A stretch of DNA of 64,000 nt, taken from NCBI GenBank assembly GCA_964517765.1, contig CAZFEN010000001.1, positions 34,345 through 98,344 on the forward strand, read 5' to 3'. Source of the DNA: an uncultured Actinomycetota bacterium (GTDB lineage Bacteria; Actinomycetota; Humimicrobiia; Humimicrobiales; Humimicrobiaceae). This document shows, one piece after another, positions 1-64,000 of the stretch. The translations under genes were made by a program, and so were the position numbers. Numbering within the stretch: position 1 is the first letter of the stretch; each line of letters opens with the position of its first letter. The notes below the pieces were generated by a model that worked only from the letters and a program-made list of their open reading frames with translations, was not told the origin of the DNA and ran no database searches.

Positions 1-573
1 CTTTATCTCGTAGTGGGGCCGCTCCTGGGAGTATATATACTTGTCCATTCCGAGAAAATAAAAACCACATTTATGATAGTAATTCCAAGAAGGTTCAAGA
101 ATCAGACAAATATTATTTTGGATAAGATCAATAAGGTGGCCGGAAGGTACGTAAGAGGACAAATTTTAGTATCTATTATTGTCGGAGCATTATGCACTAT
201 TGTGCTATTGATATTAAAGGTAGACTTTGCAATACTGCTTGGTTTTATTGCCGGACTTCTTAATATCATACCACTTCTCGGTCCCATAATAGGGGCTATT
301 CCTGCAGCGCTGGCTGCACTAACTATTTCCCCGCTCAGAGCTGTGCTGGTGATCCTTCTTTTCATAGCTATTCAGCAAATAGATAATTACGTTATATCTC
401 CGAATATAATGAAGTATCAGGTAGGAGTTCACCCCGGTATCATAATCTTTTCCCTGATGGCAGGCGGTGCATTATTTGGTATTTGGGGTCTTTTAATTGC
501 CGTACCGACCGTTGCCGTCCTGCAGGAAATATTAAGATACTATCTCCTTGAAAAAAATAAAATAGCATCCTGA
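1..573 (+). CDS. AI-2E family transporter (PerM/YhhT-like), C-terminal part; the reading frame is open from the window start, so the gene is 5'-truncated by the window
   Basis: Frame open from nt 1; multi-TM protein with the conserved LLNIIPLLGPIIGAIPAALAAL motif typical of the AI-2E/UPF0118 family. Confidence 0.6.
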   Translation, partial: LYLVVGPLLGVYILVHSEKIKTTFMIVIPRRFKNQTNIILDKINKVAGRYVRGQILVSIIVGALCTIVLLILKVDFAILLGFIAGLLNIIPLLGPIIGAIPAALAALTISPLRAVLVILLFIAIQQIDNYVISPNIMKYQVGVHPGIIIFSLMAGGALFGIWGLLIAVPTVAVLQEILRYYLLEKNKIAS

Positions 574-1730
574 TATATTTCCTTCAGAGGCTTTCCTGTT
601 TTTTTTGCCAGTTTTCTGCATGATTCGAATTCAGGTGAGATATTTACTTTTTCCCCTTTGTAAATACCGGTTTTTACCCGGACCTCACCATAAGGCAATT
701 TTATTGTTTTGATTTCTCTGTCAACCAAATATCTTTTAATTTCTTCTCTTCTGATTCCCAGAGTTGTGGACTCTGAGAATATTTTATCGATTATTTCACA
801 CTCCGATTCTCTATCGCATAGAACACATAATTTAAAAGCAGGTCTGTTTTTCTTCATGTAGATGGGCTCAATCCATACATCCAACGCCCTGTCTTTAAGC
901 AAAGTTTCCTGTAGATAACCAATAATCTCCGGGGTGCTGTCATCTATATTTGCAGAAAGTATGATCAAATTTTCTTCATGGGGTTCGATTTTGTCTGTCG
1001 CTGCTCCCATCAGAAGCCTTAAAATATTGGGAGTCTCTTTTTTTACTTTACTTCCTGCTCCGTACCCGATTTTCTCAATCTTCATACCTGGAATCTCGCC
1101 AAACTTTGCTCCCAGAGTTTTAATTATGGCGGCACCTGTAGGAGTTGTCACTTCGAAATCAAAATTACCTCCGTAAACCGGGATTTCTTTTAATATTTCC
1201 AATACAGCCGGTGCAGGTACAGGTAATCTGCCATGTGAACTTTCGACAAAACCGCTGCCCAGCGGAATTTTACTGCTGTAAAATGATTCTATTTTTAAAA
1301 ATCTTAGGCCTATCGCAGTACTTACGATATCGATTATGGAATCTACTGTCCCGACTTCATGAAAATGTATCTTGCTTATATCGCAATCATGTATTACTGC
1401 TTCTGCTTCTGCAATCAGATGAAAAATATCCAGAGATATTTTTTTTATTTCTTTATCGAGGCTGCTTTCGCCGATTATTTTCTTAATATCCTCAAAATTC
1501 CGGCATGGCTGTGACCCGGTTACATTGACAGTAAATTTTTTTGCTTTTATGGAACCGGCTTTTATTTCTTTGCAATCTATATCATATCCGTTAATATCCA
1601 GTTTCTTCAGTTCATTTCTTAGAAATAAAAGATCCAGTCCCAGATCACACAGAGCACCTACCATCATGTCGCCGCTAATTCCCGAAAAACAATCGATATA
1701 TAAAATCTTTTCCATTCTGTCTGTATCCAT
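540..1730 (-). CDS. larC: LarC family nickel-insertion protein (pyridinium-3,5-bisthiocarboxylic acid mononucleotide nickel chelatase, DUF111)
   Basis: 396 aa; N-terminus MEKILYIDCFSGISGDMMVGALCDLG is the DUF111/LarC signature; length typical. Confidence 0.75.
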   Translation of the reverse strand: MDTDRMEKILYIDCFSGISGDMMVGALCDLGLDLLFLRNELKKLDINGYDIDCKEIKAGSIKAKKFTVNVTGSQPCRNFEDIKKIIGESSLDKEIKKISLDIFHLIAEAEAVIHDCDISKIHFHEVGTVDSIIDIVSTAIGLRFLKIESFYSSKIPLGSGFVESSHGRLPVPAPAVLEILKEIPVYGGNFDFEVTTPTGAAIIKTLGAKFGEIPGMKIEKIGYGAGSKVKKETPNILRLLMGAATDKIEPHEENLIILSANIDDSTPEIIGYLQETLLKDRALDVWIEPIYMKKNRPAFKLCVLCDRESECEIIDKIFSESTTLGIRREEIKRYLVDREIKTIKLPYGEVRVKTGIYKGEKVNISPEFESCRKLAKKTGKPLKEIYQDAILFFSRR

Positions 1731-1867
1731 GATTCCAAATCCTTTAAAGCTAATATGCTTTCGAATAAATTAAATATGCAATCTTTTTAACTTCAGGATA
1801 TTATTTTACTAAGACTGTTGCAAAAATACAGTTTTTTATATATTTTTTTTATATCTCAATATAAAAA

Positions 1868-2689
1868 TTGAAAATCATGTACAGTAAAAAAAGTATAATT
1901 TCAGAGAAAAAACTTTTAAAGTTAAAGAAAATAATCAGAGAAATGAATTCTGTGGTCATAGCCTTTTCCGGTGGGACCGACAGCAGTTTCCTTCTGTCTG
2001 CAGCCGCAGAAGCGCTTGGAGAAAAAGTAATTGCAGCAACCGCTAAATCGCCTACCTATCCCGGGAGAGAATTGAAAGAGGCAAAAGCAGTTGCAAATAA
2101 ATTAGGCTGCAGGCATATAATCATAAACACATACGAACTGGAAATAAAGGAATTCATAAATAATTCCAGAAACAGATGTTATTTTTGTAAAAAAGAACTT
2201 TTTTTGAAATTAATCTCCTTAAAGAATAAATACAATTTTAACTTTATCGCCGATGGAACCAATTATAATGATTTAGATACATATCGCCCCGGACTAAAAG
2301 CCTTAAAGGAACTGGGAATAAGAATTCCCCTGGCAGAAGCCGGACTGACCAAAGAAGAAATAAGGGAATACTCCAGATTATTAAACCTGCCAACCTGGAA
2401 CAAGCCGGCTCTTGCGTGTCTGGCATCCAGACTTCCGTACGGAGAAAAAATATCGAAAGCTGTGTTAAAAAAAATCGAAAAAGCCGAAGACTTTCTTTGC
2501 TCCCTGGGCTTCAAACAGATAAGAATAAGATATCACCATCCCATTGCCAGAATAGAAATAGAAAAAGATGAAATTCCCAGAATACTTCAACGTAATATCA
2601 GGGAAAAAATAATCAGGAAATTAAAAAAGATGAAATTCGAATATATCACTTTAGATCTTGAAGGCTACAGATCGGGAAGTATGGATTGA
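1868..2689 (+). CDS. larE: LarE-like ATP-dependent sulfur transferase (PP-loop ATP pyrophosphatase family)
   Basis: 273 aa; PP-loop SGGTDSS motif (VIAFSGGTDSSFLLSAA); divergently arranged with larC. Confidence 0.7.
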   Translation: MKIMYSKKSIISEKKLLKLKKIIREMNSVVIAFSGGTDSSFLLSAAAEALGEKVIAATAKSPTYPGRELKEAKAVANKLGCRHIIINTYELEIKEFINNSRNRCYFCKKELFLKLISLKNKYNFNFIADGTNYNDLDTYRPGLKALKELGIRIPLAEAGLTKEEIREYSRLLNLPTWNKPALACLASRLPYGEKISKAVLKKIEKAEDFLCSLGFKQIRIRYHHPIARIEIEKDEIPRILQRNIREKIIRKLKKMKFEYITLDLEGYRSGSMD

Positions 2690-2752
2690 TTATAGCAATA
2701 TGAAACATCTTACCGTAATCAAGCAGTAATCATAAAACCGGATTAAAAAGTA

Positions 2753-3469
2753 TCACTCTATTCTTTTAAGAAATTCTTTATAATTCTTATTGTAGATTTC
2801 CTCGATTTCGTCTTTTCTAAGACCCGAACCCAGACCTACTCTTTCCTGCATCCCCGATCTAAATAAATCATTATGGCTGTGAGCATCGCTATTTATTAAA
2901 AATTTGACTCCTGCTTCTCTGCCTATGCTTACCACCAATCCATTAGTAAGGCTGTGGCCGGCTCTTGAGGAAATTTCTATAAAAATACCATTCTGGGCGG
3001 CAAGTTTTGCTTCCTCTAATTTTAACATACCCGGATGGGCTAAAAAATCTATATATTTTGATTTAACTGCTTCCATGTTTGTACCCGGTTCTACATTTTC
3101 CGTAATACTCTCTCCGTGGACTGCAACTATTTTTGCTCCCAGCTCTCTTGCTGCTCCGGCCATATCATCTATGCTCTTTGATGGAACATTGGTCAGCTCT
3201 ACCCCCGGAATCGCATTTATATCCCAATACTTCTCTGCGAGTTCACAGTCCTTTTTTATTCTTGAAATTATAAAATCAAGATTCGAGTAGCTTCCGTGAT
3301 CGGTCAGGGCTATGCATCGATATCCACAGACAACTGCAAACCTGACAAGCTCGATGGGGCTGTTTTTACCATCCGATAAAAATGTATGGGTATGAAAATC
3401 ATATATCATAAAGAATTTTCCTTTCCAATCTGCTTCAGATAAAGAAAATAATAAGGTTAATTCTATCAA
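2753..3469 (-). CDS. PHP-domain phosphoesterase (histidinol-phosphatase-like)
   Basis: 238 aa; FHTHTFLSDG and LTDHGS motifs of the PHP domain. Confidence 0.65.
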   Translation of the reverse strand: MIELTLLFSLSEADWKGKFFMIYDFHTHTFLSDGKNSPIELVRFAVVCGYRCIALTDHGSYSNLDFIISRIKKDCELAEKYWDINAIPGVELTNVPSKSIDDMAGAARELGAKIVAVHGESITENVEPGTNMEAVKSKYIDFLAHPGMLKLEEAKLAAQNGIFIEISSRAGHSLTNGLVVSIGREAGVKFLINSDAHSHNDLFRSGMQERVGLGSGLRKDEIEEIYNKNYKEFLKRIE

Positions 3470-3536
3470 TATTATAGATTTAAAACTATAATTTTATTAA
3501 TATTGGAAAAAGATTTAAAGGAATAAAAACTAAAAA

Positions 3537-4214
3537 TTGTTTGATTCATTAATAGAAATAATTGGCTTTTCGGTCTGCCACCAGCTTTCTTCAAGAAGCC
3601 TTATGATTGGTAAAATTGTCCTGCCGGTTTGTGCGAGATGCAGTGGTATTTATATCGGGTTTATCATCACAGCCATTATTTTACTGGTAATGTATAGAAA
3701 AAAAGAAAATGGCCTTCCGCCTCTTTATGTCCTTGTGGTCCTTGCACTTTTTTTCCTGTCTACCCTGATCGATGGTATTGCTTCGAATTTTGGTCTATAT
3801 GAGACAAGCAATAATTTAAGATTCATAACCGGTTTTCTTTGTGGGTCATCCATTATGGTAATCATTTATCCTATCTTTACATTTCAATATTACAAACAGT
3901 CAAAACCGAAAAGAATATTCAATAGTGCGGGCGGATTTATGATTTATATCCTGACAATTACGGTATTTATTGTCATCACTCTTATCAGGTTCGATTTCAT
4001 GGGTCGTTTTTACTACTATTTTATTACATTTTCGATTCTTTTTACTTTTTATTTTATCAATATGGTACTTGTGCTACTGATCCCGCCATTTTCTCAAAAA
4101 GCGCACAGGCTTGCCAGTAAGCACTTGATCTTGCCTTCGGTTATAGCGATTGCCCTTTCGTCAATAGAATTGCTTGGCTCCTACTGGTTTCACAGGTTTA
4201 TTACGAACTTCTGA
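3537..4214 (+). CDS. DUF2085-like integral membrane protein
   Basis: 225 aa; N-terminal CHQ...RS and CARCSGIY cysteine motifs followed by multiple TM helices. Confidence 0.45.
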   Translation: MFDSLIEIIGFSVCHQLSSRSLMIGKIVLPVCARCSGIYIGFIITAIILLVMYRKKENGLPPLYVLVVLALFFLSTLIDGIASNFGLYETSNNLRFITGFLCGSSIMVIIYPIFTFQYYKQSKPKRIFNSAGGFMIYILTITVFIVITLIRFDFMGRFYYYFITFSILFTFYFINMVLVLLIPPFSQKAHRLASKHLILPSVIAIALSSIELLGSYWFHRFITNF

Positions 4215-4241
4215 TCTTCAGGCTTAAACCGGATATCCGGC

Positions 4242-4832
4242 CTAAAACAAATTTATTAATCCGTAATTATGATAGATAAAAAAGGTAGTTATGGTGGAGA
4301 TTCCCACACCGAAGATTACCTGATTGACTGTATGTTCTTTGATTCTTACTCTTGCCCAACCTATTACAGGAATAAGGGGGACCATGAGCAGCATCCATCT
4401 GCCGAATAAAATATTAAAAGTAATGACTATAAAAGTTATCCAGCTGGTATGAAGACTGATTTTCCAGAAATAGGTTATGATAGTCAAAATAACAGTAGAG
4501 ACTACGCTTACTGCAAATATGGATTTTAGGAATAAAGGAGCTCCCAGAGTATATAAAATAAGGTAACCTACTATATGACAGATACTTATTATAATTAGGG
4601 GTTTAATTCTTTCTTTCTTATTTAGAACGTGAAAATCAATTATTGTATTCCTTTTCAATAAAAAAAATATATAAAAATAAGGAATTAAAAAGCTAAACAA
4701 TAAACATATAAAAGCCCAGCTTATGGCACTTCTTATATTATCCACAACTTTAAGACAAACAATAAAGGAAACCGGGATTGAAATGAATGTACCATCAAAA
4801 ATATGTGATAATATTCTTGCAAATTTATTCAT
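4242..4832 (-). CDS. hypothetical multi-TM membrane protein
   Basis: 196-aa ORF, hydrophobic helices throughout, no recognisable motif. Confidence 0.45.
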   Translation of the reverse strand: MNKFARILSHIFDGTFISIPVSFIVCLKVVDNIRSAISWAFICLLFSFLIPYFYIFFLLKRNTIIDFHVLNKKERIKPLIIISICHIVGYLILYTLGAPLFLKSIFAVSVVSTVILTIITYFWKISLHTSWITFIVITFNILFGRWMLLMVPLIPVIGWARVRIKEHTVNQVIFGVGISTITTFFIYHNYGLINLF

Positions 4833-4971
4833 TTTTCTTCAACTTTAAAATTTTCTAATATTAATAATTTTTTATTAAATTTACAATTTAACATAATTAA
4901 TATTTAAACACTTTTAATAATTAGTAATTTTTTAAGTAATGCTAATATAATATTTCTTATTATTACATTTT

Positions 4972-5973
4972 TTACATTATACTTTTTATCCATTCAGGTA
5001 GATATTGTATACCTACCGGTATGATAGATATAATTATAATTCCAATAGTAGTCCTTATAGTTTTAAAGTTCGTAGGCCAAATATTTAAAGAATTGATTCT
5101 TTTTTTATATAGAATCAACTTATCAATCTTTTCAAACTCAATTATATTAATCTCTTCTATATTTTTATCTAAAAAACTGTTATGTTCTTTCTGTATTCGA
5201 TAGTTCATTTCATCCAAAGCTTTTTTCTTTTCTAAAAAAAGTTTCTTCCTAATTGGAATTTCAGGTATTAGAAACATACTTATCATAATGATCGCTGAGA
5301 AAGAACAATAGCCTATTATTAATTTCCCCATAGGTAGAACCTTTGCAAATATTATGCTAGTAATACAAACAGATATATATATGCTTCCTATGATTGCAAC
5401 TTCATATGCAATGTTTCTTAAAAATATTATTGATATATTTTCTCTATACCACAACCCTACTTTCACTAGTCTCCCTAATCTTATAGAATATACAAAATAA
5501 GTTATTAGGGAATATAAAGAAAAACCTGTAATGAAATTTATTGAAAATAAAAATATAGATAACAATATAAGAAGTATTTTATTACCCTCCCAAGAACCTA
5601 ATACTTTAGGAGCAAGTCCAATAAGAGATCCATAAATAACCCCTGAAATGCACATTAATTTTAAATTAAAAATTTCTTTTAAAAATCTATCTGACATATT
5701 TCTTTTTTCTTTTATTTCTTTTCCAATTAATATAAATTTAAAGAACTCAAAAGAATTTTTTAAAACGTATTTGCCAATATTCAAGAGTCCCCATAGCAAA
5801 AATGCATTTGCACAAAACAGGAGTATAATAAACGTTGAATCTTTAATGTTTTTTGTAAAAAACCATTGTAAAAAAATATAAGATAATCCAACAATTATTG
5901 GTGCAATAATTAAAATTAGATGAATAGATTTTCTATCGAAAAAAAAATTATTATAAAAAATTTTATTTTTCAT
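4972..5973 (-). CDS. hypothetical polytopic membrane protein, encoded in an AT-rich islet
   Basis: 333-aa ORF with many TM segments; local GC about 20%. Confidence 0.45.
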   Translation of the reverse strand: MKNKIFYNNFFFDRKSIHLILIIAPIIVGLSYIFLQWFFTKNIKDSTFIILLFCANAFLLWGLLNIGKYVLKNSFEFFKFILIGKEIKEKRNMSDRFLKEIFNLKLMCISGVIYGSLIGLAPKVLGSWEGNKILLILLSIFLFSINFITGFSLYSLITYFVYSIRLGRLVKVGLWYRENISIIFLRNIAYEVAIIGSIYISVCITSIIFAKVLPMGKLIIGYCSFSAIIMISMFLIPEIPIRKKLFLEKKKALDEMNYRIQKEHNSFLDKNIEEINIIEFEKIDKLILYKKRINSLNIWPTNFKTIRTTIGIIIISIIPVGIQYLPEWIKSIM

Positions 5974-6130
5974 AAAATCTCCCTATATTTTTAAGTACAT
6001 ATTATTTATATTAATTTCAATTTTAAATAAACGATAAAGATAATTCTTTATGAGTATTCTTATTTTACTTTCTAATTAGAAACACTATAAAATACATTTA
6101 AATATAGAGGATTCATTTAATTATTATTGT

Positions 6131-7078
6131 TTAACCAATATTTATAAAATCTATCAATATTTTATTAACAACTTGATGTTTTTCTTCAATACTGTCATGT
6201 CCTGCTTCATCTATAATTTCTAAACTGGAATTTTTAATATAATTATTAAATCCATAGGCAGAATCAACATTTATCCATTTATCATTTTTGCCCCAGATTA
6301 TAAGAGTAGGAATATTTATACTTTCTAAAAAAGTTTTGATATTATATCTATTAAGACCATTCATAAAACCTTTTATGATTTTTAAAAAAACTTTATTTGA
6401 ATTTTTTATTCTGAAAGGTGTCAAATAATTAACAATAATATTTTCATTAATGAATGAATTATTATAAATTAACGTTCTTAAAATTTTAATGAAATTAGAT
6501 TTTTTTACAAAGAAGTGATAATACATAACATTTATTATTTGATAATTAACAAAGGTTAGGATAAACCTAAAGCGGTTTCTAAAACCAAATCCATCAATCA
6601 GAACCAGTTTTTCAAACTTATCGGGACATAAGCCATAAGCTAATAACACTATTTCACCGCCCATTGAATGACCGATGGCCACCACTTTACCAATTTTTTT
6701 CTTAGTAATAAAATCTAATAATATTCTGGCTTGTTCTATCAATGTATAATCAGAATTTAGCATCCTTTCAGAATATCCATGGCCCTTCAAATCTAATACA
6801 TATACTTTATGATACTTTGAAAGTTCTTCAATGCCATATCTAAATGTAAATATATTTGCTCCAAGGCCATGAATGAAAATAATACTTTTACCTTTATTGC
6901 CTCTTTCTACATAATGAATATTCACTCCTCTTAATTTTATTAAGCTACCTTCTGTTTTAATTTGATTTAAATCTATATTAATAAACTTATTAACTCTAAA
7001 GACAACATAACGATAATATATAAAAATAATTATTACTATAAAACAAATTGGAAATAAATAATAAAATGTTTCTGTCAT
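6131..7078 (-). CDS. alpha/beta-hydrolase-fold protein (esterase/lipase-like) with N-terminal TM anchor
   Basis: HGLGANIFTF oxyanion region and GHSMGG nucleophile elbow; very AT-rich coding sequence. Confidence 0.65.
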   Translation of the reverse strand: MTETFYYLFPICFIVIIIFIYYRYVVFRVNKFINIDLNQIKTEGSLIKLRGVNIHYVERGNKGKSIIFIHGLGANIFTFRYGIEELSKYHKVYVLDLKGHGYSERMLNSDYTLIEQARILLDFITKKKIGKVVAIGHSMGGEIVLLAYGLCPDKFEKLVLIDGFGFRNRFRFILTFVNYQIINVMYYHFFVKKSNFIKILRTLIYNNSFINENIIVNYLTPFRIKNSNKVFLKIIKGFMNGLNRYNIKTFLESINIPTLIIWGKNDKWINVDSAYGFNNYIKNSSLEIIDEAGHDSIEEKHQVVNKILIDFINIG

Positions 7079-7181
7079 AATTTTTTCTTCTATAAGAATT
7101 TAATATTTTTAAGGTTTTTACTATAAATATTTATTTAAAAAACCGTATATACTTCTCTTGCTAGAATAATCCCTATCAAAT

Positions 7182-7215
7182 AAGAAAGACTCCTTTAACT
7201 AGGAGTCCATTATAT
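7182..7215 (-). terminator. hairpin GACTCCT-ttaact-AGGAGTC followed by a T-rich tract on the minus strand; putative terminator of the GGDEF gene
   Basis: 7-bp perfect stem seen in sequence directly downstream of the minus-strand stop at 7252. Confidence 0.35.
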
Positions 7216-7251
7216 TAAAATGAATCAATTTTTAAAACAAGTTTAAGTATA

Positions 7252-8097
7252 TTATTCCATTACTTTTTCATTGGATTTCTTGGCCAGATAGACTTTCTTA
7301 TCTGCTTCTACCATGAAATTTTTAATACTGCATCCTTCCTTATAATACTCTATACCCATACTCAGGTCTGTATTCTGGCAGTTTAATCCTAAAAACTTTT
7401 CTCTTATTCTGCATGCAATTTCCTGTGCGATTTTTCCCTCTGCCTGGTTTATTATTATTAGAAATTCGTCTCCTCCGAATCGGAAACCCAGATCGACACC
7501 TTCTCTTATGTTTTTACGGATAATGCTCCCCAGGCTTTTAAGCAGTTTATTTCCACTCTCATGACCATTATGGTCATTATATTTTTTAAAATTATCGATA
7601 TCGAACATTATAATTGCTACTTTTTCTTTTTTTCTTCTTCCCCTGCTGATTTCCTCGTTAAGCCTTCTGTCCAGATACCTGATATTATATAATCCGGTCA
7701 AATAATCGAGATATGTAGATCTTACCAGTTTCTTTTGAAGCTTCTTATATGAAGTTATGTCAGTGAGAGTAGTAACCACGTATAAAATATTTCCATCGTC
7801 ATCCCTTACGGGGGAATTACTCGCCAGTGTGTTAACTATGGTTCCATCACTTCTCAAGAATTCTATTTCATAATTTAGCGCCGTTTTGCTATTAACAATT
7901 TTTTTAAACCTTTTTCCTTTATGTTTTGGTGAAAGAATACTTAAATACCTTTTACCTACAAGCATGTTCGGATCATATCCATAATCCCTTATCTTTTCAT
8001 TTACAAAAAGGATATTGTTTTTAATGTCTTTTATTACAAATATTTCATTTGTATTCTGAAGTATTTTTTCTATATAAGGTAAAAACTTCTTTAACAT
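7252..8097 (-). CDS. PAS-GGDEF diguanylate cyclase
   Basis: 281 aa; intact GGDEF (FRFGGDEFLII) and upstream DYLTGLYN motif; N-terminal PAS-like segment. Confidence 0.75.
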   Translation of the reverse strand: MLKKFLPYIEKILQNTNEIFVIKDIKNNILFVNEKIRDYGYDPNMLVGKRYLSILSPKHKGKRFKKIVNSKTALNYEIEFLRSDGTIVNTLASNSPVRDDDGNILYVVTTLTDITSYKKLQKKLVRSTYLDYLTGLYNIRYLDRRLNEEISRGRRKKEKVAIIMFDIDNFKKYNDHNGHESGNKLLKSLGSIIRKNIREGVDLGFRFGGDEFLIIINQAEGKIAQEIACRIREKFLGLNCQNTDLSMGIEYYKEGCSIKNFMVEADKKVYLAKKSNEKVME

Positions 8098-8162
8098 TTT
8101 ATCCCGTTAAAAAACTATAGAAAATTTATAAATTTATATAATTCTAATAGATTTAAAGTACT

Positions 8163-8190
8163 TTGACAAATAAATCAACGAAAATATTAT
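8163..8190 (+). promoter_or_regulatory. sigma70-like promoter (TTGACA-16-TATTAT) upstream of the cysteine desulfurase gene
   Basis: Hexamers read directly from the sequence; a second TTGACA lies about 100 bp downstream. Confidence 0.35.
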
Positions 8191-8341
8191 ATAATATAAT
8201 AATATTTAATTATAGTAAATATGCTTGAAAGATATTAATTCATTACCGCCCTACTCCCTGGTACAGGATGCATAAATTATTGACAGTAGTCAAAATCAGT
8301 GATAGTTTTTTCTTCACTGTTAAAAACAATAAAATAAAACC

Positions 8342-9523
8342 ATGAATGAGAATTCAAAATATATATATTTTGATCATAGTGCCACTACCCCTGTACTGCC
8401 GGATGTAGTAAAAGTAATAGACGATTGCTATACCACTTATTACGGTAACGCATCCGAACCACATTCGCCCGGAATCAAAGCCGGGGAAATTCTTGAACAT
8501 TCAAGAGAGATAATAGGTAAATCTCTGGGTGCCAATTCAAAAGAAATAATTTTTACCGGCAGCGGAACAGAAAGTGATAACCTTGCAATAATCGGGGCAG
8601 CCGAAGCATATAGGAAGAAAGGCAACCATATAATTACTTCGGAAATCGAACACCCTGCCGTTCATATGCCCCTCAAAAAACTTTCCCGGTGCGGTTTTAA
8701 AGTCACCTATATTCCTGTCGATAGATTTGGAATGGTCGATCCCTCTGATATCAAAAAATCCATAACCTCCAAAACCATTCTGGCAACAATCATGCACGCA
8801 AATAATATTGTCGGGACCATACAGCCTATCAGCGAAATAGGAAAAATATTGAAAGAACACGGTATTATATTTCACACGGATGCAGTTCAGACCTTTACAA
8901 ATATAAAAACAGACGTTAATAAATTGAATATTGACCTGCTTTCACTTTCCGGCCATAAGATATATGGACCAAAGGGAGTAGGCGCTCTTTATATAAGAAA
9001 GGGTACCAGAATAATGCCGCAGATCCTTGGAGGGGGACATGAAAGAGGAATAAGATCCGGTACCGAAAACATACCGGGAATTGCAGGACTGGCAAAAGCT
9101 GTGGAAATAGGGCAGAGAAATCTTTCAGATAGAATAATAAAAATCACAAAAATGAGGGATTATCTTATAAGTGGCGTTCTGAGTAAAATAGATGATGTCA
9201 AATTTAATGGCCATCCTTCCGAAAGACTACCCGGAAATTGCAATTTTTCATTTAAATATATAGAAGGAGAATCAATAGTATTAAAACTCGATTATGCCGG
9301 TATTGCAGCATCGAGTGGTTCCGCCTGCTCCTCTTCATCATTGAAACCTTCGCATACACTGGTCGCAATGGGACTTTCGGGCGAGGAGGCTTATGGCTCC
9401 CTGAGAATAACTCTTGGTTTCGAGAATATAAAAGAAGAAATAGATTATTTTCTTGAAGTTATCCAAAAAATAATATCGGACCTGAGAAGAATCTCCCCTT
9501 TATATAAGAATAAAGTAAATTAA
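8342..9523 (+). CDS. cysteine desulfurase (NifS/IscS class-V aminotransferase)
   Basis: 393 aa; PLP-lysine motif SLSGHKIYGPKG; active-site loop SSGSACSS. Confidence 0.85.
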   Translation: MNENSKYIYFDHSATTPVLPDVVKVIDDCYTTYYGNASEPHSPGIKAGEILEHSREIIGKSLGANSKEIIFTGSGTESDNLAIIGAAEAYRKKGNHIITSEIEHPAVHMPLKKLSRCGFKVTYIPVDRFGMVDPSDIKKSITSKTILATIMHANNIVGTIQPISEIGKILKEHGIIFHTDAVQTFTNIKTDVNKLNIDLLSLSGHKIYGPKGVGALYIRKGTRIMPQILGGGHERGIRSGTENIPGIAGLAKAVEIGQRNLSDRIIKITKMRDYLISGVLSKIDDVKFNGHPSERLPGNCNFSFKYIEGESIVLKLDYAGIAASSGSACSSSSLKPSHTLVAMGLSGEEAYGSLRITLGFENIKEEIDYFLEVIQKIISDLRRISPLYKNKVN

Positions 9524-9605
9524 CAAAAAGAGTTATAATTTAGAATATAATTAAGAAATTTAAAGTTTACGGTAAATTTATCTTAAAAAGGAGGAAAAAA
9601 TATCC

Positions 9606-11363
9606 ATTATAAGATTATATCTGGCACAGATTAATCCAACCGTCGGAGATCTCAAAGGAAATTATGACATCATTGCTTCCCATATCGAAGCAGCAAAAAA
9701 AAACGAGACCGACATAGTGGTATTCCCTGAGCTTTCCATTACCGGATATCCCCCTGAAGATCTTCTTCTCAGGAAATCTTTTGTTGACGAAAATATCGTT
9801 TATCTGGATAAGCTTAAAAAAAGTACTGCAAACATTTTTGCCATTATTGGTTTTGTTGGAAGAGAACGCAGTCAAATATACAATTCGGCTGCAGTACTTT
9901 ATGACAGGCAGGTAAAAGCGGTATATAACAAACAATTCCTGCCAAATTACTCGGTTTTTGATGAGGAAAGATATTTCAAAAAAGGCAGTGTAAATTATAT
10001 TTTCAAAGTAGCAGAAACATTTATCGGAATCAATATATGTGAGGATATATACCATCCATCAGGTCCATTAGAAATTCAGTCCGTATTAGGTGGAGCGGAA
10101 CTTATAATAAACATATCCGCTTCTCCTTACCATATTGAAAAAATCAGCGAAAGAAAAAAGTTTCTGACTCATGCTGCCGCTAATAACTGTGTGAATATTG
10201 CTTATTTAAATTTGGTCGGAGGCCAGGATGAACTGGTATTCGACGGGAATAGTGTGATCATCAACGAAAAAGGTGATATTCTGGACCATGCAAAACCATT
10301 CAAAGAAGATGTGCTTATATATGATCTTGATACAGGAGGAGCAGCTGCTGCCAGATTAAAAGATTCCGGATTTGAAAATCAAAAAACAGAAATGCAGAAA
10401 TATCATGAACCATTACCTCTGATAGATTTAAAATATTATAAAAAAAGAAAAAAAATAAATAAGGAATATAAAATTGTCTCCGGATATAACCGTTACATTG
10501 TCTGTATCGAAGCAGAAATACTTCAGGCATTGATTCTCGGAACCAGAGACTATGTTAACAAAAATAAGTTCGATAAAGTGGCCATTGCATTGAGCGGAGG
10601 CATTGATTCCGCTTTAACTGCAGTGATCGCTGCTTTTGCCCTCGGAAAGAATAGAGTTAATGGAATCATAATGCCCTCGCCCTATTCATCAAAGGGGAGT
10701 ATTGAGGATTCAATAGAACTATCCCACAATCTCGGTATCAATTTTTTAACCATCCCTATTTCGGATATTTATAACACCTATCTCGAAAATTTAAAGGTCA
10801 TATTAAAGCACTCCGGGATAAACATCACAAAAGAAAACTTACAGGCGCGTATCAGAGGGAATATCTTAATGGCAGCTGCCAATGAAAACGACTGGCTGGT
10901 GTTATCTACAGGGAATAAAAGTGAGATAAGCGTGGGATATTGCACTCTTTATGGAGATATGGTAGGAGGATTTTCGCCAATAAAAGACGTTTATAAAACA
11001 ATGGTTTATAAAATTTGCAGGTATATCAACAAAAACTATTCAGAGATAATACCGAAAAAAATAATCAATAAAATCCCTTCCGCAGAACTTAAACCGGATC
11101 AGAAAGATGAAGATAGGTTACCTCCATACAGGATCCTGGATCCGATACTCAAAGCATATATAGAAGACGATCTTGATTATCGTTCCATTTCAGAAAAAGG
11201 ATTCGGTAAAAAAACCGTAAGAGAAGTCATTGAGATGGTGGACCATAGTGAATATAAAAGGAGACAGGGTTCTCCCGGTATCAAAATAACCCCCAGAGCA
11301 TTCGGCAAGGATCGAAGATATCCAATCACCAATAATTTTAAGTTGTATAAGACCGCTGATTAA
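9606..11363 (+). CDS. nadE: glutamine-dependent NAD+ synthetase (nitrilase domain + NAD synthetase domain); start codon uncertain and non-canonical
   Basis: Conserved N-terminus (I)RLYLAQINPTVGDLKGN is encoded upstream of the first ATG/GTG (9717). GGAGG RBS at 9590-9594. C-terminal PP-loop SGGIDS. Confidence 0.8.
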   Translation: MIRLYLAQINPTVGDLKGNYDIIASHIEAAKKNETDIVVFPELSITGYPPEDLLLRKSFVDENIVYLDKLKKSTANIFAIIGFVGRERSQIYNSAAVLYDRQVKAVYNKQFLPNYSVFDEERYFKKGSVNYIFKVAETFIGINICEDIYHPSGPLEIQSVLGGAELIINISASPYHIEKISERKKFLTHAAANNCVNIAYLNLVGGQDELVFDGNSVIINEKGDILDHAKPFKEDVLIYDLDTGGAAAARLKDSGFENQKTEMQKYHEPLPLIDLKYYKKRKKINKEYKIVSGYNRYIVCIEAEILQALILGTRDYVNKNKFDKVAIALSGGIDSALTAVIAAFALGKNRVNGIIMPSPYSSKGSIEDSIELSHNLGINFLTIPISDIYNTYLENLKVILKHSGINITKENLQARIRGNILMAAANENDWLVLSTGNKSEISVGYCTLYGDMVGGFSPIKDVYKTMVYKICRYINKNYSEIIPKKIINKIPSAELKPDQKDEDRLPPYRILDPILKAYIEDDLDYRSISEKGFGKKTVREVIEMVDHSEYKRRQGSPGIKITPRAFGKDRRYPITNNFKLYKTAD

Positions 11364-11402
11364 TAAGAGTTTTTATTTTTTATGAAGAGTTTAGCGAGTC
11401 GG

Positions 11403-12860
11403 TTATTCCTGAGAATTATTTTCCAATATTTCCAGAAATATTCTTACTATATTAGGATCGAATTGTGTCCCGCAGCATCTTTTTATCTCTTTTACTACTT
11501 CTTTTCTTGTCAGCTTATTCCTGTATGGCCTGTCTGTGGTCATGGCTTCATAGGAATTGACCAGAAATGATATTCTTGAAAGTATGGGAATCTCTTCACC
11601 CTTTACTCCTCTTGGATATCCCTCGCCATTATACCATTCATAGTGGGAGAGTATTGCTTCTGCTATGGGCTTGAGTACCATTGATGATTCTGCTATACGG
11701 TATCCGATCTCGGGAAGTTTTTGTACTATCTTCCATTCCTCGTTTGAAAGTCTTCCCGGTTTTGACATTATTTCATCTGCCAGCGCCAGTTTTCCTATAT
11801 TGTGAAGATCCATAAGTAGTTTTAGTTCATCAAGTTTTATACTCGAAAGCTTGAGTTTTTTCCCTATCGTAAGAGCATACTGCTGCATCCTGCCGGTGTG
11901 TTTCTCACGGCGGTATTCTCCTCTTTTTAGATTCTCTCTGAGTGAAGATATAATGATTTCATTTGTGGATTTGCTCTCGGTGATTTTACACTTATACATC
12001 TTATCTTCGGCTTCTTTCAGTACAGAATTCATATCTTTATTTGATGATTTCTTTGACGAGACCCCCAATGAAATACTTAAGGGCATATCAGCTGTACTTC
12101 TTTCAATGCACATCTTCTTTATTCTATTTATTATATCTTTAGTATCTTTTTCGTAAGTACTGGGAAGTATTGCTATAAACTCATCTCCCCCCCATCTTGA
12201 GATGATATCTTCTTTTCTAAAGGTATCTCTTAGTATATCGGCTATCTTTTTTATAAACAGGTCCCCCTTTTCATGGCCATATGCGTCATTTATTATTTTA
12301 AGCCCATTTATATCACCCATCACTATGGTTATGGGAAGCTGCCTTGCGGTGTCGAGCCTTCTTAGTTCTTCATCAAAATATGCCCTGTTATAGAGTCCGG
12401 TAAGTGAGTCATGGAAGGAGAGGTATTTTATTTTTTCTTCTGCCTTTTTTCTGTCCGATATATCCCGCGAAACACCAAATGTACCTATAATATTACCTTT
12501 TTTATCGTAAAAAGGCATTTTCGTTGATGATATCCATCTGCTTTTCTTTCCCGACCATGTTTCTTTTTCTTGCATATCTACGATAGGTTTTCCTGTTTTT
12601 ATTATTAGCTGCTCATCTTTATAAGCCTGTTTTGCATGTTCTTCAGAAAAAAAGTCAAAATCTGTTTTTCCCACTGCTTCATCCGTGCTCACTCCAAAAG
12701 CTTTATCTGCACAGGCCTTATTAACTCTTATAATCCTGCTTTTAAGATCCTTGAAATATATACTATCCGGAAGGTAGTCCATAAGAGCATCCATCATAAG
12801 GGTGTTCATGATTTCTGATTGGATGGTATCAGATTTTGATTTTTTTTGTTTTTTTACCAT
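11403..12860 (-). CDS. PAS-GGDEF-HD-GYP protein with degenerate HD-GYP motifs
   Basis: 485 aa; GGDEF intact (RWGGDEFIAIL). HD-GYP has HN instead of HD (LHNIGK), SHYEWYNGEGYP instead of HHExxDGxGYP. Confidence 0.75.
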   Translation of the reverse strand: MVKKQKKSKSDTIQSEIMNTLMMDALMDYLPDSIYFKDLKSRIIRVNKACADKAFGVSTDEAVGKTDFDFFSEEHAKQAYKDEQLIIKTGKPIVDMQEKETWSGKKSRWISSTKMPFYDKKGNIIGTFGVSRDISDRKKAEEKIKYLSFHDSLTGLYNRAYFDEELRRLDTARQLPITIVMGDINGLKIINDAYGHEKGDLFIKKIADILRDTFRKEDIISRWGGDEFIAILPSTYEKDTKDIINRIKKMCIERSTADMPLSISLGVSSKKSSNKDMNSVLKEAEDKMYKCKITESKSTNEIIISSLRENLKRGEYRREKHTGRMQQYALTIGKKLKLSSIKLDELKLLMDLHNIGKLALADEIMSKPGRLSNEEWKIVQKLPEIGYRIAESSMVLKPIAEAILSHYEWYNGEGYPRGVKGEEIPILSRISFLVNSYEAMTTDRPYRNKLTRKEVVKEIKRCCGTQFDPNIVRIFLEILENNSQE

Positions 12861-13143
12861 TTTAATACTTTGCCTTGATATTTTTATTAAGAATTCTTTT
12901 CTAAATTTAAAGATTTATTATGATAATTTTACCTTTAAATCAAATTTTATCAACAATCTCTTAATTCCGCAGCTTTTTCCTCCGGCAAAGTATCGTTTAA
13001 AAATTTACAGATAAATTATATTTTATGTTTAACACCACTAAACTTCCTTTCATTATTTTCTTTTTTAATACTGTTTATAGTTATTTTTATAATGGTAAAA
13101 TTAATTTATAATATATTGGATATTAAAAGACATTAAACTTCTT

Positions 13144-13851
13144 TTGAATATAAACTTATATAAAACCGGGTTGTATATGATTAAGGCACTTTTATATACT
13201 AAAAATAAAATAAATGAAAATAAAATAAATGAAATCTTGGAAGGTAAGGATTTCGCTTTTCAGGTAGAAAAATCATTTAACGATCTACTTCCCCGGCCCA
13301 AAGATACCGGTATAGTCATTTTTGATATTACTGTTAAAGATAAAGGTGATGATGTCCCTATTAAAAATATTATTAAAATAGCTAATAAACACAATATTGC
13401 CAGATTAGTAATACTTAAACCGGATCAAATAAGCTTTCTGTCAGAAGATGAGGCCAGTTTCGATGATTTTATTTTTGATAACCGGCTCGAGGAAGAGTTT
13501 CTTCTAAGAATAAAGATTATCCTTCAAAAAAAAGATCTTTTGCCTTCCAAAAATGCTATTGTAGCAGGCGGGCTGATATTAGATATGGATAAGTTTGAAA
13601 TAACAGTTGACCGGAGACCCGTAGAGGCAACCTTTAAGGAATTCGAACTTTTAAAAATCCTCCTGCAGAATCAGAATAAAGTATTCACCCGAAATAAGCT
13701 CTTATCTGCAGTCTGGGAGTATGATTTCTATGGCGGCAGCAGAACCGTAGATGTGCATATGCGAAGACTGCGCTCCAAAATCCCTCCACCATATAATCTG
13801 ATGTTAAAAACTGTCAGGAATGTCGGCTATATGTTCTCTCCTCAAATTTAG
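13144..13851 (+). CDS. OmpR/PhoB-family winged-helix transcriptional regulator with atypical (orphan-like) receiver domain
   Basis: C-terminal trans_reg_C (FELLKILLQNQNKVFTRNKLLSAVWEYDFYGGSRTVDVHMRRLRSKI). N-terminal receiver-like region lacks the acidic DD pair. Confidence 0.65.
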   Translation: MNINLYKTGLYMIKALLYTKNKINENKINEILEGKDFAFQVEKSFNDLLPRPKDTGIVIFDITVKDKGDDVPIKNIIKIANKHNIARLVILKPDQISFLSEDEASFDDFIFDNRLEEEFLLRIKIILQKKDLLPSKNAIVAGGLILDMDKFEITVDRRPVEATFKEFELLKILLQNQNKVFTRNKLLSAVWEYDFYGGSRTVDVHMRRLRSKIPPPYNLMLKTVRNVGYMFSPQI

Positions 13852-13893
13852 TTCTTAATAGTTCCAAACTCACAGTATTTAAGCTTTTAATAA

Positions 13894-13920
13894 TTAACAT
13901 ACTTTTAACAGAAACTTAAC
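13894..13920 (+). promoter_or_regulatory. three TTAAC direct repeats at 11-bp spacing upstream of amt; putative OmpR-family binding sites
   Basis: TTAACatacttTTAACagaaacTTAAC read from sequence, about 60 bp upstream of the amt start. Confidence 0.35.
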
Positions 13921-13981
13921 CTCCCCGTAAAGTTATAGCTGTAGAATACTCTGCATTATAAAAAATTAAAGGAGGTTAAAA

Positions 13982-15244
13982 ATGGATAATCCGGCAATTA
14001 ATCTGGATACGGTGTGGGTATTGTTCACTGCATTTCTGGTATTTTTCATGCAGGCCGGGTTTGCTATGGTAGAAACCGGGTTCACCAGGGCCAAAAATTC
14101 TGTAAATATTCTTATGAAAAATCTGATTGATTTTTGTGTGGGAAGTGTTCTATTTTTTCTTATTGGTTTCGGATTAATGTTTGGTAAAGATGCTGGAGGT
14201 TTTATCGGAACCAGCAACTTTGTTGTCTCAATAATCGGACAGTCAGATACTTCGAATTTTGCCTTCTGGATATTCCAGACCGTATTTGCAGCTACAGCAG
14301 CTACTATAGTTTCGGGAGCTGTTTCCGAAAGGATCAAATTTAAAAACTATTTGATTTACTCCGTATTTATATCAGGTCTGATATATCCTATAGTAGGTCA
14401 CTGGATCTGGGGCGGCGGATGGCTGGCAGATATGGGCATGATTGACTTTGCCGGTTCTACCGTAGTTCATTCGGTAGGTGGATGGGCTGGTCTCGCCGGG
14501 GCTATCATGCTTGGTCCAAGACTCGGTAAATATAACAGGGATGGGTCTTCAAATGCTATAACCGGTCACAATATTCCACTTGCCGCGCTTGGAGTATTTA
14601 TTTTATGGTTCGGGTGGTATGGATTTAATCCGGGAAGCACTCTTTCTGCAAGTAGCCCCGCCATATCCACTATAGCGGTTACAACCACACTTGCTGCTTC
14701 GACAGGAGCGCTGGCTGCAATGTTCTTTACCTGGATAAGATACAAGAAACCGGATGCTTCTATGACCCTTAACGGGGCACTGGCCGGATTGGTTGGTATT
14801 ACTGCAGGATGTGCAGTCGTATCGCCATACAGCGCAATGATTATCGGCAGTTTGTGCGGAATAATTGTATGTATATCCGTAGAACTATTTGACAAGAAGT
14901 TTAAAATCGATGATCCCGTAGGAGCAGTATCTGTTCATGGTGTTTGCGGTCTCTTTGGTACTTTGTTTGTAGGTCTTTTCGCACAGTCAAAATACGCGAG
15001 TCTTGCAGGATTTGAAGGTGTAAATGGATTGTTTTTTGGCGGCGGAGGAAAACTACTGCTTGCCCAGTTTACAGGTTCAATCAGCGTATTTGTATGGACT
15101 TTCGGAACAATGCTACTGTTATTCTTTTTGATCAAGAAAACAATAGGACTAAGGGTGTCCAGGGAAACAGAGCTCAAAGGTCTTGATATTGATGAACATG
15201 GTATGGAAGCATACAGCGGGTTTCAGATATTCCTGAATGATTAG
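13982..15244 (+). CDS. amt: ammonium transporter (Amt family)
   Basis: 420 aa; 11-TM Amt-family signature regions (DFAGSTVVHSVGG); strong RBS AAAGGAGG upstream. Confidence 0.9.
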   Translation: MDNPAINLDTVWVLFTAFLVFFMQAGFAMVETGFTRAKNSVNILMKNLIDFCVGSVLFFLIGFGLMFGKDAGGFIGTSNFVVSIIGQSDTSNFAFWIFQTVFAATAATIVSGAVSERIKFKNYLIYSVFISGLIYPIVGHWIWGGGWLADMGMIDFAGSTVVHSVGGWAGLAGAIMLGPRLGKYNRDGSSNAITGHNIPLAALGVFILWFGWYGFNPGSTLSASSPAISTIAVTTTLAASTGALAAMFFTWIRYKKPDASMTLNGALAGLVGITAGCAVVSPYSAMIIGSLCGIIVCISVELFDKKFKIDDPVGAVSVHGVCGLFGTLFVGLFAQSKYASLAGFEGVNGLFFGGGGKLLLAQFTGSISVFVWTFGTMLLLFFLIKKTIGLRVSRETELKGLDIDEHGMEAYSGFQIFLND

Positions 15245-15280
15245 AATTATTATAAATTTTATATGAAGAGGTGATAAAAA

Positions 15281-15622
15281 ATGAAATTGATTATTGCAAT
15301 GATACAACCGCATAAATTGCCTGATGTGAAAAAAGAATTATTTGATGCAGAAGTTTATAAAATGACCATAACCAATGTTCTCGGTTGCGGCCAGCAAAAG
15401 GGATATGAGGAAACATACAGGGGAGTTATACACGAAGTTAATCTTCTAAAAAAAATAAGATTGGAAATTGCAGTAAACGAAGATTTTGTAAAACCCACCG
15501 TTGAAGCAATTAAAAACGGTGCTTATACCGGAAATATTGGTGACGGTAAAATATTTATTCTCGATCTGCCAGGGTGCATCAGAATTCGAACCGGAGAGGA
15601 GGGAGAAAAAGCAATAGGTTAA
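15281..15622 (+). CDS. glnK: nitrogen regulatory protein P-II (GlnK/GlnB); T-loop has His at position 51
   Basis: 113 aa; aligns with E. coli GlnB throughout (B-loop GDGKIF, C-terminal IRIRTGEEG). Confidence 0.9.
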
Positions 15623-15661
15623 TGATAGGTTATTAAATTAATAAGGCAGCAATTATAAAAT

Positions 15662-15677
15662 TTAACATAGATTTAAC
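15662..15677 (+). promoter_or_regulatory. TTAAC-n6-TTAAC direct repeat upstream of glnA (same motif and spacing as upstream of amt)
   Basis: TTAACatagatTTAAC read from sequence, about 100 bp upstream of glnA. Confidence 0.3.
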
Positions 15678-15778
15678 ATAACCTGCATAAATTTTATAAA
15701 AATTAAGATATAATATTAAAAAAGTTCCATATTATTATAAACAATTAGATTTTCAGTCAAAATAAAAGGAAGTGAAAC

Positions 15779-17116
15779 ATGAAAACCAATAACAAGATGA
15801 AAGAATTTGTATTAAAAAAAGTTCATGACAATAATGTAAAATTCATAAGATTATGGTTTACGGATGTTCAGGGCATTCTAAAGAGTTTTTCCATAACGAA
15901 GGAGGAATTGGAAGGAGCACTTGAAGAGGGAATGGGATTCGATGGTTCGTCTATCGAAGGATTTTCCCGAATAGAAGAAAGCGATGTCATTGCTTTACCG
16001 GATCCGAACACTTTTCAGATGTTACCCTGGAGTCCTAATGAAAATGGGGTCGCAAGAATGTTTTGTGATGTTTTAAATCCTGACGGTTCCCATTTTAAAG
16101 GTGACCCGAGATGGGTACTGAAAAAAGAACTTAAGAAAATAAGCGAATCCGGGTATACATATTATGTCGGACCGGAACTCGAATATTTTTACTTCAAATC
16201 CGACAAAGGCAAGCCTGAAACACTGGACAGAGGGGGATATTTTGATTTAACTACCCTTGATGCAGCAAGCCCGCTCCGAAGGGATACCATTCTTTATCTT
16301 GAGTCTATGGGTATAGGTGTCGAATATTCACACCATGAGGTGGCCCCTTCGCAGCATGAGATAGACTTGAGATATACTGATGCCCTGACCATGGCAGATA
16401 ATGCAATGACCTACAGATTGGTAGTCAAGGAAGTTGCAACAAGAAACGGAGTTTATGCAACATTTATGCCCAAACCTATTTTTGGGGTCAACGGCAGCGG
16501 CATGCATACACATCAATCATTATTTAAGGGTGACAAAAATGCCTTTCATGATCCTAAAGATAAATACAATCTGTCAACTACAGGTAAACAATTTATTGCA
16601 GGATTGCTTCGCCACAGCAAGGAAATAGTAGCAATAACAAACCAGTGGGTGAATTCCTATAAAAGACTTGTGCCCGGTTATGAAGCTCCTGTTTATATTT
16701 CGTGGGCCAGAAGAAACAGATCCACTCTTGTTAGGGTTCCAATGTATAAGCCCGGAAAAGAAAAATCAACAAGAATTGAGTTTAGATGTCCCGATCCGGC
16801 ATGCAATCCATATCTTGCATTCAGCTTGATGCTCGCTGCCGGAATGGAAGGTATAAAAAATAAATATCCTTTACCCGATCCGATAGAAGAAAACATTTTT
16901 GAAATGGATGTAGAAAGAAGAGAAAAAGCAGGAATCGAAACTCTTCCCGACAACCTCTTTGAAGCTTTAAAGTATTTCGAAAAAAGCAAGCTTGCAAGAG
17001 AAACTCTTGGGGATCATATCTTCTTTAAATTTATCGAAAATAAAAAAATCGAATGGGACAGATACAGGATACAGGTGACGGATTACGAACTGGATAACTA
17101 CCTGCCTATTTTATAA
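15779..17116 (+). CDS. glnA: glutamine synthetase type I
   Basis: 445 aa; beta-grasp N-domain and catalytic domain motifs. Confidence 0.9.
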   Translation: MKTNNKMKEFVLKKVHDNNVKFIRLWFTDVQGILKSFSITKEELEGALEEGMGFDGSSIEGFSRIEESDVIALPDPNTFQMLPWSPNENGVARMFCDVLNPDGSHFKGDPRWVLKKELKKISESGYTYYVGPELEYFYFKSDKGKPETLDRGGYFDLTTLDAASPLRRDTILYLESMGIGVEYSHHEVAPSQHEIDLRYTDALTMADNAMTYRLVVKEVATRNGVYATFMPKPIFGVNGSGMHTHQSLFKGDKNAFHDPKDKYNLSTTGKQFIAGLLRHSKEIVAITNQWVNSYKRLVPGYEAPVYISWARRNRSTLVRVPMYKPGKEKSTRIEFRCPDPACNPYLAFSLMLAAGMEGIKNKYPLPDPIEENIFEMDVERREKAGIETLPDNLFEALKYFEKSKLARETLGDHIFFKFIENKKIEWDRYRIQVTDYELDNYLPIL

Positions 17117-17157
17117 AATTTGCTGATCTGTTAAATCTATAACCAAATAGAGCAATT

Positions 17158-17216
17158 AAATCCGGCTCTGCTTTCCACGTAAGGCCGGATTTATTTTTAC
17201 CCGTTTAATTAACGGG
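17158..17216. terminator. two adjacent hairpins (AAATCCGGC...GCCGGATTT + T-run; CCCGTT-taatt-AACGGG) between convergent glnA and the VIT gene; bidirectional terminator
   Basis: Inverted repeats read from sequence in the 130-bp convergent intergenic region. Confidence 0.45.
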
Positions 17217-17246
17217 GATTTTACGGGATTACATGATTCTCCAAAA

Positions 17247-17888
17247 TCATCCGATCAATTTTAGCAGCAGACTCAAAATAATACAGAATACGCCGGCTAA
17301 AAGCATCTTTATTCCGCTTATTATAAGATTAGTTCGGGAAATTTTACCCAAAAATAGACCCATTCCAAATAATATTAAAAATGCCAGTGCAAAACCACTG
17401 TAATAACAAATATCTATTGGAATATATTTCCCAAAAAGAAACGGGATCAAAGGAATAAACGCAGTTAATACGGGTGATAATCCATTTGCGAAAGCAAGGA
17501 CAATAGCGGCAAACTTCTGTGCTCGCGATATTATGGTTTTATCCAGATTGTGAAGAGTCGATTCTTCCAGATCGTTGATTTCTCTCTTCCTTTCGGCAGT
17601 TTCGCTATAATAGGCACTCCAGATTCCGGAAACGCCGAGAGAAATTATTATTGCGGTACCCGCTATGATAACATGTTTGTATTCCTCGATTCCAATAATA
17701 AAACTCCCCACCAGAATACCGATACTGGTGATCACCCCGTCAAAACCATTAATTGCAAAATATCTTCTTACTATACTCGAGATATTTGCAATTTTATTAT
17801 ATGTTTTTATCAGTTCTATATAAGTCAAAAAACTATTTTTTATCTTTTTAATCCTTGATCTTTGATCTTCTTCTACCGCCAAAATCAT
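17247..17888 (-). CDS. VIT1/CCC1-family (vacuolar iron transporter-like) membrane protein
   Basis: 213 aa; FDGVITSIGILVGS motif and 5-TM layout typical of the VIT family. Confidence 0.5.
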   Translation of the reverse strand: MILAVEEDQRSRIKKIKNSFLTYIELIKTYNKIANISSIVRRYFAINGFDGVITSIGILVGSFIIGIEEYKHVIIAGTAIIISLGVSGIWSAYYSETAERKREINDLEESTLHNLDKTIISRAQKFAAIVLAFANGLSPVLTAFIPLIPFLFGKYIPIDICYYSGFALAFLILFGMGLFLGKISRTNLIISGIKMLLAGVFCIILSLLLKLIG

Positions 17889-17962
17889 TCTTTCTTTTTG
17901 CTAATTAATATTAATATATCTATCACTTTTATGACAAATTTTATCAGATACCTTTTAAGAAA

Positions 17963-18841
17963 TCACAGGACTGATTCTTCTTTTAAAATTTTATCCAGTA
18001 CTAAACCTGCTCCATAGGAAGATCTTATAAATATTCCGCTCTCAACTGCTTTAAAACCAAAACTCATGGCCAATTCTCTTATGCTTTCAAATTCTTCAGG
18101 CTTATAATACTTCTTTACCGGAATATTCGATAGTGAAGGCCTGAGATATTGGCCTATTGTAACTATATCACAGCTTACTCCCTTTAAATCTGCCAGCAAT
18201 TCTCCCACTTCTTCCCTGCTTTCCCCGAGCCCAAGCATAAATCCGGACTTTGTGTAAATATCGGGTTTAAACAGTTTAGAAAATTTTAATATGGCAAGAG
18301 AATTCTCGTAATTTGAGTATTTCCTGGCTAAAGAGAAATTTCTTTTTATTGTCTCTATATTATGAGCCAGTACATCCGGATTTCTCATAAGAACAATCTT
18401 CAAGTTGTCGGTATTTCCTTTAAAATCGGGAATCAGACACTCTATTTTTGAAAAAGGGTTTGATCTCTTTATTTCGCTTATAGTTTTTGCAAAATGATAA
18501 CTTCCGCCATCGGTCAGATCATCTCTGGTCACCGAAGTAATTACGGCATATTTCAATCTCATTTTCTTTACCGCAGATGCTATTCTTGTGGGTTCATATT
18601 CATCAAGGATTTGAGGTTTTCCGGATCTTATCCCGCAAAAACCACAATTACGGGTACAGGTATTCCCCATCAACATGAAAGTCGCGATTTTTTTCCCAAA
18701 ACATTCAAAAATATTTGGGCACCCGGCACTCTGACAGACAGTATTTAAATGCAAATCATAAAGGAGATTTTTGATCTGCTTGATTTTAAAGTTGTTCAGG
18801 TTGACTTTCTTCTTAAGCCAATCCGGCGTGTTACTGGACAA
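17963..18841 (-). CDS. lipA: lipoyl synthase
   Basis: N-terminal auxiliary-cluster cysteines (CQSAGCPNIFEC) plus radical-SAM CTRNCGFC; aligns with E. coli LipA. Confidence 0.9.
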   Translation of the reverse strand: MSSNTPDWLKKKVNLNNFKIKQIKNLLYDLHLNTVCQSAGCPNIFECFGKKIATFMLMGNTCTRNCGFCGIRSGKPQILDEYEPTRIASAVKKMRLKYAVITSVTRDDLTDGGSYHFAKTISEIKRSNPFSKIECLIPDFKGNTDNLKIVLMRNPDVLAHNIETIKRNFSLARKYSNYENSLAILKFSKLFKPDIYTKSGFMLGLGESREEVGELLADLKGVSCDIVTIGQYLRPSLSNIPVKKYYKPEEFESIRELAMSFGFKAVESGIFIRSSYGAGLVLDKILKEESVL

Positions 18842-19697
18842 TTCTACTCACAATTCTTTCGAGATCTCTAATAGAGCCAAATTCTACTACGATTTTTCCC
18901 TTTTTTTTGCTCATTGATATTTTAACAGGAGCATTCAAATGCTCGGATAATTTCTGAGATATTTCGGGAAATTTACTTAACTGTAATACTTTTTTGTCTT
19001 TTTTGCCTTCGACAGTCTCTTTTTTCTTAGTTGCTATTCTTTCTACATCTCTTACGCTGAGATCGTTTTTGGTTATGAGATTTGCAACTTTTATCCTTTC
19101 CTCTTCTCCGTCTATTGCCAGTATCGACCTCGCATGTCCCTCGCTTATCTTTCCTTCGTTTATCAATTTTTGGATTTCGAGGGGGAGCGAGATCAATCTT
19201 AATAAGTTTGTTATTGATACCCTGCTTTTCCCAACTCTTTTTGAAAGTTGGTCATGGGTTATCTTAAATTCATCTATAAGTTGTTTAAACGTATGAGCCT
19301 TTTCCATGGGGCTTAAGTTATCTCTATGAATGTTTTCAATAAGAGCCATTTCAAGGGAAGATATATCATCAATATCTTTAACTATTATAGAAGGAATTGT
19401 ATTAATACCAATTTTTTTAGTGGCTCTGTATCTTCTCTCTCCGGTAACAATTTCATATTTTTCTTCCTCATCCAATCTTCTTACAACTATGGGCTGGATG
19501 ACCCCAAATTCCTTTATTGACTCGGAAAGCTCAGCAAGTGATTCATCGTCAAACCTGCTCCTGGGCTGATTTTTGTTTGGGATAATCTTATCCAATGACA
19601 GTTCAACTATTGTATTTGATTCACCTTCTAAAGATTTGTCTATGCTTGGAATTAAAGCACCAAGTCCCCTGCCTAAACCTCTTCTAGCCATTTTCAA
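18831..19697 (-). CDS. parB: chromosome partitioning protein ParB/Spo0J
   Basis: GLGRGLGALIP N-terminal motif, ParB box, HTH; stop overlaps lipA start by 11 nt. Confidence 0.9.
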   Translation of the reverse strand: MKMARRGLGRGLGALIPSIDKSLEGESNTIVELSLDKIIPNKNQPRSRFDDESLAELSESIKEFGVIQPIVVRRLDEEEKYEIVTGERRYRATKKIGINTIPSIIVKDIDDISSLEMALIENIHRDNLSPMEKAHTFKQLIDEFKITHDQLSKRVGKSRVSITNLLRLISLPLEIQKLINEGKISEGHARSILAIDGEEERIKVANLITKNDLSVRDVERIATKKKETVEGKKDKKVLQLSKFPEISQKLSEHLNAPVKISMSKKKGKIVVEFGSIRDLERIVSRIVQ

Positions 19698-20520
19698 TCA
19701 CTTCCTTTGTAAAATTGTTGTAAGCTTCTGCACCTTTGCAATGAGGATCGTAATCTATTATGGGTTTGCCGTAACTGGGGGCCTCGCTCAGCCTCACGTT
19801 TCTTGGGATAACTGTCTTATATACTTTTTCCGAGAAATAATTTTTGACTTCTTCTATTACCTGTTCTGCAAGTTTTATTCTTGGATCATACATGGTCATT
19901 ATTGCTCCCTTTATTTTCAAGGCATCATTTAGATTTTTTTTAACCAGATTTATTGTATTCAAAAGTTGGCCAAGCCCTTCAAGTGCATAATACTCGCATT
20001 GTATTGGTATAATAACCTCTCTGGCCGCTGTTAAAGCATTAATAGTCAAAAGCCCCAGCGCCGGAGGACAATCGATAAGTATGAAATCGTAGTCTTTTTC
20101 AATCTTGATTATGGCTTCTTTTAATCTAAACTCTCTTTTTAAGCTCGAAACCAGTTCAACTTCTGCTCCGGCAAGCTGTATTGAAGACGGAAGAAGTCTT
20201 AGATTTTTATACGAGGTATCTATAATTATTTCATCCGGCTCACTGTCATGGATCAATATATCATATATCGACTGTTTTACATCCGAGGGATTTACGCCCA
20301 GACCGCTTGTCGAATTGCTTTGCGGATCGAGATCTATAAGTAAAGTTTTGTAGCCATAAGAGCTTAAATATGCAGATACATTTACTGCTGTTGTGCTTTT
20401 ACCAACACCACCTTTTTGATTTGTAAAAGCAATTATTCTGCTCAGCCGTTTTTTATTTACCATTTCGTCCTGTTTTTTATTTTTGATTATCATATCAAAA
20501 AATTTCAATTTATGGATCAC
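19684..20520 (-). CDS. parA: chromosome partitioning ATPase ParA/Soj
   Basis: Deviant Walker A KGGVGKSTTAVNVS. Confidence 0.9.
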   Translation of the reverse strand: MIHKLKFFDMIIKNKKQDEMVNKKRLSRIIAFTNQKGGVGKSTTAVNVSAYLSSYGYKTLLIDLDPQSNSTSGLGVNPSDVKQSIYDILIHDSEPDEIIIDTSYKNLRLLPSSIQLAGAEVELVSSLKREFRLKEAIIKIEKDYDFILIDCPPALGLLTINALTAAREVIIPIQCEYYALEGLGQLLNTINLVKKNLNDALKIKGAIMTMYDPRIKLAEQVIEEVKNYFSEKVYKTVIPRNVRLSEAPSYGKPIIDYDPHCKGAEAYNNFTKEVIENG

Positions 20521-20581
20521 CTGCTTACTAATTTAATGTATATAATCATTAGCTCATTTACATATTTATACAAATGATATA

Positions 20582-21316
20582 TTACTGCAACGGTCCCTTG
20601 ACTATTTTATTGAAAGTTCGTGGGTATATTACCGGAGATTTTAGTACTTTCTTTATTACCAGAAAAGTCCTATATTCATTTAAATAAGGGACCTCTACCT
20701 CTAGCAAATTATCTACCTTTCCCCCCAATTTTGAGATAACTTCCCTGTTGCTATCAAGTTCGGTGAATATTTTTTTACTTTTATAAAATATAATTTTACC
20801 ATTTATTCTACAAAATGGAATTGTTAATTCGCTTAAAATATTTAAACTTGCAACGGCTCTCGACAGAACAATATCGAAAGTTTCTCTATATTGGGCTTCA
20901 TTACCCAGCTCCTCTGCCCTGCCTCTGATAACCCTGACATTTTTTAATCCTAATTCCTCTACGATCATATTTAAGAAATTGATTTTTTTTAATGTTTTAT
21001 CCAGAAGATAAAATATTTTATCCTTTAAAAAAATAGACAAAAGCGCTCCGGGTAGTCCTGCCCCCGTTCCTAAATCCAGTACTTTCCGCGCAGGATCTTC
21101 ATTATTGAATACCATCTTTTCATATTTAAGTATCGAGATAGAATCCAGAATATGCCTTACAAGGATCCCCTTTTTATCCTTAGTACCAATAAGATTGAAT
21201 TTCTGATTATACTCATAAACTAAATTCAGGTATTTTTCCAGGATTCTTACCTGGCTCTGAGAAAAGTCAATACCAAATTCTGCGAGCGATTCTCTTAAAA
21301 TATGGGAAGTATTCAA
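20582..21316 (-). CDS. rsmG: 16S rRNA (guanine527-N7)-methyltransferase RsmG (GidB)
   Basis: SAM motif LDLGTGAGLPG; conserved position downstream of mnmG. Confidence 0.85.
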   Translation of the reverse strand: MNTSHILRESLAEFGIDFSQSQVRILEKYLNLVYEYNQKFNLIGTKDKKGILVRHILDSISILKYEKMVFNNEDPARKVLDLGTGAGLPGALLSIFLKDKIFYLLDKTLKKINFLNMIVEELGLKNVRVIRGRAEELGNEAQYRETFDIVLSRAVASLNILSELTIPFCRINGKIIFYKSKKIFTELDSNREVISKLGGKVDNLLEVEVPYLNEYRTFLVIKKVLKSPVIYPRTFNKIVKGPLQ

Positions 21317-23184
21317 TTCAATACCTTCTTTGATCTACCCTTTAGATTTAACATTATTATTGATATATCCGCTGGTGATACTCCTGCAATCCTTGAAGCC
21401 TGACCAAGAGTATTTGGCTTGATTTTTGTTAATTTCTCCTGCGCTTCGTAAGTCAAACCTATTATTTTAAAATAGTCCAGATCCGGTAAAAGATAATATC
21501 TTTCCAGATTCCCTAATTTTTTAATTTCTGCCAGCTGCCGGTTTATATAACCTTCGTATTTTGTTCTTATTTCTGCCTGCTCAAGCACCCCCTTCTCATA
21601 GCTGCTTTTTTTACCGATAAAATAGTCCACTACATCATGAATGCTAACTTCTGGTCTTTTTAAAAGTTTATAAATATTAAAAGGGGTATCAATGGATCTG
21701 GTTCCGATCTTTTCAAGTATTTTATTATTCTTTTTATCCGGATTCAAAATAATATTTTTTAATTTTGACACCAGTTTATTTGTTTTCTCTTCCTTTCTTC
21801 TTACTTTCTCATACTGGCCATCTGTTATTAGACCAGCGCTGTTACCAAATCCACACAATCGTATATCGGCATTATCGGACCGTAATATCAGCCTGTATTC
21901 CGCCCTGGAAGTATACATCCTGTAAGGTTCTATAAGATCTTTAGTAAGAAGATCATCGATTAAAACTCCTATATAGCTGGTATCTCTGGTCAGTATCATT
22001 TGTGATCTGCCCAGTACCTTGAGTGCCGCATTTATTCCGGCAACAAGACCCTGGGCTGCTGCCTCTTCATACCCTGAAGTGCCATTTATCTGGCCCGCAA
22101 AATATAAATTTTCTATATTTTTCGATTCCAGAGTAAAATTCAGTTGACTTGGAATTATATAATCATACTCTACCGCATAACCGGGCCTTATTATTCTGGC
22201 ATTTTCCAATCCTTCAACAGTATTTACTATTTTCTGCTGTATTTCTGCGGGCATACTTGTAGTAAGCCCCTGAAGATACATTTCACCGCTGTGTGCACCT
22301 TCTGGTTCAATAAAAACAGGGTGCCTTTTTTTCCCGGGGAAATTTATGACTTTTCTATCTATAGAAGGGCAGTGCCTTGGTCCATGGGTATCAACCATCC
22401 CGGATCTTATAGGGGATTTCTCTATATTTTCGGTGATAATTTTATGGGTTTTCTTATTTGTATAAGTAATATAACAATCAATGTTTTCGTATATCTTTTC
22501 TTCATCCCAGAATGAAAAGCTTAAAGGTTCCCTGTCTCCGCATTGAACAATTGTTTTAGAGAAATCCACTGTTCTTTTATCGATCCTCGGAGGAGTAGCC
22601 GTTTGAAATCTGCCTATATTAAAATTAAGGTCAATTAAGTTTTTGGTTAAATTCATTGCGGGATATTCCCCCATCCGTCCGGCTTGATAATCTTTTTCCC
22701 CTATTATGATTCTTCCTCTCAAAAAAGTACCGGCGGTAATTACCACTGCTTTCCCCTTAAAAATTAAACCGCTTTCTGTTTCAACTCCAAATGCCTTATT
22801 ATTTTTAACAAATATCTTATTTATTGTCCCCTGTCTCAAAGTTAAATTCTGAGTGTTTTCAAGGATTCTCTTCATCTCGATTTCGTATTTTTTCTTATCT
22901 ATCTGAGCCCTTAGAGCCTGGACTGCCGGACCCTTGCTTCTGTTCAGGACCTTTATCTGTATTAAAGTATTGTCGGCTGTCTTTGCCATCTGTCCGCCAA
23001 GTGCGTCCAGTTCCCTGACCAGCTGACTCTTTCCTAATCCTCCTATTGATGGATTGCAGGGCATTAAAGCAATTTTATCAACATTAATCGTTAGCAGTAT
23101 AGTCTTTAAGCCTAATCTTGCAGATGCCAGTGCCGCTTCGCAACCCGCATGCCCGGCACCTACGACTATTATGTCATACTTCAT
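21313..23184 (-). CDS. mnmG: tRNA uridine 5-carboxymethylaminomethyl modification enzyme MnmG (GidA), full length
   Basis: 623 aa; FAD motif VVGAGHAGCEAA; conserved MPCNPSIGG and GPRHCPSID cysteine motifs; C-terminal helical domain present. Confidence 0.9.
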   Translation of the reverse strand: MKYDIIVVGAGHAGCEAALASARLGLKTILLTINVDKIALMPCNPSIGGLGKSQLVRELDALGGQMAKTADNTLIQIKVLNRSKGPAVQALRAQIDKKKYEIEMKRILENTQNLTLRQGTINKIFVKNNKAFGVETESGLIFKGKAVVITAGTFLRGRIIIGEKDYQAGRMGEYPAMNLTKNLIDLNFNIGRFQTATPPRIDKRTVDFSKTIVQCGDREPLSFSFWDEEKIYENIDCYITYTNKKTHKIITENIEKSPIRSGMVDTHGPRHCPSIDRKVINFPGKKRHPVFIEPEGAHSGEMYLQGLTTSMPAEIQQKIVNTVEGLENARIIRPGYAVEYDYIIPSQLNFTLESKNIENLYFAGQINGTSGYEEAAAQGLVAGINAALKVLGRSQMILTRDTSYIGVLIDDLLTKDLIEPYRMYTSRAEYRLILRSDNADIRLCGFGNSAGLITDGQYEKVRRKEEKTNKLVSKLKNIILNPDKKNNKILEKIGTRSIDTPFNIYKLLKRPEVSIHDVVDYFIGKKSSYEKGVLEQAEIRTKYEGYINRQLAEIKKLGNLERYYLLPDLDYFKIIGLTYEAQEKLTKIKPNTLGQASRIAGVSPADISIIMLNLKGRSKKVLN

Positions 23185-23217
23185 TTCTTCTACTCGATAT
23201 GTCCATTAAATAATTAT

Positions 23218-23235
23218 ATGTTTCACGTGAAACAT
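23218..23235. promoter_or_regulatory. perfect 18-bp palindrome ATGTTTCACGTGAAACAT, 34 nt upstream of the mnmG start, overlapping a TATAAT -10-like hexamer (mRNA sense)
   Basis: Read directly; the same 16-bp core recurs at 24678-24693. Confidence 0.5.
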
Positions 23236-23237
23236 TG

Positions 23238-24659
23238 TTATCTATTCATTATATTTCGCATGATTTTTTCTGCTCTTTCATCAGAGCCCATACTTAATAA
23301 AATCTTTATCATTTTATTAACATCACTGGAATCATCATTTAAAAAAACCTTATCGTTTATTGTTAATATTACACTGCGCGACCTTTTTGATTCCTTTTCT
23401 ATCAGAATACTGATTAGCTGTCCTATATATCCATCTTCCTTATTTATAACAATACTGGTAAGGTTTTTCGCTTCTCTGGAAGCATTTATCCCTGCAATTA
23501 GTCCCTGTGCTGCTGACTCTTCGTAACCGGTGGTTCCATTCACCTGACCGGCGAAAAAAACTCTATTAAGTGTTTTACTTTCCAGATTACTTTTTAATTG
23601 ATAAGGGAGTAAACAGTAATACTCTATTCCATAACCGGGCCTGGTTATTTCCACGCCCTCAAAATTTTTTATTTTTCTTAACATTTCAACCTGTAACTCT
23701 TCCGATACTGCAGTTTCAAGACCATTTAGATATGCCTCTTTTGTATCTCTCCCCAATGGTTTTATTGAAACTTCTTGGCCCTCGATATCTTCTTTTTTTA
23801 ATAATTTAGCTTCTATTGAAAGGACATCTTCCGATATATCCAGGTAATTACCGCTTCTATTATTTTTAATATTGGTCGAATGCCCCCGTAAATATCTGGA
23901 AAAATCTTTATTTATATAAGTCGTATAATAATAAATTTGCTCTCTATTTTTAAAATTACTTTCATATGAAAATGTCCATTGTTTCCTGCTATATGGCTGC
24001 CTTTTCAGACTATTTAAATCAATTGATTTTTTATCCACTATGGGAGCTGCATAATTCTTTAACTTTCCAAACCTGAAACCAAGGTTTTCTAAACCATTTA
24101 ACAGCCTTTTGGAGCATATTTCGCCCTGTCTCCCTGCTTCAATCATATAATCCCCCCAGAAAATTCTTGCTTTAAGGAAAGTACCGGTGCATATAATGAT
24201 CGATCTGCAGAAGTACGTAATTCCATCACTTGTGTATAAGAGATATCCACTACTGTCTTCTTTTACATTTACCGCGAGTCCCTGCCGTAAATCTAAATTA
24301 CTTTGTTTCTCAAGTACCTCTTTCATTGAAAGAGAATATCTTCTTCTGTCAACTATTGCCTGAAGGGCCGCATTGGTCCTATTTTTCGTATTTTTGATTT
24401 CTTTAAGATGAATATAGTTTTTATCTATATTCCTTGAGATTTCTCCACCCAGTAGATCTATTTCTCTTAACAGTTGACTCTTTCCGATACCTCCTACGGT
24501 ACTGCCATATGGCATAATAGCTATACTATCCATATTTATTGATACAAGTAGAGTTTTAGAACCATTCCTTGCAGAACTCAGAGCTGCCTCACAACCCGCA
24601 TGTCCGGCACCTATTACTACCACATCATATATATTTTCTTTTATTGTTTTTATTCCCAT
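23238..24659 (-). CDS. truncated MnmG/GidA-like paralog lacking both conserved cysteines and the C-terminal MnmE-interaction domain
   Basis: 473 aa; FAD motif VIGAGHAGCEAA retained. MPCNPSIGG replaced by MPYGSTVGG, no GPRxCPS motif, ends about 100 aa after AGQVNGTTGYEESAAQGLIAG. Confidence 0.8.
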   Translation of the reverse strand: MGIKTIKENIYDVVVIGAGHAGCEAALSSARNGSKTLLVSINMDSIAIMPYGSTVGGIGKSQLLREIDLLGGEISRNIDKNYIHLKEIKNTKNRTNAALQAIVDRRRYSLSMKEVLEKQSNLDLRQGLAVNVKEDSSGYLLYTSDGITYFCRSIIICTGTFLKARIFWGDYMIEAGRQGEICSKRLLNGLENLGFRFGKLKNYAAPIVDKKSIDLNSLKRQPYSRKQWTFSYESNFKNREQIYYYTTYINKDFSRYLRGHSTNIKNNRSGNYLDISEDVLSIEAKLLKKEDIEGQEVSIKPLGRDTKEAYLNGLETAVSEELQVEMLRKIKNFEGVEITRPGYGIEYYCLLPYQLKSNLESKTLNRVFFAGQVNGTTGYEESAAQGLIAGINASREAKNLTSIVINKEDGYIGQLISILIEKESKRSRSVILTINDKVFLNDDSSDVNKMIKILLSMGSDERAEKIMRNIMNR

Positions 24660-24677
24660 ATCTGAATTTTATAATTT

Positions 24678-24693
24678 TGTTTCACGTGAAACA
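24678..24693. promoter_or_regulatory. second copy of the palindrome core TGTTTCACGTGAAACA, upstream of the mnmG-like paralog
   Basis: Read directly; 34 nt upstream of the paralog start, followed by a TATAAA hexamer in mRNA sense. Confidence 0.5.
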
Positions 24694-24732
24694 TTTTCGC
24701 CAAATATCCTTATTATGTTGTTTTTTGACACT

Positions 24733-26121
24733 TTATTTACCTATGCAGAATTGACTGAATATTTCTTCCAGAATATCCTCTCTCACAGTTTCTCCTATTA
24801 TCTCTCCCAGTAGTTCAAATGCGGTCTTTAAATCATAAGAAGGAAACTCTTCGGACATCTTATCATTTACTGCTTCCTCTGCTCTATTCAAAGATTTTTT
24901 TACCTCTTCCAATATCTTTTTATGTCTGCTATTAATAATGATTTTCTCCTCCAGATCGATATCCCCACCACCCAATATAATAGATTTTATTTTATTTTCT
25001 AATTCCTTAATTCCCTTTCCTTTTAATGCAGAAATTTTTATAACATATTTCTCATCAAAATACTTCTTAATCTTTAATACTTCCAACTTTTGTTTTAAAT
25101 CTATTTTATTAATACAACAAATAATACTTTTCCCTTTTATTTTATTTATTATTTGTAAATCCATTTGTTCTAACTTCCTGTTTCCGTCCAAGACCAGTAA
25201 AATCAATTCAGCTTCGTTTATATGTTTTAAACTTCTATCTACTCCTATTTTTTCTATGGCGCTTCTTGTTTTTCTTATCCCTGCTGTATCGACCAGAATA
25301 AGCGGTATCCCTTCGACATACAAGATTTCTTCTACTGCATCTCTCGTCGTTCCGGGAATTGGAGTCACTATTGCCTTTTCTTTCCTGGATAGCAAATTTA
25401 ACAAACTGGATTTCCCCACATTTGGTTTTCCGATAATTGCTATTTTGACACCATTTTTTATAATTTCCCCCTTTTTCTCGTTTATTATCAATTCTTCAAG
25501 TTCTGCCCTTATTTTTTTTACTTCTCTGGCAATTTCCCGATATGGCGTTACTTCCAGGTCTTCTTCAATAAAGTCTACCGGGGCTTCCAGCTGTACACGT
25601 ATATCCAGAAGATTTCTTCTCAGTCTCTTTATCTCTTCTTTTATATTGCCCCGTAAATTCTTAGCAGCAAGCCTCAGGCTCTGTTCCGTTCGGGATCTTA
25701 CCAGATCTATAACTGCTTCTGCCTGTGATAGATCTATTCTTCCATTCAGAAAAGCTCTTTTTGTAAATTCTCCCGGATCCGCTATTCTTGCACCATTTTC
25801 AATACATAATTCCATTGTTTTAGTAGTAGCAATTATTCCCCCGTGACAGTTTATCTCTACAACATCTTCCCGTGTATATGAACCAGGTTTTTTCATTACT
25901 GTAATAATTACTTCATCAATGAAATGGCCACTATTATCAATAATATGTCCGTAAAGCATACTATACGTACCAATATCTTTTATCTTCTTTTTATTTTTTG
26001 ATTTAAATATCTTATCAGCTATAGAAATCGACCTATCACCGCTTAATTTGACTATACCAATCGCTGCTTCACCGGCTCTGGTTCCCACTGCTACTATTGT
26101 ATCGTTTATTTCCGCCTTCAT
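24733..26121 (-). CDS. mnmE: tRNA modification GTPase MnmE (TrmE)
   Basis: 462 aa; G1 GKPNVGKSSLLN, G-domain motifs, C-terminal CIGK. Confidence 0.9.
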   Translation of the reverse strand: MKAEINDTIVAVGTRAGEAAIGIVKLSGDRSISIADKIFKSKNKKKIKDIGTYSMLYGHIIDNSGHFIDEVIITVMKKPGSYTREDVVEINCHGGIIATTKTMELCIENGARIADPGEFTKRAFLNGRIDLSQAEAVIDLVRSRTEQSLRLAAKNLRGNIKEEIKRLRRNLLDIRVQLEAPVDFIEEDLEVTPYREIAREVKKIRAELEELIINEKKGEIIKNGVKIAIIGKPNVGKSSLLNLLSRKEKAIVTPIPGTTRDAVEEILYVEGIPLILVDTAGIRKTRSAIEKIGVDRSLKHINEAELILLVLDGNRKLEQMDLQIINKIKGKSIICCINKIDLKQKLEVLKIKKYFDEKYVIKISALKGKGIKELENKIKSIILGGGDIDLEEKIIINSRHKKILEEVKKSLNRAEEAVNDKMSEEFPSYDLKTAFELLGEIIGETVREDILEEIFSQFCIGK

Positions 26122-26202
26122 TTTTACATTTATCTCCTATGGTGCTTTTGAAATTTCTGATTCTTATTATATTTAATATTTATATTTATTCAAAAATAAA
26201 AC

Positions 26203-26241
26203 CAATAAAAAAATGGCACACCCCGGTGCCATTTTTTTTTA
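26203..26241. terminator. A-run / TGGCAC-ACCCCG-GTGCCA hairpin / T-run: bidirectional intrinsic terminator between jag and mnmE
   Basis: Classic stem-loop flanked by A7 and T9 read from sequence. Confidence 0.6.
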
Positions 26242-26260
26242 TATATAATCTTTATATTTT

Positions 26261-26845
26261 TTATTTGCTGCTTTTTATTGGATAAATTATTATTCTTCTG
26301 TTAGGTTCGTCGTATCTGCTTCTTGTGGTTACATTGCTAAATCTTGCAAGCAGGTTATGTATTATTTTTCTCTCGTAAGAATCCATTGGTTTTAATGCTA
26401 TTTTTCTTCCTTCGTTAATTGCTTTTTTTGCCATAAATATCGCAGTTTTTTTTATCCCATTTATTCTTTTTTTCCTATAGTCTTTTATATCTATCATTAT
26501 ATTTCTATCTACTAATTTTTTCCTCTTCCCAATCAAGTTTATGATATATTCAAGCGCCTGCATATTCTTTCCGTCCCGGCCTATAGCGATTCCCAGATCC
26601 TCTCCCTGGACCGACAGCCTTAATTCTTCCGAATCTGTTTTAATCTTTACATCTTCTCCGGGACATATAAGTTTTAATATTTTTTTTAAAATCCCTTTTA
26701 TTTTTTCAAGTCCATCCTTTTCTATAACTTTATCTTCTGCCATGTTTTTAGGGGTATTTTCTATTAACCTGTTTCTTTTTTGTTCTTCTTCCAGTGATTC
26801 TACAAATGAATCTATAGCATCTTTTATACTTTTATCTTCGGTCAT
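26261..26845 (-). CDS. jag: Jag/KhpB RNA-binding protein (KH + R3H domains)
   Basis: 194 aa; C-terminal R3H (YERKIIHNLLARFSNVTTRSRYDEPNRRIIIYP); conserved position after yidC. Confidence 0.8.
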   Translation of the reverse strand: MTEDKSIKDAIDSFVESLEEEQKRNRLIENTPKNMAEDKVIEKDGLEKIKGILKKILKLICPGEDVKIKTDSEELRLSVQGEDLGIAIGRDGKNMQALEYIINLIGKRKKLVDRNIMIDIKDYRKKRINGIKKTAIFMAKKAINEGRKIALKPMDSYERKIIHNLLARFSNVTTRSRYDEPNRRIIIYPIKSSK

Positions 26846-26871
26846 CTACGGCACCTCCTGGGATATAAGTA

Positions 26872-27729
26872 TTATCTTTTCTTTTTTCTTTTCTTTTTTA
26901 ATTTTCTTCTTATTGACTTCTTCTCTTCTTCGCTTAATTCGAGACTTCCTGTAAGACTCTCCTTTCCCTGGCTTAATTCTTCTTTTACTTTTTCTTTTTT
27001 AACAAGTTTATTTACAAGCCACTGCTGGCCAATGGACCATACATTTGTTGTTACCCAATATATCAGTATGCCTGATGGAAACTGCCAGGATATAAACCCA
27101 AATACTAAGGGCATTATGTACATGATCTTTGACTGCCTGGCGTCTGTTGTCGTCATCTTCATTGACAGAAACATTGTTGCAACCATCAGAATAACCAGGA
27201 TATAATAAGGATCCCTCGAGTTTAGATTCATCCATAAGAAATTATAATTGGGATTTGCTACTCCAGTCAGTGTAAAGTTCGCAGTAGATTGAAATCCTGT
27301 CAGTCCTATATTTATACTGTTGGCAACACCATCTAAACTAAAACTTCCCAAAACATTTGTTACAATTTCAGAGGGGTTTCGGAGTGCCTGGAACAATGCA
27401 AAAAATACAGGCATCTGAAAGAGTAGAGGCAAGCATCCTGCCAGCGGATTTACATTATTTTTCTTATAAAATTCCATTGTCTCCTGCTGCAGCTTTTGCT
27501 TGTCATCTTTATATTTTTTTTGTAGTTCTTTAAGTTCCGGCTGTATTTTCTGCATTTTTGCCATTGATCTGGTCTGGCTTATTGTAAGAGGGACAAGGAC
27601 TATCCTTACTATTATAGTCAGCAGTATTATAACTATGCCGTAATTCGTAACTACATGATTATATAAAAAAATAACTATGTACTCTAATCCATGCTGGATT
27701 GGGCTTAATATTTGTAATAACCAACTCAA
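26872..27729 (-). CDS. yidC: membrane protein insertase YidC (short form)
   Basis: 285 aa; YidC/Oxa1 core with lysine-rich C-terminal tail; conserved synteny. Confidence 0.85.
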   Translation of the reverse strand: MSWLLQILSPIQHGLEYIVIFLYNHVVTNYGIVIILLTIIVRIVLVPLTISQTRSMAKMQKIQPELKELQKKYKDDKQKLQQETMEFYKKNNVNPLAGCLPLLFQMPVFFALFQALRNPSEIVTNVLGSFSLDGVANSINIGLTGFQSTANFTLTGVANPNYNFLWMNLNSRDPYYILVILMVATMFLSMKMTTTDARQSKIMYIMPLVFGFISWQFPSGILIYWVTTNVWSIGQQWLVNKLVKKEKVKEELSQGKESLTGSLELSEEEKKSIRRKLKKKRKKKR

Positions 27730-27744
27730 TTTATAACCTTTCTT

Positions 27745-27954
27745 TTATTTCACAGGATCATATCCGCCTCTATTAAAGGGATTGCATCTTAAAATTCTAT
27801 ACATTGATTTAATACTACCTTTTAATACACCGTATCTACTAATAGCCCCGATTGCATATTCCGAACAGGTAGGGTAGAACCTGCAGCTTTTTGGTAATAC
27901 GGGGGAGATATATTTTTTATAACACTTAATTAAAAATATCAGTATTTTCTTCAC
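27745..27954 (-). CDS. yidD: membrane protein insertion efficiency factor YidD
   Basis: 69 aa; [20 protein letters not shown] signature. Confidence 0.85.
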
Positions 27955-27979
27955 GATTAAACCGTTGATAGATTATTAT

Positions 27980-28321
27980 TTACAGTTGGCCGATAAGAAA
28001 TGAAATCAAAATATTTTCCAGTATCTTTTTTATTTCCAATAAGCTTGCAGTAACAATGATCGGTTTAGCCACAATCAAAATATCTAAATTATTGTAACTT
28101 TCTATTTCAACTTTTCTTAAAGCTTCTCTTAACACTCTTTTAATTCTATTTCTTAGAACGGCTCCGCCTATTTTTTTACTTACTCCTAATCCGATTCTTA
28201 CAGATCCACAAATTTCTTCTTTTTTGAATATATATAAAGTTAAATATTTATCCCTTTTACATAAACCTTCTTTTATTACTCTTGAAAAATCACTTTTTCT
28301 TTTAAGTGTTTCAAACTTGAT
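27980..28321 (-). CDS. rnpA: ribonuclease P protein component RnpA; no canonical start codon in frame (probable AUC start)
   Basis: Translation (I)KFETLKRKSDFSRVIKEG...GLGVSKKIGGAVLRNRIKRVLREAL aligns with B. subtilis RnpA. The frame contains no Met and follows directly after the rpmH TAA in the same frame. Confidence 0.65.
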   Translation of the reverse strand: MKFETLKRKSDFSRVIKEGLCKRDKYLTLYIFKKEEICGSVRIGLGVSKKIGGAVLRNRIKRVLREALRKVEIESYNNLDILIVAKPIIVTASLLEIKKILENILISFLIGQL

Positions 28322-28342
28322 ATTAGTCTTCCTTTTTCCTCT

Positions 28343-28477
28343 TTAAGCAGAAAGCTTTTTTCTTCCTTTTTTTCTCCTGCACGCAATTACAGCTCTGCCG
28401 GCTTTGGTTTCCATTCTTATCCTGAAGCCATGAACCTTTTTTCTTTTCCTTGCGTTCGGCTGAAATGTCCTTTTCAT
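28343..28477 (-). CDS. rpmH: 50S ribosomal protein L34 (below the ORF-track size cutoff)
   Basis: 44 aa [44 protein letters not shown] matches the bL34 consensus. Confidence 0.9.
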
Positions 28478-28520
28478 CTTTTACCCAATCTATATATTAT
28501 TGTTTTCAGTCAAGTAGTAG

Positions 28521-28549
28521 ATTATACATTTTAATTTTTCTAATATCAA
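28521..28549 (-). promoter_or_regulatory. sigma70-type promoter for rpmH (TTGATA-17-TATAAT on the minus strand)
   Basis: Hexamers read as reverse complement; about 40 nt upstream of the rpmH start. Confidence 0.5.
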
Positions 28550-28721
28550 GGTTGCCATATTTAAATAAAGTGTTCCTTTAAGCCTTTTTGTGTTTGTCTT
28601 TTCTTTTGAGTACATTATTTATTCAAACACCTGTTCTGGTTAAAGACCCTTCCTGAAAATTATATTTTTTTTATATATATTATGGTGCAATTTCTCATAG
28701 TATTTCAAAAATTTAAACAAC

Positions 28722-28862
28722 TTTTCAACAACTGTTGAAAAAATTGTTGAAAACTTAAAAAATCACACTAAATTATATGTCAAATGATTTTACTCCGAGG
28801 GATTTATCATACAATCTAGTAGCTTTTTCCTTGTTAAAATATTATTATTAATCTGTTGAAAA
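28722..28862. repeat. cluster of four 9-mers TTTTCAACA/TGTTGAAAA, including a perfect inverted repeat TTTTCAACA-AC-TGTTGAAAA; DnaA-box-like (TTATCCACA variant) or operator for the adjacent regulator
   Basis: Instances at 28722-28730, 28733-28741, 28745-28753, 28854-28862; related TT[GC]TCAACA 9-mers recur in the dnaA-dnaN intergenic. Confidence 0.45.
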
Positions 28863-28956
28863 CCTTAAGCTTCTGAAAAGAAAATGAAAAGCAATATCGT
28901 TGATTGATATGTTTTCTGTTAAATAAAACAATTCGCATTTAAAGTTGACATTAATA

Positions 28957-29811
28957 ATGCCTGACGAAAATACTAAACCAAATAATGCTGACGATTCCAA
29001 CAAAATCTATGGAAACATTGAAAAAATACCGGTCAGAATCGCAGTCTATGATAATATGCGGAGCATTCCAAGGATAGTGAATCTCAGCTATGATAATATT
29101 GCGGACTTCATTAATGAAACCACCCAAAAAACCTATAGTCTATCCCATGAGATTGGCGGGAGAATTCCTTATACAATAATAAAAGAGATAATAGAGAATC
29201 TTATACACGCAGATTTCAAAGAAGTTGTGATTACTGTGTTGGAAAGGGGAGACCATATAATCATAACGGACCAGGGACCGGGAATCGAAGACAAAGAAAA
29301 AGCTTTCCTACCGGGATATACTTCCGCTACGAGTAAAATGAAAGAATACATCAGGGGAGTGGGTTCGGGTTTTCCGATAGTAAAAGAAACTATAACTTTT
29401 TCCGGAGGATCTATCGATGTAAAAGACAATATAAAAAGGGGGACGGTAATATCTTTAAAACTTGGACAGCCGGAAAAGAGTGATAGCGTAAAGGATACGG
29501 AAATCAAGACAACCGGTGAGACGATACCTGTTATTCCCGACGAGGATAAAAAAACTCCGGCAGATGGCATAGACAAATTTGATCATAAAGTATTATCCGA
29601 CAGACAAAAGAAGATCCTTTTTGTGATCCTGGAACTGGAAGAAGCCGGGCCTTCTACAATAGCCAGTGAGCTGGGTTTTAGTCTCTCTACTTCATACCGG
29701 GAATTAATCTACCTGGAAAAGAACAAAATGCTTGCCTCCGGCAGCAACGGCAAGAGAAAATTATCTAAAAAAGGCTTAAAATACCTTGAATATTATTCAA
29801 ATACTATTTAA
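28957..29811 (+). CDS. GHKL/histidine-kinase-like ATPase domain fused to a C-terminal winged-helix DNA-binding domain; function unknown
   Basis: N-box EIIENLIHA, G1 DQGPGI, G2 GVGSGF; C-terminal KILFVILELEEAGPSTIASELGFSLSTSYRELIYLEKNKML. No SD; start at ATG 28957 (TTG 28945 and ATG 29056 are alternatives). Confidence 0.6.
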   Translation: MPDENTKPNNADDSNKIYGNIEKIPVRIAVYDNMRSIPRIVNLSYDNIADFINETTQKTYSLSHEIGGRIPYTIIKEIIENLIHADFKEVVITVLERGDHIIITDQGPGIEDKEKAFLPGYTSATSKMKEYIRGVGSGFPIVKETITFSGGSIDVKDNIKRGTVISLKLGQPEKSDSVKDTEIKTTGETIPVIPDEDKKTPADGIDKFDHKVLSDRQKKILFVILELEEAGPSTIASELGFSLSTSYRELIYLEKNKMLASGSNGKRKLSKKGLKYLEYYSNTI

Positions 29812-29823
29812 GATTAGAGTACT

Positions 29824-31185
29824 ATGTCGGACCTACAAAACATCTGGAAAAATACTCTCGAAGATATTAAAAACAATATTAATCTCCCTACATATAAAGC
29901 CTGGTTTGAACATATAACACCCCTTTCGTTAAAAAAAAACTGTTTAACGGTTTCAGTCGGCAGTAACTTCGCAAAAGAGTGGCTTGAGTCCAGATACTCT
30001 AATCTTCTATCCGAATCAATAAAAAGAGTGACCAACAATTCATGTAAAATAAAAATTGTTACTGCACCCGGAAGTTCCGAAAATACCAGCGGCAAATATG
30101 ATACCTATATTGGCGAAACCCTCGAAGAGGAAGGGTATCCCTTTAAACAAAACAAAAATTCTCTTTTCAATTCAAAGTACACTTTTGATACATTTATCGT
30201 TGGAAGCAGCAACAGGTTTGCCTGTACCGCCTCTCTTGCAGTCAGCGAGAATCCCGGCAAAGCTTATAATCCATTGTTTATTTACGGGGGAGTAGGATTG
30301 GGAAAGACGCATCTTCTGCATGCAATCGCACAATATACGATGCAGCTGCATCCCAATAAAACTATAAAATATGTTTCGGCCGAAAGATTTCTTAATGATT
30401 TTATTAATGCTCTCCGTTATAAAAACATCTTTTCTTTTAAAGAAAGCTATAGAAACAACGATATTTTGCTTGTCGATGATATACATTTTCTCGAGGATAA
30501 GGAGGCCAGCCAGGAAGAATTTTTTCATACATTTAACGCTCTTCATGATACCAATCGGCAGATAGTCCTCTCGAGCGACAGGGCGCCAAAAAATATTTCC
30601 ACTCTTGAGGAAAGACTCCGGTCCAGGTTTGAATGGGGCCTGGTAACAGATATCAAGCCGCCGGACCTTGAAACAAGACTGGCAATTTTAAAAAATTATT
30701 CTAAAAGAGAAAATATATCGGCCTCTGATGATATATTAAATTTAATTGCCGAAAAAATTACTTCTAACATCAGAGAGCTGGAAGGTTCCCTTACAAGAAT
30801 AGTCGCATTTGCTTCCCTTACCGATTCCAAGCCTGATTTAAACATGGCCAAAAACATACTAAAAGATATTTTACCCGATGACATAGAACACAAAATAAGT
30901 ATTCAAACAATTATTAAAGAAGTATCAAGATATTTCTCCATACCCATAAATGATATTATAAGTGCCAAGAGGAATAAATTCATATCACATGCGCGCCAGC
31001 TGGCAATGTATCTATCCAGAGAGCATACCAGCAGTTCTTTGCCCAGAATCGGAAAGTCTTTTGGGAACCGTGACCATTCAACTGTAATATACGCCGTCTC
31101 AAGAATCTCAAATCTTATAAATACCGATAAAACTGTCTACCTGCAGATTCAGGAAATTACAAACAAGATAAAGACGTCTACATAA
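29824..31185 (+). CDS. dnaA: chromosomal replication initiator DnaA
   Basis: 453 aa; AAA+ Walker [15 protein letters not shown], sensor motifs, C-terminal DNA-binding domain IV. Confidence 0.95.
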
Positions 31186-31321
31186 AACCTGACTGCCCAT
31201 GTTTAAAACCTGTTAAATAATAAAGAAAGTTCTTAGCAATCAGCGGCTTTTCTGGTTCAAAACTAACCATCTTCTTTTTTTTATATATTTCTTTTACGGC
31301 TTTGAACAGCTTTAAACCATA

Positions 31322-31470
31322 TTGTCAACAAGTATCATTGCGGGACAGGCCGCAATTTCACTGTCTTTTTTTACTCTTCCAACATTCTCAACATGTATTA
31401 TAACTATTACTGACTATTTAAATTAAACATTATATATAATAAAATATGTTTATATTTCAAACATTAAAAG
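31322..31470. promoter_or_regulatory. putative oriC segment: three same-orientation 9-mers TTGTCAACA / CTTCCAACA / TTCTCAACA followed by a very AT-rich tract (candidate DUE), between dnaA and dnaN
   Basis: Motifs at 31322-31330, 31375-31383, 31385-31393; AT-rich 31396-31470; a GCCGCAAT hairpin after the dnaA stop. Confidence 0.4.
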
Positions 31471-31486
31471 AAATTAGAGGGTTACA

Positions 31487-32596
31487 ATGAAATTTCAAAC
31501 TACAAGGACCGACCTTCTGGAAACTATTTTATTTGCCAGCAGAGCAATAAGTCCCAAAGCTTCATCGTTTATTTTGAATGGGATAATGCTTGATGCTGAA
31601 GAGGGCTTAACCGTATATAGTACCGACCTGGAGACAAGTATAAAATGTACAATGGAAGTAAAGATTCTTGAAAAAGGGAAAGCGGTGGTACCCGCAAGGA
31701 TTCTGGCGAATATATTAAAAAGCCTGAAAGAATCAAAAATAGAGCTGGAGCTGGATAAGGCAAAGAACCAGGTAAAAATTAGTTGCGAAAACGCTTTTTT
31801 TACATTAAACACACTATCTCTGGAAGAATACCCGGTTTTTCCCGAAACAAGGAAAGAAAATTATTTAAAGGTGAACCTGAACAAATTTAAGGACATGGTA
31901 TCAAAAGCAGAGAAAGCGGCATCTATGGATGAAAGCAGAGCAATCTTAACCGGAGTGCTTCTGGAGATCGGGGACGACATGTTGAGCATGGTAGCAACTG
32001 ACAGCTACAGGCTTGCTCTGGTTAAAGAAAAAATAGGCGGCGGAAGACAGCCGATAAAAGTCGTGGTACCTTCAAAAGTTCTCGATAATATTGTTAAAAG
32101 TGAATTTAAGGATGGAGATATCGAGATAAACATCGAAGAAAATCAGGCAAGTTTTTACATGGAAAGCGCCAGCAAGAAAAAGATTATAATGGTTTCAAGA
32201 TTGCTTTCCGGAAAATTTCCGGAATACAAACAGCTTATTCCTCAGAACATGAAGCACGACATAATAGTAGATAAGGAAAAAATGCTTGAGGTAGTAAAGA
32301 GGATTTCATCTATCTCGCAGGACAACATACCAATAAAGACCACTATCGATAAAGGTAAAATAACGGTATCTATGAATATCAGGGAAGTTGGAAGTTCCAG
32401 CGAGGATTTTGATGTTTCATATGGAGAAGAAAAAATGGAGATAGCCTTTAACCCCGAATTTTTAATCGACGGTATAAATATAATGGATGAGAAGAATATA
32501 ATATTCTCGATAGAGGAACCTCTTAAGCCTATTTTAATAAAATCTGAAAAAAACAAAGACTTGATTTATTTGCTTATGCCCATCAGGGTCTCCTAG
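31487..32596 (+). CDS. dnaN: DNA polymerase III beta sliding clamp
   Basis: 369 aa; three-domain clamp; follows dnaA. Confidence 0.9.
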   Translation: MKFQTTRTDLLETILFASRAISPKASSFILNGIMLDAEEGLTVYSTDLETSIKCTMEVKILEKGKAVVPARILANILKSLKESKIELELDKAKNQVKISCENAFFTLNTLSLEEYPVFPETRKENYLKVNLNKFKDMVSKAEKAASMDESRAILTGVLLEIGDDMLSMVATDSYRLALVKEKIGGGRQPIKVVVPSKVLDNIVKSEFKDGDIEINIEENQASFYMESASKKKIIMVSRLLSGKFPEYKQLIPQNMKHDIIVDKEKMLEVVKRISSISQDNIPIKTTIDKGKITVSMNIREVGSSSEDFDVSYGEEKMEIAFNPEFLIDGINIMDEKNIIFSIEEPLKPILIKSEKNKDLIYLLMPIRVS

Positions 32597-32635
32597 GACA
32601 TATAGATAGCCTGGAAATAAAAACGAAAATAAACC

Positions 32636-33553
32636 ATGGAAAAAACAAAAAACATAAATCTGTGTGTCATTGGTGCAGGAAGGGTTGGTATAACAATATG
32701 TTACACACTTGCCCTGAGAAGATCATCGGGTGTAAAAGTAAGGGCCATATCCTCGAGATCGGCGGAATCTTTAAAGAGGGCAAGGAAGTTTTTAGGAGCT
32801 GGAGCGGCTGATATAATTTTTACCAGGGACAATGCGAAAGCCGCGGCACTTGCAAATTGTGTTTTAATATGTACCCCGGATGATTCTATAAGCACAGTTA
32901 GCGATAATATTTTTAAAAACAAAAAAAATAGTTATTTGAAAGATTATTATGTATTTCATTTCAGCGGATCGAAGACGCTTGCGGTTCTGGATTCTGCAAG
33001 AGCCGCAGGAGCCGAAATCGCATCCATACATCCGTTAAAATCTTTTGCTTCAGTGGAAGAAGCTATTAAATCTCTGCCAGGAACCGTATTCGGAGTAACT
33101 TTTTCAAGTATAAAATCAAAGGAAATAGCAGAATTTCTGGTGAGAAATCTCGGAGGGGAAACTCTCGAGGTAGAAAACGAAAAAAAACCGCTCTATCATG
33201 CGGCAGCATGCATCGCTTCAAACTATCTTGTAACTCTTATAGATTATGCCGTATCGATACACAAAAGGATAGGGATAAAGCCGGAGGATTCGTTAAAAGG
33301 TTTAATAAGCCTGGCGGAGGGAACAGTAAACAATATAAAAAAAATGGGAACAAAGAAATCCCTGACCGGTCCGATAGCCAGAGGGGATAAGGGAACCATA
33401 AGGGAACATATGGCAGGTTTCAATAAATTTTTTCCAAAAGAGTATGCTGATTTGTATAAAACTATGGGAATAGAAACAAGTAAAATCGCGTATCAAAATA
33501 AATGGATAGATAAAAACACAGCAGAGGAGTTAAGGGAAATACTTAAGGGATAG
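32636..33553 (+). CDS. Rossmann-fold NAD(P)-dependent oxidoreductase with DUF2520-like C-terminal domain; candidate ketopantoate reductase by context
   Basis: N-terminal GxGxxG (VIGAGRVG); C-terminal LTGPIARGD motif; immediately upstream of panB-panC-panD. Confidence 0.55.
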   Translation: MEKTKNINLCVIGAGRVGITICYTLALRRSSGVKVRAISSRSAESLKRARKFLGAGAADIIFTRDNAKAAALANCVLICTPDDSISTVSDNIFKNKKNSYLKDYYVFHFSGSKTLAVLDSARAAGAEIASIHPLKSFASVEEAIKSLPGTVFGVTFSSIKSKEIAEFLVRNLGGETLEVENEKKPLYHAAACIASNYLVTLIDYAVSIHKRIGIKPEDSLKGLISLAEGTVNNIKKMGTKKSLTGPIARGDKGTIREHMAGFNKFFPKEYADLYKTMGIETSKIAYQNKWIDKNTAEELREILKG

Positions 33554-33568
33554 AGAGGGGATATTGCC

Positions 33569-34369
33569 ATGTTGAAAAAAATAACAACAAAAGATCTTGT
33601 TGAAATGAAAAAGAAGGGCGAAAAAATAACAATGCTTACCGCATATGATTGTCTGATGGCATCGCAGCTGGACGAGTGCGGCATAGACTTGATACTGGTG
33701 GGAGATTCTGTGGGAAATGTTCTTCTGGGATATAAAAATACCATACCGGTTTCGATGGATGAAATGATCCATCACTGTAAAGCAGTCTGCCGCGGTGTGG
33801 AAAGGGCAATGGTGATAGGAGATATGCCATTTATGTCTTATCAGGCAAGTGTTGCCGGGGCGGTAAGGAATGCCGGAAGATTTTTAAAAGAAGCCGGAGC
33901 AGAAGCAGTAAAACTGGAAGGCGGGAAAGAAATCCTTTTGACCATAAATAAAATCGTCGATTCAGGGATTCCGGTAATGGGACATCTGGGATTTACTCCG
34001 CAATCTGTTTATAAGTTCGGCGGTTATGGCGTCAGAGGAAAAGACGAAGAGCAGGCTAAAAAGATGATAGAAGATGCCAGTGCGCTTGAGGAAGCCGGAG
34101 TATTTTCGATAGTGTTGGAGAAGATTCCAGCAGAGCTTGCAAAAAAGATAACACGAAAGATCAGCGTTCCCACGATAGGAATAGGAGCAGGGGTAAACTG
34201 CGACGGACAGGTGCTCGTAACACATGATATGCTTGGATGTTTTGAAAAATTTAAACCAAAATTTTCAAAAAGGTATGCTGAATTGGGAATAGAAATGAAG
34301 AAATGCTACACGAAATATATAGAAGAAGTAAAAAATAAGAAATTTCCCTCAGACGAACATTCCTATTAG
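33569..34369 (+). CDS. panB: 3-methyl-2-oxobutanoate hydroxymethyltransferase (ketopantoate hydroxymethyltransferase)
   Basis: 266 aa; TAYD and LVGDSVG motifs. Confidence 0.9.
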   Translation: MLKKITTKDLVEMKKKGEKITMLTAYDCLMASQLDECGIDLILVGDSVGNVLLGYKNTIPVSMDEMIHHCKAVCRGVERAMVIGDMPFMSYQASVAGAVRNAGRFLKEAGAEAVKLEGGKEILLTINKIVDSGIPVMGHLGFTPQSVYKFGGYGVRGKDEEQAKKMIEDASALEEAGVFSIVLEKIPAELAKKITRKISVPTIGIGAGVNCDGQVLVTHDMLGCFEKFKPKFSKRYAELGIEMKKCYTKYIEEVKNKKFPSDEHSY

Positions 34370-34420
34370 AAAATAAAAATAATTCTCTGTTCAACCGTAA
34401 AGGTATTTTAATCTTCAAAG

Positions 34421-35278
34421 ATGGAAATATTAAAAAAAATAACCGAATGTAGATCGATAGTAAATAATATTAAGAAGAGAGGTCTTACAATAGGCTTCGT
34501 TCCCACAATGGGTTTTCTGCATGAAGGGCACCTGAGCCTTGTAAGAAAGGCAAAGAAAGAATGCGACAGGGTATTTATAAGCATTTTCGTTAATCCGATA
34601 CAATTTGGTCCCGGTGAGGACTTTGTAAATTATCCGAGAGATATCAAAAGAGACATCTCTCTGGCAGAAAAGGGAGGAGTGGATTATATATTTTACCCAA
34701 CGGCAAAGGAAATGTATGGTTCGGATTTTAAGACTGCAATAGAGGTGAAGGAACTCGGAGACATCATGTGTGGAAAATACAGGCCCGGTCATTTCGCAGG
34801 AGTGACCACGGTGGTTCTGAAGTTCTTTAATATTATAAGACCTGACAGGGCATACTTTGGGCAAAAAGATTATCAGCAACTGGTAATAATAAAAAGAATG
34901 GTTTACGACATGAACCTTGATGTCAAAATCACAGGCTGTACCACCGTAAGAGAAAAAGACGGGCTTGCTTTAAGTTCCAGAAATAAATACCTTTCTGCCG
35001 GAGAGAGAAAAAATGCCACTGTCTTATACGGAAGCCTGATTGAAGCAAAGAGAATGATTAAAAAAGGGGAGAAAGACCTGGAGAAAATAAGAAAAACAAT
35101 TATGATCAAATTGAAAAAAAACAGATTTATTAAAAAAGTAGATTATTTTGATTTCAGAGATCCCGGGACACTTGAATATATAAAAAAAGTGAATGAGGAT
35201 AATAGAAATATACTGGCTGCGATTGCGGTCCGGATTGGAAGGACCAGACTGATTGACAACATGGTAATAAAAGTATAA
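34421..35278 (+). CDS. panC: pantoate--beta-alanine ligase
   Basis: 285 aa; VPTMGFLHEGHLSLV HIGH-class motif. Confidence 0.9.
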   Translation: MEILKKITECRSIVNNIKKRGLTIGFVPTMGFLHEGHLSLVRKAKKECDRVFISIFVNPIQFGPGEDFVNYPRDIKRDISLAEKGGVDYIFYPTAKEMYGSDFKTAIEVKELGDIMCGKYRPGHFAGVTTVVLKFFNIIRPDRAYFGQKDYQQLVIIKRMVYDMNLDVKITGCTTVREKDGLALSSRNKYLSAGERKNATVLYGSLIEAKRMIKKGEKDLEKIRKTIMIKLKKNRFIKKVDYFDFRDPGTLEYIKKVNEDNRNILAAIAVRIGRTRLIDNMVIKV

Positions 35279-35324
35279 AAGTGATATTGATTTAAAATAA
35301 ACCCGGATTGCAGAGGAGAAAAAA

Positions 35325-35708
35325 GTGATAGTTTGTATTTTAAAAAGCAAGATCCACAGGGCGACGGTGACCGATGCGGAAATCGAGTACATGGGGAGCA
35401 TAAGCATAGATAAAAGATTGATGGAACACGCAAAGATATTTCCTTATGAAAAAGTCCTGGTAGTAAGCCTTGACAGCGGCGAGAGACTGGAAACATATGT
35501 TATAGAAGGAAGGGAGAATAGCGGAGAAATTTGCATAAACGGAGCAGCTGCGAGGAAGATACTCAGGGGAGAAAAGATCATTATTTTATCTTTTGCTTAT
35601 ATGGAGGAGGAGAAGGCTGCCGGGCACCTGCCAAAAATAGTATATGTAAACGATAAAAACGAAATTACGAATGAAGAAAATCATGTGGGGAAAGACGATC
35701 AATGCTAA
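35325..35708 (+). CDS. panD: aspartate 1-decarboxylase (pyruvoyl-dependent)
   Basis: 127 aa; KIHRATVT and self-cleavage site YMGSISID. Confidence 0.9.
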   Translation: MIVCILKSKIHRATVTDAEIEYMGSISIDKRLMEHAKIFPYEKVLVVSLDSGERLETYVIEGRENSGEICINGAAARKILRGEKIIILSFAYMEEEKAAGHLPKIVYVNDKNEITNEENHVGKDDQC

Positions 35709-36505
35709 CCTGCAAAGGATTAAAAAGACTTCCACGCAATATTTTTTTAATTCTTTTGTTAATATCTATTTTTTTGTTTCAGGTTTTTTCCATATCCTGT
35801 AAGTTTGGAAACGCTACAGACGAGCCATTGATAGATTCTGTAGATTCAGATAGTGAAGACAGCCTGTATTTATTCGAATATGAAAAGATCAGGCTTGAGG
35901 ATACCAGCTCTATTGATGTAAAAATAAAAAATTGCAATCTATATCTGGATATTTATAAAGATCTGATAATAATGGGCGAAATTGAAAATATTTCCGGCAC
36001 AAACAAAACGAATATAGAAATAACTCTGGACTTCCTTGATAAACATGGAACCGAAATAATGTCGGTTAGCGTCCCCGCACCGGTTGATTATCTCAGGAGC
36101 GGAAGCAAATTGCCATTTTATTATTACCTTACAGATAAACAGAAATATATAGAAATATACACAGTAAAAATAGGAGTCAACTATAAGGATTATTATGAAA
36201 GATTTGAAGGCAATCCCATAGTAGAGAATGAAGGGTATAAATATGAAGAAGATTGCCTGATCACAGAAGGCAGAGTAATCAATATAGGAGAAGAAAAGAT
36301 TAGAAATATAAAACTTTTTTGTACATTTTATAATGATAAAGATCAGGTCGTTTTTATTAAACAATGTTATCTACCCCGGGAAGAAATGAACCCCGGAGGG
36401 GAACAACGGTTTACATTAAAATTGTTGTTTGATGAGTATTTACCAGATTTTACCCATTACGGCTTTGAAGTATTTTTTGAAGACGAGATCAGAGAACCGG
36501 TTTGA
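35702..36505 (+). CDS. hypothetical lipoprotein with two internally repeated beta-sandwich-like domains
   Basis: Signal peptide + lipobox (FSISC). Two similar segments (IIMGEIENISG... / LITEGRVINIGE...); overlaps panD stop by 7 nt. Confidence 0.5.
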   Translation: MLTCKGLKRLPRNIFLILLLISIFLFQVFSISCKFGNATDEPLIDSVDSDSEDSLYLFEYEKIRLEDTSSIDVKIKNCNLYLDIYKDLIIMGEIENISGTNKTNIEITLDFLDKHGTEIMSVSVPAPVDYLRSGSKLPFYYYLTDKQKYIEIYTVKIGVNYKDYYERFEGNPIVENEGYKYEEDCLITEGRVINIGEEKIRNIKLFCTFYNDKDQVVFIKQCYLPREEMNPGGEQRFTLKLLFDEYLPDFTHYGFEVFFEDEIREPV

Positions 36506-36506
36506 T

Positions 36507-37472
36507 TCATATCCAATCTTTATATTTAAAATAAACCAGCATACCTATTGATATCAAACCCATTGTAATCAAAATTATAATGAAGGCAAAAGAATGGCTG
36601 CCCAGAGGAAGAGAGACATTCATTCCATAAATTCCGGATATAAGAGTAAGAGGTAGAATTACTACAGAAAAGATTGTGAGTATGCGCATGATGTCATTGA
36701 TTTTATTCGATAATAATGATTGATGTGCATCATGTACACCCTCTATTAGTTCTTTATAATTTTCAAGAGTATCCCAGATTTTTTCTACATGATCGACGAG
36801 ATCACTAAAATAAACCTCCAGAGCCTCTATCAAGAAGTCCATATCTTTGATTTCCAGGGTTTTAAGCAGCTTTCTCTGGGGATAGATTATATTTCTGAAT
36901 GTCAGAATATTGGTTCTTATAAGCAGTATCTCTTTGACATTTTTACTGCTGGCTTTTTTGAAGATGGCATCCTCAATATCCTGTATATTTCTGTAAATTT
37001 TATTGAGTATGGGAAAATTGTAGTCAATAAGTGAATCGATGACTTTATGAAGAAGGTAACCGGAACCTTTATCCAGGATTTGATTGTTTTTAGATAGGTA
37101 TTCAAAAGTATCCTGTATTGGTTTGCATAAACCACGATGAACGGTTACAAGAAAGTTATTTCCAATAAAAATATTAACGGTAAAGGGTACCAATCTTCTG
37201 GTTTGTTTGATGAAAAAAGGTATGTGCAGTACAAGAAAGAAGTAGTCATCGTACTCATCTAATTTTGGTCTTTCAATAATGCTGAGGCAATCTTCTATAT
37301 CAAGAGGATGAAAATGAAAGTGCTCTATAAGAAATTGCATATTTTCTTTGCCTGGATTCTCTATATCGGTCCAGAGAAGATATTCAGGGTTATTAATGTA
37401 GGAGGAGATTTTTTTTAAAGTGACTCTTTCCATTAATTTTTTTTCTGTTTTATTATATACAAGAATCTTCAT
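36507..37472 (-). CDS. corA: magnesium/cobalt transporter CorA
   Basis: 321 aa; YGMNV (GMN) motif before two C-terminal TM helices. Confidence 0.85.
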   Translation of the reverse strand: MKILVYNKTEKKLMERVTLKKISSYINNPEYLLWTDIENPGKENMQFLIEHFHFHPLDIEDCLSIIERPKLDEYDDYFFLVLHIPFFIKQTRRLVPFTVNIFIGNNFLVTVHRGLCKPIQDTFEYLSKNNQILDKGSGYLLHKVIDSLIDYNFPILNKIYRNIQDIEDAIFKKASSKNVKEILLIRTNILTFRNIIYPQRKLLKTLEIKDMDFLIEALEVYFSDLVDHVEKIWDTLENYKELIEGVHDAHQSLLSNKINDIMRILTIFSVVILPLTLISGIYGMNVSLPLGSHSFAFIIILITMGLISIGMLVYFKYKDWI

Positions 37473-37715
37473 TTACATTCACCTTCTTATTTAATTCTTT
37501 ATAAAATTTTATAATTTTTTATAAAAAAAATAAATATATATTTATTAATAAATTATTGAAGTCTGTGTGAATTACGGTTATAAATAAACCTCAAACGAGG
37601 AAATAAAACTGTTTTGATTTGACAGTAATTTTTTATGCTTTTATGATATAGAATGAATAAGTTATTTATAATATAATTGATAAAAGTTTGTCATCCAGGG
37701 GAATAAGGTATAAAA

Positions 37716-39080
37716 ATGATTGGGAATATGTCCAGTTTAAAAGACAGAAGATCATTAAGATTATCAATAATTTCTTTAATATTTGCACTTTTTTTATTAT
37801 TAAGCACCGTATCCTGTAATTTATTTAGTCCTATAACAGAAACAGGTACGGAAACAACAGAAGAGGAAACTGCCGAAAATGGAGAAGGTGAACAGACAAA
37901 CGGAGGGGGACTTGAAGCATCTATAACTCTATGGGACTGCCTTGGACCCGGAGAGAGGCTGACACTGATGGAGAATGTGAATAATTTTATGGTCGAAAAC
38001 AGCCTTATCGATATAGAGACCAGGCATTTCAGAAGTCAGGAGGAGCTTGAAGATCAATTCGAAGCTGCAAGTCTTGCCGGTGCAGGACCTGAATTGCTGC
38101 TGCTGAATTTTAATGGTATACAAAGACTTGTTCCCGGAAGCGTGGTAAAAGAAATAATAGATGAAGCAGATTATTCTTTATTCATAGATGGTCTTGTCGA
38201 GATTTCCATGTATAACTCCAGAAATTATATGATTCCTTTTAGAAGTTTTGATTTTTTGACGCTTTTTTATAATAAGGACCTGCTAGATGAACCTCCCGCA
38301 AGTTTCGAGGAAGTTGTCGAATATTGCAAAGAGGTGAATAATTTTGGATCTGATATTTACGGACTGCTGTTAAATACCGGTGCAGCCGACTGGATAATAC
38401 CTTTTATAGGAGGATATGAAGACTGGATTGTCGATTACAGCACCAATTCGCTGACGCTGGATAATCAGGCAACTGTAAAGACACTTGAATTTTTATCCTA
38501 TATATACAATGAAGAAAGAATAATGCCCTTTAATATGGAATATGGGGAGATAAATGAATTATTTAAAAGTGGAAATGTTCACATGATAATCGATAATATC
38601 CAGATGATAGATGAATACAGAGAAGCGGGATTAAACACGGGCATAGCAAAAATTCCCCGGGTCTGGCAGGGTGACAGGTATCCTACACCTATGATTTCAG
38701 GTCTCGGTTTCATGATAAATGTTAATTGTTATGGCAATAAACTTACGGCGGTAAATGATTTTATGCAGTATATGTTATCTGAAGAAGTTCAGATAGGCTG
38801 GACTTCAGCAACAGACACTTTTCCGGTTTTAAAAAATATCGATAGAAACGAGACAATTATAAATAATGAAATCATCTATAACGCTTTTCAGCAGGCAAAA
38901 ATATGCAGGGGAAAGCCTGATGAAGAACTCATAATGGTGATAAGAGATGCAATAAAGGATAATATCGAAAGCGTCATATCCGGAGGTGTACTTCCCGAAG
39001 ATGCAGCGTTAAAAATCCAGGAAGATGCGTTGAGATTAAGATCCGGTGATATTTCCATTGAAGAAGCAGAAGAAGAATAA
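37716..39080 (+). CDS. extracellular solute-binding lipoprotein (ABC family-1 SBP-like); no permease genes adjacent
   Basis: Lipoprotein signal (LLSTVSC); overall SBP_bac_1-like composition; acidic linker. Confidence 0.5.
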   Translation: MIGNMSSLKDRRSLRLSIISLIFALFLLLSTVSCNLFSPITETGTETTEEETAENGEGEQTNGGGLEASITLWDCLGPGERLTLMENVNNFMVENSLIDIETRHFRSQEELEDQFEAASLAGAGPELLLLNFNGIQRLVPGSVVKEIIDEADYSLFIDGLVEISMYNSRNYMIPFRSFDFLTLFYNKDLLDEPPASFEEVVEYCKEVNNFGSDIYGLLLNTGAADWIIPFIGGYEDWIVDYSTNSLTLDNQATVKTLEFLSYIYNEERIMPFNMEYGEINELFKSGNVHMIIDNIQMIDEYREAGLNTGIAKIPRVWQGDRYPTPMISGLGFMINVNCYGNKLTAVNDFMQYMLSEEVQIGWTSATDTFPVLKNIDRNETIINNEIIYNAFQQAKICRGKPDEELIMVIRDAIKDNIESVISGGVLPEDAALKIQEDALRLRSGDISIEEAEEE

Positions 39081-39116
39081 ATATTTAAAGTCCTGAAACA
39101 GCAGGGAGAAATTAAA

Positions 39117-40205
39117 ATGGATGAAGGAAGCGAGTTCAGATCTTTCTTTGTGAAAAGTCTGATAATAATACTCGCATCAATAATTTTTTTGGTTGTCGGC
39201 GGAGCAAGCATGCTTGGAATTCTGGCTGTGATCAATAAAGTATCCATTGCGGATTTATTTAAGGGAGAAAGTATCGAAAGCGGGCAGCAAACCGGGCACA
39301 ACAGAGAGACCTTACTTAATGAATTAGATGACGCAATAAGCAGGGTTGTAGAAGAAATAACACCTTCTGTGGTACACATAGACGTGACCGTAATTGGTCA
39401 GGATATATTCGGGCAAACACAGGAACAGGAGGGGATAGGTTCCGGAGTGATTTATACCGAAAATGGTTATATTATAACCAATAGTCATGTAGCTGGTGAC
39501 GCAGAAAAACTGGTAGTGATCTTATATGATGGCAGTGAATATACTGCGGAACTGGTAGGAGCAGATGAAAGAAATGACGTCGCAGTCATAAAGATAGAGG
39601 CAAATGGCCTTAAAGCCGCCAGTTTTGATTCCATGGATGATGTGAAAGTGGGAGATATAGTTATTGCAGTAGGAAGTCCTTATGGACTTGATCAGACAAT
39701 AACGCTGGGGGTGGTAAGCGCAAAAGGAAGAGATATTACGATTCCTGTTAATCTGATCCAGACAGATGCAGCAATAAATCCAGGCAACAGCGGAGGTCCG
39801 CTGGTAAACTCGGACGGGGAAGTAATAGGAATCAATACTCTGACAACAACAGGTACGAGTATAGGATTTGCTGTTCCCAGCAATACAGTGGTCGGCATTG
39901 CCGAACAGATTATCGAATTCGGAAAAGCAAGAATTCCTTATATGGGTATAGAAATGTCTGAAAGCACAGGCAGCATAAGCGGAGTATATATCAGTAATGT
40001 TCCGGAAGGATATCCGGCAGAAGAGTCCGGAATAAAAGCCGGTGATATAATTGTTGAAATAGATAATGTAAAGGTAAGTGATCCATATGAGTTGTTTGCT
40101 CAGATTATAAGACACGACATAGGAGACGAGGTAACAGTCAAAATATATAGAGATGGAGACTATTTAACTATTACGCTTGAGTTGGCTGAAGCACCTGAGG
40201 ATTAA
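39117..40205 (+). CDS. HtrA/DegP-family serine protease (trypsin-like S1C + PDZ)
   Basis: Catalytic triad contexts TNSHVAGD, ERNDVAVIKI, NPGNSGGPLVN; C-terminal PDZ; N-terminal TM. Confidence 0.85.
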   Translation: MDEGSEFRSFFVKSLIIILASIIFLVVGGASMLGILAVINKVSIADLFKGESIESGQQTGHNRETLLNELDDAISRVVEEITPSVVHIDVTVIGQDIFGQTQEQEGIGSGVIYTENGYIITNSHVAGDAEKLVVILYDGSEYTAELVGADERNDVAVIKIEANGLKAASFDSMDDVKVGDIVIAVGSPYGLDQTITLGVVSAKGRDITIPVNLIQTDAAINPGNSGGPLVNSDGEVIGINTLTTTGTSIGFAVPSNTVVGIAEQIIEFGKARIPYMGIEMSESTGSISGVYISNVPEGYPAEESGIKAGDIIVEIDNVKVSDPYELFAQIIRHDIGDEVTVKIYRDGDYLTITLELAEAPED

Positions 40206-40281
40206 GACATAAAACCAGCAGAGTCATCCGGGGAAAGGATAATATTGGATAAAAATAAAAAAAAGGACCGGGTATCACGAA

Positions 40282-40839
40282 GTGGATGAAAGAGCATTAA
40301 TCGCAAAATCAAAAAGGGGAGACAAAGCTGCTTTCGAAGAACTGGTCAGACAATTCTCTAAATATGTCTACACCACAGCATTTTTTATATTGAGGGATAC
40401 ACATGAAGCGGAAGACGTGAGCCAGGAAGTCTTCGTAAAAGTATACCTGTCCGTAAAAGGTTTCAGGGGACTATCCAGCTTCAAGACCTGGATAAGAAAA
40501 CTTACAGTCAATACATGTATCGATAAATTAAGACTGCGTTCGAAAACAAAAGATAAAAAAGTAAGCCTTGAAAAGATTACGGAGGAATATGAGGTAGTTT
40601 TTACCAGATTTGACCAGAGTCTTGAAAAGAGCTTTTTTAATAAGGAGACCGTAAAAGAAGTATTAAAAATCGTGGTAAGTCTTGACGAGAGTTATCGAAT
40701 ACCACTGATTTTAAGGGATCTGCAGGATTATAGCTATAGGGAAATATCGGAACTTACCGGTAAACCCATAGGAACGGTAAAGACAAATATACACCGGGCC
40801 AGGAAGATAATTAAAGATAAATTAAAGACTTATAGATGA
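40282..40839 (+). CDS. ECF (sigma-70 family group 4) sigma factor
   Basis: 185 aa; region-2 and region-4 HTH (YREISELTGKPIGTVKTNIHRARK). Confidence 0.8.
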   Translation: MDERALIAKSKRGDKAAFEELVRQFSKYVYTTAFFILRDTHEAEDVSQEVFVKVYLSVKGFRGLSSFKTWIRKLTVNTCIDKLRLRSKTKDKKVSLEKITEEYEVVFTRFDQSLEKSFFNKETVKEVLKIVVSLDESYRIPLILRDLQDYSYREISELTGKPIGTVKTNIHRARKIIKDKLKTYR

Positions 40840-40916
40840 TTGGATTATGAATTGAAACAAAATAAATTAATTTCAATCTATTATATTGTGCCTTAAACCC
40901 TTTAGGATTTTTAAAA

Positions 40917-41255
40917 ATGAATAATATAAATAAATATTTAAAAATTGCAAAAGATGCTGTCATCCAGCCTTACGACGATATAGATAAAAAGATAATAAAT
41001 AGAATATCTAATATAAACAAGCGGGATGAAAAGCTGCTTGATAATGAGTTTCTGGATTATTTAAAGAAAAATAACTCCAGGATTTATCTGCTTATTGAAA
41101 AAATCAAGAACAATCCGGCATTTTTTGCGGCTCTGGCAATAGCAGGAGTTTTTATTATTGTTTTTATGGCTTTTATTTTTAAAATATTTTTAGATGAGGA
41201 AAAAATTGGTGGAGATAACCATCAATTACCGTCTTCTAAAGATGATACACAATAG
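40917..41255 (+). CDS. putative single-pass membrane anti-sigma factor (by position)
   Basis: 112 aa, one TM helix, immediately downstream of the ECF sigma; no zinc-binding HxxxCxxC. Confidence 0.35.
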   Translation: MNNINKYLKIAKDAVIQPYDDIDKKIINRISNINKRDEKLLDNEFLDYLKKNNSRIYLLIEKIKNNPAFFAALAIAGVFIIVFMAFIFKIFLDEEKIGGDNHQLPSSKDDTQ

Positions 41256-41426
41256 AAAAAATACCAGAATGATTATCCAGAACCAGGGATTGGTGAGCAG
41301 ATTCCTTATTGGTTCATATCCTATTTTACCAAAAGCTTTTGTAAGTACATTCCCTAACCAGGAATACATGGTTATAAAAAAAGATTTAATATTTTCGGCT
41401 GTAAAAAAATTCTTTATTGCTTCCAT
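41226..41426 (-). CDS. possible small membrane protein (66 aa)
   Basis: ORF with C-terminal TM helix in an otherwise empty 290-bp gap; TTACAA-16-TAGAAT promoter-like upstream; overlaps anti-sigma end by 30 nt. Confidence 0.25.
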   Translation of the reverse strand: MEAIKNFFTAENIKSFFITMYSWLGNVLTKAFGKIGYEPIRNLLTNPWFWIIILVFFLLCIIFRRR

Positions 41427-41543
41427 ATTTTATAGATTCTACCGTTTATTTGATATTTTGTAAAATTATAATCATAGCGGGAATAAAGGAAAATTGTTTA
41501 TAAAATAAAATATTATTTTTGTAAAAAAGTAAGGAGGTGTATT

Positions 41544-42920
41544 TTGCGCTATTTCAAACTCAGGGAAAGAAATACCAGCGTCAGGACAGAAATTATTGCC
41601 GGGATCACTACTTTCATGACCATGGCTTATATAATTTTTGTCAATCCGGCTATTCTATCTCAGGGTGGTACAACAGGAATTCCTTTTGAAGCAGCAGTCA
41701 TTGCTACCTGTATGGGTGCAGGGCTGATGAGTATATTAATGGGGCTGCTTACCAATACTCCTTTTGCACTTGCCTCGGGAATGGGAATCAATGCAATAGT
41801 TGTTTTTACCATTATTTTCGGTCTGGGAATGAGCTGGCAGCAGGCAATGGGAATTATTGTCATTGAGGGAATAATCGTGACCATATTTGTATTGACGGGC
41901 CTTCGCAGCATGATAATGAGGGCAATACCAATGGGCTTAAAATATGCCATTGGGGTTGGAATCGGTCTTTTTATTGCGTTTATTGGTGCGCAGGAAGCGG
42001 GTTTTGTGGGCATTAGTCCTGCTACTGCAGTGACACTTGGAGATTTTACCGCTCATTATACCCAGCTGGCAGCTTTTGGCCTGGTGCTTACAGTGATCCT
42101 GGTTGCGTTCAGGATAAAGGGAGGAATATTACTGGGAATCGTTGGTACAGCAATTGCAGGAATGGCGTTTAGAATAATTCCTTTTCCTACAAGGTTCATA
42201 AGCGTTCCGACAAAAGAAAGTTTTGCAACCTTTTTCCAGGCAGATATTGTAGGAGCTGTGTGGAGCAAGGGGATGTTGAACGTAGCTGCGCTGGTTATGA
42301 TTTTTGCCCTGTTTATGACAGATTTTTTTGATACCATGGGTACGGTGATCGGTGTAGGCGGGGAAGCTGGTCTGCTGGATAAGGATGGCAGTCTTCCTAA
42401 TTTAAAAAGGGTTCTTCTGGTCGACTCTCTGGCAGCAGTGACAGGAGGTTTATTTGGCGCCAGCTCGATTACAACTTATATTGAAAGTGCTTCCGGCGTA
42501 TCCGATGGCGGAAGAACTGGTATCATGCCTACCATGACCGGATTTTTATTTCTGATCTCTATATTTTTTGCTCCATTGATCGCAGTGGTTGGAGGCGGTG
42601 TGGAAATAGCGGAAGGTGTCACCAAATACCCTGTCACGGCTCCGGCTTTGATTGTAGTCGGATTCTTGATGATGTCAGTTATGAGTAAAATCGATTTTAA
42701 GGATTATGAGATTGCGATACCGGCCTTTTTGACCATAATAATAATGCCTTTCACTTACAGTATTTCATACGGGATAGGATTCGGTTTTATAAGTTATACT
42801 TTAATAAAACTATTTAGAGGAAAATTTAGAGATTTACATCCACTTATGATCATAGTAAGTGCATTGTTTGCACTTGCTTTTGTTGCCGAAGCATTGGCCA
42901 AAAAGTTTGCAGGAAGTTAA
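41544..42920 (+). CDS. NCS2-family purine permease (AzgA/PbuG-like adenine/guanine/hypoxanthine transporter), TTG start
   Basis: 458 aa; N-terminus MRYFKLRERNTSVRTEIIAGITTFMTMAYIIFVNP is typical of AzgA-type permeases; RBS AAGGAGG. Confidence 0.8.
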   Translation: MRYFKLRERNTSVRTEIIAGITTFMTMAYIIFVNPAILSQGGTTGIPFEAAVIATCMGAGLMSILMGLLTNTPFALASGMGINAIVVFTIIFGLGMSWQQAMGIIVIEGIIVTIFVLTGLRSMIMRAIPMGLKYAIGVGIGLFIAFIGAQEAGFVGISPATAVTLGDFTAHYTQLAAFGLVLTVILVAFRIKGGILLGIVGTAIAGMAFRIIPFPTRFISVPTKESFATFFQADIVGAVWSKGMLNVAALVMIFALFMTDFFDTMGTVIGVGGEAGLLDKDGSLPNLKRVLLVDSLAAVTGGLFGASSITTYIESASGVSDGGRTGIMPTMTGFLFLISIFFAPLIAVVGGGVEIAEGVTKYPVTAPALIVVGFLMMSVMSKIDFKDYEIAIPAFLTIIIMPFTYSISYGIGFGFISYTLIKLFRGKFRDLHPLMIIVSALFALAFVAEALAKKFAGS

Positions 42921-43038
42921 GATATACTATTTAAGAATCAGATACAGAAATTGGGGAATACTGGCCGGTATTGGGCACCGGCCAGTATTATTAATTTAAC
43001 AGGAAGTAGAATTTTTTTAATGCTCTTTATGAAATCAG

Positions 43039-44832
43039 ATGAAAAGAATAATTTACCACTCAATATTAATTATTTTAATTTTATTTGTACTTGCTCTTAG
43101 TGTTGGTTGTTGTCCCATATTCGAAAATATAAACAATTGGATTTCTAATGATAATAACAACGGGACCGGTAGAACCACAGACTCCGACAACACAGAAGAA
43201 ACTGCAGAGAAGAGGACAGAAAATATCCAACCCATTGCTGTATTGAAGGTATACCAGCAGAATTCCAACAGTGATTATTTTACTGTGGGCAATCCGGTAT
43301 ATTTCTCTGCTGCGGATTCATCTGATGCCAATGGCGACATTTTGAGGTTCCAATGGGAGATAGGGGATACAGTTATATCGGACGATGAAAAGGCTTCATA
43401 TATTTTTAACAGCACCGGAAAATATGAAGTAACCCTTACAGTCGATGATGGAACAAGTACAGTTGAAGCCTCAAAACAGATTTATCTGGTAGAGATTCCT
43501 GTAAATATTTCAATAAAAAGAGAGTACGAGATAACGGTTAGTATTGAATACGCTATCATAAACGAAGGGCCCGGAAACATTAAAGACATTACCTGTCTAT
43601 TCGAGATCCCTCAAACATACCAGCCTTTTCAGATTATAAAAAGCATCAAGTACAGTCAGGGTAAAACCGGGGATATTTATAGCGACGACTACAATTTATT
43701 AGAGAGATTCGATCTGGGCGATCTTGCTGCCGGAGAATCATCTATAGCATATATAAATTGTGATGCAGTGCTTTATGAATATGAATATGCACAAATATCT
43801 GATGGGGAGTATTCTTATGATCCGGAAGACAGCGATCTGTCACTTTATACGGTCAGTGAGTATTATATAAATAGCGATTCACAGCAAATAAAATCTGCGG
43901 TCAAATCTGTGACAGGAGAGGAAACGGATCCCGTAAAGATTGCAGAAAAACTCTACGATTTTGTAATTGATAAAATGGTATATGATGAGGAGAAGCTGGC
44001 TCTGGGAATATCCGATTATTTATATGCTTCGGAAATTCTGCGTAATGGCAAAGGGGTTTGTACCGACTACTCTATCTTATATACGGCTTTATGCAGAGCT
44101 GCAGGAATTCCAGCAAAATTCGTACAGGGACTTCCTATTTTTAGTATAGTCTCAGAAGGAAAAGGCGAGCTTCCATACGGCCATGCCTGGGTTGAAATAA
44201 AACTTCCCGGATACGGATGGATCCCTGTAGACATAACCGCAGAAGGTGGTTTTATGGCTTATAATTACTATCTTAACATGGAAACTTATAAGGGGTCCGG
44301 AGTATTTTATAAAAGCCTTCTAATCGAGGGAGAAGATTATTATCCCGCAGGATTTTATTATTTTTGGGAAGGAGATATTAAACCGGAAGTAAGGAGGGAG
44401 GAAGTCTACAGAGTAAGCGGACTGAATCCGGAAGATCTGAGTGTAATATCGGAAAAGGAATTTTTGGACGAAATCGGATCGGTTCTTTCCGAATATAACG
44501 CCGCTTTAATTCATATCAACCAGGCCCATTCCGAAGGCTGGAAATTCAACGATGAGCAGGAAATTGCCATAGAAGAAACTCTCCTGACAAGACTAATAGA
44601 GCTTTCACAAAAGTTGAAAAATGCTGCTTATTCGGAAAACAATGCTGTCGATAGAGGTAATCTGATTGCAATATCGGAAGAAATAATTCTTCATAAAGAA
44701 GCACAAATACATTGTATGAAAACAAGCAATCATGATTGTTCCCAGAGCGAATACAATATATTTCTCGATTCTCTGAAAAGATTGTTTGATTATTATAATA
44801 ATATGGTAGAAAATTTCAAACAGAAATATTAA
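43039..44832 (+). CDS. secreted lipoprotein with PKD domain and transglutaminase-like cysteine-protease core
   Basis: Lipobox (SVGCC); PKD-like segment (FQWEIGDT...YEVTLTVDDG); transglutaminase core (GKGVCTDYSILYTALCRAAGIPAKF ... GHAWVEI ... IPVDIT). Confidence 0.7.
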   Translation: MKRIIYHSILIILILFVLALSVGCCPIFENINNWISNDNNNGTGRTTDSDNTEETAEKRTENIQPIAVLKVYQQNSNSDYFTVGNPVYFSAADSSDANGDILRFQWEIGDTVISDDEKASYIFNSTGKYEVTLTVDDGTSTVEASKQIYLVEIPVNISIKREYEITVSIEYAIINEGPGNIKDITCLFEIPQTYQPFQIIKSIKYSQGKTGDIYSDDYNLLERFDLGDLAAGESSIAYINCDAVLYEYEYAQISDGEYSYDPEDSDLSLYTVSEYYINSDSQQIKSAVKSVTGEETDPVKIAEKLYDFVIDKMVYDEEKLALGISDYLYASEILRNGKGVCTDYSILYTALCRAAGIPAKFVQGLPIFSIVSEGKGELPYGHAWVEIKLPGYGWIPVDITAEGGFMAYNYYLNMETYKGSGVFYKSLLIEGEDYYPAGFYYFWEGDIKPEVRREEVYRVSGLNPEDLSVISEKEFLDEIGSVLSEYNAALIHINQAHSEGWKFNDEQEIAIEETLLTRLIELSQKLKNAAYSENNAVDRGNLIAISEEIILHKEAQIHCMKTSNHDCSQSEYNIFLDSLKRLFDYYNNMVENFKQKY

Positions 44833-44849
44833 AAGGTATTCAGATAAAA

Positions 44850-45680
44850 ATGTTATATCAGAAAATACTTATCGGAGTTGCTTCGGTTATAGCAGTGGCC
44901 GTAATTATTTATTTGTTTCTGGCAATATATAAATTCCTGACTCAGTCAATTGAGGTGTTTCATCCCAAAAAGAAAATTACGCTAACTCCGTTCGACATAA
45001 GATTGTATTTCGAAGAAGTCTTTTTCAAATCTTCCGATGGAATTAATATTTCAGGCTGGTTTGTACCTGTAAGAAACAGCAGGGGAGTAATGCTGGTTTT
45101 TCATGGTAACGGAGAGAATGTCTCAGATGGATTGACATTGATAGATTATATCAAAAGAAGAATGGGCCTGACTGTTTTTATAATCGATTATCGAGGATAT
45201 GGTAAAAGTGAAGGCAAGCCTACCGAGAAGGGAACTTATCTTGATGCCAGAGCAGCCTGGGAGTATTTGACTGGCTCCAGAAAAATAAAACCCCAGAACA
45301 TTATAATCTTTGGCCGGTCACTGGGCGGTCCAATCGCAGCCTGGCTGGCAAAAGAAGTGAAGCCCAGAGCATTGATTCTTGACTCCACTTTTACTTCCAT
45401 CAAGGATCTGGCGGCTCAGATGTATCCTTATTTGCCTGTAAGAAAATTCTTCAGGTTTAATTATCCTACTATTGAATATTTAAAAGAAATAACAAGTCCG
45501 GTTCTTATAATTCACAGCAGCGAAGATTACTACATCCCCTTTTCTCATGCAATAAGGTTATATAATGCTGCAAAAGAGCCCAAACAGTTTTTGAAAATAG
45601 AGGGTAAACATAATAATAACTATATAAAATCTGAAAAAATTTACATAGAGGGTATAAAATATTTTATTTCGGGTTATTAA
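44850..45680 (+). CDS. alpha/beta hydrolase (membrane-anchored, BAAT/FrsA-like)
   Basis: HGNGEN and nucleophile elbow GRSLGG; N-terminal TM. Confidence 0.7.
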   Translation: MLYQKILIGVASVIAVAVIIYLFLAIYKFLTQSIEVFHPKKKITLTPFDIRLYFEEVFFKSSDGINISGWFVPVRNSRGVMLVFHGNGENVSDGLTLIDYIKRRMGLTVFIIDYRGYGKSEGKPTEKGTYLDARAAWEYLTGSRKIKPQNIIIFGRSLGGPIAAWLAKEVKPRALILDSTFTSIKDLAAQMYPYLPVRKFFRFNYPTIEYLKEITSPVLIIHSSEDYYIPFSHAIRLYNAAKEPKQFLKIEGKHNNNYIKSEKIYIEGIKYFISGY

Positions 45681-45685
45681 AGATA

Positions 45686-46339
45686 TTAAGAGATCTCTTT
45701 TTTCATAAATATCCAGTCCCGGTATCCGGTGTACTTTCCAGCAATCCATGAGGATCTTTTTATTTGCTCGATAAAACCAATTTTTTTATACAGGTCATAA
45801 GCATTATTATTAAGACGAGCTACCCAGAGCTTTAAGACGCTTTTTCTGTTTTCTCTGGCAAAGTCTTCCACAAAAGACAGCATTTTTTTAGCAACACCCC
45901 GTCTCCTGCTTCGGGCATCAACGGCGACATTATCTATATATATGGTCTTATTATCCAATCGGGGGATTTCCTTTGATGTTAAAACGAATGCTCTAATAGC
46001 CCTTTGCAAACCCAGATTTTCAAGGTAATCCCGGAAATTTTTGGTGTGACTTTTAATATTTTCGATAGTCACAACCTCGATGATCCCTGCTATTTTACTA
46101 TCTATTATTGCATTAAAATATCTTCCCGTATTAATATTCATTGAAATTTCCGACCTGACAATATCCATAGCAGCTTTCTTTCTGTTGCTGTATATGTATT
46201 TTAGTTTTTCATAGAATGCATCGAATTCTATTCTGAGGTAATCATCAAGGTCTTCGAGCTTTAAATTGCTCAATTTGATACCGGAAAAATTGTTTTCTGG
46301 ATTCTTGCCGCTATTCATCCGGTATGTCTTTCTTATCAA
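45686..46339 (-). CDS. GNAT-family N-acetyltransferase
   Basis: Acetyl-CoA motif RRRGVAKKML. Confidence 0.7.
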   Translation of the reverse strand: MIRKTYRMNSGKNPENNFSGIKLSNLKLEDLDDYLRIEFDAFYEKLKYIYSNRKKAAMDIVRSEISMNINTGRYFNAIIDSKIAGIIEVVTIENIKSHTKNFRDYLENLGLQRAIRAFVLTSKEIPRLDNKTIYIDNVAVDARSRRRGVAKKMLSFVEDFARENRKSVLKLWVARLNNNAYDLYKKIGFIEQIKRSSWIAGKYTGYRDWIFMKKEIS

Positions 46340-46535
46340 GCAGCTCTTGAGCTTTTTTTAAATTTTTTTTATTGGTGATAAGCTTAACCCCTCTTATGCT
46401 TTGCAAAGAAGGATAATTCTGGCCGGCATCATCGGAGATTATCTCGGTTTTAATGCCAAAACTTTCCAGATAACCTCTGGCTATTTCTGCTTCTATCCTG
46501 GAGTTAAAAATTTTTACTACCGGTAATTTATCCAT
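46311..46535 (-). CDS. DUF2007-like small protein (putative signal-transducing, PII-like fold)
   Basis: 74 aa; pattern IEAEIARGYLESFGI. Confidence 0.45.
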   Translation of the reverse strand: MDKLPVVKIFNSRIEAEIARGYLESFGIKTEIISDDAGQNYPSLQSIRGVKLITNKKNLKKAQELLDKKDIPDE

Positions 46536-46779
46536 TTTTTGTCCCTTTGATTTACATTAATTATATAATTATATTCTGAATATAAATTACTTTACATGTT
46601 TGGATCATTTCAGGGATAGCAAGGATTATAACACTTTAACTGTATTTTATCATATTGGAAGGAACTTTTATTTGAAGAATTAATGTCTATGATATACACT
46701 ATTTTAAGATTCTGTTAAAAAATCCAACTATTGCTGTGGATATATTTAAGCAAACAAATATAAAATTTGGAAAAGCTTT

Positions 46780-47901
46780 ATGATTCAAAAATCACTTCTT
46801 TTAAAAATATATGAAGCTGCCAGCATGCAGAGGTGGAATGATCAGATCCGCACCATAGAACTTACGGAACTGGATAAGCAGTCTCACAAGATGGTCGTTG
46901 CTTATATTCTCGGTAGATGTGAAGAAGACATAACTCACAGAGAAATCGATTGGATTGAAATAATAGAGAATGGCCTTTTTGAATTTTTGAAAAGGATAAT
47001 TTTGACCGATTTAAAACCTCCTTTAATCTACAGGATAAAGGAAGATAAGAAACAATACGAAAAGTTAAACTACTGGGTTTTTGAGAGGATAAGATCATTT
47101 ACCGAACAGGTAAGCGAAGACTTCAATTTGCGTTTTAAAAAATATCTTCTGGAAGAGAAGGAGACCGTTGAAAGAAAAATTGTAAATGCGGCCCATTTCT
47201 ATGTGACAAAGTGGGAATTCGACATTATCAAGCGGGCAAACCCGAGGGTTTATTTAACCGAAGAGATTGTCGAAAGTATTTACAGGGAGCAGAAAAAGTA
47301 CAATGATCTTGCGTGTATGCAGTTTTTTTCTAAAAAAAGAAATTTAATGAATTTTGCGGATATATGCGGTCAGCTCCGTTTCCAGCAGAGATGGAGCCAT
47401 CTTTACCGCATTCCTAAAACCTCCGTACTGGGCCATATGTTGATTGTAGCCATATTTTCATTTTTATTTTCATGCGAAGCAAATCTAAGAAAAATAAACT
47501 GTATAAATAATTACTTCACCGGACTTTTCCATGACCTGCCCGAGGTTTTGACCAGAGATGTGATCAATCCGGTAAAAAAATCCGTTGAAGGACTTGATGA
47601 GCTTATAAAGGACTACGAAGTCGAAGAAATGGAGAAAAAAATATATAAACTGATTCCCGTAAAGTGGCAAAAAGATATAAGGATGTTTACGGAAGACGAA
47701 TTTTCCGATAAAAGTAACAGAAACGGTAAGCTGGTTAAAGGAGCGGATGATCTGGCTGCGTTTATTGAAGTCTATCTTGCACTGAAAAACGGAATAAGAA
47801 ATGAAAGCATGATCTATGCAAGGAAAAAGTTAGCCGGCAAGTATGGATCCATGAAAATAGAGGGAATAGATTTTGGAAAGATTTATGCCGGTTTCGAATA
47901 G
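46780..47901 (+). CDS. tandem HD-domain protein of the YfbR (5'-deoxynucleotidase) type; N-terminal copy degenerate, C-terminal copy intact
   Basis: C-terminal half RWSHLYRIPKTSVLGHMLIVA...FHDLPEVLTRDVINPVKK matches YfbR RW...H...HD...E..TGD..PVK; N-terminal half MQRWND...H...FEFLKRIILTDLKPP lacks HD. Confidence 0.6.
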   Translation: MIQKSLLLKIYEAASMQRWNDQIRTIELTELDKQSHKMVVAYILGRCEEDITHREIDWIEIIENGLFEFLKRIILTDLKPPLIYRIKEDKKQYEKLNYWVFERIRSFTEQVSEDFNLRFKKYLLEEKETVERKIVNAAHFYVTKWEFDIIKRANPRVYLTEEIVESIYREQKKYNDLACMQFFSKKRNLMNFADICGQLRFQQRWSHLYRIPKTSVLGHMLIVAIFSFLFSCEANLRKINCINNYFTGLFHDLPEVLTRDVINPVKKSVEGLDELIKDYEVEEMEKKIYKLIPVKWQKDIRMFTEDEFSDKSNRNGKLVKGADDLAAFIEVYLALKNGIRNESMIYARKKLAGKYGSMKIEGIDFGKIYAGFE

Positions 47902-47913
47902 CCGGTTAATTCT

Positions 47914-49407
47914 ATGGGGAAAATAATAATATCAAAATCAAAATATCTGGCAGGACTTCAGTGCTTAAAGTATTTTTGGTTCCTCATCAATGCCAAAGAA
48001 GAAGTCCCGCAGCCGGATTTCGTGAACAGGTTTATTTTTAATCAGGGAACCCTGGTGGGGGAATATGCAAAAAAACTATATCCAGACGGAATCGATCTGG
48101 GGAAGATAGGTGATTTAAAGGAGCAGCTGGTAAGGACCTTCGAGTTACTTTCCGAGAGAAGACCTCTGTTCGAAGCAAGCGTAAGCTCTGGAAATGTTTA
48201 CAGCAGAGCGGATATCCTTGTCCCGGTAAATACCGACAGCTGGGATATTGTAGAAGTTAAAAGCTCCACTCAGCTCAAGGAGGAATATATACCTGACGTT
48301 GCTTTTCAGAAGTACTGTTTTGAAAAAGCCGGGATCAATATCCGGAAATGCTATCTGGCATACATTAATAATCAGTATATAAAAAAAGGGGATATCGATT
48401 CGTCGAGACTATTTAAAAAAGTGGATATTACAGCGCAAGTGGATGAGACGCTGGGAGAGATAGGGAACAGGGTCCGGGAAATGCTCGAGATCGCTGCTGC
48501 AAAGAGTCCACCGGAAATAATTATTGGTAAACAATGCAGTAATCCCTACATATGTCCGCTTAAGGATAGATGCTGGAAATTCTTGCCGGACAACAATATT
48601 TTTAATTTATATGGAAATAAAGACAAAGCAATTGAATTGTACAGCGAAGGAATTCTTTCAATAAAAGACATACCTGACCGGTATGATTTAAATTTAAAAC
48701 AACAAATACAACTCGAGTGTGCAAGAACAGAAAAAACGAAAATAGACAAAGATGAAATATCGAAATTTATAAAAAAGTTTGAATACCCATTATATTTTTT
48801 TGATTTTGAGACATTCTCTACAGCTATTCCCCTGTATGATGGCCTCAAACCATATCAGAGAATTCCATTTCAGTATTCCATACATGTTCTGGAGTCTATC
48901 GATGGTAAAGCCGAACACCGTGATTTTCTTGCCAGAGGCCTGGAAGATCCGAGGGAAAGATTGCTGTCAGATTTAAAGCAGCACCTGGATGATAAGGGCA
49001 GCGTGGTTGTCTATTATGAATTATTTGAAAAAAGTGTCTTGAGAGAGCTGGCCGAAGCTTTTCCCGGATACCGGAAGTGGGTCGATTCTATAACACACAG
49101 GATAATTGATCTTTATAAGCCTTTTGGAAATTTTCACTATTATAATTCTTCCCAGAAAGGAAGTGCTTCGGTAAAAAGTGTCCTCCCGGCAATAACCGAT
49201 TTAAGTTACAATGGAATGGAAATAGGAAACGGCCTCGCTGCAAGTGTATACTTCCTTTATATTTGCGGAAGGTATAATGCAAGGGAGAGCTGTCCCGCAG
49301 AGGCAGAGGTAGAAAGGATCCGTAAATTACTAATAAAATACTGCAGGCTGGATACCGGGGGCATGATTCATATACTAAGGGGACTGATAAAAGAAACTGA
49401 GAAGTAG
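47914..49407 (+). CDS. DUF2779-type PD-(D/E)xK (RecB/Cas4-like) nuclease with cysteine cluster
   Basis: N-terminus SKSKYLAGLQCLKYFW; nuclease core DIVEVKSST; C-terminal CSNPYICPLKDRC; 12 nt after the HD gene. Confidence 0.6.
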   Translation: MGKIIISKSKYLAGLQCLKYFWFLINAKEEVPQPDFVNRFIFNQGTLVGEYAKKLYPDGIDLGKIGDLKEQLVRTFELLSERRPLFEASVSSGNVYSRADILVPVNTDSWDIVEVKSSTQLKEEYIPDVAFQKYCFEKAGINIRKCYLAYINNQYIKKGDIDSSRLFKKVDITAQVDETLGEIGNRVREMLEIAAAKSPPEIIIGKQCSNPYICPLKDRCWKFLPDNNIFNLYGNKDKAIELYSEGILSIKDIPDRYDLNLKQQIQLECARTEKTKIDKDEISKFIKKFEYPLYFFDFETFSTAIPLYDGLKPYQRIPFQYSIHVLESIDGKAEHRDFLARGLEDPRERLLSDLKQHLDDKGSVVVYYELFEKSVLRELAEAFPGYRKWVDSITHRIIDLYKPFGNFHYYNSSQKGSASVKSVLPAITDLSYNGMEIGNGLAASVYFLYICGRYNARESCPAEAEVERIRKLLIKYCRLDTGGMIHILRGLIKETEK

Positions 49408-49425
49408 ATTAAAAAATTAATTATA

Positions 49426-50298
49426 CTACTGCTTTTTCTTAACGGACATACTTAAAATTGCCAGTAAAAGAAATACTACACCGGTAATAATCAAGACAAG
49501 GATGTTTATGAATGGAGACACTTCTTTATCACCAAAGAAAAAAGTAACGCCCATCATTCTTTTGAAGTTGGTGACTACCTCTGCCGGTGCATTTGCAAAA
49601 GCTCTGGACATCGGAGTCTCCATCATAATTTGCCGGAATAAAGCCGATGCATGGCTTATGGGAAATATTTTTATTACGGTTTGTACGGCAGATGGAAATT
49701 GTCCGATCGGGATGTATATTCCGGTTAAAAAACCAATGAGGGTCCCGATTATTGTACTTACGGTAGCAAAAGCATTACTGCTTCTAAAAAATGTCACGAT
49801 AAGGAAAACCATAGATGTACCTGCAAAAACCGACAACAGCATTGCTCCGAATAATTTTAATAGTGGCATAAGCCCGAGCAAACTTCCACCGTTTGCAACG
49901 ATATAAATTTCGGCAATAATCAATGATGCAATACTCATGATAATCCCGATTATGAAAGAACTTATCACATATCCAGCCGCAAGTTGAGAACGCTTGAACG
50001 GAGCCGATAAAAAATCCTTTGAAATATTCTTTGCCTTATCTTCAACCATAATGCCGAATGCACCCAGAGTTGTGGTTATCGACGTAACCGACAGGATTCC
50101 TGCCATAACCCAGCTGTTTACAATGAAGCGTGCATTATCTCCAAGAAGATCCTTAAAATTATTGGTCATCATATTTCCCAGAAACAGTACATATAGTCCG
50201 ATAATTATAAATACGGCGAGGAATGAGAAGAATACCGAGGCTCTGTCACGAAAGAAAAGTTTCAGGTTTCTTTTGATTAAGTTAATAATAACAGTCAT
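49426..50298 (-). CDS. ABC-2 type transporter permease
   Basis: 290 aa, 6 TM, ABC-2 family layout; directly downstream of the ATPase gene. Confidence 0.75.
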   Translation of the reverse strand: MTVIINLIKRNLKLFFRDRASVFFSFLAVFIIIGLYVLFLGNMMTNNFKDLLGDNARFIVNSWVMAGILSVTSITTTLGAFGIMVEDKAKNISKDFLSAPFKRSQLAAGYVISSFIIGIIMSIASLIIAEIYIVANGGSLLGLMPLLKLFGAMLLSVFAGTSMVFLIVTFFRSSNAFATVSTIIGTLIGFLTGIYIPIGQFPSAVQTVIKIFPISHASALFRQIMMETPMSRAFANAPAEVVTNFKRMMGVTFFFGDKEVSPFINILVLIITGVVFLLLAILSMSVKKKQ

Positions 50299-51228
50299 TT
50301 AATCAGCATCCTCTCTAATAGCAAATCCTGTTATTTTTACAAAAGCATCGTCCATACTGCCGCTTATAACCTCAAAGCCCGATATCAAATTTTCCACCTT
50401 ATTTACAAGCGGCAACGCATCGAGGGTGTTTGAGATAAAGACCACAAAAGCTCCGCCGGATATAACGAATTTGATTTTTTGATTATTTAAAAATAAGCTT
50501 AATCTGTCGCTATCTTTAGGAATGAGCCGTAAAGTGTCAGTACTGTATTTTGCCCGCAGTTCCGAAGGGGTGCCTTTGGCTGAGATCAGGCCGTTGTCAA
50601 TAATCGCAACATAATCAGCTTTTGCGGCTTCCTCCATATAATGAGTGGTAAGAAATACCGTCATCCCGGTCCCTTTTTGCAGATTACGGATCGTGTCCCA
50701 GACACTTTTTCTTGTCTGAGGGTCAAGGCCTGTGGTAGGTTCATCCAGAAATAGAATTTCTGGTTTATTTACCAGTGATCTTGCTATATCGGCTCTTCGG
50801 CGTTGTCCACCGGACAACTTACCGTAGGGACGATTACGGAAGCTTTCAACGTCTGCGGATTTCATGGCACTCTGTACCGCAGTTTTTAACTCTTTATGAG
50901 ACAATCCATAAAAACTGCCCCGGGTATAAAGATTTTCTCTGACCGTCAGCAGGCTATCCAGAATATTATCCTGAAAGACAATCCCGATATTTTTCCGGAT
51001 TTTATCGTCCTCTTTGCCAAGCACATAGTCACAAACTGTCACTTTACCGCTATCGGGTTTGAGAAGAGTACAGATGATATCGATAGTAGTGGTTTTTCCT
51101 GCACCGTTAGGCCCAAGAAATGCAAACAACTCTCCTTCATTTACATGGAAGTCTATGCCTCTTACCGCTTTAACTTTTCCATAATATTTTGTCAGATTGC
51201 TGACTTTTATTATTTGTGACGAAGACAT
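50299..51228 (-). CDS. ABC transporter ATP-binding protein
   Basis: Walker A GPNGAGKTT, signature LSGGQRRR, Walker B ILFLDEPTTGLD. Confidence 0.9.
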   Translation of the reverse strand: MSSSQIIKVSNLTKYYGKVKAVRGIDFHVNEGELFAFLGPNGAGKTTTIDIICTLLKPDSGKVTVCDYVLGKEDDKIRKNIGIVFQDNILDSLLTVRENLYTRGSFYGLSHKELKTAVQSAMKSADVESFRNRPYGKLSGGQRRRADIARSLVNKPEILFLDEPTTGLDPQTRKSVWDTIRNLQKGTGMTVFLTTHYMEEAAKADYVAIIDNGLISAKGTPSELRAKYSTDTLRLIPKDSDRLSLFLNNQKIKFVISGGAFVVFISNTLDALPLVNKVENLISGFEVISGSMDDAFVKITGFAIREDAD

Positions 51229-51421
51229 ATCAATATTAAAAATTAAATGTATAAGATTATTAAGAGCATTTTTTAACTTTAGCGCTACCGGATTTTATAA
51301 TGATGTACGGTTTTTATAATATGCTCCTTATTATTAGAGGAAATTATACATTATATTTTGTCTATTACAATAAATAAAAATACTTTAGAAGATTCTGCAT
51401 ATTCATACTATAATATAAGAT

Positions 51422-52006
51422 ATGGAAGTTTATAATACTATAATATCAAGAAGGACCATAAGAAAATTCAAACAAAAACCCGTAAAGCTTTCGGTTTTAA
51501 AAAGATTGGTCAATGCGGGAAGACTGGCACCATCTGCAGGGAACCTGCAACCGTTGGAATATATCGTTACCGTAGATGATACTATTAGAGAGAAGATTTT
51601 CCCCCATGTAAGGTGGGCAAGATATATTGCACCTGAAGGAAATCCCAAAGAAGATGAGAGACCGACGGCATATATAATAATCCTGATAAATAAAGAAAAT
51701 TTGCTGGTTCCATTTTATAAATATGATGTTGGCGCAAGTGCCGAAAATATTACCCTTGCGGCTCTGGAAGAGGGAATAGGCTGCTGCTGGATAGGATCTT
51801 TCGATAGAAAAAAAATCAAAAATATTTTAAAAATAACTGATGACTACGACATCGATCTCATTCTCGCACTCGGGTACCCATTGGAAGATCCCGGCTATTA
51901 TGATATTGAAAAAGATAAATCCATTAAATATCACAAAGATAATTCAGGCAGACTGCATGTACCAAAAAAGAAATTGGATGATATTATTCATATAGACCAT
52001 TTATAG
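51422..52006 (+). CDS. nitroreductase-family protein
   Basis: 194 aa; N-terminal RRTIRKF FMN-binding motif. Confidence 0.75.
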   Translation: MEVYNTIISRRTIRKFKQKPVKLSVLKRLVNAGRLAPSAGNLQPLEYIVTVDDTIREKIFPHVRWARYIAPEGNPKEDERPTAYIIILINKENLLVPFYKYDVGASAENITLAALEEGIGCCWIGSFDRKKIKNILKITDDYDIDLILALGYPLEDPGYYDIEKDKSIKYHKDNSGRLHVPKKKLDDIIHIDHL

Positions 52007-52007
52007 G

Positions 52008-54128
52008 TTATTTAGCAGAGTTCTTCCCTTTGATAATCTCAAAAAATTTTTCTATAAGATATGGATCAAATTGAGTACCCGCACATCTTTCTAATTCCTT
52101 TAGTGCCTCTTCTTTGGATATACCCTTACTATAGGGTCTATCACTTATCATGGCATCATAGGCATCGGTAATTGCGAGAATCCTGGATATAATTGGAATT
52201 TTGCCGCCTTTCAGACCACCTGGATACCCGGAACCGTCCCACCTTTCATGATGGTATAATATCCCGGGCGCTATTTGTGCCAGATCGGGTGATGATTCGA
52301 CTATACGGTAACCGATCTCTGAATGTTTTTTCATTACTTCCCATTCTTCGGGGGTCAGTTTACCGGGTTTTAAAACTATATTATCGGGTATGGAAATCTT
52401 ACCAATATCATGAAGCATTGCCAGTAGCTTTAATTTGTTAAGCTCAATAATATCCAGATTTATTTTTTTACCCAGTAACACACTTAATCTTATCAATCTT
52501 TCCGCATGTTCTTTTGTTTCGTAATCTCTTTCTTCCAATACTTTTTTTAGGGATAAAATCAATGTACTTCGCATACTTTTACCTTCGGATAATTTATATT
52601 CAAACATTGTATTTTCGGCTTCTTTTACCACATCATTGATGTTTTGATCGCTGCTTTTTTTTAACGAGAACCCAAAAGTTACATTCAGGGGCATGATAGT
52701 AGTGCTACTTTTTTTACAATCCCTTAACATTTTACTTATTATCTTTAAAGCATCTGCCTTTTCTGTTTTTTGTAGTATTATTGCAAATTCATCTCCCCCG
52801 TAACGACACAAAGCACCCTTATCATGCAGGCTGTGCTTTAAAATTCTGGCTGTTTTTTTTATCAATTCATCTCCTTTTGCCCGTCCAAATGTATCATTTA
52901 TTATTTTCAGGCCATTTATATCTCCGAGAATAATACAAATTGGAAGCTGTTTCTTTTTGTCTACTCTCATCAATTCTTCTTCAAAGAAATACTGGTTGAA
53001 AATATTCGTCAACCGGTCGTGATAAGATTGATAGTATAGTTGTTTTTCTTTTTCTTTTCTGATAGTTATATCATTCATAATCAATAGTTTTCCCATGGTT
53101 TTCCTGTAATAATTAAAAACAGTTGATGCTCTGGCATTATAATATCTGACATGCTTATTGATTATTAATTCGATATCACTTTCAAAATTTTTGATTTTAA
53201 AGTTTAACAAAGAATCCAAAAGTTTTTTTAATTTCTCTTTTTCAGGCGTTAGATAAGAAAGTTTGCTTACTACGCAATTAATGTCTTTTTTTCTTGTTTT
53301 ATCATATTTACAACCTTCCTCGATGATGTCATCAGCCAGATTATTCTGCTCAACGACCCGACCATCATTATTGAATAAAAAAATCGCATCACCGATATTA
53401 CTCATTATTTTCCCTTTTAAAGTCATTATAAAGTTGGAATAAACAAGAAATAAACTGAAAGAAATGAAACCATATAGAAAGATAATGGCCAATTCGCTTA
53501 AAGGCATTATTTTTAGTATAGCAAGTTCCATCAGTACCTGTATTATCGAAGTTCCGATAAAATAAACCAGAAGTCCTGTAAACAAGTAATACATTTGCTG
53601 ATTGGTCTGCCTGATTCTGAATTTACGATACATGTTCTTGCCCGTCAAAAACAAGGTGCCAAGACCGATAGGCGCTATATAAAAAGCACCTATATATTTA
53701 AAAAAAGGTGAATATATAATGTATCCATAAAAAACACTTTTAGTACCGATTTGATCATATACCAGAAGAAGTATAAATATTACCACGGCTGTGAGATATG
53801 CTGCCACGAGTTGGACATAGACCCTGTATTTTTTGTAGTCTTCGATCTGTGTGAATCTTATTACCAGATGAAGAACAATTGCGGGAATTAAAAGAGTAGT
53901 CAGGGTCAATATTCTCGCAGATAAAATTAAAAGGTTTATTGCGGAAAAGCCCCAGAGCAGTATTATATTAAAGATAGAAAAAACAAAAACATTGACTGAT
54001 AGTATAATAAAAGGAACATTGTTTTTCTTTATGGTTTCTCTGCTGGCAATCATAAATACTGAGATCGGAATAAATACCAAACTTAATGCCGACATAGAAA
54101 CAGTTAACGCCCAGACTATTTTTTCCAT
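52008..54128 (-). CDS. polytopic membrane sensor with GGDEF and canonical HD-GYP domains
   Basis: 706 aa; about 7 N-terminal TM helices; GGDEF (RYGGDEFAIIL); HD-GYP (LHDIGK, HHERWDGSGYPGG). Confidence 0.8.
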   Translation of the reverse strand: MEKIVWALTVSMSALSLVFIPISVFMIASRETIKKNNVPFIILSVNVFVFSIFNIILLWGFSAINLLILSARILTLTTLLIPAIVLHLVIRFTQIEDYKKYRVYVQLVAAYLTAVVIFILLLVYDQIGTKSVFYGYIIYSPFFKYIGAFYIAPIGLGTLFLTGKNMYRKFRIRQTNQQMYYLFTGLLVYFIGTSIIQVLMELAILKIMPLSELAIIFLYGFISFSLFLVYSNFIMTLKGKIMSNIGDAIFLFNNDGRVVEQNNLADDIIEEGCKYDKTRKKDINCVVSKLSYLTPEKEKLKKLLDSLLNFKIKNFESDIELIINKHVRYYNARASTVFNYYRKTMGKLLIMNDITIRKEKEKQLYYQSYHDRLTNIFNQYFFEEELMRVDKKKQLPICIILGDINGLKIINDTFGRAKGDELIKKTARILKHSLHDKGALCRYGGDEFAIILQKTEKADALKIISKMLRDCKKSSTTIMPLNVTFGFSLKKSSDQNINDVVKEAENTMFEYKLSEGKSMRSTLILSLKKVLEERDYETKEHAERLIRLSVLLGKKINLDIIELNKLKLLAMLHDIGKISIPDNIVLKPGKLTPEEWEVMKKHSEIGYRIVESSPDLAQIAPGILYHHERWDGSGYPGGLKGGKIPIISRILAITDAYDAMISDRPYSKGISKEEALKELERCAGTQFDPYLIEKFFEIIKGKNSAK

Positions 54129-54414
54129 AGTATTTTAATGTTTTATATAATTTTTAATACTTGTATCAATATTTATATATATATTATAAATAAATAATCA
54201 CTTTTATTCAACTGATGAAAATTTTTGTATATTTTTCTTATACTATCTATTCCTGCGAATCCTGCAGAACCTGAAATTTCACGTAAAAGAAACTGATGTA
54301 AAGCATAGTTCTGGTATGGTTTAAAATAAGATATAAGAAATTTAAGAATACCTTGCATTGTATAATACCTTGTGGTATTATGCATTTATTAAATTATAGA
54401 AAGGGTGTGATATT

Positions 54415-54738
54415 ATGAATATTCAGTTTAAAAAGGGAGTGCTGGAATTGTGTGCCCTTGCTCTACTTGCCAAAAAAAACAGGTATGGCTATGAGCTGGT
54501 AAATGAGATCTCAAAGACCATTTCCATTTCGGAAGGGACAATATATCCGCTTCTGAGACGGCTTAAGAATGACGGATATGTAACCACTTATCTTGAGGAA
54601 TCAAGTGAAGGAGCTCCGAGGAAGTATTATCAGTTGACCAAATCAGGGAAAGAAATGGAAAAAGAATTGAAAAAAGAATGGTTGACTTTTGTTAAACAAG
54701 TAAACAGTTTTATAAAAGGTGGTGTAAAAAATGAATAA
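54415..54738 (+). CDS. PadR-family transcriptional regulator
   Basis: 107 aa; winged-helix motif [11 protein letters not shown]...[16 protein letters not shown]. Confidence 0.85.
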
Positions 54739-55306
54739 AAAGGATTTTATAAATAAGCTATCGTCATACCTGGGAGGAGTTCCTGCGGAAGAAAGACAGG
54801 ATGTAATAAATGATATTGAAGAGCATTTTAAAGAAGCAATATCGGAAGGAAGGACAGAGGAAGAGATTTCGGATTCTCTTGGAGATCCAAAAGCTCTGGC
54901 CAATCAATTTAAAGCAAATATTCTGGTAAACAAGGCGGAAAAAACCACATCTGCAATAAATATAACCAGAGCGGTACTTGCTACACTCGGACTTGGATTT
55001 TTTAATTTAATGTTTGTACTGGGTCCGTTTATTGGTATTGTTGCAGTGTTGTTCTCCTTATTTGCTTCGGCAATTGCCATTACAGCTTCGGGAATTGCGG
55101 TATTTTTCGCTTCGATTTTTGGACCGCTGGTTCCTCAGTATTTTGCTGTTTTGATCAATCCGGCCGTATCGATATTTGCTTCGATAGGGGTAACACTTTT
55201 TGGGATCCTGTTCTTTATCGGTGATATATATGTGGCAAAGTGGATATACAGGTTGTTTGTGAGGTACATAAAGTTTAATTTGAGAATTATAACCGGGAAG
55301 GAGTAA
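54731..55306 (+). CDS. DUF1700 membrane protein (PadR-associated sensor-like)
   Basis: N-terminus [31 protein letters not shown] typical of DUF1700; C-terminal TM helices; overlaps PadR by 8 nt. Confidence 0.7.
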
Positions 55307-55309
55307 AAA

Positions 55310-56212
55310 ATGAAATTCAATATAAAAAGATTTGTCATTTGGATCACTGTTTTTATGTTTGCGGCTTTTATTACCGCAGGTATTATTCTGGCGGTAACGG
55401 GAAATATAGCACTGGCTGTTGAGCAAATCGATGAATCCAAGACTTTTGAGGCACAGGGAATAAATAAAATTTATGTGGATCTGGTAAGTACTGATATCAA
55501 AGTCATCCCCACTGATGAAGAAGAAATCACTGTGCATCTTTATGGAGAGGTTTCAACAAATAAAGATATGGAGTTGCCGTCTCTTGTGGCGTACCAATCA
55601 GGAGACGAATTGCGTATAGAGATAATTCAGAAAAAAATGATTTTTTTTGGAATCAACATTTGGAGAACGAAACTTGATATATATATTCCGGAAGATTCCA
55701 TAGAAGTTTTTAAAGCCGATACTACGTCGTCTGATATGGATGTAAGCACTCTAAAGGTCAATGAATTTGAATTTAACAGCGTATCCGGAGATTTTAAAGG
55801 TGAATCATTGTCCGCAAATGACATCAAACTCAAATCTACTTCAGGAGATATCAGTCTGAATGATTACACCGGAGACGTGGATGTCGATTTGATTTCCGGA
55901 GATGCTGTGCTGGAGAATGGTGGTCAGAATGAGAATATTAAGATAGGTACAGTATCAGGAGATATTTATATAGAACAGGAAGATGCCAGTAATATAAATG
56001 TCAGAGTGACCTCAGGTGACATAGAGATCAATCTTTCTGAAGATGCTCAATTTTTTTTGAATGCAAAAACTGTATCCGGTCATATTGAGAACACATTTCC
56101 AATAAAAATAACTTCTTCGGGCAGGAGAAATCTCGAAGGTGTTGTTGGAAGTGGTGAAAAGCAGATCGATGTCAGTACCACTTCTGGCGATATAAGCTTA
56201 AATTACAATTAA
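55310..56212 (+). CDS. DUF4097 (putative adhesin / beta-helix repeat) protein
   Basis: Repeated SGDI/SGDF strand motifs; N-terminal TM; third member of the PadR-DUF1700-DUF4097 triad. Confidence 0.65.
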   Translation: MKFNIKRFVIWITVFMFAAFITAGIILAVTGNIALAVEQIDESKTFEAQGINKIYVDLVSTDIKVIPTDEEEITVHLYGEVSTNKDMELPSLVAYQSGDELRIEIIQKKMIFFGINIWRTKLDIYIPEDSIEVFKADTTSSDMDVSTLKVNEFEFNSVSGDFKGESLSANDIKLKSTSGDISLNDYTGDVDVDLISGDAVLENGGQNENIKIGTVSGDIYIEQEDASNINVRVTSGDIEINLSEDAQFFLNAKTVSGHIENTFPIKITSSGRRNLEGVVGSGEKQIDVSTTSGDISLNYN

Positions 56213-56258
56213 ATATGTGAAAATTAATAAATATCTAAAAGAGAAAAAAGGAGAATAA

Positions 56259-57017
56259 ATGAACAGTATAAACAAAAAAAACCGGATCAGCAATATAGTA
56301 AGAATAGTATTTATACTTGCCCTGATAAGTATGCTGGCTATCTTTGCGGTATCCTGCAAATGGACAGTAGGTTTTGTCAGAGGATCAGGAAATGTTATAG
56401 CCGAAGAAAGGGATGTATCAGATTTCCACAAGATACACCTTTCGGGAGTAGGTAATTTGATTATCACACAGGGAGAAGTGGAGTCGCTAACAATAGAAGC
56501 AGACGATAATATAGTTCCTATTATTGAAGCTGATGTTTTCGGGGACGAATTAAATATTAGTTTCAAAAGAGGCTATACCTTTATACCATCCGCTACAATA
56601 AAATTCTACCTGACCGTAGCGGACCTTGATGAGATTTCTCTGAGCGGAGCCGGAAATATCGATTGCGAGGGTTTCGAGACCGAAGTCCTGCAGTTCGATG
56701 TCAGCGGGGCAGGTGATTTGGACTTTGATCTTGATGCTGAAAGAGTTGAAGTTGTCGTATCCGGAGCGGGCAATATAATCCTGAGCGGTAAAGTCGACAG
56801 TCAGGAAATAGAGATAAATGGTGCAGGAAAATACGATGGCGAGGACCTTGAAAGCAGGGAGTGTGCAATTACAGTTTCGGGTGCAGGCAGCGCCACAGTT
56901 AATGTCAGCGAATTACTCGATGTTGAAATCAATGGAGTCGGAAATGTTTATTATGCCGGAAGTCCGAGTGTGACACAGGATATTTCGGGGCTGGGTAAAA
57001 TAAAGAGTATAGAATAA
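56259..57017 (+). CDS. DUF2807-like (GIN-domain, head-of-autotransporter-like) lipoprotein
   Basis: Lipobox (AVSCKW); repeated SGAGN(I/L) motifs. Confidence 0.6.
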   Translation: MNSINKKNRISNIVRIVFILALISMLAIFAVSCKWTVGFVRGSGNVIAEERDVSDFHKIHLSGVGNLIITQGEVESLTIEADDNIVPIIEADVFGDELNISFKRGYTFIPSATIKFYLTVADLDEISLSGAGNIDCEGFETEVLQFDVSGAGDLDFDLDAERVEVVVSGAGNIILSGKVDSQEIEINGAGKYDGEDLESRECAITVSGAGSATVNVSELLDVEINGVGNVYYAGSPSVTQDISGLGKIKSIE

Positions 57018-57093
57018 ATACGGTTATTCTTGGGAAAGGTTTGGAGGAGTTTAAATCTCAATTAAAATTAATTAAAATAAAAAAGGAGTAAAA

Positions 57094-57540
57094 ATGACAG
57101 AAATGGATGAAACAGAATTAAAAGAAGGAAAAAAGCAGCTCGAGGGAGTAGTGATATTATGCTGGGTATTAACTATCATTACCGGGCTGGCAATATTTTC
57201 AGGATTTGGCTGGGGTCATTTTGGGATCCTAAGCAATTGGGTTAATGGTCCATTCACCCTGTGGTTTGAAGGCCCATTTACTCTGAATACCGTAACTGAT
57301 GTTATCAGAAACCTGGTAAGTCTTCCTTTCAGAATGGTGTATTCTTTGATTATGCCGGCATTGTATATAGCGGAGCTTATAGGTATTTACCAGAGAAAAT
57401 CTTTTGCTGTTCCTCTCGGTAGAGCGGTTCTGGTAATTACAATGGTGTTCTTTTTCCCGGTAGGAACCATCATAGGTGCGATTCTGTGGAAAAGATTCAA
57501 TAATCCTATTTCAAAAAAATATTTGAATTATGAGATTTAA
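57094..57540 (+). CDS. hypothetical 4-TM membrane protein
   Basis: 148-aa ORF, RBS AAAGGAG, hydrophobic helices. Confidence 0.5.
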   Translation: MTEMDETELKEGKKQLEGVVILCWVLTIITGLAIFSGFGWGHFGILSNWVNGPFTLWFEGPFTLNTVTDVIRNLVSLPFRMVYSLIMPALYIAELIGIYQRKSFAVPLGRAVLVITMVFFFPVGTIIGAILWKRFNNPISKKYLNYEI

Positions 57541-57594
57541 TCCGGCAGTGATCAGTTTAAAATTAAAACATAAAAAATAAGGGAGGATGCAACA

Positions 57595-57891
57595 ATGAAT
57601 GACACGAAGATGGACGAAGAAAAGTATAAAATAGCAAAGAAGAGAGTCGAAGAAATCAAAGGTTTTTATGGACACTTATTCGCCTACATAGGAGTAAACG
57701 TAGTATTAATAACAATTAATCTGGTTACAAGCCCTTTTTCTATCTGGTTTTACTGGGTAACAGTTTTCTGGGGGATCGGCGTTTTCTGGCATGCTATGGG
57801 AGTTTTCGTATTCAGTAAATTTACCGGTATTAGCTGGGAGAAAAGGAAGATAGAAGAAATCATGGGAGAAATGGACAAAAAGACAAAGTAA
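57595..57891 (+). CDS. 2TM-domain small membrane protein
   Basis: 98 aa; KRVEEIKGFYGHLFAYIGVNVVLITINL pattern of the 2TM family; RBS GGGAGGA. Confidence 0.6.
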   Translation: MNDTKMDEEKYKIAKKRVEEIKGFYGHLFAYIGVNVVLITINLVTSPFSIWFYWVTVFWGIGVFWHAMGVFVFSKFTGISWEKRKIEEIMGEMDKKTK

Positions 57892-57926
57892 TTTTATTAA
57901 TTTCTTTTATTAAAAATTATCATGAT

Positions 57927-57962
57927 TAGGGGTTCGATTAAATCGAACCTCTAATATTTTTG
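57927..57962 (+). terminator. near-perfect 12-bp-arm hairpin (AGGGGTTCGATT-A-AATCGAACCTCT) followed by a T-rich tract; terminator of the PadR-module operon
   Basis: Palindrome read from sequence 35 nt after the stop at 57891. Confidence 0.5.
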
Positions 57963-58090
57963 GAAGATATGTTTGAAAAGGCATGCAATGAATAGTCATA
58001 TTGGCAATTAATAAATAAACAATTATAATGATTGAAAATTGCTGAACTTAAAATCGTGACTATTTTTTATTATTTTCCGGATACAAGAAA

Positions 58091-58552
58091 ATGCAAAAAA
58101 AGTTAATATGTGCATGTGCAGCAAAAATATTGATAATATCACTAATACTTTTTATTTTTATCATCCCCTTGAATATTCTCGAAGCTGAAACCTATGAAGA
58201 GTTTCTGAGTAATCATCAGTTCGGATGTACCAAAATGGAACCCGGAACCCAAAAAGCAGTTTATCTGACAGAGTATAGTATCGCCGATATTAAAAAAAGG
58301 AAAGAAATCTATGAGTTAGTATCGAATACCGAACTTAACAGTATCGTATTCGATGTGAAGGATGACTCCGGCAGTATTGGCTATGACAGCAATGTAGAAC
58401 TGGCAGGTGAAAGCGGGGCCGAGAAAAATTACTATGATATAGATGCGGTACTGAGGGAAATGAAAAGCAAAGGTATTTACAGCATAGCCAGATTTGTTGT
58501 TTTTAAGGACAATATTTTACCACGATTCAGGCTGCAGAAGATCTGGAAATAG
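58091..58552 (+). pseudogene. DUF4015 (putative glycoside hydrolase) N-terminal fragment, truncated relative to family length
   Basis: KAVYLT...NSIVFDVKDDSGSIGYDS...KGIYSIARFVVFKDNIL matches the DUF4015 N-terminus; ORF stops after 153 aa and the downstream sequence continues briefly in another frame. Confidence 0.4.
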
Positions 58553-58675
58553 AAGGATTTTTATTCTGGAACGCAGCAAATAAATATGGAACAGTGGAGA
58601 AAGTGTTGAATGCCAGAGAAAATGAATAAGAATTTGTTTTTTACTAATTGATTTTTAAATATAAGGAGGAATTCT

Positions 58676-59596
58676 ATGGAGATTGAGGAAAATTTTAAAT
58701 ATGGAGGGTGGGAAAACTGTATCCGTCTTACGAGCGGAGAAGTAGAAGTAATAATTACTACTGATGTGGGGCCAAGAATTATAAGATTTGGATTTAAAGG
58801 AGATCAAAATCTTTTCGGGGAAATGAAGCAGCAACAAGGCAAGACCGGCGGGAATGAATGGGTAACATACGGAGGACACAGGTTCTGGCATGCGCCCGAG
58901 GCCATGCCGCGAACATATTTTCCTGATAATAATCCTGTTAATTACCGGTGGAATGGGAAAACTCTCAAGCTTATCCAGGATATTGAAGACACGACAGGCA
59001 TGCAAAAAGAAATAGAGGTAACTCCCGGACAGGCAAATAACCACATAAGGGTGCTGCATAGACTCATCAATAAGAATATCTGGGAAATAGAGCTTGCACC
59101 ATGGGCGATTACGGTTATGGCAAAAAAAGGCAGGGCTATAGTACCGCAGGAACCTTACCGAACTCATGAAGGAAGTCTTCTTCCAGCCCGCCCACTCGTT
59201 CTCTGGCCCTATACGGAAATGAGTGATCCCAGATTTATCTGGGGTAATAGATTTATACAGGTAAAGCAGGATCCGGAGGCAAAAACTGCACAAAAAATCG
59301 GAGTTTTAAATACGCTGGGTTGGGCAGCATATTATCTTAACGAACAGCTTTTTATAAAAAGATACAGGTTTGATCCGGAAGCCCGTTACCCTGATTTTGG
59401 AGCAAATACGGAAGTATTTTCAAATCCGGATATACTGGAGATAGAGACACTTGGCAGTATGAAAAGACTACCCCCCGGTGGATCTACCGAACATATCGAA
59501 AACTGGTTTCTATTTAAGATGAAACTAAGCGAGGATGAGGAACTGCTGGAAAATGAACTGACTCCTTTTATAAAAAAGACAGACATAGATGTTTAA
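58676..59596 (+). CDS. hypothetical protein (possibly carbohydrate-active beta-sandwich fold); no motif recognised
   Basis: 306-aa ORF with strong RBS AAGGAGGA; YGGHRFWHAPE segment not recognised. Confidence 0.5.
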   Translation: MEIEENFKYGGWENCIRLTSGEVEVIITTDVGPRIIRFGFKGDQNLFGEMKQQQGKTGGNEWVTYGGHRFWHAPEAMPRTYFPDNNPVNYRWNGKTLKLIQDIEDTTGMQKEIEVTPGQANNHIRVLHRLINKNIWEIELAPWAITVMAKKGRAIVPQEPYRTHEGSLLPARPLVLWPYTEMSDPRFIWGNRFIQVKQDPEAKTAQKIGVLNTLGWAAYYLNEQLFIKRYRFDPEARYPDFGANTEVFSNPDILEIETLGSMKRLPPGGSTEHIENWFLFKMKLSEDEELLENELTPFIKKTDIDV

Positions 59597-59678
59597 GGGT
59601 AAAAATTTTAATGAATGATTTGCTTACGGCAGATTATTGTTTTTTTATTCTTTAATATCCAAAGAGGGAAATGAACCT

Positions 59679-60611
59679 CTAGTGCCTGTTGTTATAATCT
59701 CTTACTAGCTTTGCTATTTCTTTTATATGTTCGGGCTTACTTCCGCAGCATGCTCCCAGTATCGATGGCTTATAGGGAAGAAATTTGGATATATTGGAAG
59801 CCATGATTTCCGGAGTCTCGTCAAATATAGTTTTACCATCTACCAGCGAAGGCATTCCTGCGTTGGGCTGAAAGATAAGTCTGGCATTTGCATTTGCTTC
59901 TCTCATCTTTTTAACCACATTTAACATGGTGCCAGAACCTACGCTGCAATTTGCCCCGACAATGTTGCTGCCGGCATCGATTAAAACATTTACAACGTCT
60001 TTAGCCTTGTTCCCCATTAGAGTTACTCCATTTTCACCAAAAGTAAGGCAGCACGCAATGGGGATATCTTTTGATATTTTTCTTATTGCTTTGATCGCAG
60101 TCAATGCTTCGTTTAGATCCATTATTGTTTCGATGACCATAAGATCTACTTTTCCTATTAAAGCATCCGCCTGTTCTGAAAAAGAGTCCAGCGCTTCTTC
60201 ATATTGCAGAGGGCCAAAAGGTTTCAGAAGTTTACCGAGGGGTCCTATATCTCCGGCAATGAAGATAGGTTTTCTATCGCCGTATGTGGCTCTATAGATA
60301 TTGATTGCTTCATTTACAGCACTTACTGCATTCTCATTTATCTCTTTTGTTTTATTTTGAAATCCATGGAATTCTAGTTTGGTTGGAGTGGAATTAAAAG
60401 TATTGGTAATAATAATATCGGATCCGGCTTTGAGATAGCCTAAATGTATATCTATGATTTCTTTTATATGGCTGCTGTCCAGATTCAGAGAATCAGGCAG
60501 CACAGAATAACCTGATGTCATCAGGGTTGCTCCCATAGAACCATCGGAAACAAGAATTTTTTCATCTAAAATGTCTAAAAATTCTTTTTTATTGGCATTT
60601 TTATTTATCAT
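59679..60611 (-). CDS. homocysteine S-methyltransferase domain protein (MetH N-terminal domain-like / MmuM-like), stand-alone
   Basis: 310 aa; N-terminus ILVSDGSMGATL; C-terminal GACCGS zinc-ligand cysteines. Confidence 0.75.
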   Translation of the reverse strand: MINKNANKKEFLDILDEKILVSDGSMGATLMTSGYSVLPDSLNLDSSHIKEIIDIHLGYLKAGSDIIITNTFNSTPTKLEFHGFQNKTKEINENAVSAVNEAINIYRATYGDRKPIFIAGDIGPLGKLLKPFGPLQYEEALDSFSEQADALIGKVDLMVIETIMDLNEALTAIKAIRKISKDIPIACCLTFGENGVTLMGNKAKDVVNVLIDAGSNIVGANCSVGSGTMLNVVKKMREANANARLIFQPNAGMPSLVDGKTIFDETPEIMASNISKFLPYKPSILGACCGSKPEHIKEIAKLVRDYNNRH

Positions 60612-60703
60612 TTATTTCTTCTCTGCCATTTTGTCTTTTTAAGCATCTTTTTATGCTTTTTCTTTCTCATTTTTCTTTTTCGCTTTTTGATAACAGAACT
60701 CAT
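60608..60703 (-). CDS. 31-aa highly basic micro-protein resembling ribosomal protein bS22 (below the ORF-track cutoff)
   Basis: MSSVIKKRKRKMRKKKHKKMLKKTKWQRRNK vs mycobacterial bS22 [21 protein letters not shown]..QRR; stop TGA overlaps the ATG of the downstream gene (ATGA). Confidence 0.55.
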   Translation of the reverse strand: MSSVIKKRKRKMRKKKHKKMLKKTKWQRRNK

Positions 60704-60863
60704 GGTACTTCCTTGCCGATATATATCTTTATAAAATAGAAAAAATTTAGATATGAAGAAAATTCTCTCATATCAGGTAAGCTATTATACCAGAAATATT
60801 TCCGTATAGAATAATAAAAAGTATTATTTTTTATCAAAAATATATTTAAAATGTAGATTTCTA

Positions 60864-60892
60864 TTGACATACAATATGTAGTATATTAATAT
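60864..60892 (+). promoter_or_regulatory. sigma70-type promoter for nrdJ (TTGACA-17-TAATAT)
   Basis: Hexamers read from sequence about 200 bp upstream of nrdJ. Confidence 0.4.
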
Positions 60893-60916
60893 TTAGGTAC
60901 ACACAATATAAGGAAT
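60869..60916. promoter_or_regulatory. two NrdR-box-like 16-mers (ATACAATATGTAGTAT and ACACAATATAAGGAAT) whose starts are 32 bp apart, overlapping the nrdJ promoter
   Basis: 13/16 and 12/16 matches to NrdR-box consensus acaCwAtATaTwGtgt; 32-bp phasing typical of tandem NrdR boxes. Confidence 0.35.
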
Positions 60917-61092
60917 CAAAACAGTTCTCCTGAAACAGTAAGAAATATAAACTTGCGAAGGTTAAAATAATTGTTTAGGCGTTTTACGGCGGATAATACT
61001 CACTTCATATGGGGAGCCATAGATTGAGACGAATATATTTTAAATCAAACAAGTTTTACAGATAAATAATTAAATCATGGTGGTGTTGATTT

Positions 61093-63468
61093 ATGGAAGA
61101 TACTAAAAAATCAAAAAGTAAAAAGAGCCTTAATGATTATTACATGAGTAAAGAAATTAACCTGTCCGAAAATGCTGTAAAAGTTCTGGAAAGAAGATAT
61201 TTAAAAAGGGATGAGGAAGGAATTCTTCTGGAAAAACCCGGAGACATGTTTATAAGAGTCGCAGGGAATATCGCATCTGCCGAAAAGAAGTATGGTAAGA
61301 CAGAAGAAGAAGTAAAAGAAGTAGAGAAGCAGTTTTTTGATATCATGGCTGATCTTGATTTCCTTCCTAATTCTCCGACCCTTATGAATGCTGGGAAAGA
61401 ACTTCAACAGCTGGCAGCGTGTTTTGTTTTGCCTGTAGGAGATTCCATGAATGCTATTTTTGAGGCACTGAAGGAAACGGCACTGATCCAGAAATCCGGT
61501 GGAGGAGTGGGGTATTCGTTTTCCGATATAAGACCGAAAAATGATGTGGTCCTTTCTACCAAAGGTGTCTCAAGCGGACCTATTTCTTTTATGACTGTTT
61601 TTAATGCGGCTACCGATACTATAAAGCAGGGTGGAACCAGAAGAGGTGCAAATATGGGAATACTGAGAGTGGATCATCCCGATATTCTGGATTTTATTAC
61701 CTCAAAGGAAAATAATGAGAAATTGACCAATTTCAATATCTCGGTGGGAGTTACGGAAAAATTTATGAAAGCTGTCGAAAATGATGACGAGTATGAAATC
61801 ATAAATCCCAGAACCAAAGAGGTGGTAGATAGATACAGGGCAAAGGAAGTATTCGGTAAGATCGTAGATCACGCCTGGAAGAATGGCGATCCGGGAATTA
61901 TATTTCTGGATAGATTGAATAAAGATAATCCAACACCGAACCAGGGGCAGATAGAAAGTACCAATCCGTGCGGCGAACAGCCCCTGCTTCCCTACGAGGC
62001 GTGCAATCTGGGATCCATAAATCTGGCCCATATGGTAAAAGAGGAAGAGGGCATAAAAAAAGTAGATTATGACAGATTAAAGAATGTCACTTATACGGCG
62101 GTAAGATTTTTAGATGATGTTATCGATATGAGCAGATACCCTCTTGAAAAGATAAGTAAAATGGCTCATGGTAACAGAAAAATTGGTCTGGGGGTCATGG
62201 GATACGCTGACCTGCTTATAATCCTTGGTATACCATACGACAGTGAGGAGGCGCTTGAACTTGCCCAGAAGATAATGAGTTTTATTCAGGATGAATCCAA
62301 AAACGCATCACGGGAACTGGCAAAAGAAAAAGGGATCTTTCCAAACTTCAAGGGGAGCGTTTACGATAGCCCCGATGGTTACGAGATCAGAAATGCAACG
62401 ACTACCACTATTGCCCCTACGGGAACCCTGAGTATTATAGCTGATTGCTCAAGCGGTGTAGAACCAATATTTGCCATATCATTTGTTAAAAATGTCATGG
62501 ATAATGATAGGCTGGTCGAGATTAATGATCATTTTGAGGAACTTGCAAACAAAGAAGGATTTTATAGTAAAGAATTGATGGAAAAGATAGCCGAAAAGGG
62601 CAATTTAAAAGATATCGAGGAGGTTCCTTCAAGATACAGGAGGGTATTTATCACGGCACATGAAATATCACCGATATGGCATGTAAGGACTCAGGCCGCT
62701 TTTCAAAAATTTGTGGATAACGCAGTTTCGAAAACAGTTAATTTTTCAAATGATGCTACGGTCCAGGATGTGGAAAATGTATATATGCTGGCTTACAGGC
62801 TCGGCTGTAAAGGAATAACCATTTTCAGGGATAAAAGCAGGGGAACCCAGGTTCTTGAGGTGGAAGGAAAGAAAAAAGCAGAAGAGGGGTTAAAAGAAGT
62901 TACTGTCCGGAAAAAAGTAAAAGAAAAGAAAAAAGGTTTTCCTGAAGTCAAAGAAGAAAATGAAGTTATTGAAGAAAATAAAGAAGAAATAAAAGATGTG
63001 AAATTAAAGCCCCGATCCAGACCGGAAGTCACCCATGGCATGACCAAAAAGTATAAAATAGGAAATTGCGGGAAGCTTTACGTGACCGTGAATTCAGATG
63101 AAAATGGTATCTGTGAAGTATTTATAAATACAGGTGAAGAGGGCTGTACCGCCCTGACAGAAGCAGTGGGCAGGCTCATAAGTGTCGCTATCAGGTCAGG
63201 TATAGATATAGAATCGGTAAAGAAACAGGTGATAGGAATAAGATGTATAACCTGTATTGCCGATAATGAAACCCATGTCCTTTCCTGCCCGGATGCAATG
63301 GGTAAAGCAATAGAGTTTTATATGAACGGATCCAATAAGTTTGATTTGAGTAAAACCAGTGGTCCCAGGTCCATTATGATATGTCCGGAGGATGGCTGCG
63401 GAGGTATAATGGAACCTGAAGGAGGCTGCTATATCTGCAGAAATTGCGGTTATTCCAAATGTTCTTAA
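61093..63468 (+). CDS. nrdJ: adenosylcobalamin-dependent (class II) ribonucleotide reductase
   Basis: 791 aa; class II RNR core, K/E-rich linker, C-terminal zinc ribbon CPEDGCGG...CYICRNCGYSKC. Confidence 0.85.
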   Translation: MEDTKKSKSKKSLNDYYMSKEINLSENAVKVLERRYLKRDEEGILLEKPGDMFIRVAGNIASAEKKYGKTEEEVKEVEKQFFDIMADLDFLPNSPTLMNAGKELQQLAACFVLPVGDSMNAIFEALKETALIQKSGGGVGYSFSDIRPKNDVVLSTKGVSSGPISFMTVFNAATDTIKQGGTRRGANMGILRVDHPDILDFITSKENNEKLTNFNISVGVTEKFMKAVENDDEYEIINPRTKEVVDRYRAKEVFGKIVDHAWKNGDPGIIFLDRLNKDNPTPNQGQIESTNPCGEQPLLPYEACNLGSINLAHMVKEEEGIKKVDYDRLKNVTYTAVRFLDDVIDMSRYPLEKISKMAHGNRKIGLGVMGYADLLIILGIPYDSEEALELAQKIMSFIQDESKNASRELAKEKGIFPNFKGSVYDSPDGYEIRNATTTTIAPTGTLSIIADCSSGVEPIFAISFVKNVMDNDRLVEINDHFEELANKEGFYSKELMEKIAEKGNLKDIEEVPSRYRRVFITAHEISPIWHVRTQAAFQKFVDNAVSKTVNFSNDATVQDVENVYMLAYRLGCKGITIFRDKSRGTQVLEVEGKKKAEEGLKEVTVRKKVKEKKKGFPEVKEENEVIEENKEEIKDVKLKPRSRPEVTHGMTKKYKIGNCGKLYVTVNSDENGICEVFINTGEEGCTALTEAVGRLISVAIRSGIDIESVKKQVIGIRCITCIADNETHVLSCPDAMGKAIEFYMNGSNKFDLSKTSGPRSIMICPEDGCGGIMEPEGGCYICRNCGYSKCS

Positions 63469-64000
63469 TCTGCATCCTTATCTTTTAAAATTTTTTCAAG
63501 AGATGATTTATAAATTTTATAATCGCCCCCGGAGAATAAAACCATTCGTACAAGTTCGATTTCCGCATGCTTCTTTAAAAAATCGGCGATGGTTTTAAGT
63601 GCAATCACCGATGCCTCTTTTACCGGATAACCGAAAATTCCTGTGCTTATCGATGGGAAAGAAATACTCTTGATATTGTTTTGGGAAGCCAGAAGCAGAC
63701 TGTTCTTATAACAATTTTTTAAATCCTGGGCATCGTCTGCACTGCCGCTGTAAACGGGACCGACGGTATGAATGACATGTTTTGCCTTAAGATTATGCCC
63801 ACCCGATAGTTTTGCCTCACCGGTTTCGCAGCCGCCAAGTTTTTTACTTTCTTCCCACAACTCCGGTCCCGCTGCTCTATGAATGGCACCGGATACGCCT
63901 CCGCCGGGAGAGAGTCTCCTGTTTGCAGCATTTGCTATTGCCTCTGTTTTCTGGACGGTTATATCTCCGCAAATAAGTTCAAGAATCGAGTTTCCGATAT
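63465..64000 (-). CDS. macro-domain protein (ADP-ribose binding / O-acetyl-ADP-ribose deacetylase-like); N-terminal part lies beyond the window end
   Basis: Frame open to the window edge; GDIT...AIANAAN...GGGVSGAIHRAAG...HVIHTVGPVY motifs; stop overlaps nrdJ stop by 4 nt. Confidence 0.75.
   Translation of the reverse strand, partial: IGNSILELICGDITVQKTEAIANAANRRLSPGGGVSGAIHRAAGPELWEESKKLGGCETGEAKLSGGHNLKAKHVIHTVGPVYSGSADDAQDLKNCYKNSLLLASQNNIKSISFPSISTGIFGYPVKEASVIALKTIADFLKKHAEIELVRMVLFSGGDYKIYKSSLEKILKDKDAD

Follow-up and report, generated by a model that had tools for sequence, protein, structure and literature searches.

What controls the ammonium transporter, PII and glutamine synthetase genes that follow a lone regulator gene in this DNA, and is that regulator an analogue of actinomycete GlnR or GlnR itself? 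GlnR is the global nitrogen regulator of actinomycetes, known from S. coelicolor (SCO4159), M. tuberculosis (Rv0818), M. smegmatis, A. mediterranei and S. erythraea. Our analysis covers a window of 64,000 nucleotides (the whole stretch of DNA that was analysed), in which four genes lie in a row:

13177 to 13851, + strand: glnR, orphan atypical OmpR/PhoB-family regulator, 224 aa (Pfam, PDB, Foldseek, alignments)
13982 to 15244, + strand: amt, ammonium transporter, 420 aa (Pfam Ammonium_transp, E = 6e-140)
15281 to 15622, + strand: glnK, PII signal protein, 113 aa (Pfam P-II, E = 3e-26; NCBIfam PII families)
15779 to 17116, + strand: glnA, type I glutamine synthetase, 445 aa (Pfam Gln-synt_N/Gln-synt_C)

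We give a probability of roughly 0.85 to the reading that 13177-13851 encodes the GlnR orthologue of Candidatus Humimicrobiaceae, which would activate amt-glnK and glnA under nitrogen limitation through arrays of binding sites. In this estimate homology, contact-residue identity, synteny, taxonomy and the statistics, conservation and geometry of the sites are observations; what we infer is that the protein binds, whether it switches the genes on or off, that nitrogen is the signal, and where transcription starts.

Host lineage and identity of the regulator

The DnaA and DnaN proteins of the window fall into 90%-identity clusters shared with NCBI proteins of 'Candidatus Humimicrobiaceae bacterium' and 'Actinomycetota bacterium', and a contig of a Humimicrobiaceae MAG (GCA_036514895.1) carries eight genes ordered as in the window, with a GlnA that is 94% identical. 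The initial annotation had proposed a non-actinobacterial lineage; the clusters and the eight-gene synteny point instead to Humimicrobiaceae and Actinomycetota, the phylum in which Ca. Humimicrobiia forms a class. With a GC content of about 0.36, indicative of a low-GC genome or region, the host is, on this evidence, an uncultured member of a low-GC, basal (early-branching) actinobacterial class.

The glnR reading frame also opens at a TTG (13144, giving an ORF of 235 aa). The start is probably the ATG at 13177, since aligned homologues nearly all begin at its equivalent. Trans_reg_C is the only Pfam domain in the regulator (E = 3e-24, residues 158-231 of the 235-aa ORF). When the single sequence was searched against the PDB, GlnR entries of S. 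erythraea and M. tuberculosis scored 103, 101 and 99 bits and the best entry other than GlnR, RegX3, 70.5 bits; with a family profile, GlnR entries reached 137, 132 and 124 bits, as against 94 for WalR and 91 for RegX3. Among solved structures the regulator is therefore closest to 8HIG, 8HML and 8HIH, described as GlnR structures in PMC10235972, by a margin of 30-45 bits. The same paper lists as DNA-contact residues of S. erythraea GlnR (SaeGlnR) T149, K151, R169, W177, R186, T187, V190, H191, R193, R194, R196, T209, R211, N212 and Y215. All 15 are identical in the window regulator (HMMER alignment to 8HML/8HIG) and include the GlnR-type RNVGY and GG(S/T)RTVDVH motifs; the SaeGlnR dimer-contact residue K216 is a Met. 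An AlphaFold model of the regulator (pLDDT 85) has 8hih_N as its best Foldseek match, with other OmpR-family proteins giving E-values close to that of GlnR, and the modelled DNA-binding domain superimposes on that of SaeGlnR with a TM score of 0.89 and an rmsd of 2.0 A at 48-53% identity.

The rest of the protein has diverged. HMMER alignments to GlnR begin near residue 90, the N-terminal ~90 residues being too different in sequence to align. Over the full length, actinobacterial GlnRs share 28-32% identity with the regulator, which is not more than GlnR-like proteins of Dehalococcoidia and Leptospirales share with it (29-34%). Consequently, the case for orthology is built from the DNA-binding domain, the lineage, the target genes and the box, and not from a phylogeny. 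The NCBIfam collection holds no GlnR model and its named response-regulator equivalogs all score far below cut-off (e.g. 84 vs 296), so that it cannot serve as a membership test. The PDB margin and the contact residues uphold the earlier description of the gene product as an orphan, atypical OmpR/PhoB-family regulator of the GlnR kind, just as Pfam agrees with the identities first given to the four genes (an OmpR-type winged-helix regulator, Amt, PII and a type I glutamine synthetase). The label 'GlnR-analogous factor' has to be given up: since the host belongs to Actinomycetota, the protein is best read as GlnR itself.

As for the neighbours, GlnA scores 540 bits against TIGR00653, over the cut-off, and looks like an enzyme of the 445-aa GSI-alpha type. 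The regulator gene is flanked by an opposite-strand gene for a PAS-GGDEF-HD protein and by amt, and the order regulator-amt-glnK-glnA is conserved in relatives. A search of the whole window with Rfam gave no match, so a riboswitch or leader RNA does not appear to be involved.

The receiver-like N-terminus and the search for a kinase

A MAFFT alignment was made of the receiver, PhoB of Pseudomonas and five GlnRs of actinobacteria. In the window protein the acidic DD pair is replaced by T8-K9, Asp50 is kept, K81 occupies the Thr/Ser position (T83 of OmpR), and D101 occupies the position of the conserved Lys, which we take to be K105 in E. coli PhoB numbering. The five actinobacterial GlnRs are similar, with S/T-x at the acidic pair, the Asp kept and E, D or H at the Lys position. 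Among 76 family members the conservation of Asp50 is 90% or more; of the alpha4-beta5-alpha5 residues, E107 and R111 do not vary and F95 and D97 vary little or not at all. The AlphaFold model has a receiver fold in which D50 ends beta3; helix alpha2 is not predicted. A review describes a charge network of Asp50, Arg52 and Thr9 that stabilises the A. mediterranei GlnR homodimer. The window regulator has T8 and D50, but position 52 is a Thr, in contrast to the D-x-R of actinobacterial sequences. As judged by alignment, the receiver has lost its phosphorylation pocket but keeps Asp50 and residues of the dimer interface. The initial annotation was right that the acidic pair is missing and that the receiver is atypical; it overlooked the Asp retained at the phospho-acceptor position. 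It had also called for an alignment of the receiver, by which the pocket proves not to be intact, with only the central Asp present, and no HisKA protein is found in the 57 kb annotated.

That Asp gives some ground to a different explanation, in which the protein would be an ordinary two-component response regulator that a kinase encoded elsewhere activates by phosphorylating Asp50, and that resembles GlnR only superficially. D50 does stand at the canonical phospho-acceptor position with the conservation noted above, the family profile aligns full-length with RegX3, MtrA and others, and at a distance of 15 kb (28945-29811) there is a gene for a HATPase_c protein. We consider this explanation unlikely. 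The Mg2+-binding pair, the Thr/Ser and the Lys are all replaced, Pfam Response_reg finds no match in the regulator at E < 0.01, and the NCBIfam equivalogs fail by the wide margins already given. No HisKA-type histidine kinase turned up in the annotated 57 kb of the window or adjacent to the regulator in the related loci examined, where the upstream gene is LacI, URO-D, nadE or galK and never a kinase, and the protein at 28945 has no HisKA domain. Furthermore, characterised GlnRs retain the Asp without phosphorylating it, according to the review.

Phased pentamers in the promoters of amt and glnA

The promoters of amt and glnA both contain pentamers in helical phase. The sites and the hexamers considered here are as follows:

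13065 to 13125, + strand: putative glnR promoter, TTAATA-17-TATAAT with a conserved TTTATAATATA block and no GlnR box
13894 to 13931, + strand: amt GlnR-box array, four head-to-tail pentamers at 11-bp spacing
13942 to 13947, + strand: inferred amt -10 hexamer TAGAAT, conserved as TA(G/A)AAT 10 bp past the fourth site
15662 to 15677, + strand: glnA GlnR box, TTAAC-n6-TTAAC, with the top weight-matrix score in the window
15709 to 15714, + strand: inferred glnA -10 hexamer TATAAT, invariant in all relatives

The TTAAC pentamers start exactly where the initial annotation placed them, at 13894, 13905 and 13916 before amt and at 15662 and 15673 before glnA. Its three pentamers at 11-bp spacing before amt are real, but the array is not one of three: a fourth phased site, GTAAA, lies at 13927. 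The third amt site is GTAAC in most relatives. The glnA box lies inside an 11-bp direct repeat (ATTTAACATAG / ATTTAACATAA) and is conserved in all relatives examined, and the next positions in phase downstream, 15684 and 15695, are degenerate.

On both strands of the 64-kb window, TTAACNNNNNNTTAAC (TTAAC-n6-TTAAC) has 3 matches against 0.25 expected, a count that none of 100 shuffles reached, and all three lie in the amt and glnA promoters. A weight matrix built from the relatives' sites only, with the window left out, ranks the glnA site first (27.9 bits), then two amt sites (20.4 and 19.6), the next score being 15.2; the maximum under a Markov null is 12.9 +/- 2.2, and the probability of a maximum of at least 19.6 is 0.005. 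Across the family the sites give the consensus GATTTAACATA; A4 and C5 are the same in nearly every site, and the information is focused on TTAACA. In relatives whose regulators are 49-79% identical, the arrays of both promoters are conserved in register while the spacers vary (seven loci with tabulated coordinates, plus L002). The general form of the published GlnR box is gTnAc-n6-GaAAc, that of M. smegmatis is t/gTAAC-n6-Gc/aAAC, and the A at position 4 is essential; TTAAC-n6-TTAAC fits them in its 5-nt direct repeats and 6-nt spacer. Statistics, register and box all favour the earlier proposal that the phased TTAAC pentamers are the predicted binding sites of the regulator in the two promoters, which we regard as likely.

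Could the pentamers be something other than the regulator's sites, i.e. chance AT-rich periodicity, an UP-element or curved DNA, or the sites of a different factor? The region is AT-rich (as its GC content of ~0.36 implies), and A-tracts that recur every 11 bp can be a structural feature. Against this, the conserved C carries more information than any other position of the unit (2.07 bits), the paired pentamers occur nowhere else in 64 kb and keep their register over varying spacers, and the motif matches the specificity expected of a recognition helix identical to that of GlnR. In addition, Dehalococcoidia contigs, which are richer in GC and for which the null model expects 0 matches, carry the same arrays beside GlnR-like genes. 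Such an origin of the pentamers seems very improbable indeed.

Four other places in the window were considered as targets and rejected. The site at 31198 (- strand, dnaA-dnaN intergenic), which has the score of 15.2, is near the null maximum and has no sensible promoter position; the same holds for 46700 (- strand, 12.5, at or near the null maximum). At 59907, inside a gene, the score is 11.1, and at 17206, past the stop of glnA, it is 10.4; these two are likewise at or near that maximum and not placed as promoter sites would be.

The promoter of glnR itself is of another kind. The promoter scan finds a 10/12 match at 13065-13093, the block TAAATTAnnTTATAATATA upstream of glnR is kept in relatives with different upstream genes, and no weight-matrix dimer above background occurs in 13065..13125. 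Autoregulation through a conserved TTTAAC-n5-CTAAAC (at about 13030 in the window, present also in L088) was rejected: its spacing is 10 bp and it has no weight-matrix score.

At amt no -35 hexamer is recognisable, the promoter scan giving no -35/-10 pair with TAGAAT, and the same scan finds no -35 partner for the glnA TATAAT. From the first site to that TATAAT there are 47-49 bp, a distance equal to that at amt, where the fourth site sits between the expected -35 and -10. The lack of a -35 together with a good and conserved -10 at both promoters is a signature of activator dependence; note that transcription starts were placed from the -10 hexamers only. Some GlnR targets are repressed, the Streptomyces gdhA among them. 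GlnR might accordingly bind the arrays and repress (or act in both directions), blocking, under nitrogen excess, the -35 and spacer of both promoters, and the third and fourth amt sites do overlap the -35 and spacer positions. A review also lists some Streptomyces targets as repressed by GlnR. We nevertheless hold repression to be distinctly unlikely: both promoters have the activator-type arrangement just described, the four-site geometry of M. tuberculosis (Mtb) amtB, with its b2 site downstream of the -35, is that of an activating complex, and the same review has amtB and glnA activated by GlnR in characterised actinomycetes.

The GlnR model and its relation to known systems

Under the preferred reading of activation by GlnR, protomers would bind head-to-tail to (G/T)TAAC pentamers 11 bp apart. 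The amt promoter would offer four sites at about -60, -49, -38 and -27, the last between the -35 and -10 positions, and at glnA two strong sites would fall near -59 and -48. With GlnR in place, RNA polymerase would be brought to promoters that have a good -10 and no -35, and amt-glnK and glnA would be switched on when nitrogen is limiting, which is how GlnR acts on amtB and glnA in Streptomyces and Mycobacterium.

GlnR-like genes were also seen in Dehalococcoidia (Chloroflexota), on contigs of which one assembly is chromosome-level: the gene bears the RNIGY/GGxRTVDVH signature and stands beside amt-glnK-glnA with four phased GTAAC-type sites. GlnR-type control, by which we mean an orphan OmpR-family regulator with head-to-tail (G/T)TAAC-n6 arrays before amt-glnK-glnA, may therefore reach beyond Actinomycetota. 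The chances seem evenly balanced that it is not confined to this phylum, the linked layout of Humimicrobiia being perhaps ancestral across Terrabacteria or having moved between phyla. In Armatimonadota, a locus with glnA before the regulator (L005) showed no phased array upstream of glnA. Among the papers searched, nothing relevant came up on GlnR in Chloroflexota, Dehalococcoides or Humimicrobiia. The 80 loci of our contig scan, collected with the peptide patterns YDFYGGSR and T[VI]DVH[IM]RRL, served for neighbourhood and box checks only; they are a biased sample and no phylogenetic test, because the patterns also catch PhoB-type regulators, e.g. that of Pseudomonas.

The locus extends the GlnR regulon model (box sequence, four-protomer geometry and the targets amtB and glnA) to an uncultured, low-GC, basal actinobacterial class. 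With the regulator directly beside its targets, nature offers here an uncommonly clear case for annotation, where at present such genes are labelled only 'response regulator transcription factor', and the weight matrix can be used for predicting nitrogen regulons in Humimicrobiia MAGs. An N-terminal domain that has diverged and yet keeps D50 and the dimer interface, but not much more, shows which features of the GlnR receiver are under long-term constraint. The Dehalococcoidia finding, if true, would change the textbook view of OmpR-type GlnR as an actinobacterial speciality.

Among systems that do the same job, TnrA/GlnR of Bacillota (MerR family) and AmtR of Corynebacterium (TetR family) also control amt/nrgA, glnK and glnA, but with unrelated folds and inverted-repeat operators, where the window has an OmpR-family protein and direct repeats. 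The TnrA operator consensus, for example, is the inverted repeat TGTNA-n7-TNACA. Control of the MerR type was rejected for this locus, the regulator being of the OmpR family and the sites direct repeats on one strand. A canonical two-component OmpR/PhoB response regulator was rejected as well, with only the central Asp of the pocket present and no adjacent kinase. Activation at the PhoB/PhoP pho-box is alike in its head-to-tail binding: the direct repeats of 11 bp stand in for the -35, and sigma region 4 is contacted. PhoB differs in its dependence on phosphorylation by the kinase PhoR, in its recognition residues and in its box, and in PDB searches with the window regulator it scores 59-79 bits, against 99-137 for GlnR.

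GlnRII of Streptomyces, as described in the review, is likewise a nitrogen regulator of the OmpR family, with a recognition helix like that of GlnR and without the phosphorylation residues. Alpha4-beta5 and all three of the conserved sites of the receiver are missing from it, and two positions of its recognition helix are not as in GlnR, whereas the window protein has D50, the alpha4-beta5-alpha5 residues and the GlnR-type R193, R194 and R196.

Differences from actinomycete GlnR itself lie in the ~30% full-length identity, in the first ~90 residues that cannot be aligned, in the unpredicted alpha2 and in the change of Arg52 to Thr. The strong pentamers of the window are all of the a-type TTAAC, not alternating gTnAc/GaAAc. 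The gene is physically linked to its targets (glnR-amt-glnK-glnA), no glnD follows glnK at the locus, and GC content is 0.36; in the Micrococcales and Propionibacteriales glnR loci examined, no amt, glnK or glnA homologue occurs in 6-kb flanks. The likenesses include a winged-helix domain with every published DNA-contact residue identical, an atypical receiver (no acidic pair, no conserved Lys, the Asp50 equivalent kept) without an adjacent kinase, the 5+6+5 direct-repeat box (G/T)TAAC-n6-(G/T)TAAC, the targets amtB-glnK and glnA, and the phylum Actinomycetota. The four-site array, on the predicted start positions, also matches the a1-b1-a2-b2 scaffold of the GlnR-TAC of Mtb amtB, in which b2 lies downstream of the -35. 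The locus is a further example of the known GlnR system, set beside its own targets, and not a new system.

Gene order and host lineage of the nitrogen cluster

Pfam searches bore out the gene identities proposed in the initial annotation, namely a Trans_reg_C OmpR-type regulator followed by an ammonium transporter, a PII protein and a type I glutamine synthetase. The regions discussed here are:

7252-8097, minus strand, PAS-GGDEF protein
9717-11363, plus strand, nadE, glutamine-dependent NAD+ synthetase
11403-12860, minus strand, PAS-GGDEF-HD protein, divergent neighbour of glnR
13177-13851, plus strand, glnR, GlnR-like regulator
13982-15244, plus strand, amt
15281-15622, plus strand, glnK
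15779-17116, plus strand, glnA
18831-32596, chromosomal origin region
28945-29811, plus strand, HATPase_c protein
52008-54128, minus strand, GGDEF-HD protein

The regulator almost certainly starts at the ATG at 13177 (224 aa) and not at the TTG at 13144, because aligned homologues begin nearly always at the equivalent of that ATG. Its upstream neighbour on the opposite strand, the PAS-GGDEF-HD protein, is one of three GGDEF cyclic-di-GMP proteins encoded in the 64 kb; relatives carry instead a HisKA_7TM-PAS-GGDEF-HD protein near glnA. The origin region encodes parB, parA, rsmG, mnmG, a second GidA-family gene, mnmE, a KH/R3H (jag-like) gene and yidC on the minus strand and dnaA and dnaN on the plus strand, and the sign of the GC skew switches at about 28-32 kb.

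Homologues of the regulator are nearly all unnamed metagenome proteins, those with names being assigned to 'Candidatus Humimicrobiaceae bacterium', 'Actinomycetota bacterium' or 'Actinomycetia bacterium'. One of them (P0017, 72% identical) lies on a contig of GCA_036514895.1 that repeats the gene order of the window (regulator, amt, glnK, glnA, VIT1, lipA-like radical SAM, parB, parA), with GlnA 94% and GlnK 89% identical. DnaA and DnaN fall in 90%-identity clusters whose NCBI members are Candidatus Humimicrobiaceae bacterium or Actinomycetota bacterium, and Candidatus Humimicrobiia is a class of Actinomycetota, among the basal classes of the phylum (PMC10746217). From this synteny, these clusters and this class placement it follows that the host is an uncultured, low-GC (about 0.36), early-branching actinobacterium; the earlier assignment of the system to a non-actinobacterial lineage was wrong.

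The regulator as a probable orphan GlnR

When the regulator was compared with all PDB sequences, the three best matches were GlnR entries (8HIG, 103 bits; 8HML, 101; 8HIH_O, 99), followed by RegX3 (70.5). With a profile of 76 family members the GlnR entries scored 137, 132 and 124 bits, whereas WalR reached 94 and RegX3 91. Of these entries, 8HIH holds the GlnR transcription activation complex of M. tuberculosis and 8HML the DNA-bound DNA-binding domain of S. erythraea GlnR (PMC10235972); 8HIG is, according to the fold-search table, a second co-crystal of that domain. In S. erythraea GlnR, bases are contacted by R186, V190, R193 and R194 and the backbone by T149, K151, R169, W177, T187, H191, R196, T209, R211, N212 and Y215 (PMC10235972). 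All 15 of these residues are identical in the window protein (HMMER alignment), including those in the motifs GG(S/T)RTVDVH and RNVGY, which separate GlnR-type proteins from PhoB (RGTGY) in our alignment. An AlphaFold model built on the family alignment (mean pLDDT 85) shows receiver-like beta-alpha repeats, with helix alpha2 not predicted, and then a winged helix; its best Foldseek match in the PDB was chain N of 8HIH, with other OmpR-family proteins close behind.

For the receiver, the alignment comprised a Pseudomonas PhoB and actinobacterial GlnRs (loci of Rothia, Curtobacterium, Kocuria, Propionicimonas and Aquiluna). As first noted, the acidic DD pair is absent.

Receiver positions in the window protein and in actinobacterial GlnRs
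Acidic pair after beta1 (DD): window T8-K9; GlnRs S/T-x
Phospho-acceptor Asp: window D50, kept; GlnRs D, kept
Thr/Ser after beta4 (OmpR T83): window K81; GlnRs T in four, A or N in others
Lys after beta5 (K105 in E. coli PhoB numbering): window D101; GlnRs E, D or H

By this alignment the residues lost and kept follow the pattern of actinobacterial GlnR. D50 lies at the C-terminal end of beta3 in the model and is conserved in at least 90% of the family, as are F95 and D97 of the alpha4-beta5-alpha5 face, where E107 and R111 are invariant. Pfam Response_reg did not match the regulator, and all named NCBIfam response regulators scored far under their cut-offs. In actinobacterial GlnR, Asp50 is unphosphorylated and holds the homodimer together (PMC10704036).

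That the protein is instead a response regulator partnered by a kinase is unlikely, given that pocket residues are missing and no histidine kinase gene was found: none adjoins the regulator in the window or in the related loci examined, and none occurs in the 57 kb of the window annotated. The sole HATPase_c protein found lies 15 kb away and lacks a HisKA domain; it is not a conventional sensor kinase. This protein (288 aa) is encoded just upstream of dnaA and has a helix-turn-helix-looking C-terminal region.

Phased pentamers in the amt and glnA promoters

Between the regulator and amt, a gap of 130 bp, TTAAC pentamers start at 13894, 13905 and 13916; the 156-bp glnK-glnA gap has two more, starting at 15662 and 15673. 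All five are exactly where they were originally placed. The amt array was, however, described as three sites; a further pentamer, GTAAA at 13927, continues its 11-bp phase as the fourth. Searching the two strands of the 64 kb for TTAACNNNNNNTTAAC gave three matches and no more, all in the amt and glnA gaps; 0.25 were expected, and none of 100 dinucleotide-preserving shuffles reached three.

We compared nine relatives (L081, L085, L088-L092, L001 and L002) with regulators 49-79% identical. The order regulator-amt-glnK-glnA was kept except in L091 and L001, both of which lack amt-glnK. The amt promoter reads (G/T)A(T/A)TTAACAyn CTTTTAACAnn nnnGTAACCTn CCnGTAAAG at every locus, with a conserved TA(G/A)AAT ten bases past the array; the glnA promoter likewise reads GATTTAACAyA GATTTAACAT, with an invariant TATAAT 47-49 bp past the first site. 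Information content is concentrated on TTAACA and spacers vary. A weight matrix built from the relatives' sites, leaving out the window, L001 and L002, peaked in the window at the glnA and amt promoters (27.9, 20.4 and 19.6 bits), the maximum over 200 Markov-generated windows averaging 12.9 +/- 2.2, and scored in L001 and L002 only at analogous places. The next match in the window (31198-31219, minus strand, 15.2 bits), the best outside nitrogen promoters, lies in the dnaA-dnaN gap and is probably due to chance. An origin of the pentamers in chance or structural DNA is excluded: the site statistics speak against it, the C is conserved, and the array recurs in genomes richer in GC.

Published GlnR boxes are gTnAc-n6-GaAAc in Streptomyces, in a-b-a-b order, and t/gTAAC-n6-Gc/aAAC in M. 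smegmatis, with a 5+6+5 core in which A at position 4 is essential (PMC10704036); judged by sequence, the window motif fits them. A promoter scan recognised no -35 hexamer before amt or glnA. If each transcript begins about 7 nt past its -10, the amt sites would begin near -60, -49, -38 and -27; those of glnA would begin near -59 and -48. With starts so inferred, the amt promoter has the layout of the M. tuberculosis amtB scaffold in the GlnR activation complex, which spans -64 to +13 and carries four sites and a non-optimal -35; in that scaffold the b2 site lies downstream of the -35, and one protomer there is in contact with both the beta flap and sigma region 4.

The best-supported reading is ordinary GlnR control of amt-glnK and glnA. 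GlnR protomers, constitutively dimeric and independent of phosphorylation, would bind the phased pentamers in head-to-tail order, take the place of the absent -35 and bring in RNA polymerase under nitrogen scarcity. Repression of amt and glnA by GlnR is possible, but fits poorly with promoters that have no -35. In the actinomycetes studied so far, Ser/Thr phosphorylation and acetylation take part in the signal, not Asp phosphorylation (PMC10704036). By conservation and weight-matrix scan no GlnR box precedes the regulator itself, whose promoter keeps a conserved -10; this suggests that the regulator is not autoregulated, in agreement with the constant transcription of glnR in S. coelicolor (PMC10704036).

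Some features lie beside this scheme. nadE lies 1.8 kb upstream of glnR in the window and directly upstream of it in L092 (L092:4255-5976), and no GlnR box was detected before it. L091, lacking amt-glnK, keeps an amt-type array (L091:6748-6810; TTTAC/TTAAC/GTAAC/TGAAA) with a TATAAT -10, followed by about 200 bp ending in a terminator-like hairpin and then a normal glnA promoter; the array could be a remnant promoter or belong to a small unannotated transcript. The amt gene is called as two ORFs (224 and 174 aa) in L085:6806-8069 and as a truncated 334-aa ORF in L092:6848-7852, which could reflect frameshift, pseudogene or assembly error.

GlnR-like loci elsewhere and comparison with known systems

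We screened 80 genome loci for four KTAAC pentamers in phase, allowing up to two mismatches across the array. Arrays occurred in seven, and block-shuffled controls gave none in 888 kb. Two were the Humimicrobiia relatives L001 and L002 and four were Dehalococcoidia (Chloroflexota), in which the array precedes amt:

L010:1119-1156
L019:6696-6733
L041:5930-5967
L024:3725-3762 and 2134-2182 (minus strand); from a 2.67-Mb chromosome-level assembly

In these Dehalococcoidia the GlnR-like gene adjoins amt-glnK-glnA or amt, the regulators carry RNIGY and GGDRTVDVH, and the pentamers are of GTAAC/TTAAC type. L044, a high-GC MAG labelled Omnitrophota, has two four-site GTAAC arrays (10283-10320 and 10684-10721) preceding a 105-aa stand-alone OmpR-type winged-helix ORF and a 493-aa porin-like ORF; neither amt nor glnA was detected near them. 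In about 25 Acidimicrobiia loci (among them L014-L016, L022, L025, L026, L028-L033, L036, L038, L043, L045-L047, L050, L054 and L059, at about 4400-6450 in each) the GlnR-like gene directly follows glnA, both being on one strand; the proteins have RSVGY in place of RNVGY, and in L030 a perfect TTAAC-n6-TTAAC stands about 90 bp ahead of glnA. Given the Dehalococcoidia arrays and the empty shuffled controls, GlnR-type control may extend beyond Actinomycetota, and these Dehalococcoidia loci are where the original idea of such control beyond classical actinobacteria may prove right. The literature searched included nothing on GlnR in Chloroflexota.

The window GlnA (445 aa) reads ENIFEMD, by our own reading, where GSI-beta enzymes carry the adenylylation motif NLYDLP, which suggests a GSI-alpha type without GlnE control, unlike classical actinomycete GlnA. 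The defining features of GlnR that we tested are all present in the window system, except that Arg52 of the Asp50-Arg52-Thr9 network is Thr. Relative to the GlnRs studied so far, the N-terminal half of the protein is very diverged, TTAAC (a-site) pentamers make up all the strong sites, glnR and its targets are physically linked, glnD does not follow glnK and the genome is low in GC. With these differences, the window system is best read as a further case of the already known actinobacterial GlnR control.

Follow-up and report, generated by a model that had tools for sequence, protein, structure and literature searches.

MnmG (GidA; TIGR00136; PDB 3CP8, 2ZXH, 3CES and 9HIP) is the FAD/NADH subunit of the MnmEG cmnm5U34 synthase, a universally important machine of wobble-uridine modification whose counterpart in humans, GTPBP3/MTO1, is a locus of disease. 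In E. coli MnmG, both Cys47 and Cys277 are needed in vivo and in vitro, the C47A and C277A variants making no cmnm5U (PMC10723064), and loss of residues 550-629 from MnmG severely affects MnmE binding (PMC4027165). One tRNA is bound per MnmG homodimer, and in the alpha2beta2 complex a single subunit binds MnmE and FAD (PMC4027165, PMC12397908); why the homodimer takes one tRNA, and the complex one MnmE and one FAD, is an unsettled part of the mechanism. TrmFO (Gid), a folate- and FAD-dependent tRNA m5U54 methyltransferase of about 440 aa from the same superfamily, needs conserved catalytic cysteines (PMC5954106). A likewise shortened GidA-family flavoprotein of unknown role is TTHA1897 of Thermus thermophilus (PDB 2CUL). 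Elsewhere in tRNA modification, heterodimers of a catalytic subunit and its inactive paralog, such as QTRT1/QTRT2 and ADAT2/ADAT3, have been established experimentally. No description of the truncated, cysteine-less MnmG paralog analysed here was found in the literature searched.

The window analysed here is a stretch of 64,000 nucleotides from an uncultured Actinomycetota bacterium, on whose minus strand mnmE, a GidA-family gene of 473 aa (G2), a canonical mnmG of 623 aa (G1) and rsmG follow one another in this order (Table 1). The tandem of two GidA-family genes downstream of mnmE had been called in the original prediction, and both reading frames were recovered on the minus strand where it had placed them. 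G1 passes TIGR00136 (826 bits, cut-off 525), contains the GIDA, GIDA_C_1st and SAM_GIDA_C domains, and carries the MPCNPSIGG and GPRHCPSID motifs by which it had been singled out as the canonical copy; it shares 38% identity with G2 across 418 aa (E=9e-99). Orthologues of mnmE in the related loci L001-L011 match TrmE_N, MnmE_helical and MMR_HSR1 of Pfam. The terminator-like hairpin and promoter-like site ahead of mnmE suggest that mnmE, G2 and G1 may form one transcription unit, a weak indication because promoter-like sites in the consensus scan were not enriched over shuffled sequence.

Table 1. Features of the mnmE-G2-G1 locus (positions in the window)
Feature	Position	Strand	Remarks
parB	18831-19697	-	ParB Pfam matches on orthologues
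parA	19684-20520	-	ParA Pfam matches on orthologues
rsmG (gidB)	20582-21316	-	4-nt overlap with the G1 stop; GidB Pfam matches on orthologues
G1, canonical MnmG	21313-23184	-	623 aa; both cysteines and both C-terminal domains
Second parS-like palindrome	23219-23234		4 nt past the G2 stop, before G1
G2, truncated cysteine-less MnmG paralog	23238-24659	-	473 aa; directly downstream of mnmE
parS-like perfect palindrome TGTTTCACGTGAAACA	24678-24693		mnmE-G2 spacer
mnmE	24733-26121	-	462 aa; C-terminal FCIGK motif canonical; heads the likely transcription unit
Promoter-like site, 5' of mnmE	26193-26166	-	Consensus scan only
Terminator-like hairpin, 3' of jag	26238-26207	-	Consensus scan only

The sole Pfam match of G2 is PF01134 GIDA (349 bits, E=4e-104), and its AlphaFold model is confidently folded (pTM 0.88), with TM values of 0.85-0.88 to solved MnmG structures, in line with the predicted retention of the FAD-binding N-terminus. 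Against TIGR00136 it scores 363 bits, under the cut-off of 525, and does not reach the MnmG equivalog score. The first cysteine motif is replaced by MPYGSTVGG and the GPRxCPS motif is missing, both as originally read; the region of the second motif reads ISEDVLSIEAK. When aligned with E. coli MnmG as the anchor, G2 has Tyr51 and Val279 at the positions of Cys47 and Cys277, and neither catalytic column holds a cysteine; the possibility that the cysteines had merely shifted was thereby checked, and they are absent. The C-terminal helical domain, predicted to be lacking altogether, is so only in part: neither GIDA_C_1st (PF21680) nor SAM_GIDA_C (PF13932) was found in the Pfam search, and the alignment to MnmG stops near E. 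coli residue 485, but about 50 aa are left, in which a disordered linker (424-442) is followed by a helical hairpin (443-472), and this remnant aligns with the first helices of that domain. Similar in length to TrmFO and, like it, devoid of the MnmE-binding domain, G2 was nevertheless rejected as a TrmFO, as its motifs had already indicated: it scores 78 and 60 bits against NF003739 and TIGR00137 (cut-offs 262 and 429, respectively), the TM value is 0.43, sequence similarity is limited to residues 311-425 and, unlike TrmFO with its conserved catalytic cysteines, it lacks a cysteine at both catalytic positions of MnmG. Membership in the TTHA1897 family was likewise rejected (232 aa only; E=6e-8 over about 60 residues; TMq 0.40).

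The G2-like family comprises about 40 sequence clusters of 394-484 aa with a common MP[F/Y]G motif. Among 41 members, the Cys47 column is occupied by F or Y in 38 (F in 26, Y in 12, with N and S in one each) and the Asn48 column by G in 37; Arg96, Thr199, Gly200 and Pro202 are replaced, and Arg275 and Cys277 are gone (Cys in only six of the 41 at the latter column, the segment being deleted in four). The MnmG-specific motif 1 that holds Cys277 (GPRYCPSIEDK) is degenerate or deleted, the MnmE-contact patches (E. coli 82-92, 290-296 and 427-431) are without consensus, and the tRNA-binding Arg427, Arg432 and Arg436 are lost in G2 together with the entire distal helical domain; the K283 and R286 columns are still basic in about 70% of the family. 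GxGxxG and the FAD-contact glycines (E. coli G13/G15, G52/G53, G67/G68 and G156/T157) are invariant in the 41 members or conserved to at least 95%, Y308 and Y377 (E. coli numbering) are invariant or nearly so, and the FAD domain has a mean pairwise identity of 0.65, comparable to the 0.63-0.75 of real MnmGs; the value drops to 0.46-0.49 in the insertion domains, 0.32 in motif 1 and 0.30 at the start of the helical domain. G2 resembles MnmG in its FAD motifs, its mnmE/rsmG neighbourhood and its clear descent from an MnmG paralog, and differs from it in the residues, contact patches and distal domain that it has lost, in its degenerate motif 1 and in the missed TIGR00136 cut-off. Judged by its sequence, G2 is unable to act as an ordinary MnmG, catalysis and MnmE docking both being lost, as the original prediction had held. 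Of the three roles then offered, a tRNA-binding factor has lost ground, since the arginines that bind tRNA and the patches that contact MnmE have decayed, which argues against a factor that binds either tRNA or MnmE; a pseudo-enzyme and a new flavoenzyme stand, the FAD core, as conserved as in real MnmGs, fitting either a pseudoenzyme partner that binds flavin or a flavoprotein of new function. FAD binding by G2 is a prediction from sequence and fold.

Four replacements in the pocket (F/Y51, G52, Y203 and A205) are conserved and specific to the G2 family, and 33 of the 41 members carry Cys182, five having N and three S at this position. It is highly improbable that G2 still modifies uridine through substitute residues such as Cys182 or by a cysteine-independent mechanism: Cys182 is family-specific, and Bommisetti et al. 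discuss uridine activation via the base N1 rather than by cysteine attack, but E. coli requires both cysteines, almost every other active-site residue that has been tested functionally is replaced too, and there is no MnmE-docking surface to take up the methylene group. The same conserved replacements, together with the strongly conserved FAD-binding core, would suit a stand-alone flavoprotein that has gained a new activity, either an NADH:FAD reductase supplying reduced flavin to MnmEG or an enzyme catalysing another redox reaction in the remodelled pocket. The C47A/C277A mutants of E. coli MnmG still reduce FAD with NADH (PMC10723064), and E. coli MnmG itself binds FAD weakly and loses it in size-exclusion chromatography (PMC12397908), which agrees with such a role; however, the double mutant retains flavin poorly (PMC10723064), motif 1, the proposed NADH site, has decayed in the G2 family, Cys182 is not invariant, and such a function would explain neither why G2 is strictly adjacent to mnmG nor why similar decay has recurred in other lineages. 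We consider this activity unlikely, if far from negligible.

Checked for the frameshifts or relaxed selection that would betray a decaying duplicate, G2 is evidently under purifying selection and not decaying: its reading frame is uninterrupted across about 40 clusters that come from independent assemblies and are as little as about 45% identical, and its whole-gene dN/dS is 0.14-0.24 in six pairwise comparisons (about 0.2 in the core), compared with 0.11-0.12 for G1 and 0.09-0.10 for mnmE, selection on G2 being about twofold more relaxed than on G1. The search for tandem pairs in related genomes, proposed at the outset, showed that the mnmE-G2-G1 arrangement recurs: all seven relatives of the short cysteine-less family that were looked up occupy this slot, and canonical mnmG adjoins the G2-slot paralog in all 10 distinct Actinomycetota-type related loci (L001-L011 and L095, with the duplicate loci L003 and L005 counted once). 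None of 80 unrelated mnmG loci scanned had a second mnmG copy nearby.

G2 is flanked by two 16-bp palindromes that match the ParB-binding parS consensus TGTTNCACGTGAAACA; the window has two exact copies where 0.01 would be expected. The palindrome in the mnmE-G2 spacer is exact at the same position in L001-L011 and is a one-mismatch variant in L095, and the other keeps its position in 11 of the 12 related loci of the Actinomycetota type (L095 and all of L001-L011 but L008), falling within the 3' end of the CDS where G2 is long. As expected of parS, they lie near parAB and oriC, with parA and parB about 3 kb away and dnaA and the GC-skew minimum at about 30 kb, and the ParA/ParB encoded by the neighbouring genes likely read the two putative sites; this motif also turns up close to mnmG/parAB in numerous unrelated genomes. 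These flanks, the loss of catalytic residues and C-terminus, and a dN/dS about twice that of G1 could be taken as signs of a duplicate in decay, of a pseudogene in the making or of mere spacer DNA between two parS sites. That notion is contradicted by the intact ORFs at such divergence, a dN/dS far under 1, invariant FAD-domain motifs and a confidently folded model, and is scarcely credible.

In related Actinomycetota MAGs (L006 and L007), the slot holds a paralog of about 600 aa (G2-long). Annotated simply as MnmG, it shares with G2 the place between mnmE and canonical mnmG and the same two parS flanks; unlike G2, it keeps both cysteines and the C-terminal SAM_GIDA_C domain, only a few of its tested catalytic and tRNA-binding residues differ (G200 to E/D, R515 to Q, K589 to S), and G2-long could be catalytically active. 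G2-long proteins (e.g. P0051 and P0058) are 45-52% identical to the G2 of the window, above the 38% between G2 and G1, have the WG and EAGRQGEI signatures in common with the short form, and cluster with it in a neighbour-joining tree without support values. Since this cysteine-bearing paralog occupies the same slot in relatives, the tandem pair is the older state and the short form is derived; on this comparison, G2 descends from a full-length cysteine-bearing paralog and the duplication is ancient. Neither this age, nor the full-length versions in relatives, nor the parS flanks had been noticed in the original prediction. Intermediates with one cysteine were also found (P0137; P0011, P0013-16 and P0022). 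Truncated and cysteine-less proteins elsewhere (P0147/P0284, P0199 and P0183) are closer relatives of canonical or other long MnmGs than of the G2 family, and the loci of P0147 and P0199, when looked up, both lay between mnmE and canonical mnmG. By these relationships, similar cysteine-less truncated copies are present in at least two unrelated lineages.

Having lost catalysis and docking yet being under selection, G2 is most likely a non-catalytic partner of the working enzyme, not the product of a dead gene, and we tentatively favour it as a flavin-binding pseudoenzyme that would form an asymmetric heterodimer with G1. G2, a degenerate MnmG paralog with neither cmnm5U synthesis of its own nor MnmE docking, would be maintained by selection as a scaffold that binds flavin and would take the place of the second G1 subunit in the MnmG dimer, giving one catalytic, MnmE- and tRNA-binding subunit (G1) and one structural subunit (G2). 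The single tRNA of the MnmG homodimer, and the single subunit that binds MnmE and FAD in the alpha2beta2 complex, set a precedent for such asymmetry. MnmG reportedly dimerises via its FAD-binding and insertion domains (Meyer et al. 2008, J Mol Biol), which G2 retains. As in QTRT1/QTRT2 and ADAT2/ADAT3, a dimeric enzyme would have gained a retained paralog without catalytic residues, and G2 combines the loss of such residues with purifying selection and constant co-occurrence with the catalytic paralog; unlike in those pairs, to which G1-G2 is unrelated in fold and chemistry, the physical pairing is putative. Against the heterodimer, the conserved pocket (F/Y51, G52, Y203, A205; Cys182) could mean a new catalytic site, and the dN/dS of G2 is about twice that of G1. 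The retained domains and a place beside mnmE and mnmG in a likely operon would also serve a regulator or decoy that tunes wobble modification, as a poison subunit titrating G1 into half-active dimers or by sequestering tRNA, and the core net charge (+11 on average in the G2 family versus +5 for G1) and the basic K283/R286 columns point the same way. Constitutive co-transcription with the target would, however, be an odd design, the tRNA-binding arginines and whole distal helical domain are lost, and such a regulator overlaps mechanistically with the heterodimer partner and is inseparable from it by sequence; we hold it to be improbable.

It is possible, though rather doubtful, that an asymmetric MnmG heterodimer evolved several times independently by degradation of a duplicated mnmG. 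If it did, evolution would have proved that an MnmG dimer needs only a single active site, a single site for MnmE docking and a single tRNA site, the half-of-sites question raised by SAXS and cryo-EM work would be settled, and a simplified complex would be available for structural study with tRNA. For annotation, proteins of the G2 type, publicly labelled 'FAD-dependent oxidoreductase' or 'MnmG', are to be corrected. Whereas a COG survey reported MnmG to be absent from 74 Actinobacteria genomes (PMC5954106), some deep-branching Actinomycetota have MnmE and two MnmG-family genes. Selected in a likely operon without catalysis or MnmE docking, G2 is a natural experiment on MnmG asymmetry, and the passage from a full-length paralog, via intermediates with one cysteine, to a truncated form with neither of them illustrates a route to a pseudoenzyme subunit.

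The ORFs and their 38% identity over 418 residues confirmed the original prediction of two GidA-family genes in tandem downstream of mnmE, a 623-aa copy (G1) and a 473-aa copy (G2). The pair lies in a replication-origin region; the minus strand carries, in order, rpmH, rnpA, yidD, yidC, jag, mnmE, G2, G1, rsmG, parA, parB and a lipA-like radical-SAM gene, while the minimum of the window's cumulative GC skew falls near 30-32 kb. Rfam and tRNA scans detected no RNA genes in the window, and a promoter scan found sites no commoner there than in shuffled sequence. The palindrome TGTTTCACGTGAAACA, which we take to be the canonical parS consensus recognised by ParB, is present in exactly two copies in the 64 kb (0.01 expected).

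Coordinates of the features discussed (positions in the window unless a related locus is named)
Feature	Coordinates	Strand	Remark
yidC	27729-26872	-	
jag	26845-26261	-	
mnmE	26121-24733	-	
G2, 473-aa GidA-family ORF	24659-23238	-	
G1, 623-aa GidA-family ORF	23184-21313	-	
dnaA	starts 29824	+	opposite strand to mnmE-G2-G1
parS-consensus palindrome	24678-24693		just upstream of G2; perfect 16-bp match
parS-consensus palindrome	23219-23234		just upstream of G1; perfect 16-bp match
Hairpin	26207-26238		between jag and mnmE
HATPase_c gene, 288 aa	28945-29811	+	directly upstream of dnaA, same strand
rnpA	27983-28321	-	intact
Low-G+C stretch	4001-8000		
Split canonical mnmG	L001: 7479-9349		related MAG
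mnmE-truncated copy-canonical mnmG	L093: 5001-7740		32% GC
mnmE-truncated copy-canonical mnmG	L094: 1098-2860		55% GC

Several other features of the window were recorded. The strong hairpin (13-bp stem, T-runs on both sides) resembles a bidirectional intrinsic terminator, which would part yidC-jag from the mnmE-G2-G1 unit. The HATPase_c gene, an unusual neighbour of dnaA, keeps its position in all related loci reaching that far, and the window protein's C-terminal part is a possible DNA-binding region. The rnpA gene (86% identity to the product of related locus L011) seems to use a non-canonical start, since its conserved N-terminus starts at an Ile codon and in-frame ATG, GTG or TTG codons are absent; a mechanical ORF list gives its last 51 codons only. 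The low-G+C stretch (27% versus 33-41% in the rest of the window), with several minus-strand ORFs of 196-333 aa, may be acquired DNA.

G1 is a textbook MnmG: it has the originally described motifs MPCNPSIGG and GPRHCPSID, its domains are GIDA, GIDA_C_1st and SAM_GIDA_C, and on TIGR00136 it reaches 826 bits (cut-off 525). The sole domain match of G2 is GIDA (349 bits); it scores 363 bits on TIGR00136, under the MnmG equivalog cut-off. In place of the first cysteine motif it has MPYGSTVGG, and GPxxCPS is missing, also as originally described. The catalytic cysteines are absent rather than shifted: the five cysteines of G2 correspond to E. coli positions 19, 148, 154, 179 and 347, none of them catalytic. 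The claim that G2 lacks the C-terminal helical domain held for the distal part only, as the core is followed by a remnant of about 50 residues, a disordered linker plus a helical hairpin, which aligns with the opening helices of that domain in MnmG.

A large protein search recovered about 40 clusters (90% identity) of 394-484-aa proteins whose identity to G2 ranges from 85% to about 41% and in which MP[F/Y]G replaces MPCN and the second cysteine motif is missing (hereafter G2-short). Their source labels read 'FAD-dependent oxidoreductase [Actinomycetota bacterium]', and one cluster member is labelled Candidatus Hydromicrobium, class Candidatus Humimicrobiia; the taxon of the window is read from such labels of related proteins. 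All seven members looked up occupy one genomic slot, between mnmE and a canonical mnmG (609-632 aa), so that the proposed check on tandem pairs in related genomes came out positive; these loci carry dnaA and the HATPase_c gene on one strand and rpmH, rnpA, yidD, yidC, jag, mnmE, G2, mnmG, rsmG, parA, parB and the radical-SAM gene on the other. Of 80 mnmG loci of unrelated genomes, none has another GIDA gene within 4 kb; these loci come from a genome-contig scan with the family alignment, which keyed on motifs common to every MnmG and in which all matches listed were canonical MnmGs (best 41% identity), and they served as a control only. Nei-Gojobori dN/dS, computed from three or four sequences per gene (the window plus three relatives), was 0.14-0.24 for G2, 0.11-0.12 for G1, 0.09-0.10 for mnmE and 0.14-0.18 for rsmG; thus purifying selection acts on G2, about twice as loosely as on G1, with values of about 0.2 in the core of G2 and about 0.4 in the variable segment of its insertion domain 2. 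These values and the breadth of the family reject a pseudogene, and the decaying duplicate named beforehand as the adverse outcome was not what was found. In the related MAG locus L001, the canonical mnmG is split between two called ORFs (505 aa and 104 aa), which points to a frameshift or stop codon there or else to misassembly; the short G2 beside it is intact.

An AlphaFold2 model of G2 built on 41 family members was confident (mean pLDDT 83, pTM 0.88) and superposed on solved MnmG/GidA structures with TM of 0.85-0.88 versus 0.43 for TrmFO, which rejects an identity as TrmFO, in keeping with the original motif-based judgement. The family was aligned to E. coli MnmG and inspected at the functionally tested residues of Maes et al., Table S3 (PMC12397908). 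Flavin- and fold-related positions (G13/G15, G52/G53, G67/G68, G156/T157, Y308 and Y377) are invariant or nearly so in the 41 sequences. Cys47 is replaced by Phe/Tyr, Asn48 by Gly, Arg96 by Gln/Lys, Thr199 by Asn/Lys, Gly200 by Tyr and Pro202 by Ala; Arg275, Cys277, Arg427, Arg432 and Arg436 are lost, and nothing remains past about E. coli residue 485. The three MnmE-contacting patches of the cryo-EM structure (residues 82-92, 290-296 and 427-431; PMC12397908) have no consensus in the G2 family and are well conserved in every other group. Mean pairwise identities per domain, in G2-short and genuine MnmGs respectively, agree with this split between retained FAD positions and lost catalytic, tRNA and MnmE positions: 0.65 and 0.63-0.75 in the FAD domain, 0.49 and 0.77-0.85 in insertion domain 1, 0.46 and 0.66-0.77 in insertion domain 2, 0.32 and 0.82-0.99 in MnmG-specific motif 1, and 0.30 and 0.71-0.87 at the start of the helical domain (398-440). 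C47A and C277A MnmG form no cmnm5U while retaining FAD reduction by NADH (PMC10723064), and removal of residues 550-629 severely affects MnmE binding (PMC4027165). Taken with these mutants, the losses make it very unlikely that G2 is an MnmG enzyme or docks MnmE in the known way, which bears out the prediction that it cannot be an ordinary MnmG. The main rival to the role proposed below is that G2 would be a free-standing flavoprotein, consistent with the conservation of the active-site replacements themselves (F/Y51, G52, Y203, A205), with the family-specific, though not invariant, Cys182 (33/41 members) and with the FAD reduction retained by cysteine-less MnmG mutants (PMC10723064); however, degeneracy of the proposed NADH motif speaks against it, and it gives no reason for the adjacency to mnmG.

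A second group of matches from related Actinomycetota MAGs (G2-long; 587-627 aa) is nearer to G2 (45-52% identity) than is its own neighbour G1 (38%). They differ from G2 in retaining both cysteines (MPCNSAVGGPGRG and GPKYCPSIEDK) and a SAM_GIDA_C domain, and they occupy exactly the same slot as G2, followed by canonical mnmG (2/2 loci examined). WG and EAGRQGEI are derived signatures common to G2-long and G2-short and absent from canonical MnmGs, and neighbour-joining trees (distance-based, without support values) place canonical MnmGs, including all G1 copies, first, then G2-long, then a single G2-short clade. Slot, signatures and tree order together indicate that the tandem pair predates the short form, which on these comparisons is the derived state. 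Intermediates between G2-long and the cysteine-less G2-short are P0137 (459 aa, same slot), which retains the first cysteine only, and P0011, P0013-P0016 and P0022, whose only retained cysteine is in the second column. The exact upstream parS site is present in 11/11 of the related loci L001-L011 and the downstream site in 10/11 (missing in L008); L095 has the downstream site and a one-mismatch variant of the upstream one. The pair also occurs in G2-long loci, where the 3' end of the CDS contains the second site. With each mnmG copy preceded by a parS site, the arrangement is consistent with tandem duplication of a [parS + mnmG] unit.

When 1.84 billion cluster representatives were searched with a profile, G2-short and G2-long scored 555-720 bits versus at most 441 bits for canonical MnmGs, a sharp gap. 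The search also returned further truncated cysteine-less proteins, P0147, P0199 and P0183; both of those looked up (P0147 and P0199) are encoded between mnmE and canonical mnmG. P0147 (466 aa, MPFNPSIGG, 32% GC contig) has one close relative, and its next-best matches are Bacillota-type MnmGs (44-47% identity; only about 35% to G2), while for P0199 (492 aa, 55% GC contig), as for P0183, the similarity is to other long Actinomycetota paralogs. By these patterns of identity, degradation of this kind has occurred more than once. Neither of the unrelated contigs L093 and L094, each with a truncated, cysteine-less MnmG-like gene in this position, has parS sites; by identity they look like independent origins of the same architecture. 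Candidate pairs of long G2 plus G1 may also occur in other Actinomycetota, including Candidatus Hakubella.

Having lost the chemistry and the MnmE dock and been long kept in several lineages, G2 probably has a role that needs neither, the simplest being that of second subunit of the MnmG dimer. MnmG is said (Meyer et al. 2008) to dimerise through its FAD-binding and insertion domains, both of which G2 retains. The homodimer binds one tRNA and displays negative cooperativity, and in the alpha2beta2 complex one MnmG subunit only binds MnmE and holds FAD (PMC4027165, PMC12397908); the cryo-EM authors explicitly consider one subunit for MnmE and the other for tRNA (PMC12397908). The long retention of G2, this functional asymmetry and the retained dimerisation domains lead us to propose that G1 and G2 pair as a heterodimer, one subunit of which works; the pairing step is solely what we infer. 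QTRT1/QTRT2 and ADAT2/ADAT3 are precedents, with comparable logic, for such a pair. G2 might instead be a regulatory poison subunit, a rival that sequence alone cannot part from the heterodimer.

Full-text literature searches for MnmG/GidA paralogs yielded only TrmFO, allele names and unrelated material, and a COG survey recorded MnmG in 0/74 Actinobacteria genomes (PMC5954106). The G2 family is an MnmG-derived subfamily, probably non-catalytic, and it is of value for the direct bearing that it has on the debated asymmetry of MnmEG.

Follow-up and report, generated by a model that had tools for sequence, protein, structure and literature searches.

Two copies of a perfect 16-bp palindrome around a GidA-family paralog in an uncultured Actinomycetota bacterium are predicted chromosomal parS sites

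Introduction

The optimal parS site of the chromosomal ParB/Spo0J proteins is the 16-bp palindrome 5'-TGTTTCACGTGAAACA (PMC4333373), and the consensus of the family is given as tGTTNCACGTGAAACa (PMC4333373, PMC2346475, PMC7022226). Hyphomonas carries two parS sites of exactly this optimal sequence, and the parS of Caulobacter, Burkholderia and others is the same 16-mer with minor degeneracy (PMC7022226). Two perfect copies of the 16-mer are present 1-2 kb upstream of parB in the mycobacteria M. tuberculosis, M. bovis and M. smegmatis (PMC2346475). These mycobacterial parS sites, a perfect pair within the jag-gidB-parA-parB region, are the closest described case to the locus analyzed here.

The nucleation of ParB on parS, its spreading, the movement of the complex by ParA and the recruitment of SMC have been reviewed (PMC7333895, PMC7022226). 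The choice between parS and the Noc site is set by four positions in the protein, which are R173/T179/A184/G201 in Caulobacter ParB and Q/K/K/R in Noc (Jalal et al., PMC7383237).

Here we describe a pair of such palindromes in the genome of an uncultured, AT-rich Actinomycetota bacterium. The window, i.e. the whole stretch of DNA that was analyzed, is 64,000 nucleotides long. Because the palindrome is identical to parS and a ParB is encoded 3.5 kb away beside the replication origin, we regard it as an already known element, the textbook bacterial centromere, and not as the site of a novel mnmG regulator.

Results

Palindrome sequence and gene neighborhood

The 64-kb window contains two exact copies of TGTTTCACGTGAAACA, here called sites A and B, which are 1459 bp apart (Table 1). 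A first-order Markov model of the window predicts 7e-6 exact copies by chance where 2 are observed, so the repeat is real and not a chance match. When up to three mismatches to the 16-mer were allowed, sites A and B were still the only ones found in the 64 kb (mean of dinucleotide-preserving shuffles, 0.21). A first-pass annotation of this DNA had reported a perfect 18-bp palindrome at 23218-23235 and a recurrence of its 16-bp core at 24678-24693. Both statements were borne out: the 18-bp palindrome, ATGTTTCACGTGAAACAT, consists of the site B core plus the flanking A/T, and the window search returned the second core.

The two sites are intergenic, site A between mnmE and a GidA-family paralog and site B between this paralog and mnmG. 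The genes around them all lie on the minus strand, in line with the earlier remark that the copies occur among co-directional genes. Other details of that description need correction. The distance to the two start codons was given as equal, about 34 nt, which holds for the gap between the core and the mnmG ATG but not for the paralog (ATG at 24659), where the gap is 18 nt. Of the TATAAT/TATAAA hexamers that were said to follow the palindrome immediately, the TATAAT at site B indeed abuts the core, whereas the TATAAA at site A begins 4 nt further on.

Table 1. Positions of the two palindromes and of neighboring genes in the window.
Feature	Position	Strand	Remarks
parS site A	24678-24693	.	exact TGTTTCACGTGAAACA; 39 nt from the mnmE stop (upstream, mRNA sense), 18 nt to the ATG of the GidA paralog (downstream)
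parS site B	23219-23234	.	exact TGTTTCACGTGAAACA; 3 nt past the stop codon of the paralog, 34 nt ahead of the mnmG ATG
dnaA	29824-31185	+	origin-region marker; TIGR00362, 544.7 bits
yidD	27745-27954	-	
yidC	26872-27729	-	
jag	26261-26845	-	
mnmE	24733-26121	-	upstream of site A; TIGR00450, 408.9 bits
truncated GidA-family paralog	23238-24659	-	between sites A and B; 473 aa; GIDA domain only
mnmG (gidA)	21313-23184	-	downstream of site B; full length, 623 aa; TIGR00136, 826 bits; GIDA and both C-terminal domains
rsmG (gidB)	20582-21316	-	TIGR00138, 162.6 bits
parA/soj	19684-20520	-	partition ATPase, start codon uncertain; AAA_31, 1.3e-68; CbiA/ParA families
parB	18831-19697	-	ParB_N, HTH_ParB, ParB_C; TIGR00180, 190.9 bits (cut-off 58)
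lipA	17963-18841	-	

In the sense of the mRNA the order is yidD-yidC-jag-mnmE-[site A]-gidA paralog-[site B]-mnmG-rsmG-parA-parB-lipA, a gene arrangement that is classic for the surroundings of the origin. Site B is 3.5 kb away from parB, and the distance to the start of dnaA is 5.1 kb for site A and 6.6 kb for site B. The cumulative GC skew reaches its minimum at about 30-32 kb of the window. DnaA boxes were not enriched in the window (24 matches to the E. coli-type box TTATCCACA with at most one mismatch, 20.9 expected). As no cluster of DnaA boxes was found by which oriC could be placed, origin proximity rests on dnaA/dnaN synteny and GC skew. By the distance to dnaA, the yidD-yidC-jag/dnaA synteny and the GC skew both sites have the origin-proximal position of chromosomal parS.

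ParB as predicted reader of the sites

The product of 18831-19697, parB, has 288 aa; the likely true start is the ATG at 19691, with which the protein begins MARRGLGRGL. The protein matched all three of the domain models PF02195, PF17762 and PF23552, and it contains the CTP-binding motif GERRYRA. Among solved structures its closest relatives are ParB/Spo0J proteins of the chromosomal kind, and these include 4umk and 6t1f, which are co-crystal entries with parS. Among the NCBIfam models the highest raw score was obtained with Noc, yet this score remained under the cut-off (224 vs 315 bits).

The residues that discriminate between parS and the Noc site were assigned from the motif register together with a gap-free alignment to the ParB proteins of B. 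subtilis, H. pylori and M. xanthus over that stretch. The window ParB reads ...GKSRVSITNLLRLISLP...SEGHAR..., which corresponds to R173, N178, L179, S184, G201 and R204 in Caulobacter numbering. With R173 and G201, and with lysine at neither 179 nor 184, the protein carries parS-type recognition residues and not those of Noc. A three-domain ParB of the cognate kind and a ParA are thus encoded near the sites, as is typical of chromosomal parS, and this ParB is the predicted reader of both site A and site B.

Conservation in relatives and other bacteria

A search with the paralog as query and one genome per species yielded five loci, L001 to L005. L001 and L002 are from Actinomycetota MAGs (82% identity), L003 shows 51% identity, and L005 belongs to a Candidatus Humimicrobiaceae member (class Humimicrobiia, Actinomycetota); L004 is from a Desulfuromonas MAG that has a single mnmG. 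L006 (52%), L007 (47%, GC 0.24) and 78 generic mnmG loci from diverse bacteria came from a scan of metagenomes.

In all seven loci with tandem GidA-family genes, parS was present at both orthologous positions, and 13 of the 14 sites were exact. At the site B position the exact 16-mer occurs in L001, L002, L003, L005, L006 and L007. The same holds for the site A position with the exception of L003, where the sequence is TGTTCCACGTGAAACA; this single T to C change reproduces a natural parS found within B. subtilis spo0J. The bracketed protein is 46-83% identical across the seven related loci, which also have differing sequences downstream of the sites. Such conservation of a site amid diverging surroundings is expected of a chromosomal parS under selection.

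Altogether, the 85 mnmG-centered loci from diverse bacteria (845 kb, GC 0.24-0.71) contained 41 exact copies of TGTTTCACGTGAAACA, in loci of GC 0.24-0.56. Most of these copies are directly upstream of parA or close to parB. When up to two mismatches were accepted, 23 of the 85 loci had both a site and parB, 9 a site only, 11 parB only and 42 neither (Fisher p = 4e-6); we use this test as supporting evidence only, since it is confounded by locus length, longer loci being likelier to hold both, which inflates the statistic. A single mnmE-parS-mnmG arrangement was observed in L004, L015, L036, L053 and L062.

These distributions bear on the proposal of the first-pass annotation that a dedicated dimeric regulator controls both GidA-family genes. 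Perfect palindromes in intergenic positions ahead of two paralogous genes are indeed what an operator of such a transcription factor would look like. However, the sequence is that of parS, and the cluster itself encodes a ParB of the parS type. The span from yidC to lipA has no transcription-factor gene besides parB. The motif is also not confined to a regulon of one lineage: its 41 copies are spread over diverse bacteria, many of them unrelated, in which it is mostly found near parA and parB and far from mnmG starts. The spacing to the supposed target genes is variable as well. Control of both genes by a dedicated factor other than ParB is therefore extremely unlikely. What stands of the proposal is that the site is no product of chance and that its binder is expected to be a dimeric helix-turn-helix protein; the predicted binder is ParB, and the 16-mer is parS.

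The palindrome was also compared with other bacterial palindromic operators, namely those of Rex (TGTGAA-N4-TTCACA) and CRP/FNR (TGTGA-N6-TCACA), CIRCE and NBS. For each of these, either the orientation of the half-sites or the sequence was mismatched, and they were rejected.

Origin of the parS bracket

The paralog between the sites, which is a neighbor and not itself a component of the centromere, shares 38% identity with mnmG and is devoid of the two conserved cysteines and of the C-terminal domains. In the window and in L001, L002, L005 and L006, the first of the GidA-family genes is a truncated one of 430-473 aa that has lost both cysteines. In L003 (605 aa) and L007 (619 aa) this gene is full length and has kept both conserved MnmG cysteines. 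The parS bracket is common to the full-length (L003, L007) and the truncated loci alike. Identity between the full-length first copies and the mnmG of their lineage amounts to 47-51%, about the same as for mnmG of another phylum. Alignment of the flanks of site A with those of site B revealed no likeness beyond the palindrome and AT-richness.

As the likely source of the two sites, one ahead of each GidA-family gene, we favor an old event in which a parS-mnmG unit was duplicated in tandem, or inserted. This is the simplest account because the bracket occurs with full-length as well as truncated copies and because the single-copy mnmE-parS-mnmG arrangement exists. With paralogs that are only 38% identical, any duplication must be ancient, and both sites would since have remained perfect through selection driven by ParB.

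Two identical copies 1459 bp apart beside paralogous genes could also be viewed as a dispersed repeat (REP- or MITE-like) or as a functionless leftover of a recent duplication. We consider this hardly credible, since the identity stops at 16-18 bp, only two copies occur in 64 kb, and the sites are kept across deeply diverged relatives and phyla. Furthermore, the paralog identity implies an ancient event, after which neutral DNA would not have stayed identical. The low identity of the paralogs, the 47-51% identity of the full-length first copies and flanks that align as AT-rich sequence only exclude a recent duplication or a repeat element as the source of the sites.

RNA structure

Any palindrome can fold in RNA, and site B with its flanks has a predicted folding energy of -7.7 kcal/mol (z = -2.3). 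A conserved hairpin in a 5'-UTR, which the first-pass annotation had put forward as its alternative, or an intercistronic hairpin, intrinsic terminator or attenuator was nevertheless judged very unlikely. The core hairpin has only 6-7 pairs, of which 2 are G-C, and site A reaches just -4.7 kcal/mol (z = -0.66). A terminator scan of 22900-25000 was empty at both sites, which have no U-tract. Neither the G+C-rich stem with U-tract of an intrinsic terminator nor the covariation of a structured RNA was found. Covariation is not seen because the element is invariant; the single natural variant, the T to C change in L003, would disrupt a pair with no compensating change. A search of 22800-25100 against Rfam (E<=1) gave no match for the element, the two hits being noise from eukaryotic families. 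In L003 and L007, moreover, site B is situated within coding sequence.

A separate conserved element of 36 nt occurs just upstream of site A. Folded as an RNA stem it forms 7 pairs with -3 kcal/mol. Compensatory pairs were not found in this stem, the changes being one-sided U/C exchanges opposite G only.

Possible effects on transcription

A secondary role of the parS sites as operators was considered, in which ParB bound at both positions would repress or roadblock the two GidA-family genes in addition to its centromere function. The expression of both genes would then depend on how far ParB occupies the sites. On the coding strand, site B exactly fills the 17-nt spacer between a -35 hexamer ATAACA and a -10 hexamer TATAAT (23241-23213, 10/12 match). 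At site A, a TAAAAT/TAATAT hexamer precedes the ATG of the paralog by 6 nt without a Shine-Dalgarno sequence in the window, L001, L002 and L005, which are the four closest genomes, a geometry that resembles a leaderless promoter and would put parS at about -34 to -19. There are precedents for such effects. In M. bovis BCG, parS overlaps the -10 region of the mapped gidB promoter, for which the authors proposed regulation by ParB (PMC2346475). P. aeruginosa ParB represses PA0011 and PA0013 via the intergenic sites parS3 and parS4, and in S. pneumoniae ParB dampens comCDE (PMC7022226).

Other observations argue against this role. Sigma-70-like matches in the AT-rich region 22900-25000 numbered 7 where shuffled sequences gave 8.6, and because the total is below the shuffle mean the promoter match around site B carries no evidential weight. 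The gap between parS and the start codon varies among the loci, being 9, 16, 16, 18, 18, 26, 28 and 518 nt for site A and 19-69 nt for site B. Neither site of L006 has a -10 element beside it, and this locus shows Shine-Dalgarno-like sequences; in L001 no TATAAT is present at site B. The operator-in-promoter geometry that the first-pass annotation had seen in the window is therefore not conserved in relatives, and a fixed position of the site relative to a promoter or start was not found across the orthologues. The variable distance to the start, the unconserved -10-like hexamers and the weak hairpin together count against both an operator in fixed position and an element of the 5'-UTR. In B. 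subtilis the loss of Spo0J leaves the expression of parS-adjacent genes unchanged (PMC7022226), and in the window both genes may be co-transcribed from upstream.

On balance, we consider a doubling of the parS sites as operators unlikely. The more specific idea that ParB at both sites could silence or gate the cysteine-less truncated MnmG paralog and mnmG itself is more doubtful still. If it were true, the bracket of this Humimicrobiia-like lineage would be more than a remnant of duplication, and a module for tRNA modification would be coupled to the state of the origin's segregation complex.

Discussion

Predicted centromere function

Both sites are letter-for-letter copies of the optimal chromosomal parS and fit its 16-bp palindromic consensus without deviation. 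With this sequence, a cognate-type ParB and ParA encoded nearby, an origin-proximal position and conservation in relatives, they display every property of the chromosomal parS family that could be examined in silico. Sites A and B are thus very probably chromosomal parS, the centromere-like sites of a ParABS system, for which ParB binding and a role in segregation are predicted from the sequence. If so, a complete genome of this lineage should contain few TGTTNCACGTGAAACA-type sites (at most two mismatches), all of them origin-proximal.

As in the systems that have been studied, each 16-bp palindrome would be recognized by a dimer of ParB through the helix-turn-helix domains of this protein. 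The protein would then bind CTP, close as a clamp and slide to the flanking DNA, and this spreading would build a nucleoprotein (partition) complex close to the origin. Movement of the complex by ParA would segregate the sister origins, and the complex would, as is usual, probably also load or recruit SMC. Binding, spreading and segregation at sites A and B are inferred from these other bacteria.

The main value of the assignment lies in annotation. In an uncultured lineage of AT-rich Actinomycetota, it marks the chromosomal centromere and hence the origin region, and it removes the false lead of a new mnmG regulator. Since parS is rarely annotated, spotting these sites is useful for orienting MAG contigs and for predicting the loading points of ParB and SMC.

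Comparison with known systems

The sites of B. subtilis Spo0J (tGTTNCACGTGAAACa) share with the window the identical 16-bp optimal sequence, the origin-proximal position, the gidA-gidB-parA-parB neighborhood and a three-domain ParB with a CTP motif. B. subtilis differs in that its origin region carries 8-10 scattered sites, most of them degenerate and one situated within spo0J, whereas the window has two perfect predicted sites 1.46 kb apart that bracket a GidA-family paralog.

Noc and its site NBS (ATTTCCCGGGAAAT) are similar in that Noc, a paralog of ParB, likewise has a 16-bp palindrome as its target. The specificity residues are, however, Q/K/K/R in Noc and R/L/S/G in the window ParB, and the DNA in the window is parS and not NBS.

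For a secondary regulatory role the closest model is provided by parS3 and parS4 of P. aeruginosa, which are likewise intergenic and directly ahead of genes whose expression is lowered by ParB (PMC7022226). Repression was experimentally shown in that organism, whereas in the window it is a positional possibility with a geometry that is unconserved among relatives.

The mycobacterial pair is from the same phylum, Actinomycetota, and also consists of two perfect copies of TGTTTCACGTGAAACA in a jag-gidB-parA-parB region (PMC2346475). The difference is in the exact placement, the mycobacterial sites being upstream of gidB and inside parA and those in the window upstream of mnmG and of its paralog. 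Mycobacteria are not known to have mnmE-mnmG genes at the corresponding place. The palindrome itself is textbook biology; the feature specific to the present locus is the parS-GidA paralog-parS-mnmG bracket conserved across a Humimicrobiia-like group, and its position around a degenerate MnmG paralog makes it a small evolutionary curiosity of modest weight.

A degenerate paralog between mnmE and mnmG

The GidA-family gene that separates mnmE from mnmG is a degenerate yet maintained MnmG paralog. Two motifs survive in its product, GxGxxG for FAD and GQ(I/V)NGT(T/S)GYEE, but both conserved cysteines (the equivalents of E. coli C47 and C277) and the C-terminal helical domains, ca. 200 amino acids, are missing. 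In E. coli MnmG both C47 and C277 are required for cmnm5U formation (PMC10723064). Related loci with two tandem GidA-family genes carry counterparts of the paralog in either truncated or full-length form. Since the first copy is full-length and has kept its cysteines in the deeper relatives L003 and L007, the sequence comparison suggests that the paralog was reduced stepwise following an old duplication.

Features in the window and in compared loci
Feature	Locus	Position	Strand
GidA-family paralog, mnmE-mnmG interval	window	23238-24659	-
Paralog counterparts, truncated	L001	10001-11422	
	L002	10001-11422	
	L005	10001-11323	
	L006	5974-7266	
Paralog counterparts, full-length	L003	9974-11791	
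	L007	4772-6631	
~36-nt element, mnmE stop to parS site A	window	~24694-24731	-
288-aa ORF, directly upstream of dnaA	window	28945-29811	+
parS/parS-like clusters	L043	9556-9687 and 12142-12196	
	L056	7882-9940	

A conserved element next to parS

Adjacent to the parS site in the gap between mnmE and the paralog (site A) lies an element of ca. 36 nt with the pattern (U/C)G(U/C/A)CAA-aaaacaa...AAGGA...-UUGGCG. It occurs at the equivalent place in the related tandem loci, being near-identical in the window, L001, L002 and L005 and still recognisable in L003, L006 and L007, a level of conservation above that of the coding DNA beside it. The element is independent of parS because 19 extra nt part the two in L007. 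Its sense RNA can pair as a 6-7-bp stem, in which the variation is limited to U/C changes opposite G; no compensatory pairs occur in the window and the relatives compared. A U-tract is absent at the element and an Rfam search returned no match.

Other features of the window

The 288-aa ORF occupies the place that is normally the rpmH-dnaA intergenic/oriC region. Its only domain matches are weak ones, to histidine-kinase/MutL-type ATPase (GHKL) domains and, at the C-terminus, to an HTH-like domain; with E ~1e-5 to 1e-3 they fall well short of the family cut-offs. Nowhere in the window were E. coli-type DnaA boxes enriched. Positions 4001-8000 stand out by a markedly lower G+C content (0.27, vs ca. 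0.36 elsewhere in the window), and their GC skew is strongly negative; this segment may be foreign or otherwise atypical.

parS copy number in other bacteria

Among the mnmG-centred loci compared, some unrelated metagenomic ones (L043 and L056) carry 4-5 parS or parS-like sites clustered within a few kb downstream of mnmG, and parS copy number is thus variable around the same gene cluster.

Follow-up and report, generated by a model that had tools for sequence, protein, structure and literature searches.

A conserved cluster of predicted DnaA boxes upstream of a HATPase-wHTH gene and dnaA in an uncultured low-GC lineage of Actinomycetota

The stretch of DNA analyzed here (64,000 nt; hereafter, the window) contains a run of genes on the (−) strand, mnmE, jag, yidC, yidD, rnpA, and rpmH (28343-28477), followed by a 479-bp spacer at which the gene strand switches. 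On the (+) strand, the spacer is followed by a gene that we call X (28957-29811), which encodes a 284-aa protein with a HATPase_c (GHKL ATPase) domain and a C-terminal wHTH-like domain, and by dnaA (29824-31185), whose product carries the recognition-helix signature RDHSTVIYA; dnaN (31487-32596) comes after a further spacer of 301 bp. Because the gap between X and dnaA is only 12 bp and a scan of the spacer region (28300-29100) found no terminator-like site, these two genes are suggested to form one operon, of which X is presumably the first gene. A probable rpmH promoter of the near-consensus sigma-70 type (TTGATA-17-TATAAT, 11/12 match) lies on the (−) strand at 28521-28549 and bounds the dnaA-side regulatory DNA on its left. 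As a separate observation on this gene block, the rnpA frame (~27980-28340, [−] strand) is intact over ~115 codons and runs on in-frame right after the rpmH stop codon. No ATG, GTG, or TTG is located close to the 5′ end of this frame, and in most relatives the products predicted by gene callers are only 39-72 aa long, which points to an atypical start codon or to coupling with rpmH.

The spacer between rpmH and X holds four exact copies of a single 9-mer, which we number as predicted DnaA boxes 1 to 4. Box 1 is TTTTCAACA at 28722-28730 on the (+) strand, while boxes 2 (28733-28741), 3 (28745-28753), and 4 (28854-28862) lie on the (−) strand and read TGTTGAAAA on the (+) strand, box 3 being followed by a conserved C and box 4 likewise by a C. 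An earlier examination of the letters alone (the sequence-only reading) had reported these four copies starting at 28722, 28733, 28745, and 28854, and had described the first two as a perfect inverted repeat; exact searches confirmed all four coordinates, and boxes 1 and 2 indeed stand head-to-head across a 2-bp spacer as a perfect 9-2-9 inverted repeat, TTTTCAACA-AC-TGTTGAAAA. Box 3 follows box 2 after a 3-bp spacer (12 bp from start to start), such that positions 28719-28756 read AAC TTTTCAACA AC TGTTGAAAA AAT TGTTGAAAA CTT. Farther along, 109 bp after box 3, comes box 4, which precedes the ATG of X by 94 bp. In total, the four copies fall within 141 bp, at 94-235 bp upstream of X; given the layout of rpmH, spacer, HATPase-wHTH gene, and dnaA, it is the HATPase-wHTH gene that the cluster precedes.

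We found that this cluster is real, non-random, and conserved. Specifically, TGTTGAAAA is the commonest 9-mer of the 479-bp spacer, and in 20,000 shuffles of the spacer that preserved its dinucleotides, four copies never arose (the maximum was two). Across the whole window, the exact 9-mer was observed 5 times versus 1.59 expected, and the fifth copy, the only one besides boxes 1 to 4 recovered by exact search in the 64 kb, starts at 33570, where it forms the beginning of a coding sequence (ATG-TTG-AAA-AAA). The sequence-only reading had named an equal frequency of the 9-mer in AT-rich intergenic DNA as the outcome that would speak against it. Within the window, this was not the case, because the remaining intergenic DNA (~6.2-6.7 kb, GC 0.25) contains 0 exact copies and a single TGTTGANAA, compared with 4 exact copies and 6 TGTTGANAA in the 780 bp flanking the X-dnaA operon. 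The density of TGTTGANAA beside X-dnaA is thus ~48-fold above that in the other, equally AT-rich intergenic DNA of the window, as judged from a crude gene map of the 64 kb. The sole non-coding TGTTGANAA outside the dnaA region is a lone TTATCAACA at 12947-12955, in the intergenic spacer 12861-13143, and its presence there is compatible with chance.

As also stated in the sequence-only reading, the 9-mer is a two-mismatch variant of the classical DnaA box: TTTTCAACA differs from TTATCCACA at two positions and has 0 mismatches to the consensus of Mollicutes, 5′-TT(T/A)TC(C/A)ACA-3′ (PMC3322544, Table 2). Allowing ≤1 mismatch to TTATCCACA, we detected no box in either the rpmH-X spacer or the dnaA-dnaN spacer.

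For comparison among relatives, we used eight contigs found via homologues of X (67-90% protein identity), which together with the window gave nine loci; the whole gene order is common to all eight. An alignment of the rpmH-X spacer across the nine loci (alignment A1) had a mean column identity of 75%. Against this background, boxes 2 and 3 are invariant in 9/9 loci while their flanks diverge, and box 4 reads TGTTGA[A/T]AAC in all nine, with the variant TGTTGATAA being equal to TTATCAACA. Box 1 is TTTTCAACA in five of the nine loci and TTTTCCACA in the other four (L089-L092), the two forms differing at position 6 (A vs C). With TTTTCCACA as box 1, the palindrome is lost with no compensating change, and the box comes closer to the canonical sequence, which argues against a dimeric operator or a hairpin and for DnaA. 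The rpmH promoter stretch is kept in seven of the nine loci and has diverged in L090 and L091.

Alignment A1 also revealed four islands that are invariant or nearly so across the nine loci and are not DnaA-box-like. These comprise (i) the invariant element TCAAACA-CC-TGTTCT at 28623-28637, with the core AACA-NN-TGTT, which may represent two weak boxes or the site of a different protein; (ii) TAGTAGCTTTTT at 28817-28828; (iii) the near-invariant AT-rich block TTAAAATATTATTATTAAT at 28834-28852, directly left of box 4, which could be a promoter −10 region, a site for X, or a second unwinding or trio-like stretch; and (iv) TGAAAAG-N4-TGAAAAG at 28874-28891. Taken as a group, the islands could belong to a promoter, be bound by X, or provide a second stretch for unwinding. 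Candidate −10 elements flank the boxes as well (TATGGT at 28681-28686 and TATTAT within 28840-28848).

The spacer between dnaA and dnaN, aligned in the same way (alignment A2), carries further box-like sequences. On the (−) strand at 31200-31219, there are two conserved weak boxes, TGTTTAAAA and TGTTAAATA, placed 11 bp apart. The related 9-mers that the sequence-only reading had noticed in this spacer are present: TTGTCAACA, a predicted DnaA box on the (+) strand at 31322-31330, and TTCTCAACA, which starts at 31385. At the position of the former, the eight relatives split evenly between TTATCAACA and TT[A/T]TTAACA (four each). The latter abuts CTTCCAACA, and the two form predicted tandem boxes (31376-31393, [+] strand) at the box-6/box-7 position of the basal unwinding system (BUS). 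Four nucleotides (TGTA) after the proximal box, a putative DnaA-trio array, TTA TAA CTA TTA CTG, extends over 31398-31412 on the (+) strand (bound strand, 3′-AAT ATT GAT AAT GAC-5′); the trios are nearly invariant in relatives (TTA TAA CTA TTA CT[A/G]), and the array agrees with the published BUS search rule (PMC8287927). Next to the trios lies a candidate DNA unwinding element, TATATATAATAAAATATGTTTATATTT (31413-31470), which is AT-rich and almost invariant.

The architecture and spacing of these tandem boxes, and their orientation with respect to dnaA and dnaN, are shared with Bacillota control loci, examples of which read TTATCCACATATCCACA-AGAC-CTACTACTATTACTA and TTATCCACA-TATCCACA-AGAC-CTA CTA CTA TTA CTA followed by AT-rich DNA. 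In the window, the tandem-box slots before the trios and the AT-rich block are filled by xxxTCAACA, i.e., the same motif as in the upstream cluster; therefore, the motif sits where DnaA has to bind in a BUS-like architecture. The base composition is consistent with an origin at this place. The GC content is 0.16 at 31400-31499, and the cumulative GC-skew minimum was found within the 64-kb window at 30-32 kb on a coarse scale and at 31450-31550 at 100-nt resolution, such that the local minima of GC and GC skew both lie at about 31.4-31.55 kb. The layout of a bipartite oriC is present, with the upstream cluster at 28722-28862 and the downstream boxes, trios, and AT-rich element at 31200-31470.

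Does the double box accompany dnaA outside this lineage? A metagenome scan with the pattern TGTTGAAAA-N3-TGTTGAAAA returned at least 120 stretches, and most of the matches listed were 12-nt coding repeats (e.g., P-V-E-K) or chance matches. At least six stretches, however, have the double box within ~450 bp of dnaA, versus ~0.1 expected by a rough estimate. Among the matches listed near dnaA, one (L183) belongs to the same lineage and five (L099, L103, L146, L170, and L175) to other lineages, with DnaA proteins 33-41% identical to that of the window and GC contents of 0.27-0.60. All five have dense TTTTCAACA clusters beside dnaA, and no homologue of X was detected on their contigs (tblastn, E ≤ 1e−5). 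The L170 stretch contains a full box-trio module, TTTTCAACC-ATTTCAACA-CACT-CTA CTA CTA ATA CTA. Unwinding modules with TTTTCAACA-type tandem boxes were seen in L037 at 5380-5440 (a Tissierellales MAG) and on the reverse complement of L170 at ~1890-1930 (a metagenomic lineage), and it follows from these two modules that boxes with A at position 6 (A6 boxes) at the unwinding module are widespread in AT-rich bacteria. In very AT-rich contigs (L096, L098, L135, L141, and L144), the double-box matches are tandem coding repeats unrelated to origins, one example being CCTGTTGAAAAA repeated 11 times (P-V-E-K).

The sequence-only reading had left a choice between DnaA boxes of this lineage and operators of the adjacent wHTH protein, and the results summarized above favor the former: the 9-mers are conserved in eight relatives, box 1 has become TTTTCCACA in four of these relatives, the tandem boxes downstream of dnaA are built from the same motif, and the double box stands beside dnaA in five lineages that lack X. 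We consider it probable, at roughly 0.85, that the four 9-mers are high-affinity DnaA boxes of low-GC Ca. Humimicrobiaceae/Hydromicrobium, located at the chromosome origin. The predicted lineage consensus, TT(T/n)T(C/t)AACA, is an A-for-C variant at position 6 of TTATCCACA. This assignment draws on enrichment, conservation, the downstream unwinding architecture, the recurrence of the motif beside dnaA in other lineages, and its agreement with a published consensus; from it, we infer physical DnaA binding, cooperativity, repression, and looping.

In mechanistic terms, each box would be bound by the helix-turn-helix of DnaA domain IV, and the 2-bp and 3-bp spacers of boxes 1 to 3 may let neighboring DnaA molecules bind cooperatively, with box 4 placed ~10 helical turns farther, beside the invariant AT-rich block. 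The cluster occupies the only plausible promoter region of the putative X-dnaA operon, no other non-coding DNA being able to contain its promoter. Cooperative binding of DnaA upstream of this operon is likely to serve autoregulation and/or as the left half of a bipartite origin. Judging from the position of the predicted boxes alone, autoregulation of X-dnaA is the most likely role, in which DnaA occupancy at the cluster would throttle transcription of its own gene. In addition, the cluster may form the part of a bipartite origin that lies upstream of dnaA, an arrangement found in Bacillus, Helicobacter, and Mollicutes; the predicted unwinding half (tandem boxes, DnaA-trios, and AT-rich element) would then lie 2.6 kb away in the dnaA-dnaN spacer.

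Three other explanations of the repeats deserve consideration. The perfect dyad TTTTCAACA-AC-TGTTGAAAA in the window and four relatives, the C-terminal wHTH-like domain of X directly downstream, and the tendency of autoregulated repressors to bind their own promoter would all fit a dimer of X that recognizes the 9-2-9 palindrome plus half-sites and regulates the X-dnaA operon. Nevertheless, the dyad is not maintained: in L089-L092 (4/9 loci), the left arm is TTTTCCACA and the right arm has no compensating change, and boxes 3 and 4 are solitary and asymmetric. Moreover, the same motif occupies the box slots of the dnaA-dnaN unwinding module, the 9-mer fits the published DnaA-box consensus (PMC3322544), and the double box adjoins dnaA in the five lineages without an X homologue, so the motif tracks dnaA rather than the wHTH gene and does not co-occur with the proposed regulator. 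We therefore regard the operator alternative offered by the sequence-only reading as very unlikely. A purely structural role of the inverted repeat, as an RNA hairpin in the 5′ leader or a DNA cruciform, is the least likely of the three. The arms can pair over 9 bp, as can box 1 with box 3, and weak hairpin-type Rfam matches (miRNA precursor models, E 0.04-0.26) reflect this pairing potential, but a 2-nt loop is sterically impossible, no Rfam family scored above threshold, the scan of 28300-29100 gave no terminator-like site, the pair is broken in four relatives with neither a compensatory change nor covariation among the nine loci, and neither box 4 nor the boxes between dnaA and dnaN have a partner to pair with.

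The remaining explanation, which we rate as slightly less probable than the operator, holds that the repeats are stacked TTGAAA −35 hexamers of divergent or tandem promoters for rpmH and X-dnaA. Indeed, TTGAAA occurs in every box, and 28300-29100 contains 14 promoter-like sites compared with 3.6 in shuffles, several of which use a box as the −35 element. Yet conservation covers the full 9-10 nt, including TGT before TTGAAA and C after it, i.e., more than a hexamer; the box 1 variant TGTGGAAAA lacks TTGAAA and is nonetheless tolerated; and the dnaA-dnaN boxes TGTTGAGAA, TGTTGACAA, and TGTTGGAAG are likewise without it. In addition, the candidate −10 partners are not conserved, and a well-conserved promoter for rpmH is already available at 28521-28549. 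Because each box contains TTGAAA, a good −35 hexamer, part of the conservation of the predicted DnaA boxes could still be promoter-related. Other known motifs were also considered: the Spo0A box (TGTCGAA) was rejected, as the window comes from what we take to be a non-sporulating actinobacterial lineage and the motif tracks dnaA in unrelated phyla, and parS and the CodY box were rejected for want of a match.

We also examined the part of DnaA that would read the boxes (recognition-helix codons at 31054-31107 of the window). In E. coli, the base-contacting residues are R399, P423, D433, H434, T435, and H439 (PMC2533591, PMC7561715). Four of these six contacts (R, P, D, and H) are kept in the DnaA of the window, with T435 replaced by Ser and H439 by Tyr (RDHSTVIYA); the M. 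tuberculosis DnaA chain in the alignment also has Tyr at the H439 position. Since T435S and H439Y affect two of the six contacts, the classical specificity is not guaranteed.

A DnaA search of genome contigs yielded matches that were 40-54% identical, with no close relative among them, and these served as the control set. Ser435 is present in all five other-lineage dnaA loci among the double-box matches listed and in the A6-rich control loci L037 and L078. On the other hand, Ser435 is also found with canonical CCACA boxes, in Salinicoccus (L023) and in high-GC Chloroflexota loci, and lineages with T435 (L011, L061, and L064) carry TTTTCAACA or TTATCAACA at the unwinding module, L061 being all-A6. 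T435S is, thus, neither necessary nor sufficient for the A6 box in the control set, and we rejected it as the determinant and keep it only as a lead. T435S correlates weakly with the A6 box type: in the unbiased low-GC set, the comparison of Ser435 with A6 gave a marginal Mann-Whitney p of 0.04 (n = 5 vs 29), uncorrected for phylogeny. AT-richness seems to be the main driver of A6 boxes.

The statement of the sequence-only reading that TTATCAACA-type boxes are known in some low-GC lineages was borne out by the literature (PMC3322544, PMC1888806, PMC2671203). In Lawsonia intracellularis, the motif ttttcaaca has been used (PMC2671203), and the box consensus of Thermoanaerobacter tengcongensis, TTATCNACA, allows A at position 6 (PMC1888806). 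For the latter organism, the pair TGTTGATAA-GCC-TGTGGATAA, with a 3-bp spacer, was bound cooperatively by DnaA at 8 nM in EMSA (PMC1888806). With these matches in Mollicutes, T. tengcongensis, and Lawsonia, the type of box motif is already known.

Compared with the Mollicutes, both TTTTCAACA and the TTTTCCACA of relatives match the consensus exactly, and boxes stand on both sides of dnaA in an AT-rich genome; the host here, in contrast, is a low-GC member of the Actinomycetota, all recognizable boxes in the window are of the A6 form, and one exact 9-mer occurs four times. Cultured Actinomycetota relatives use TT(G/C)TCCACA-type boxes. With T. tengcongensis, the locus shares A at position 6 and the 3-bp box spacing seen between boxes 2 and 3, and an autoregulatory role has been proposed in that organism for a cluster overlapping the dnaA promoter region (PMC1888806). 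The T. tengcongensis origin, however, lies wholly upstream of dnaA, whereas the predicted unwinding module here is in the dnaA-dnaN spacer, and the extra gene X stands between the upstream cluster and dnaA.

As in the bipartite oriC and BUS of the Bacillus subtilis type (PMC6669920, PMC8287927), dnaA is flanked by box clusters, and on its downstream side tandem boxes are followed by a 4-nt gap, trios of the form [C/T]TA, and AT-rich DNA, all oriented as in the Bacillota controls. The differences are that the boxes are AACA-type, that the second trio (TAA) deviates, and that the module is predicted here from its sequence. The insertion of X places the upstream and downstream clusters 2.6 kb apart. 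DnaA has been described as regulating its own promoter in E. coli, B. subtilis, Streptomyces, and Mycobacterium (PMC2533591), and the locus is like these systems in having a cluster of putatively strong boxes where the promoter or leader of the dnaA-containing transcription unit would lie, but the first gene of this unit is X, not dnaA.

With a predicted box consensus, an upstream cluster, and a downstream module of boxes, trios, and AT-rich DNA, the probable origin of an uncultured low-GC class of actinobacteria can be annotated in usable form. For origin-finding programs tuned to TTATCCACA, neither spacer would contain a box with ≤1 mismatch. The locus adds one more lineage with A at box position 6 and lends support to the idea that the boxes of AT-rich genomes drift toward TT(T/A)TCAACA. 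Our understanding of initiation is unchanged, the box variant being known and the lineage newly examined, and any wider potential is limited to the weak Ser435 correlation and the HATPase-wHTH gene ahead of dnaA. A combined proposal built on these two, in which Ser435 would act as a specificity switch favoring TTTTCAACA over TTATCCACA and X would be a lineage-specific, ATP-dependent regulator of initiation, appears doubtful to us.

In all loci of the lineage that we examined, gene X lies 12 bp ahead of dnaA. X has over 1,500 homologues and belongs to no curated family; sources name homologues of X as Candidatus Humimicrobiaceae/Hydromicrobium, Actinomycetota. The HATPase_c domain spans residues 72-170, and the C-terminal region is wHTH-like. 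An AlphaFold2 model based on a 24-sequence alignment was poor (mean pLDDT of 42), and a PDB profile search returned distant histidine-kinase and MutL ATPase domains and nothing else. X may work together with dnaA or regulate it in a lineage-specific manner, and it could play a role in initiation via the TCAAACA-CC-TGTTCT element, the TGAAAAG repeats, and the AT-rich block beside box 4.
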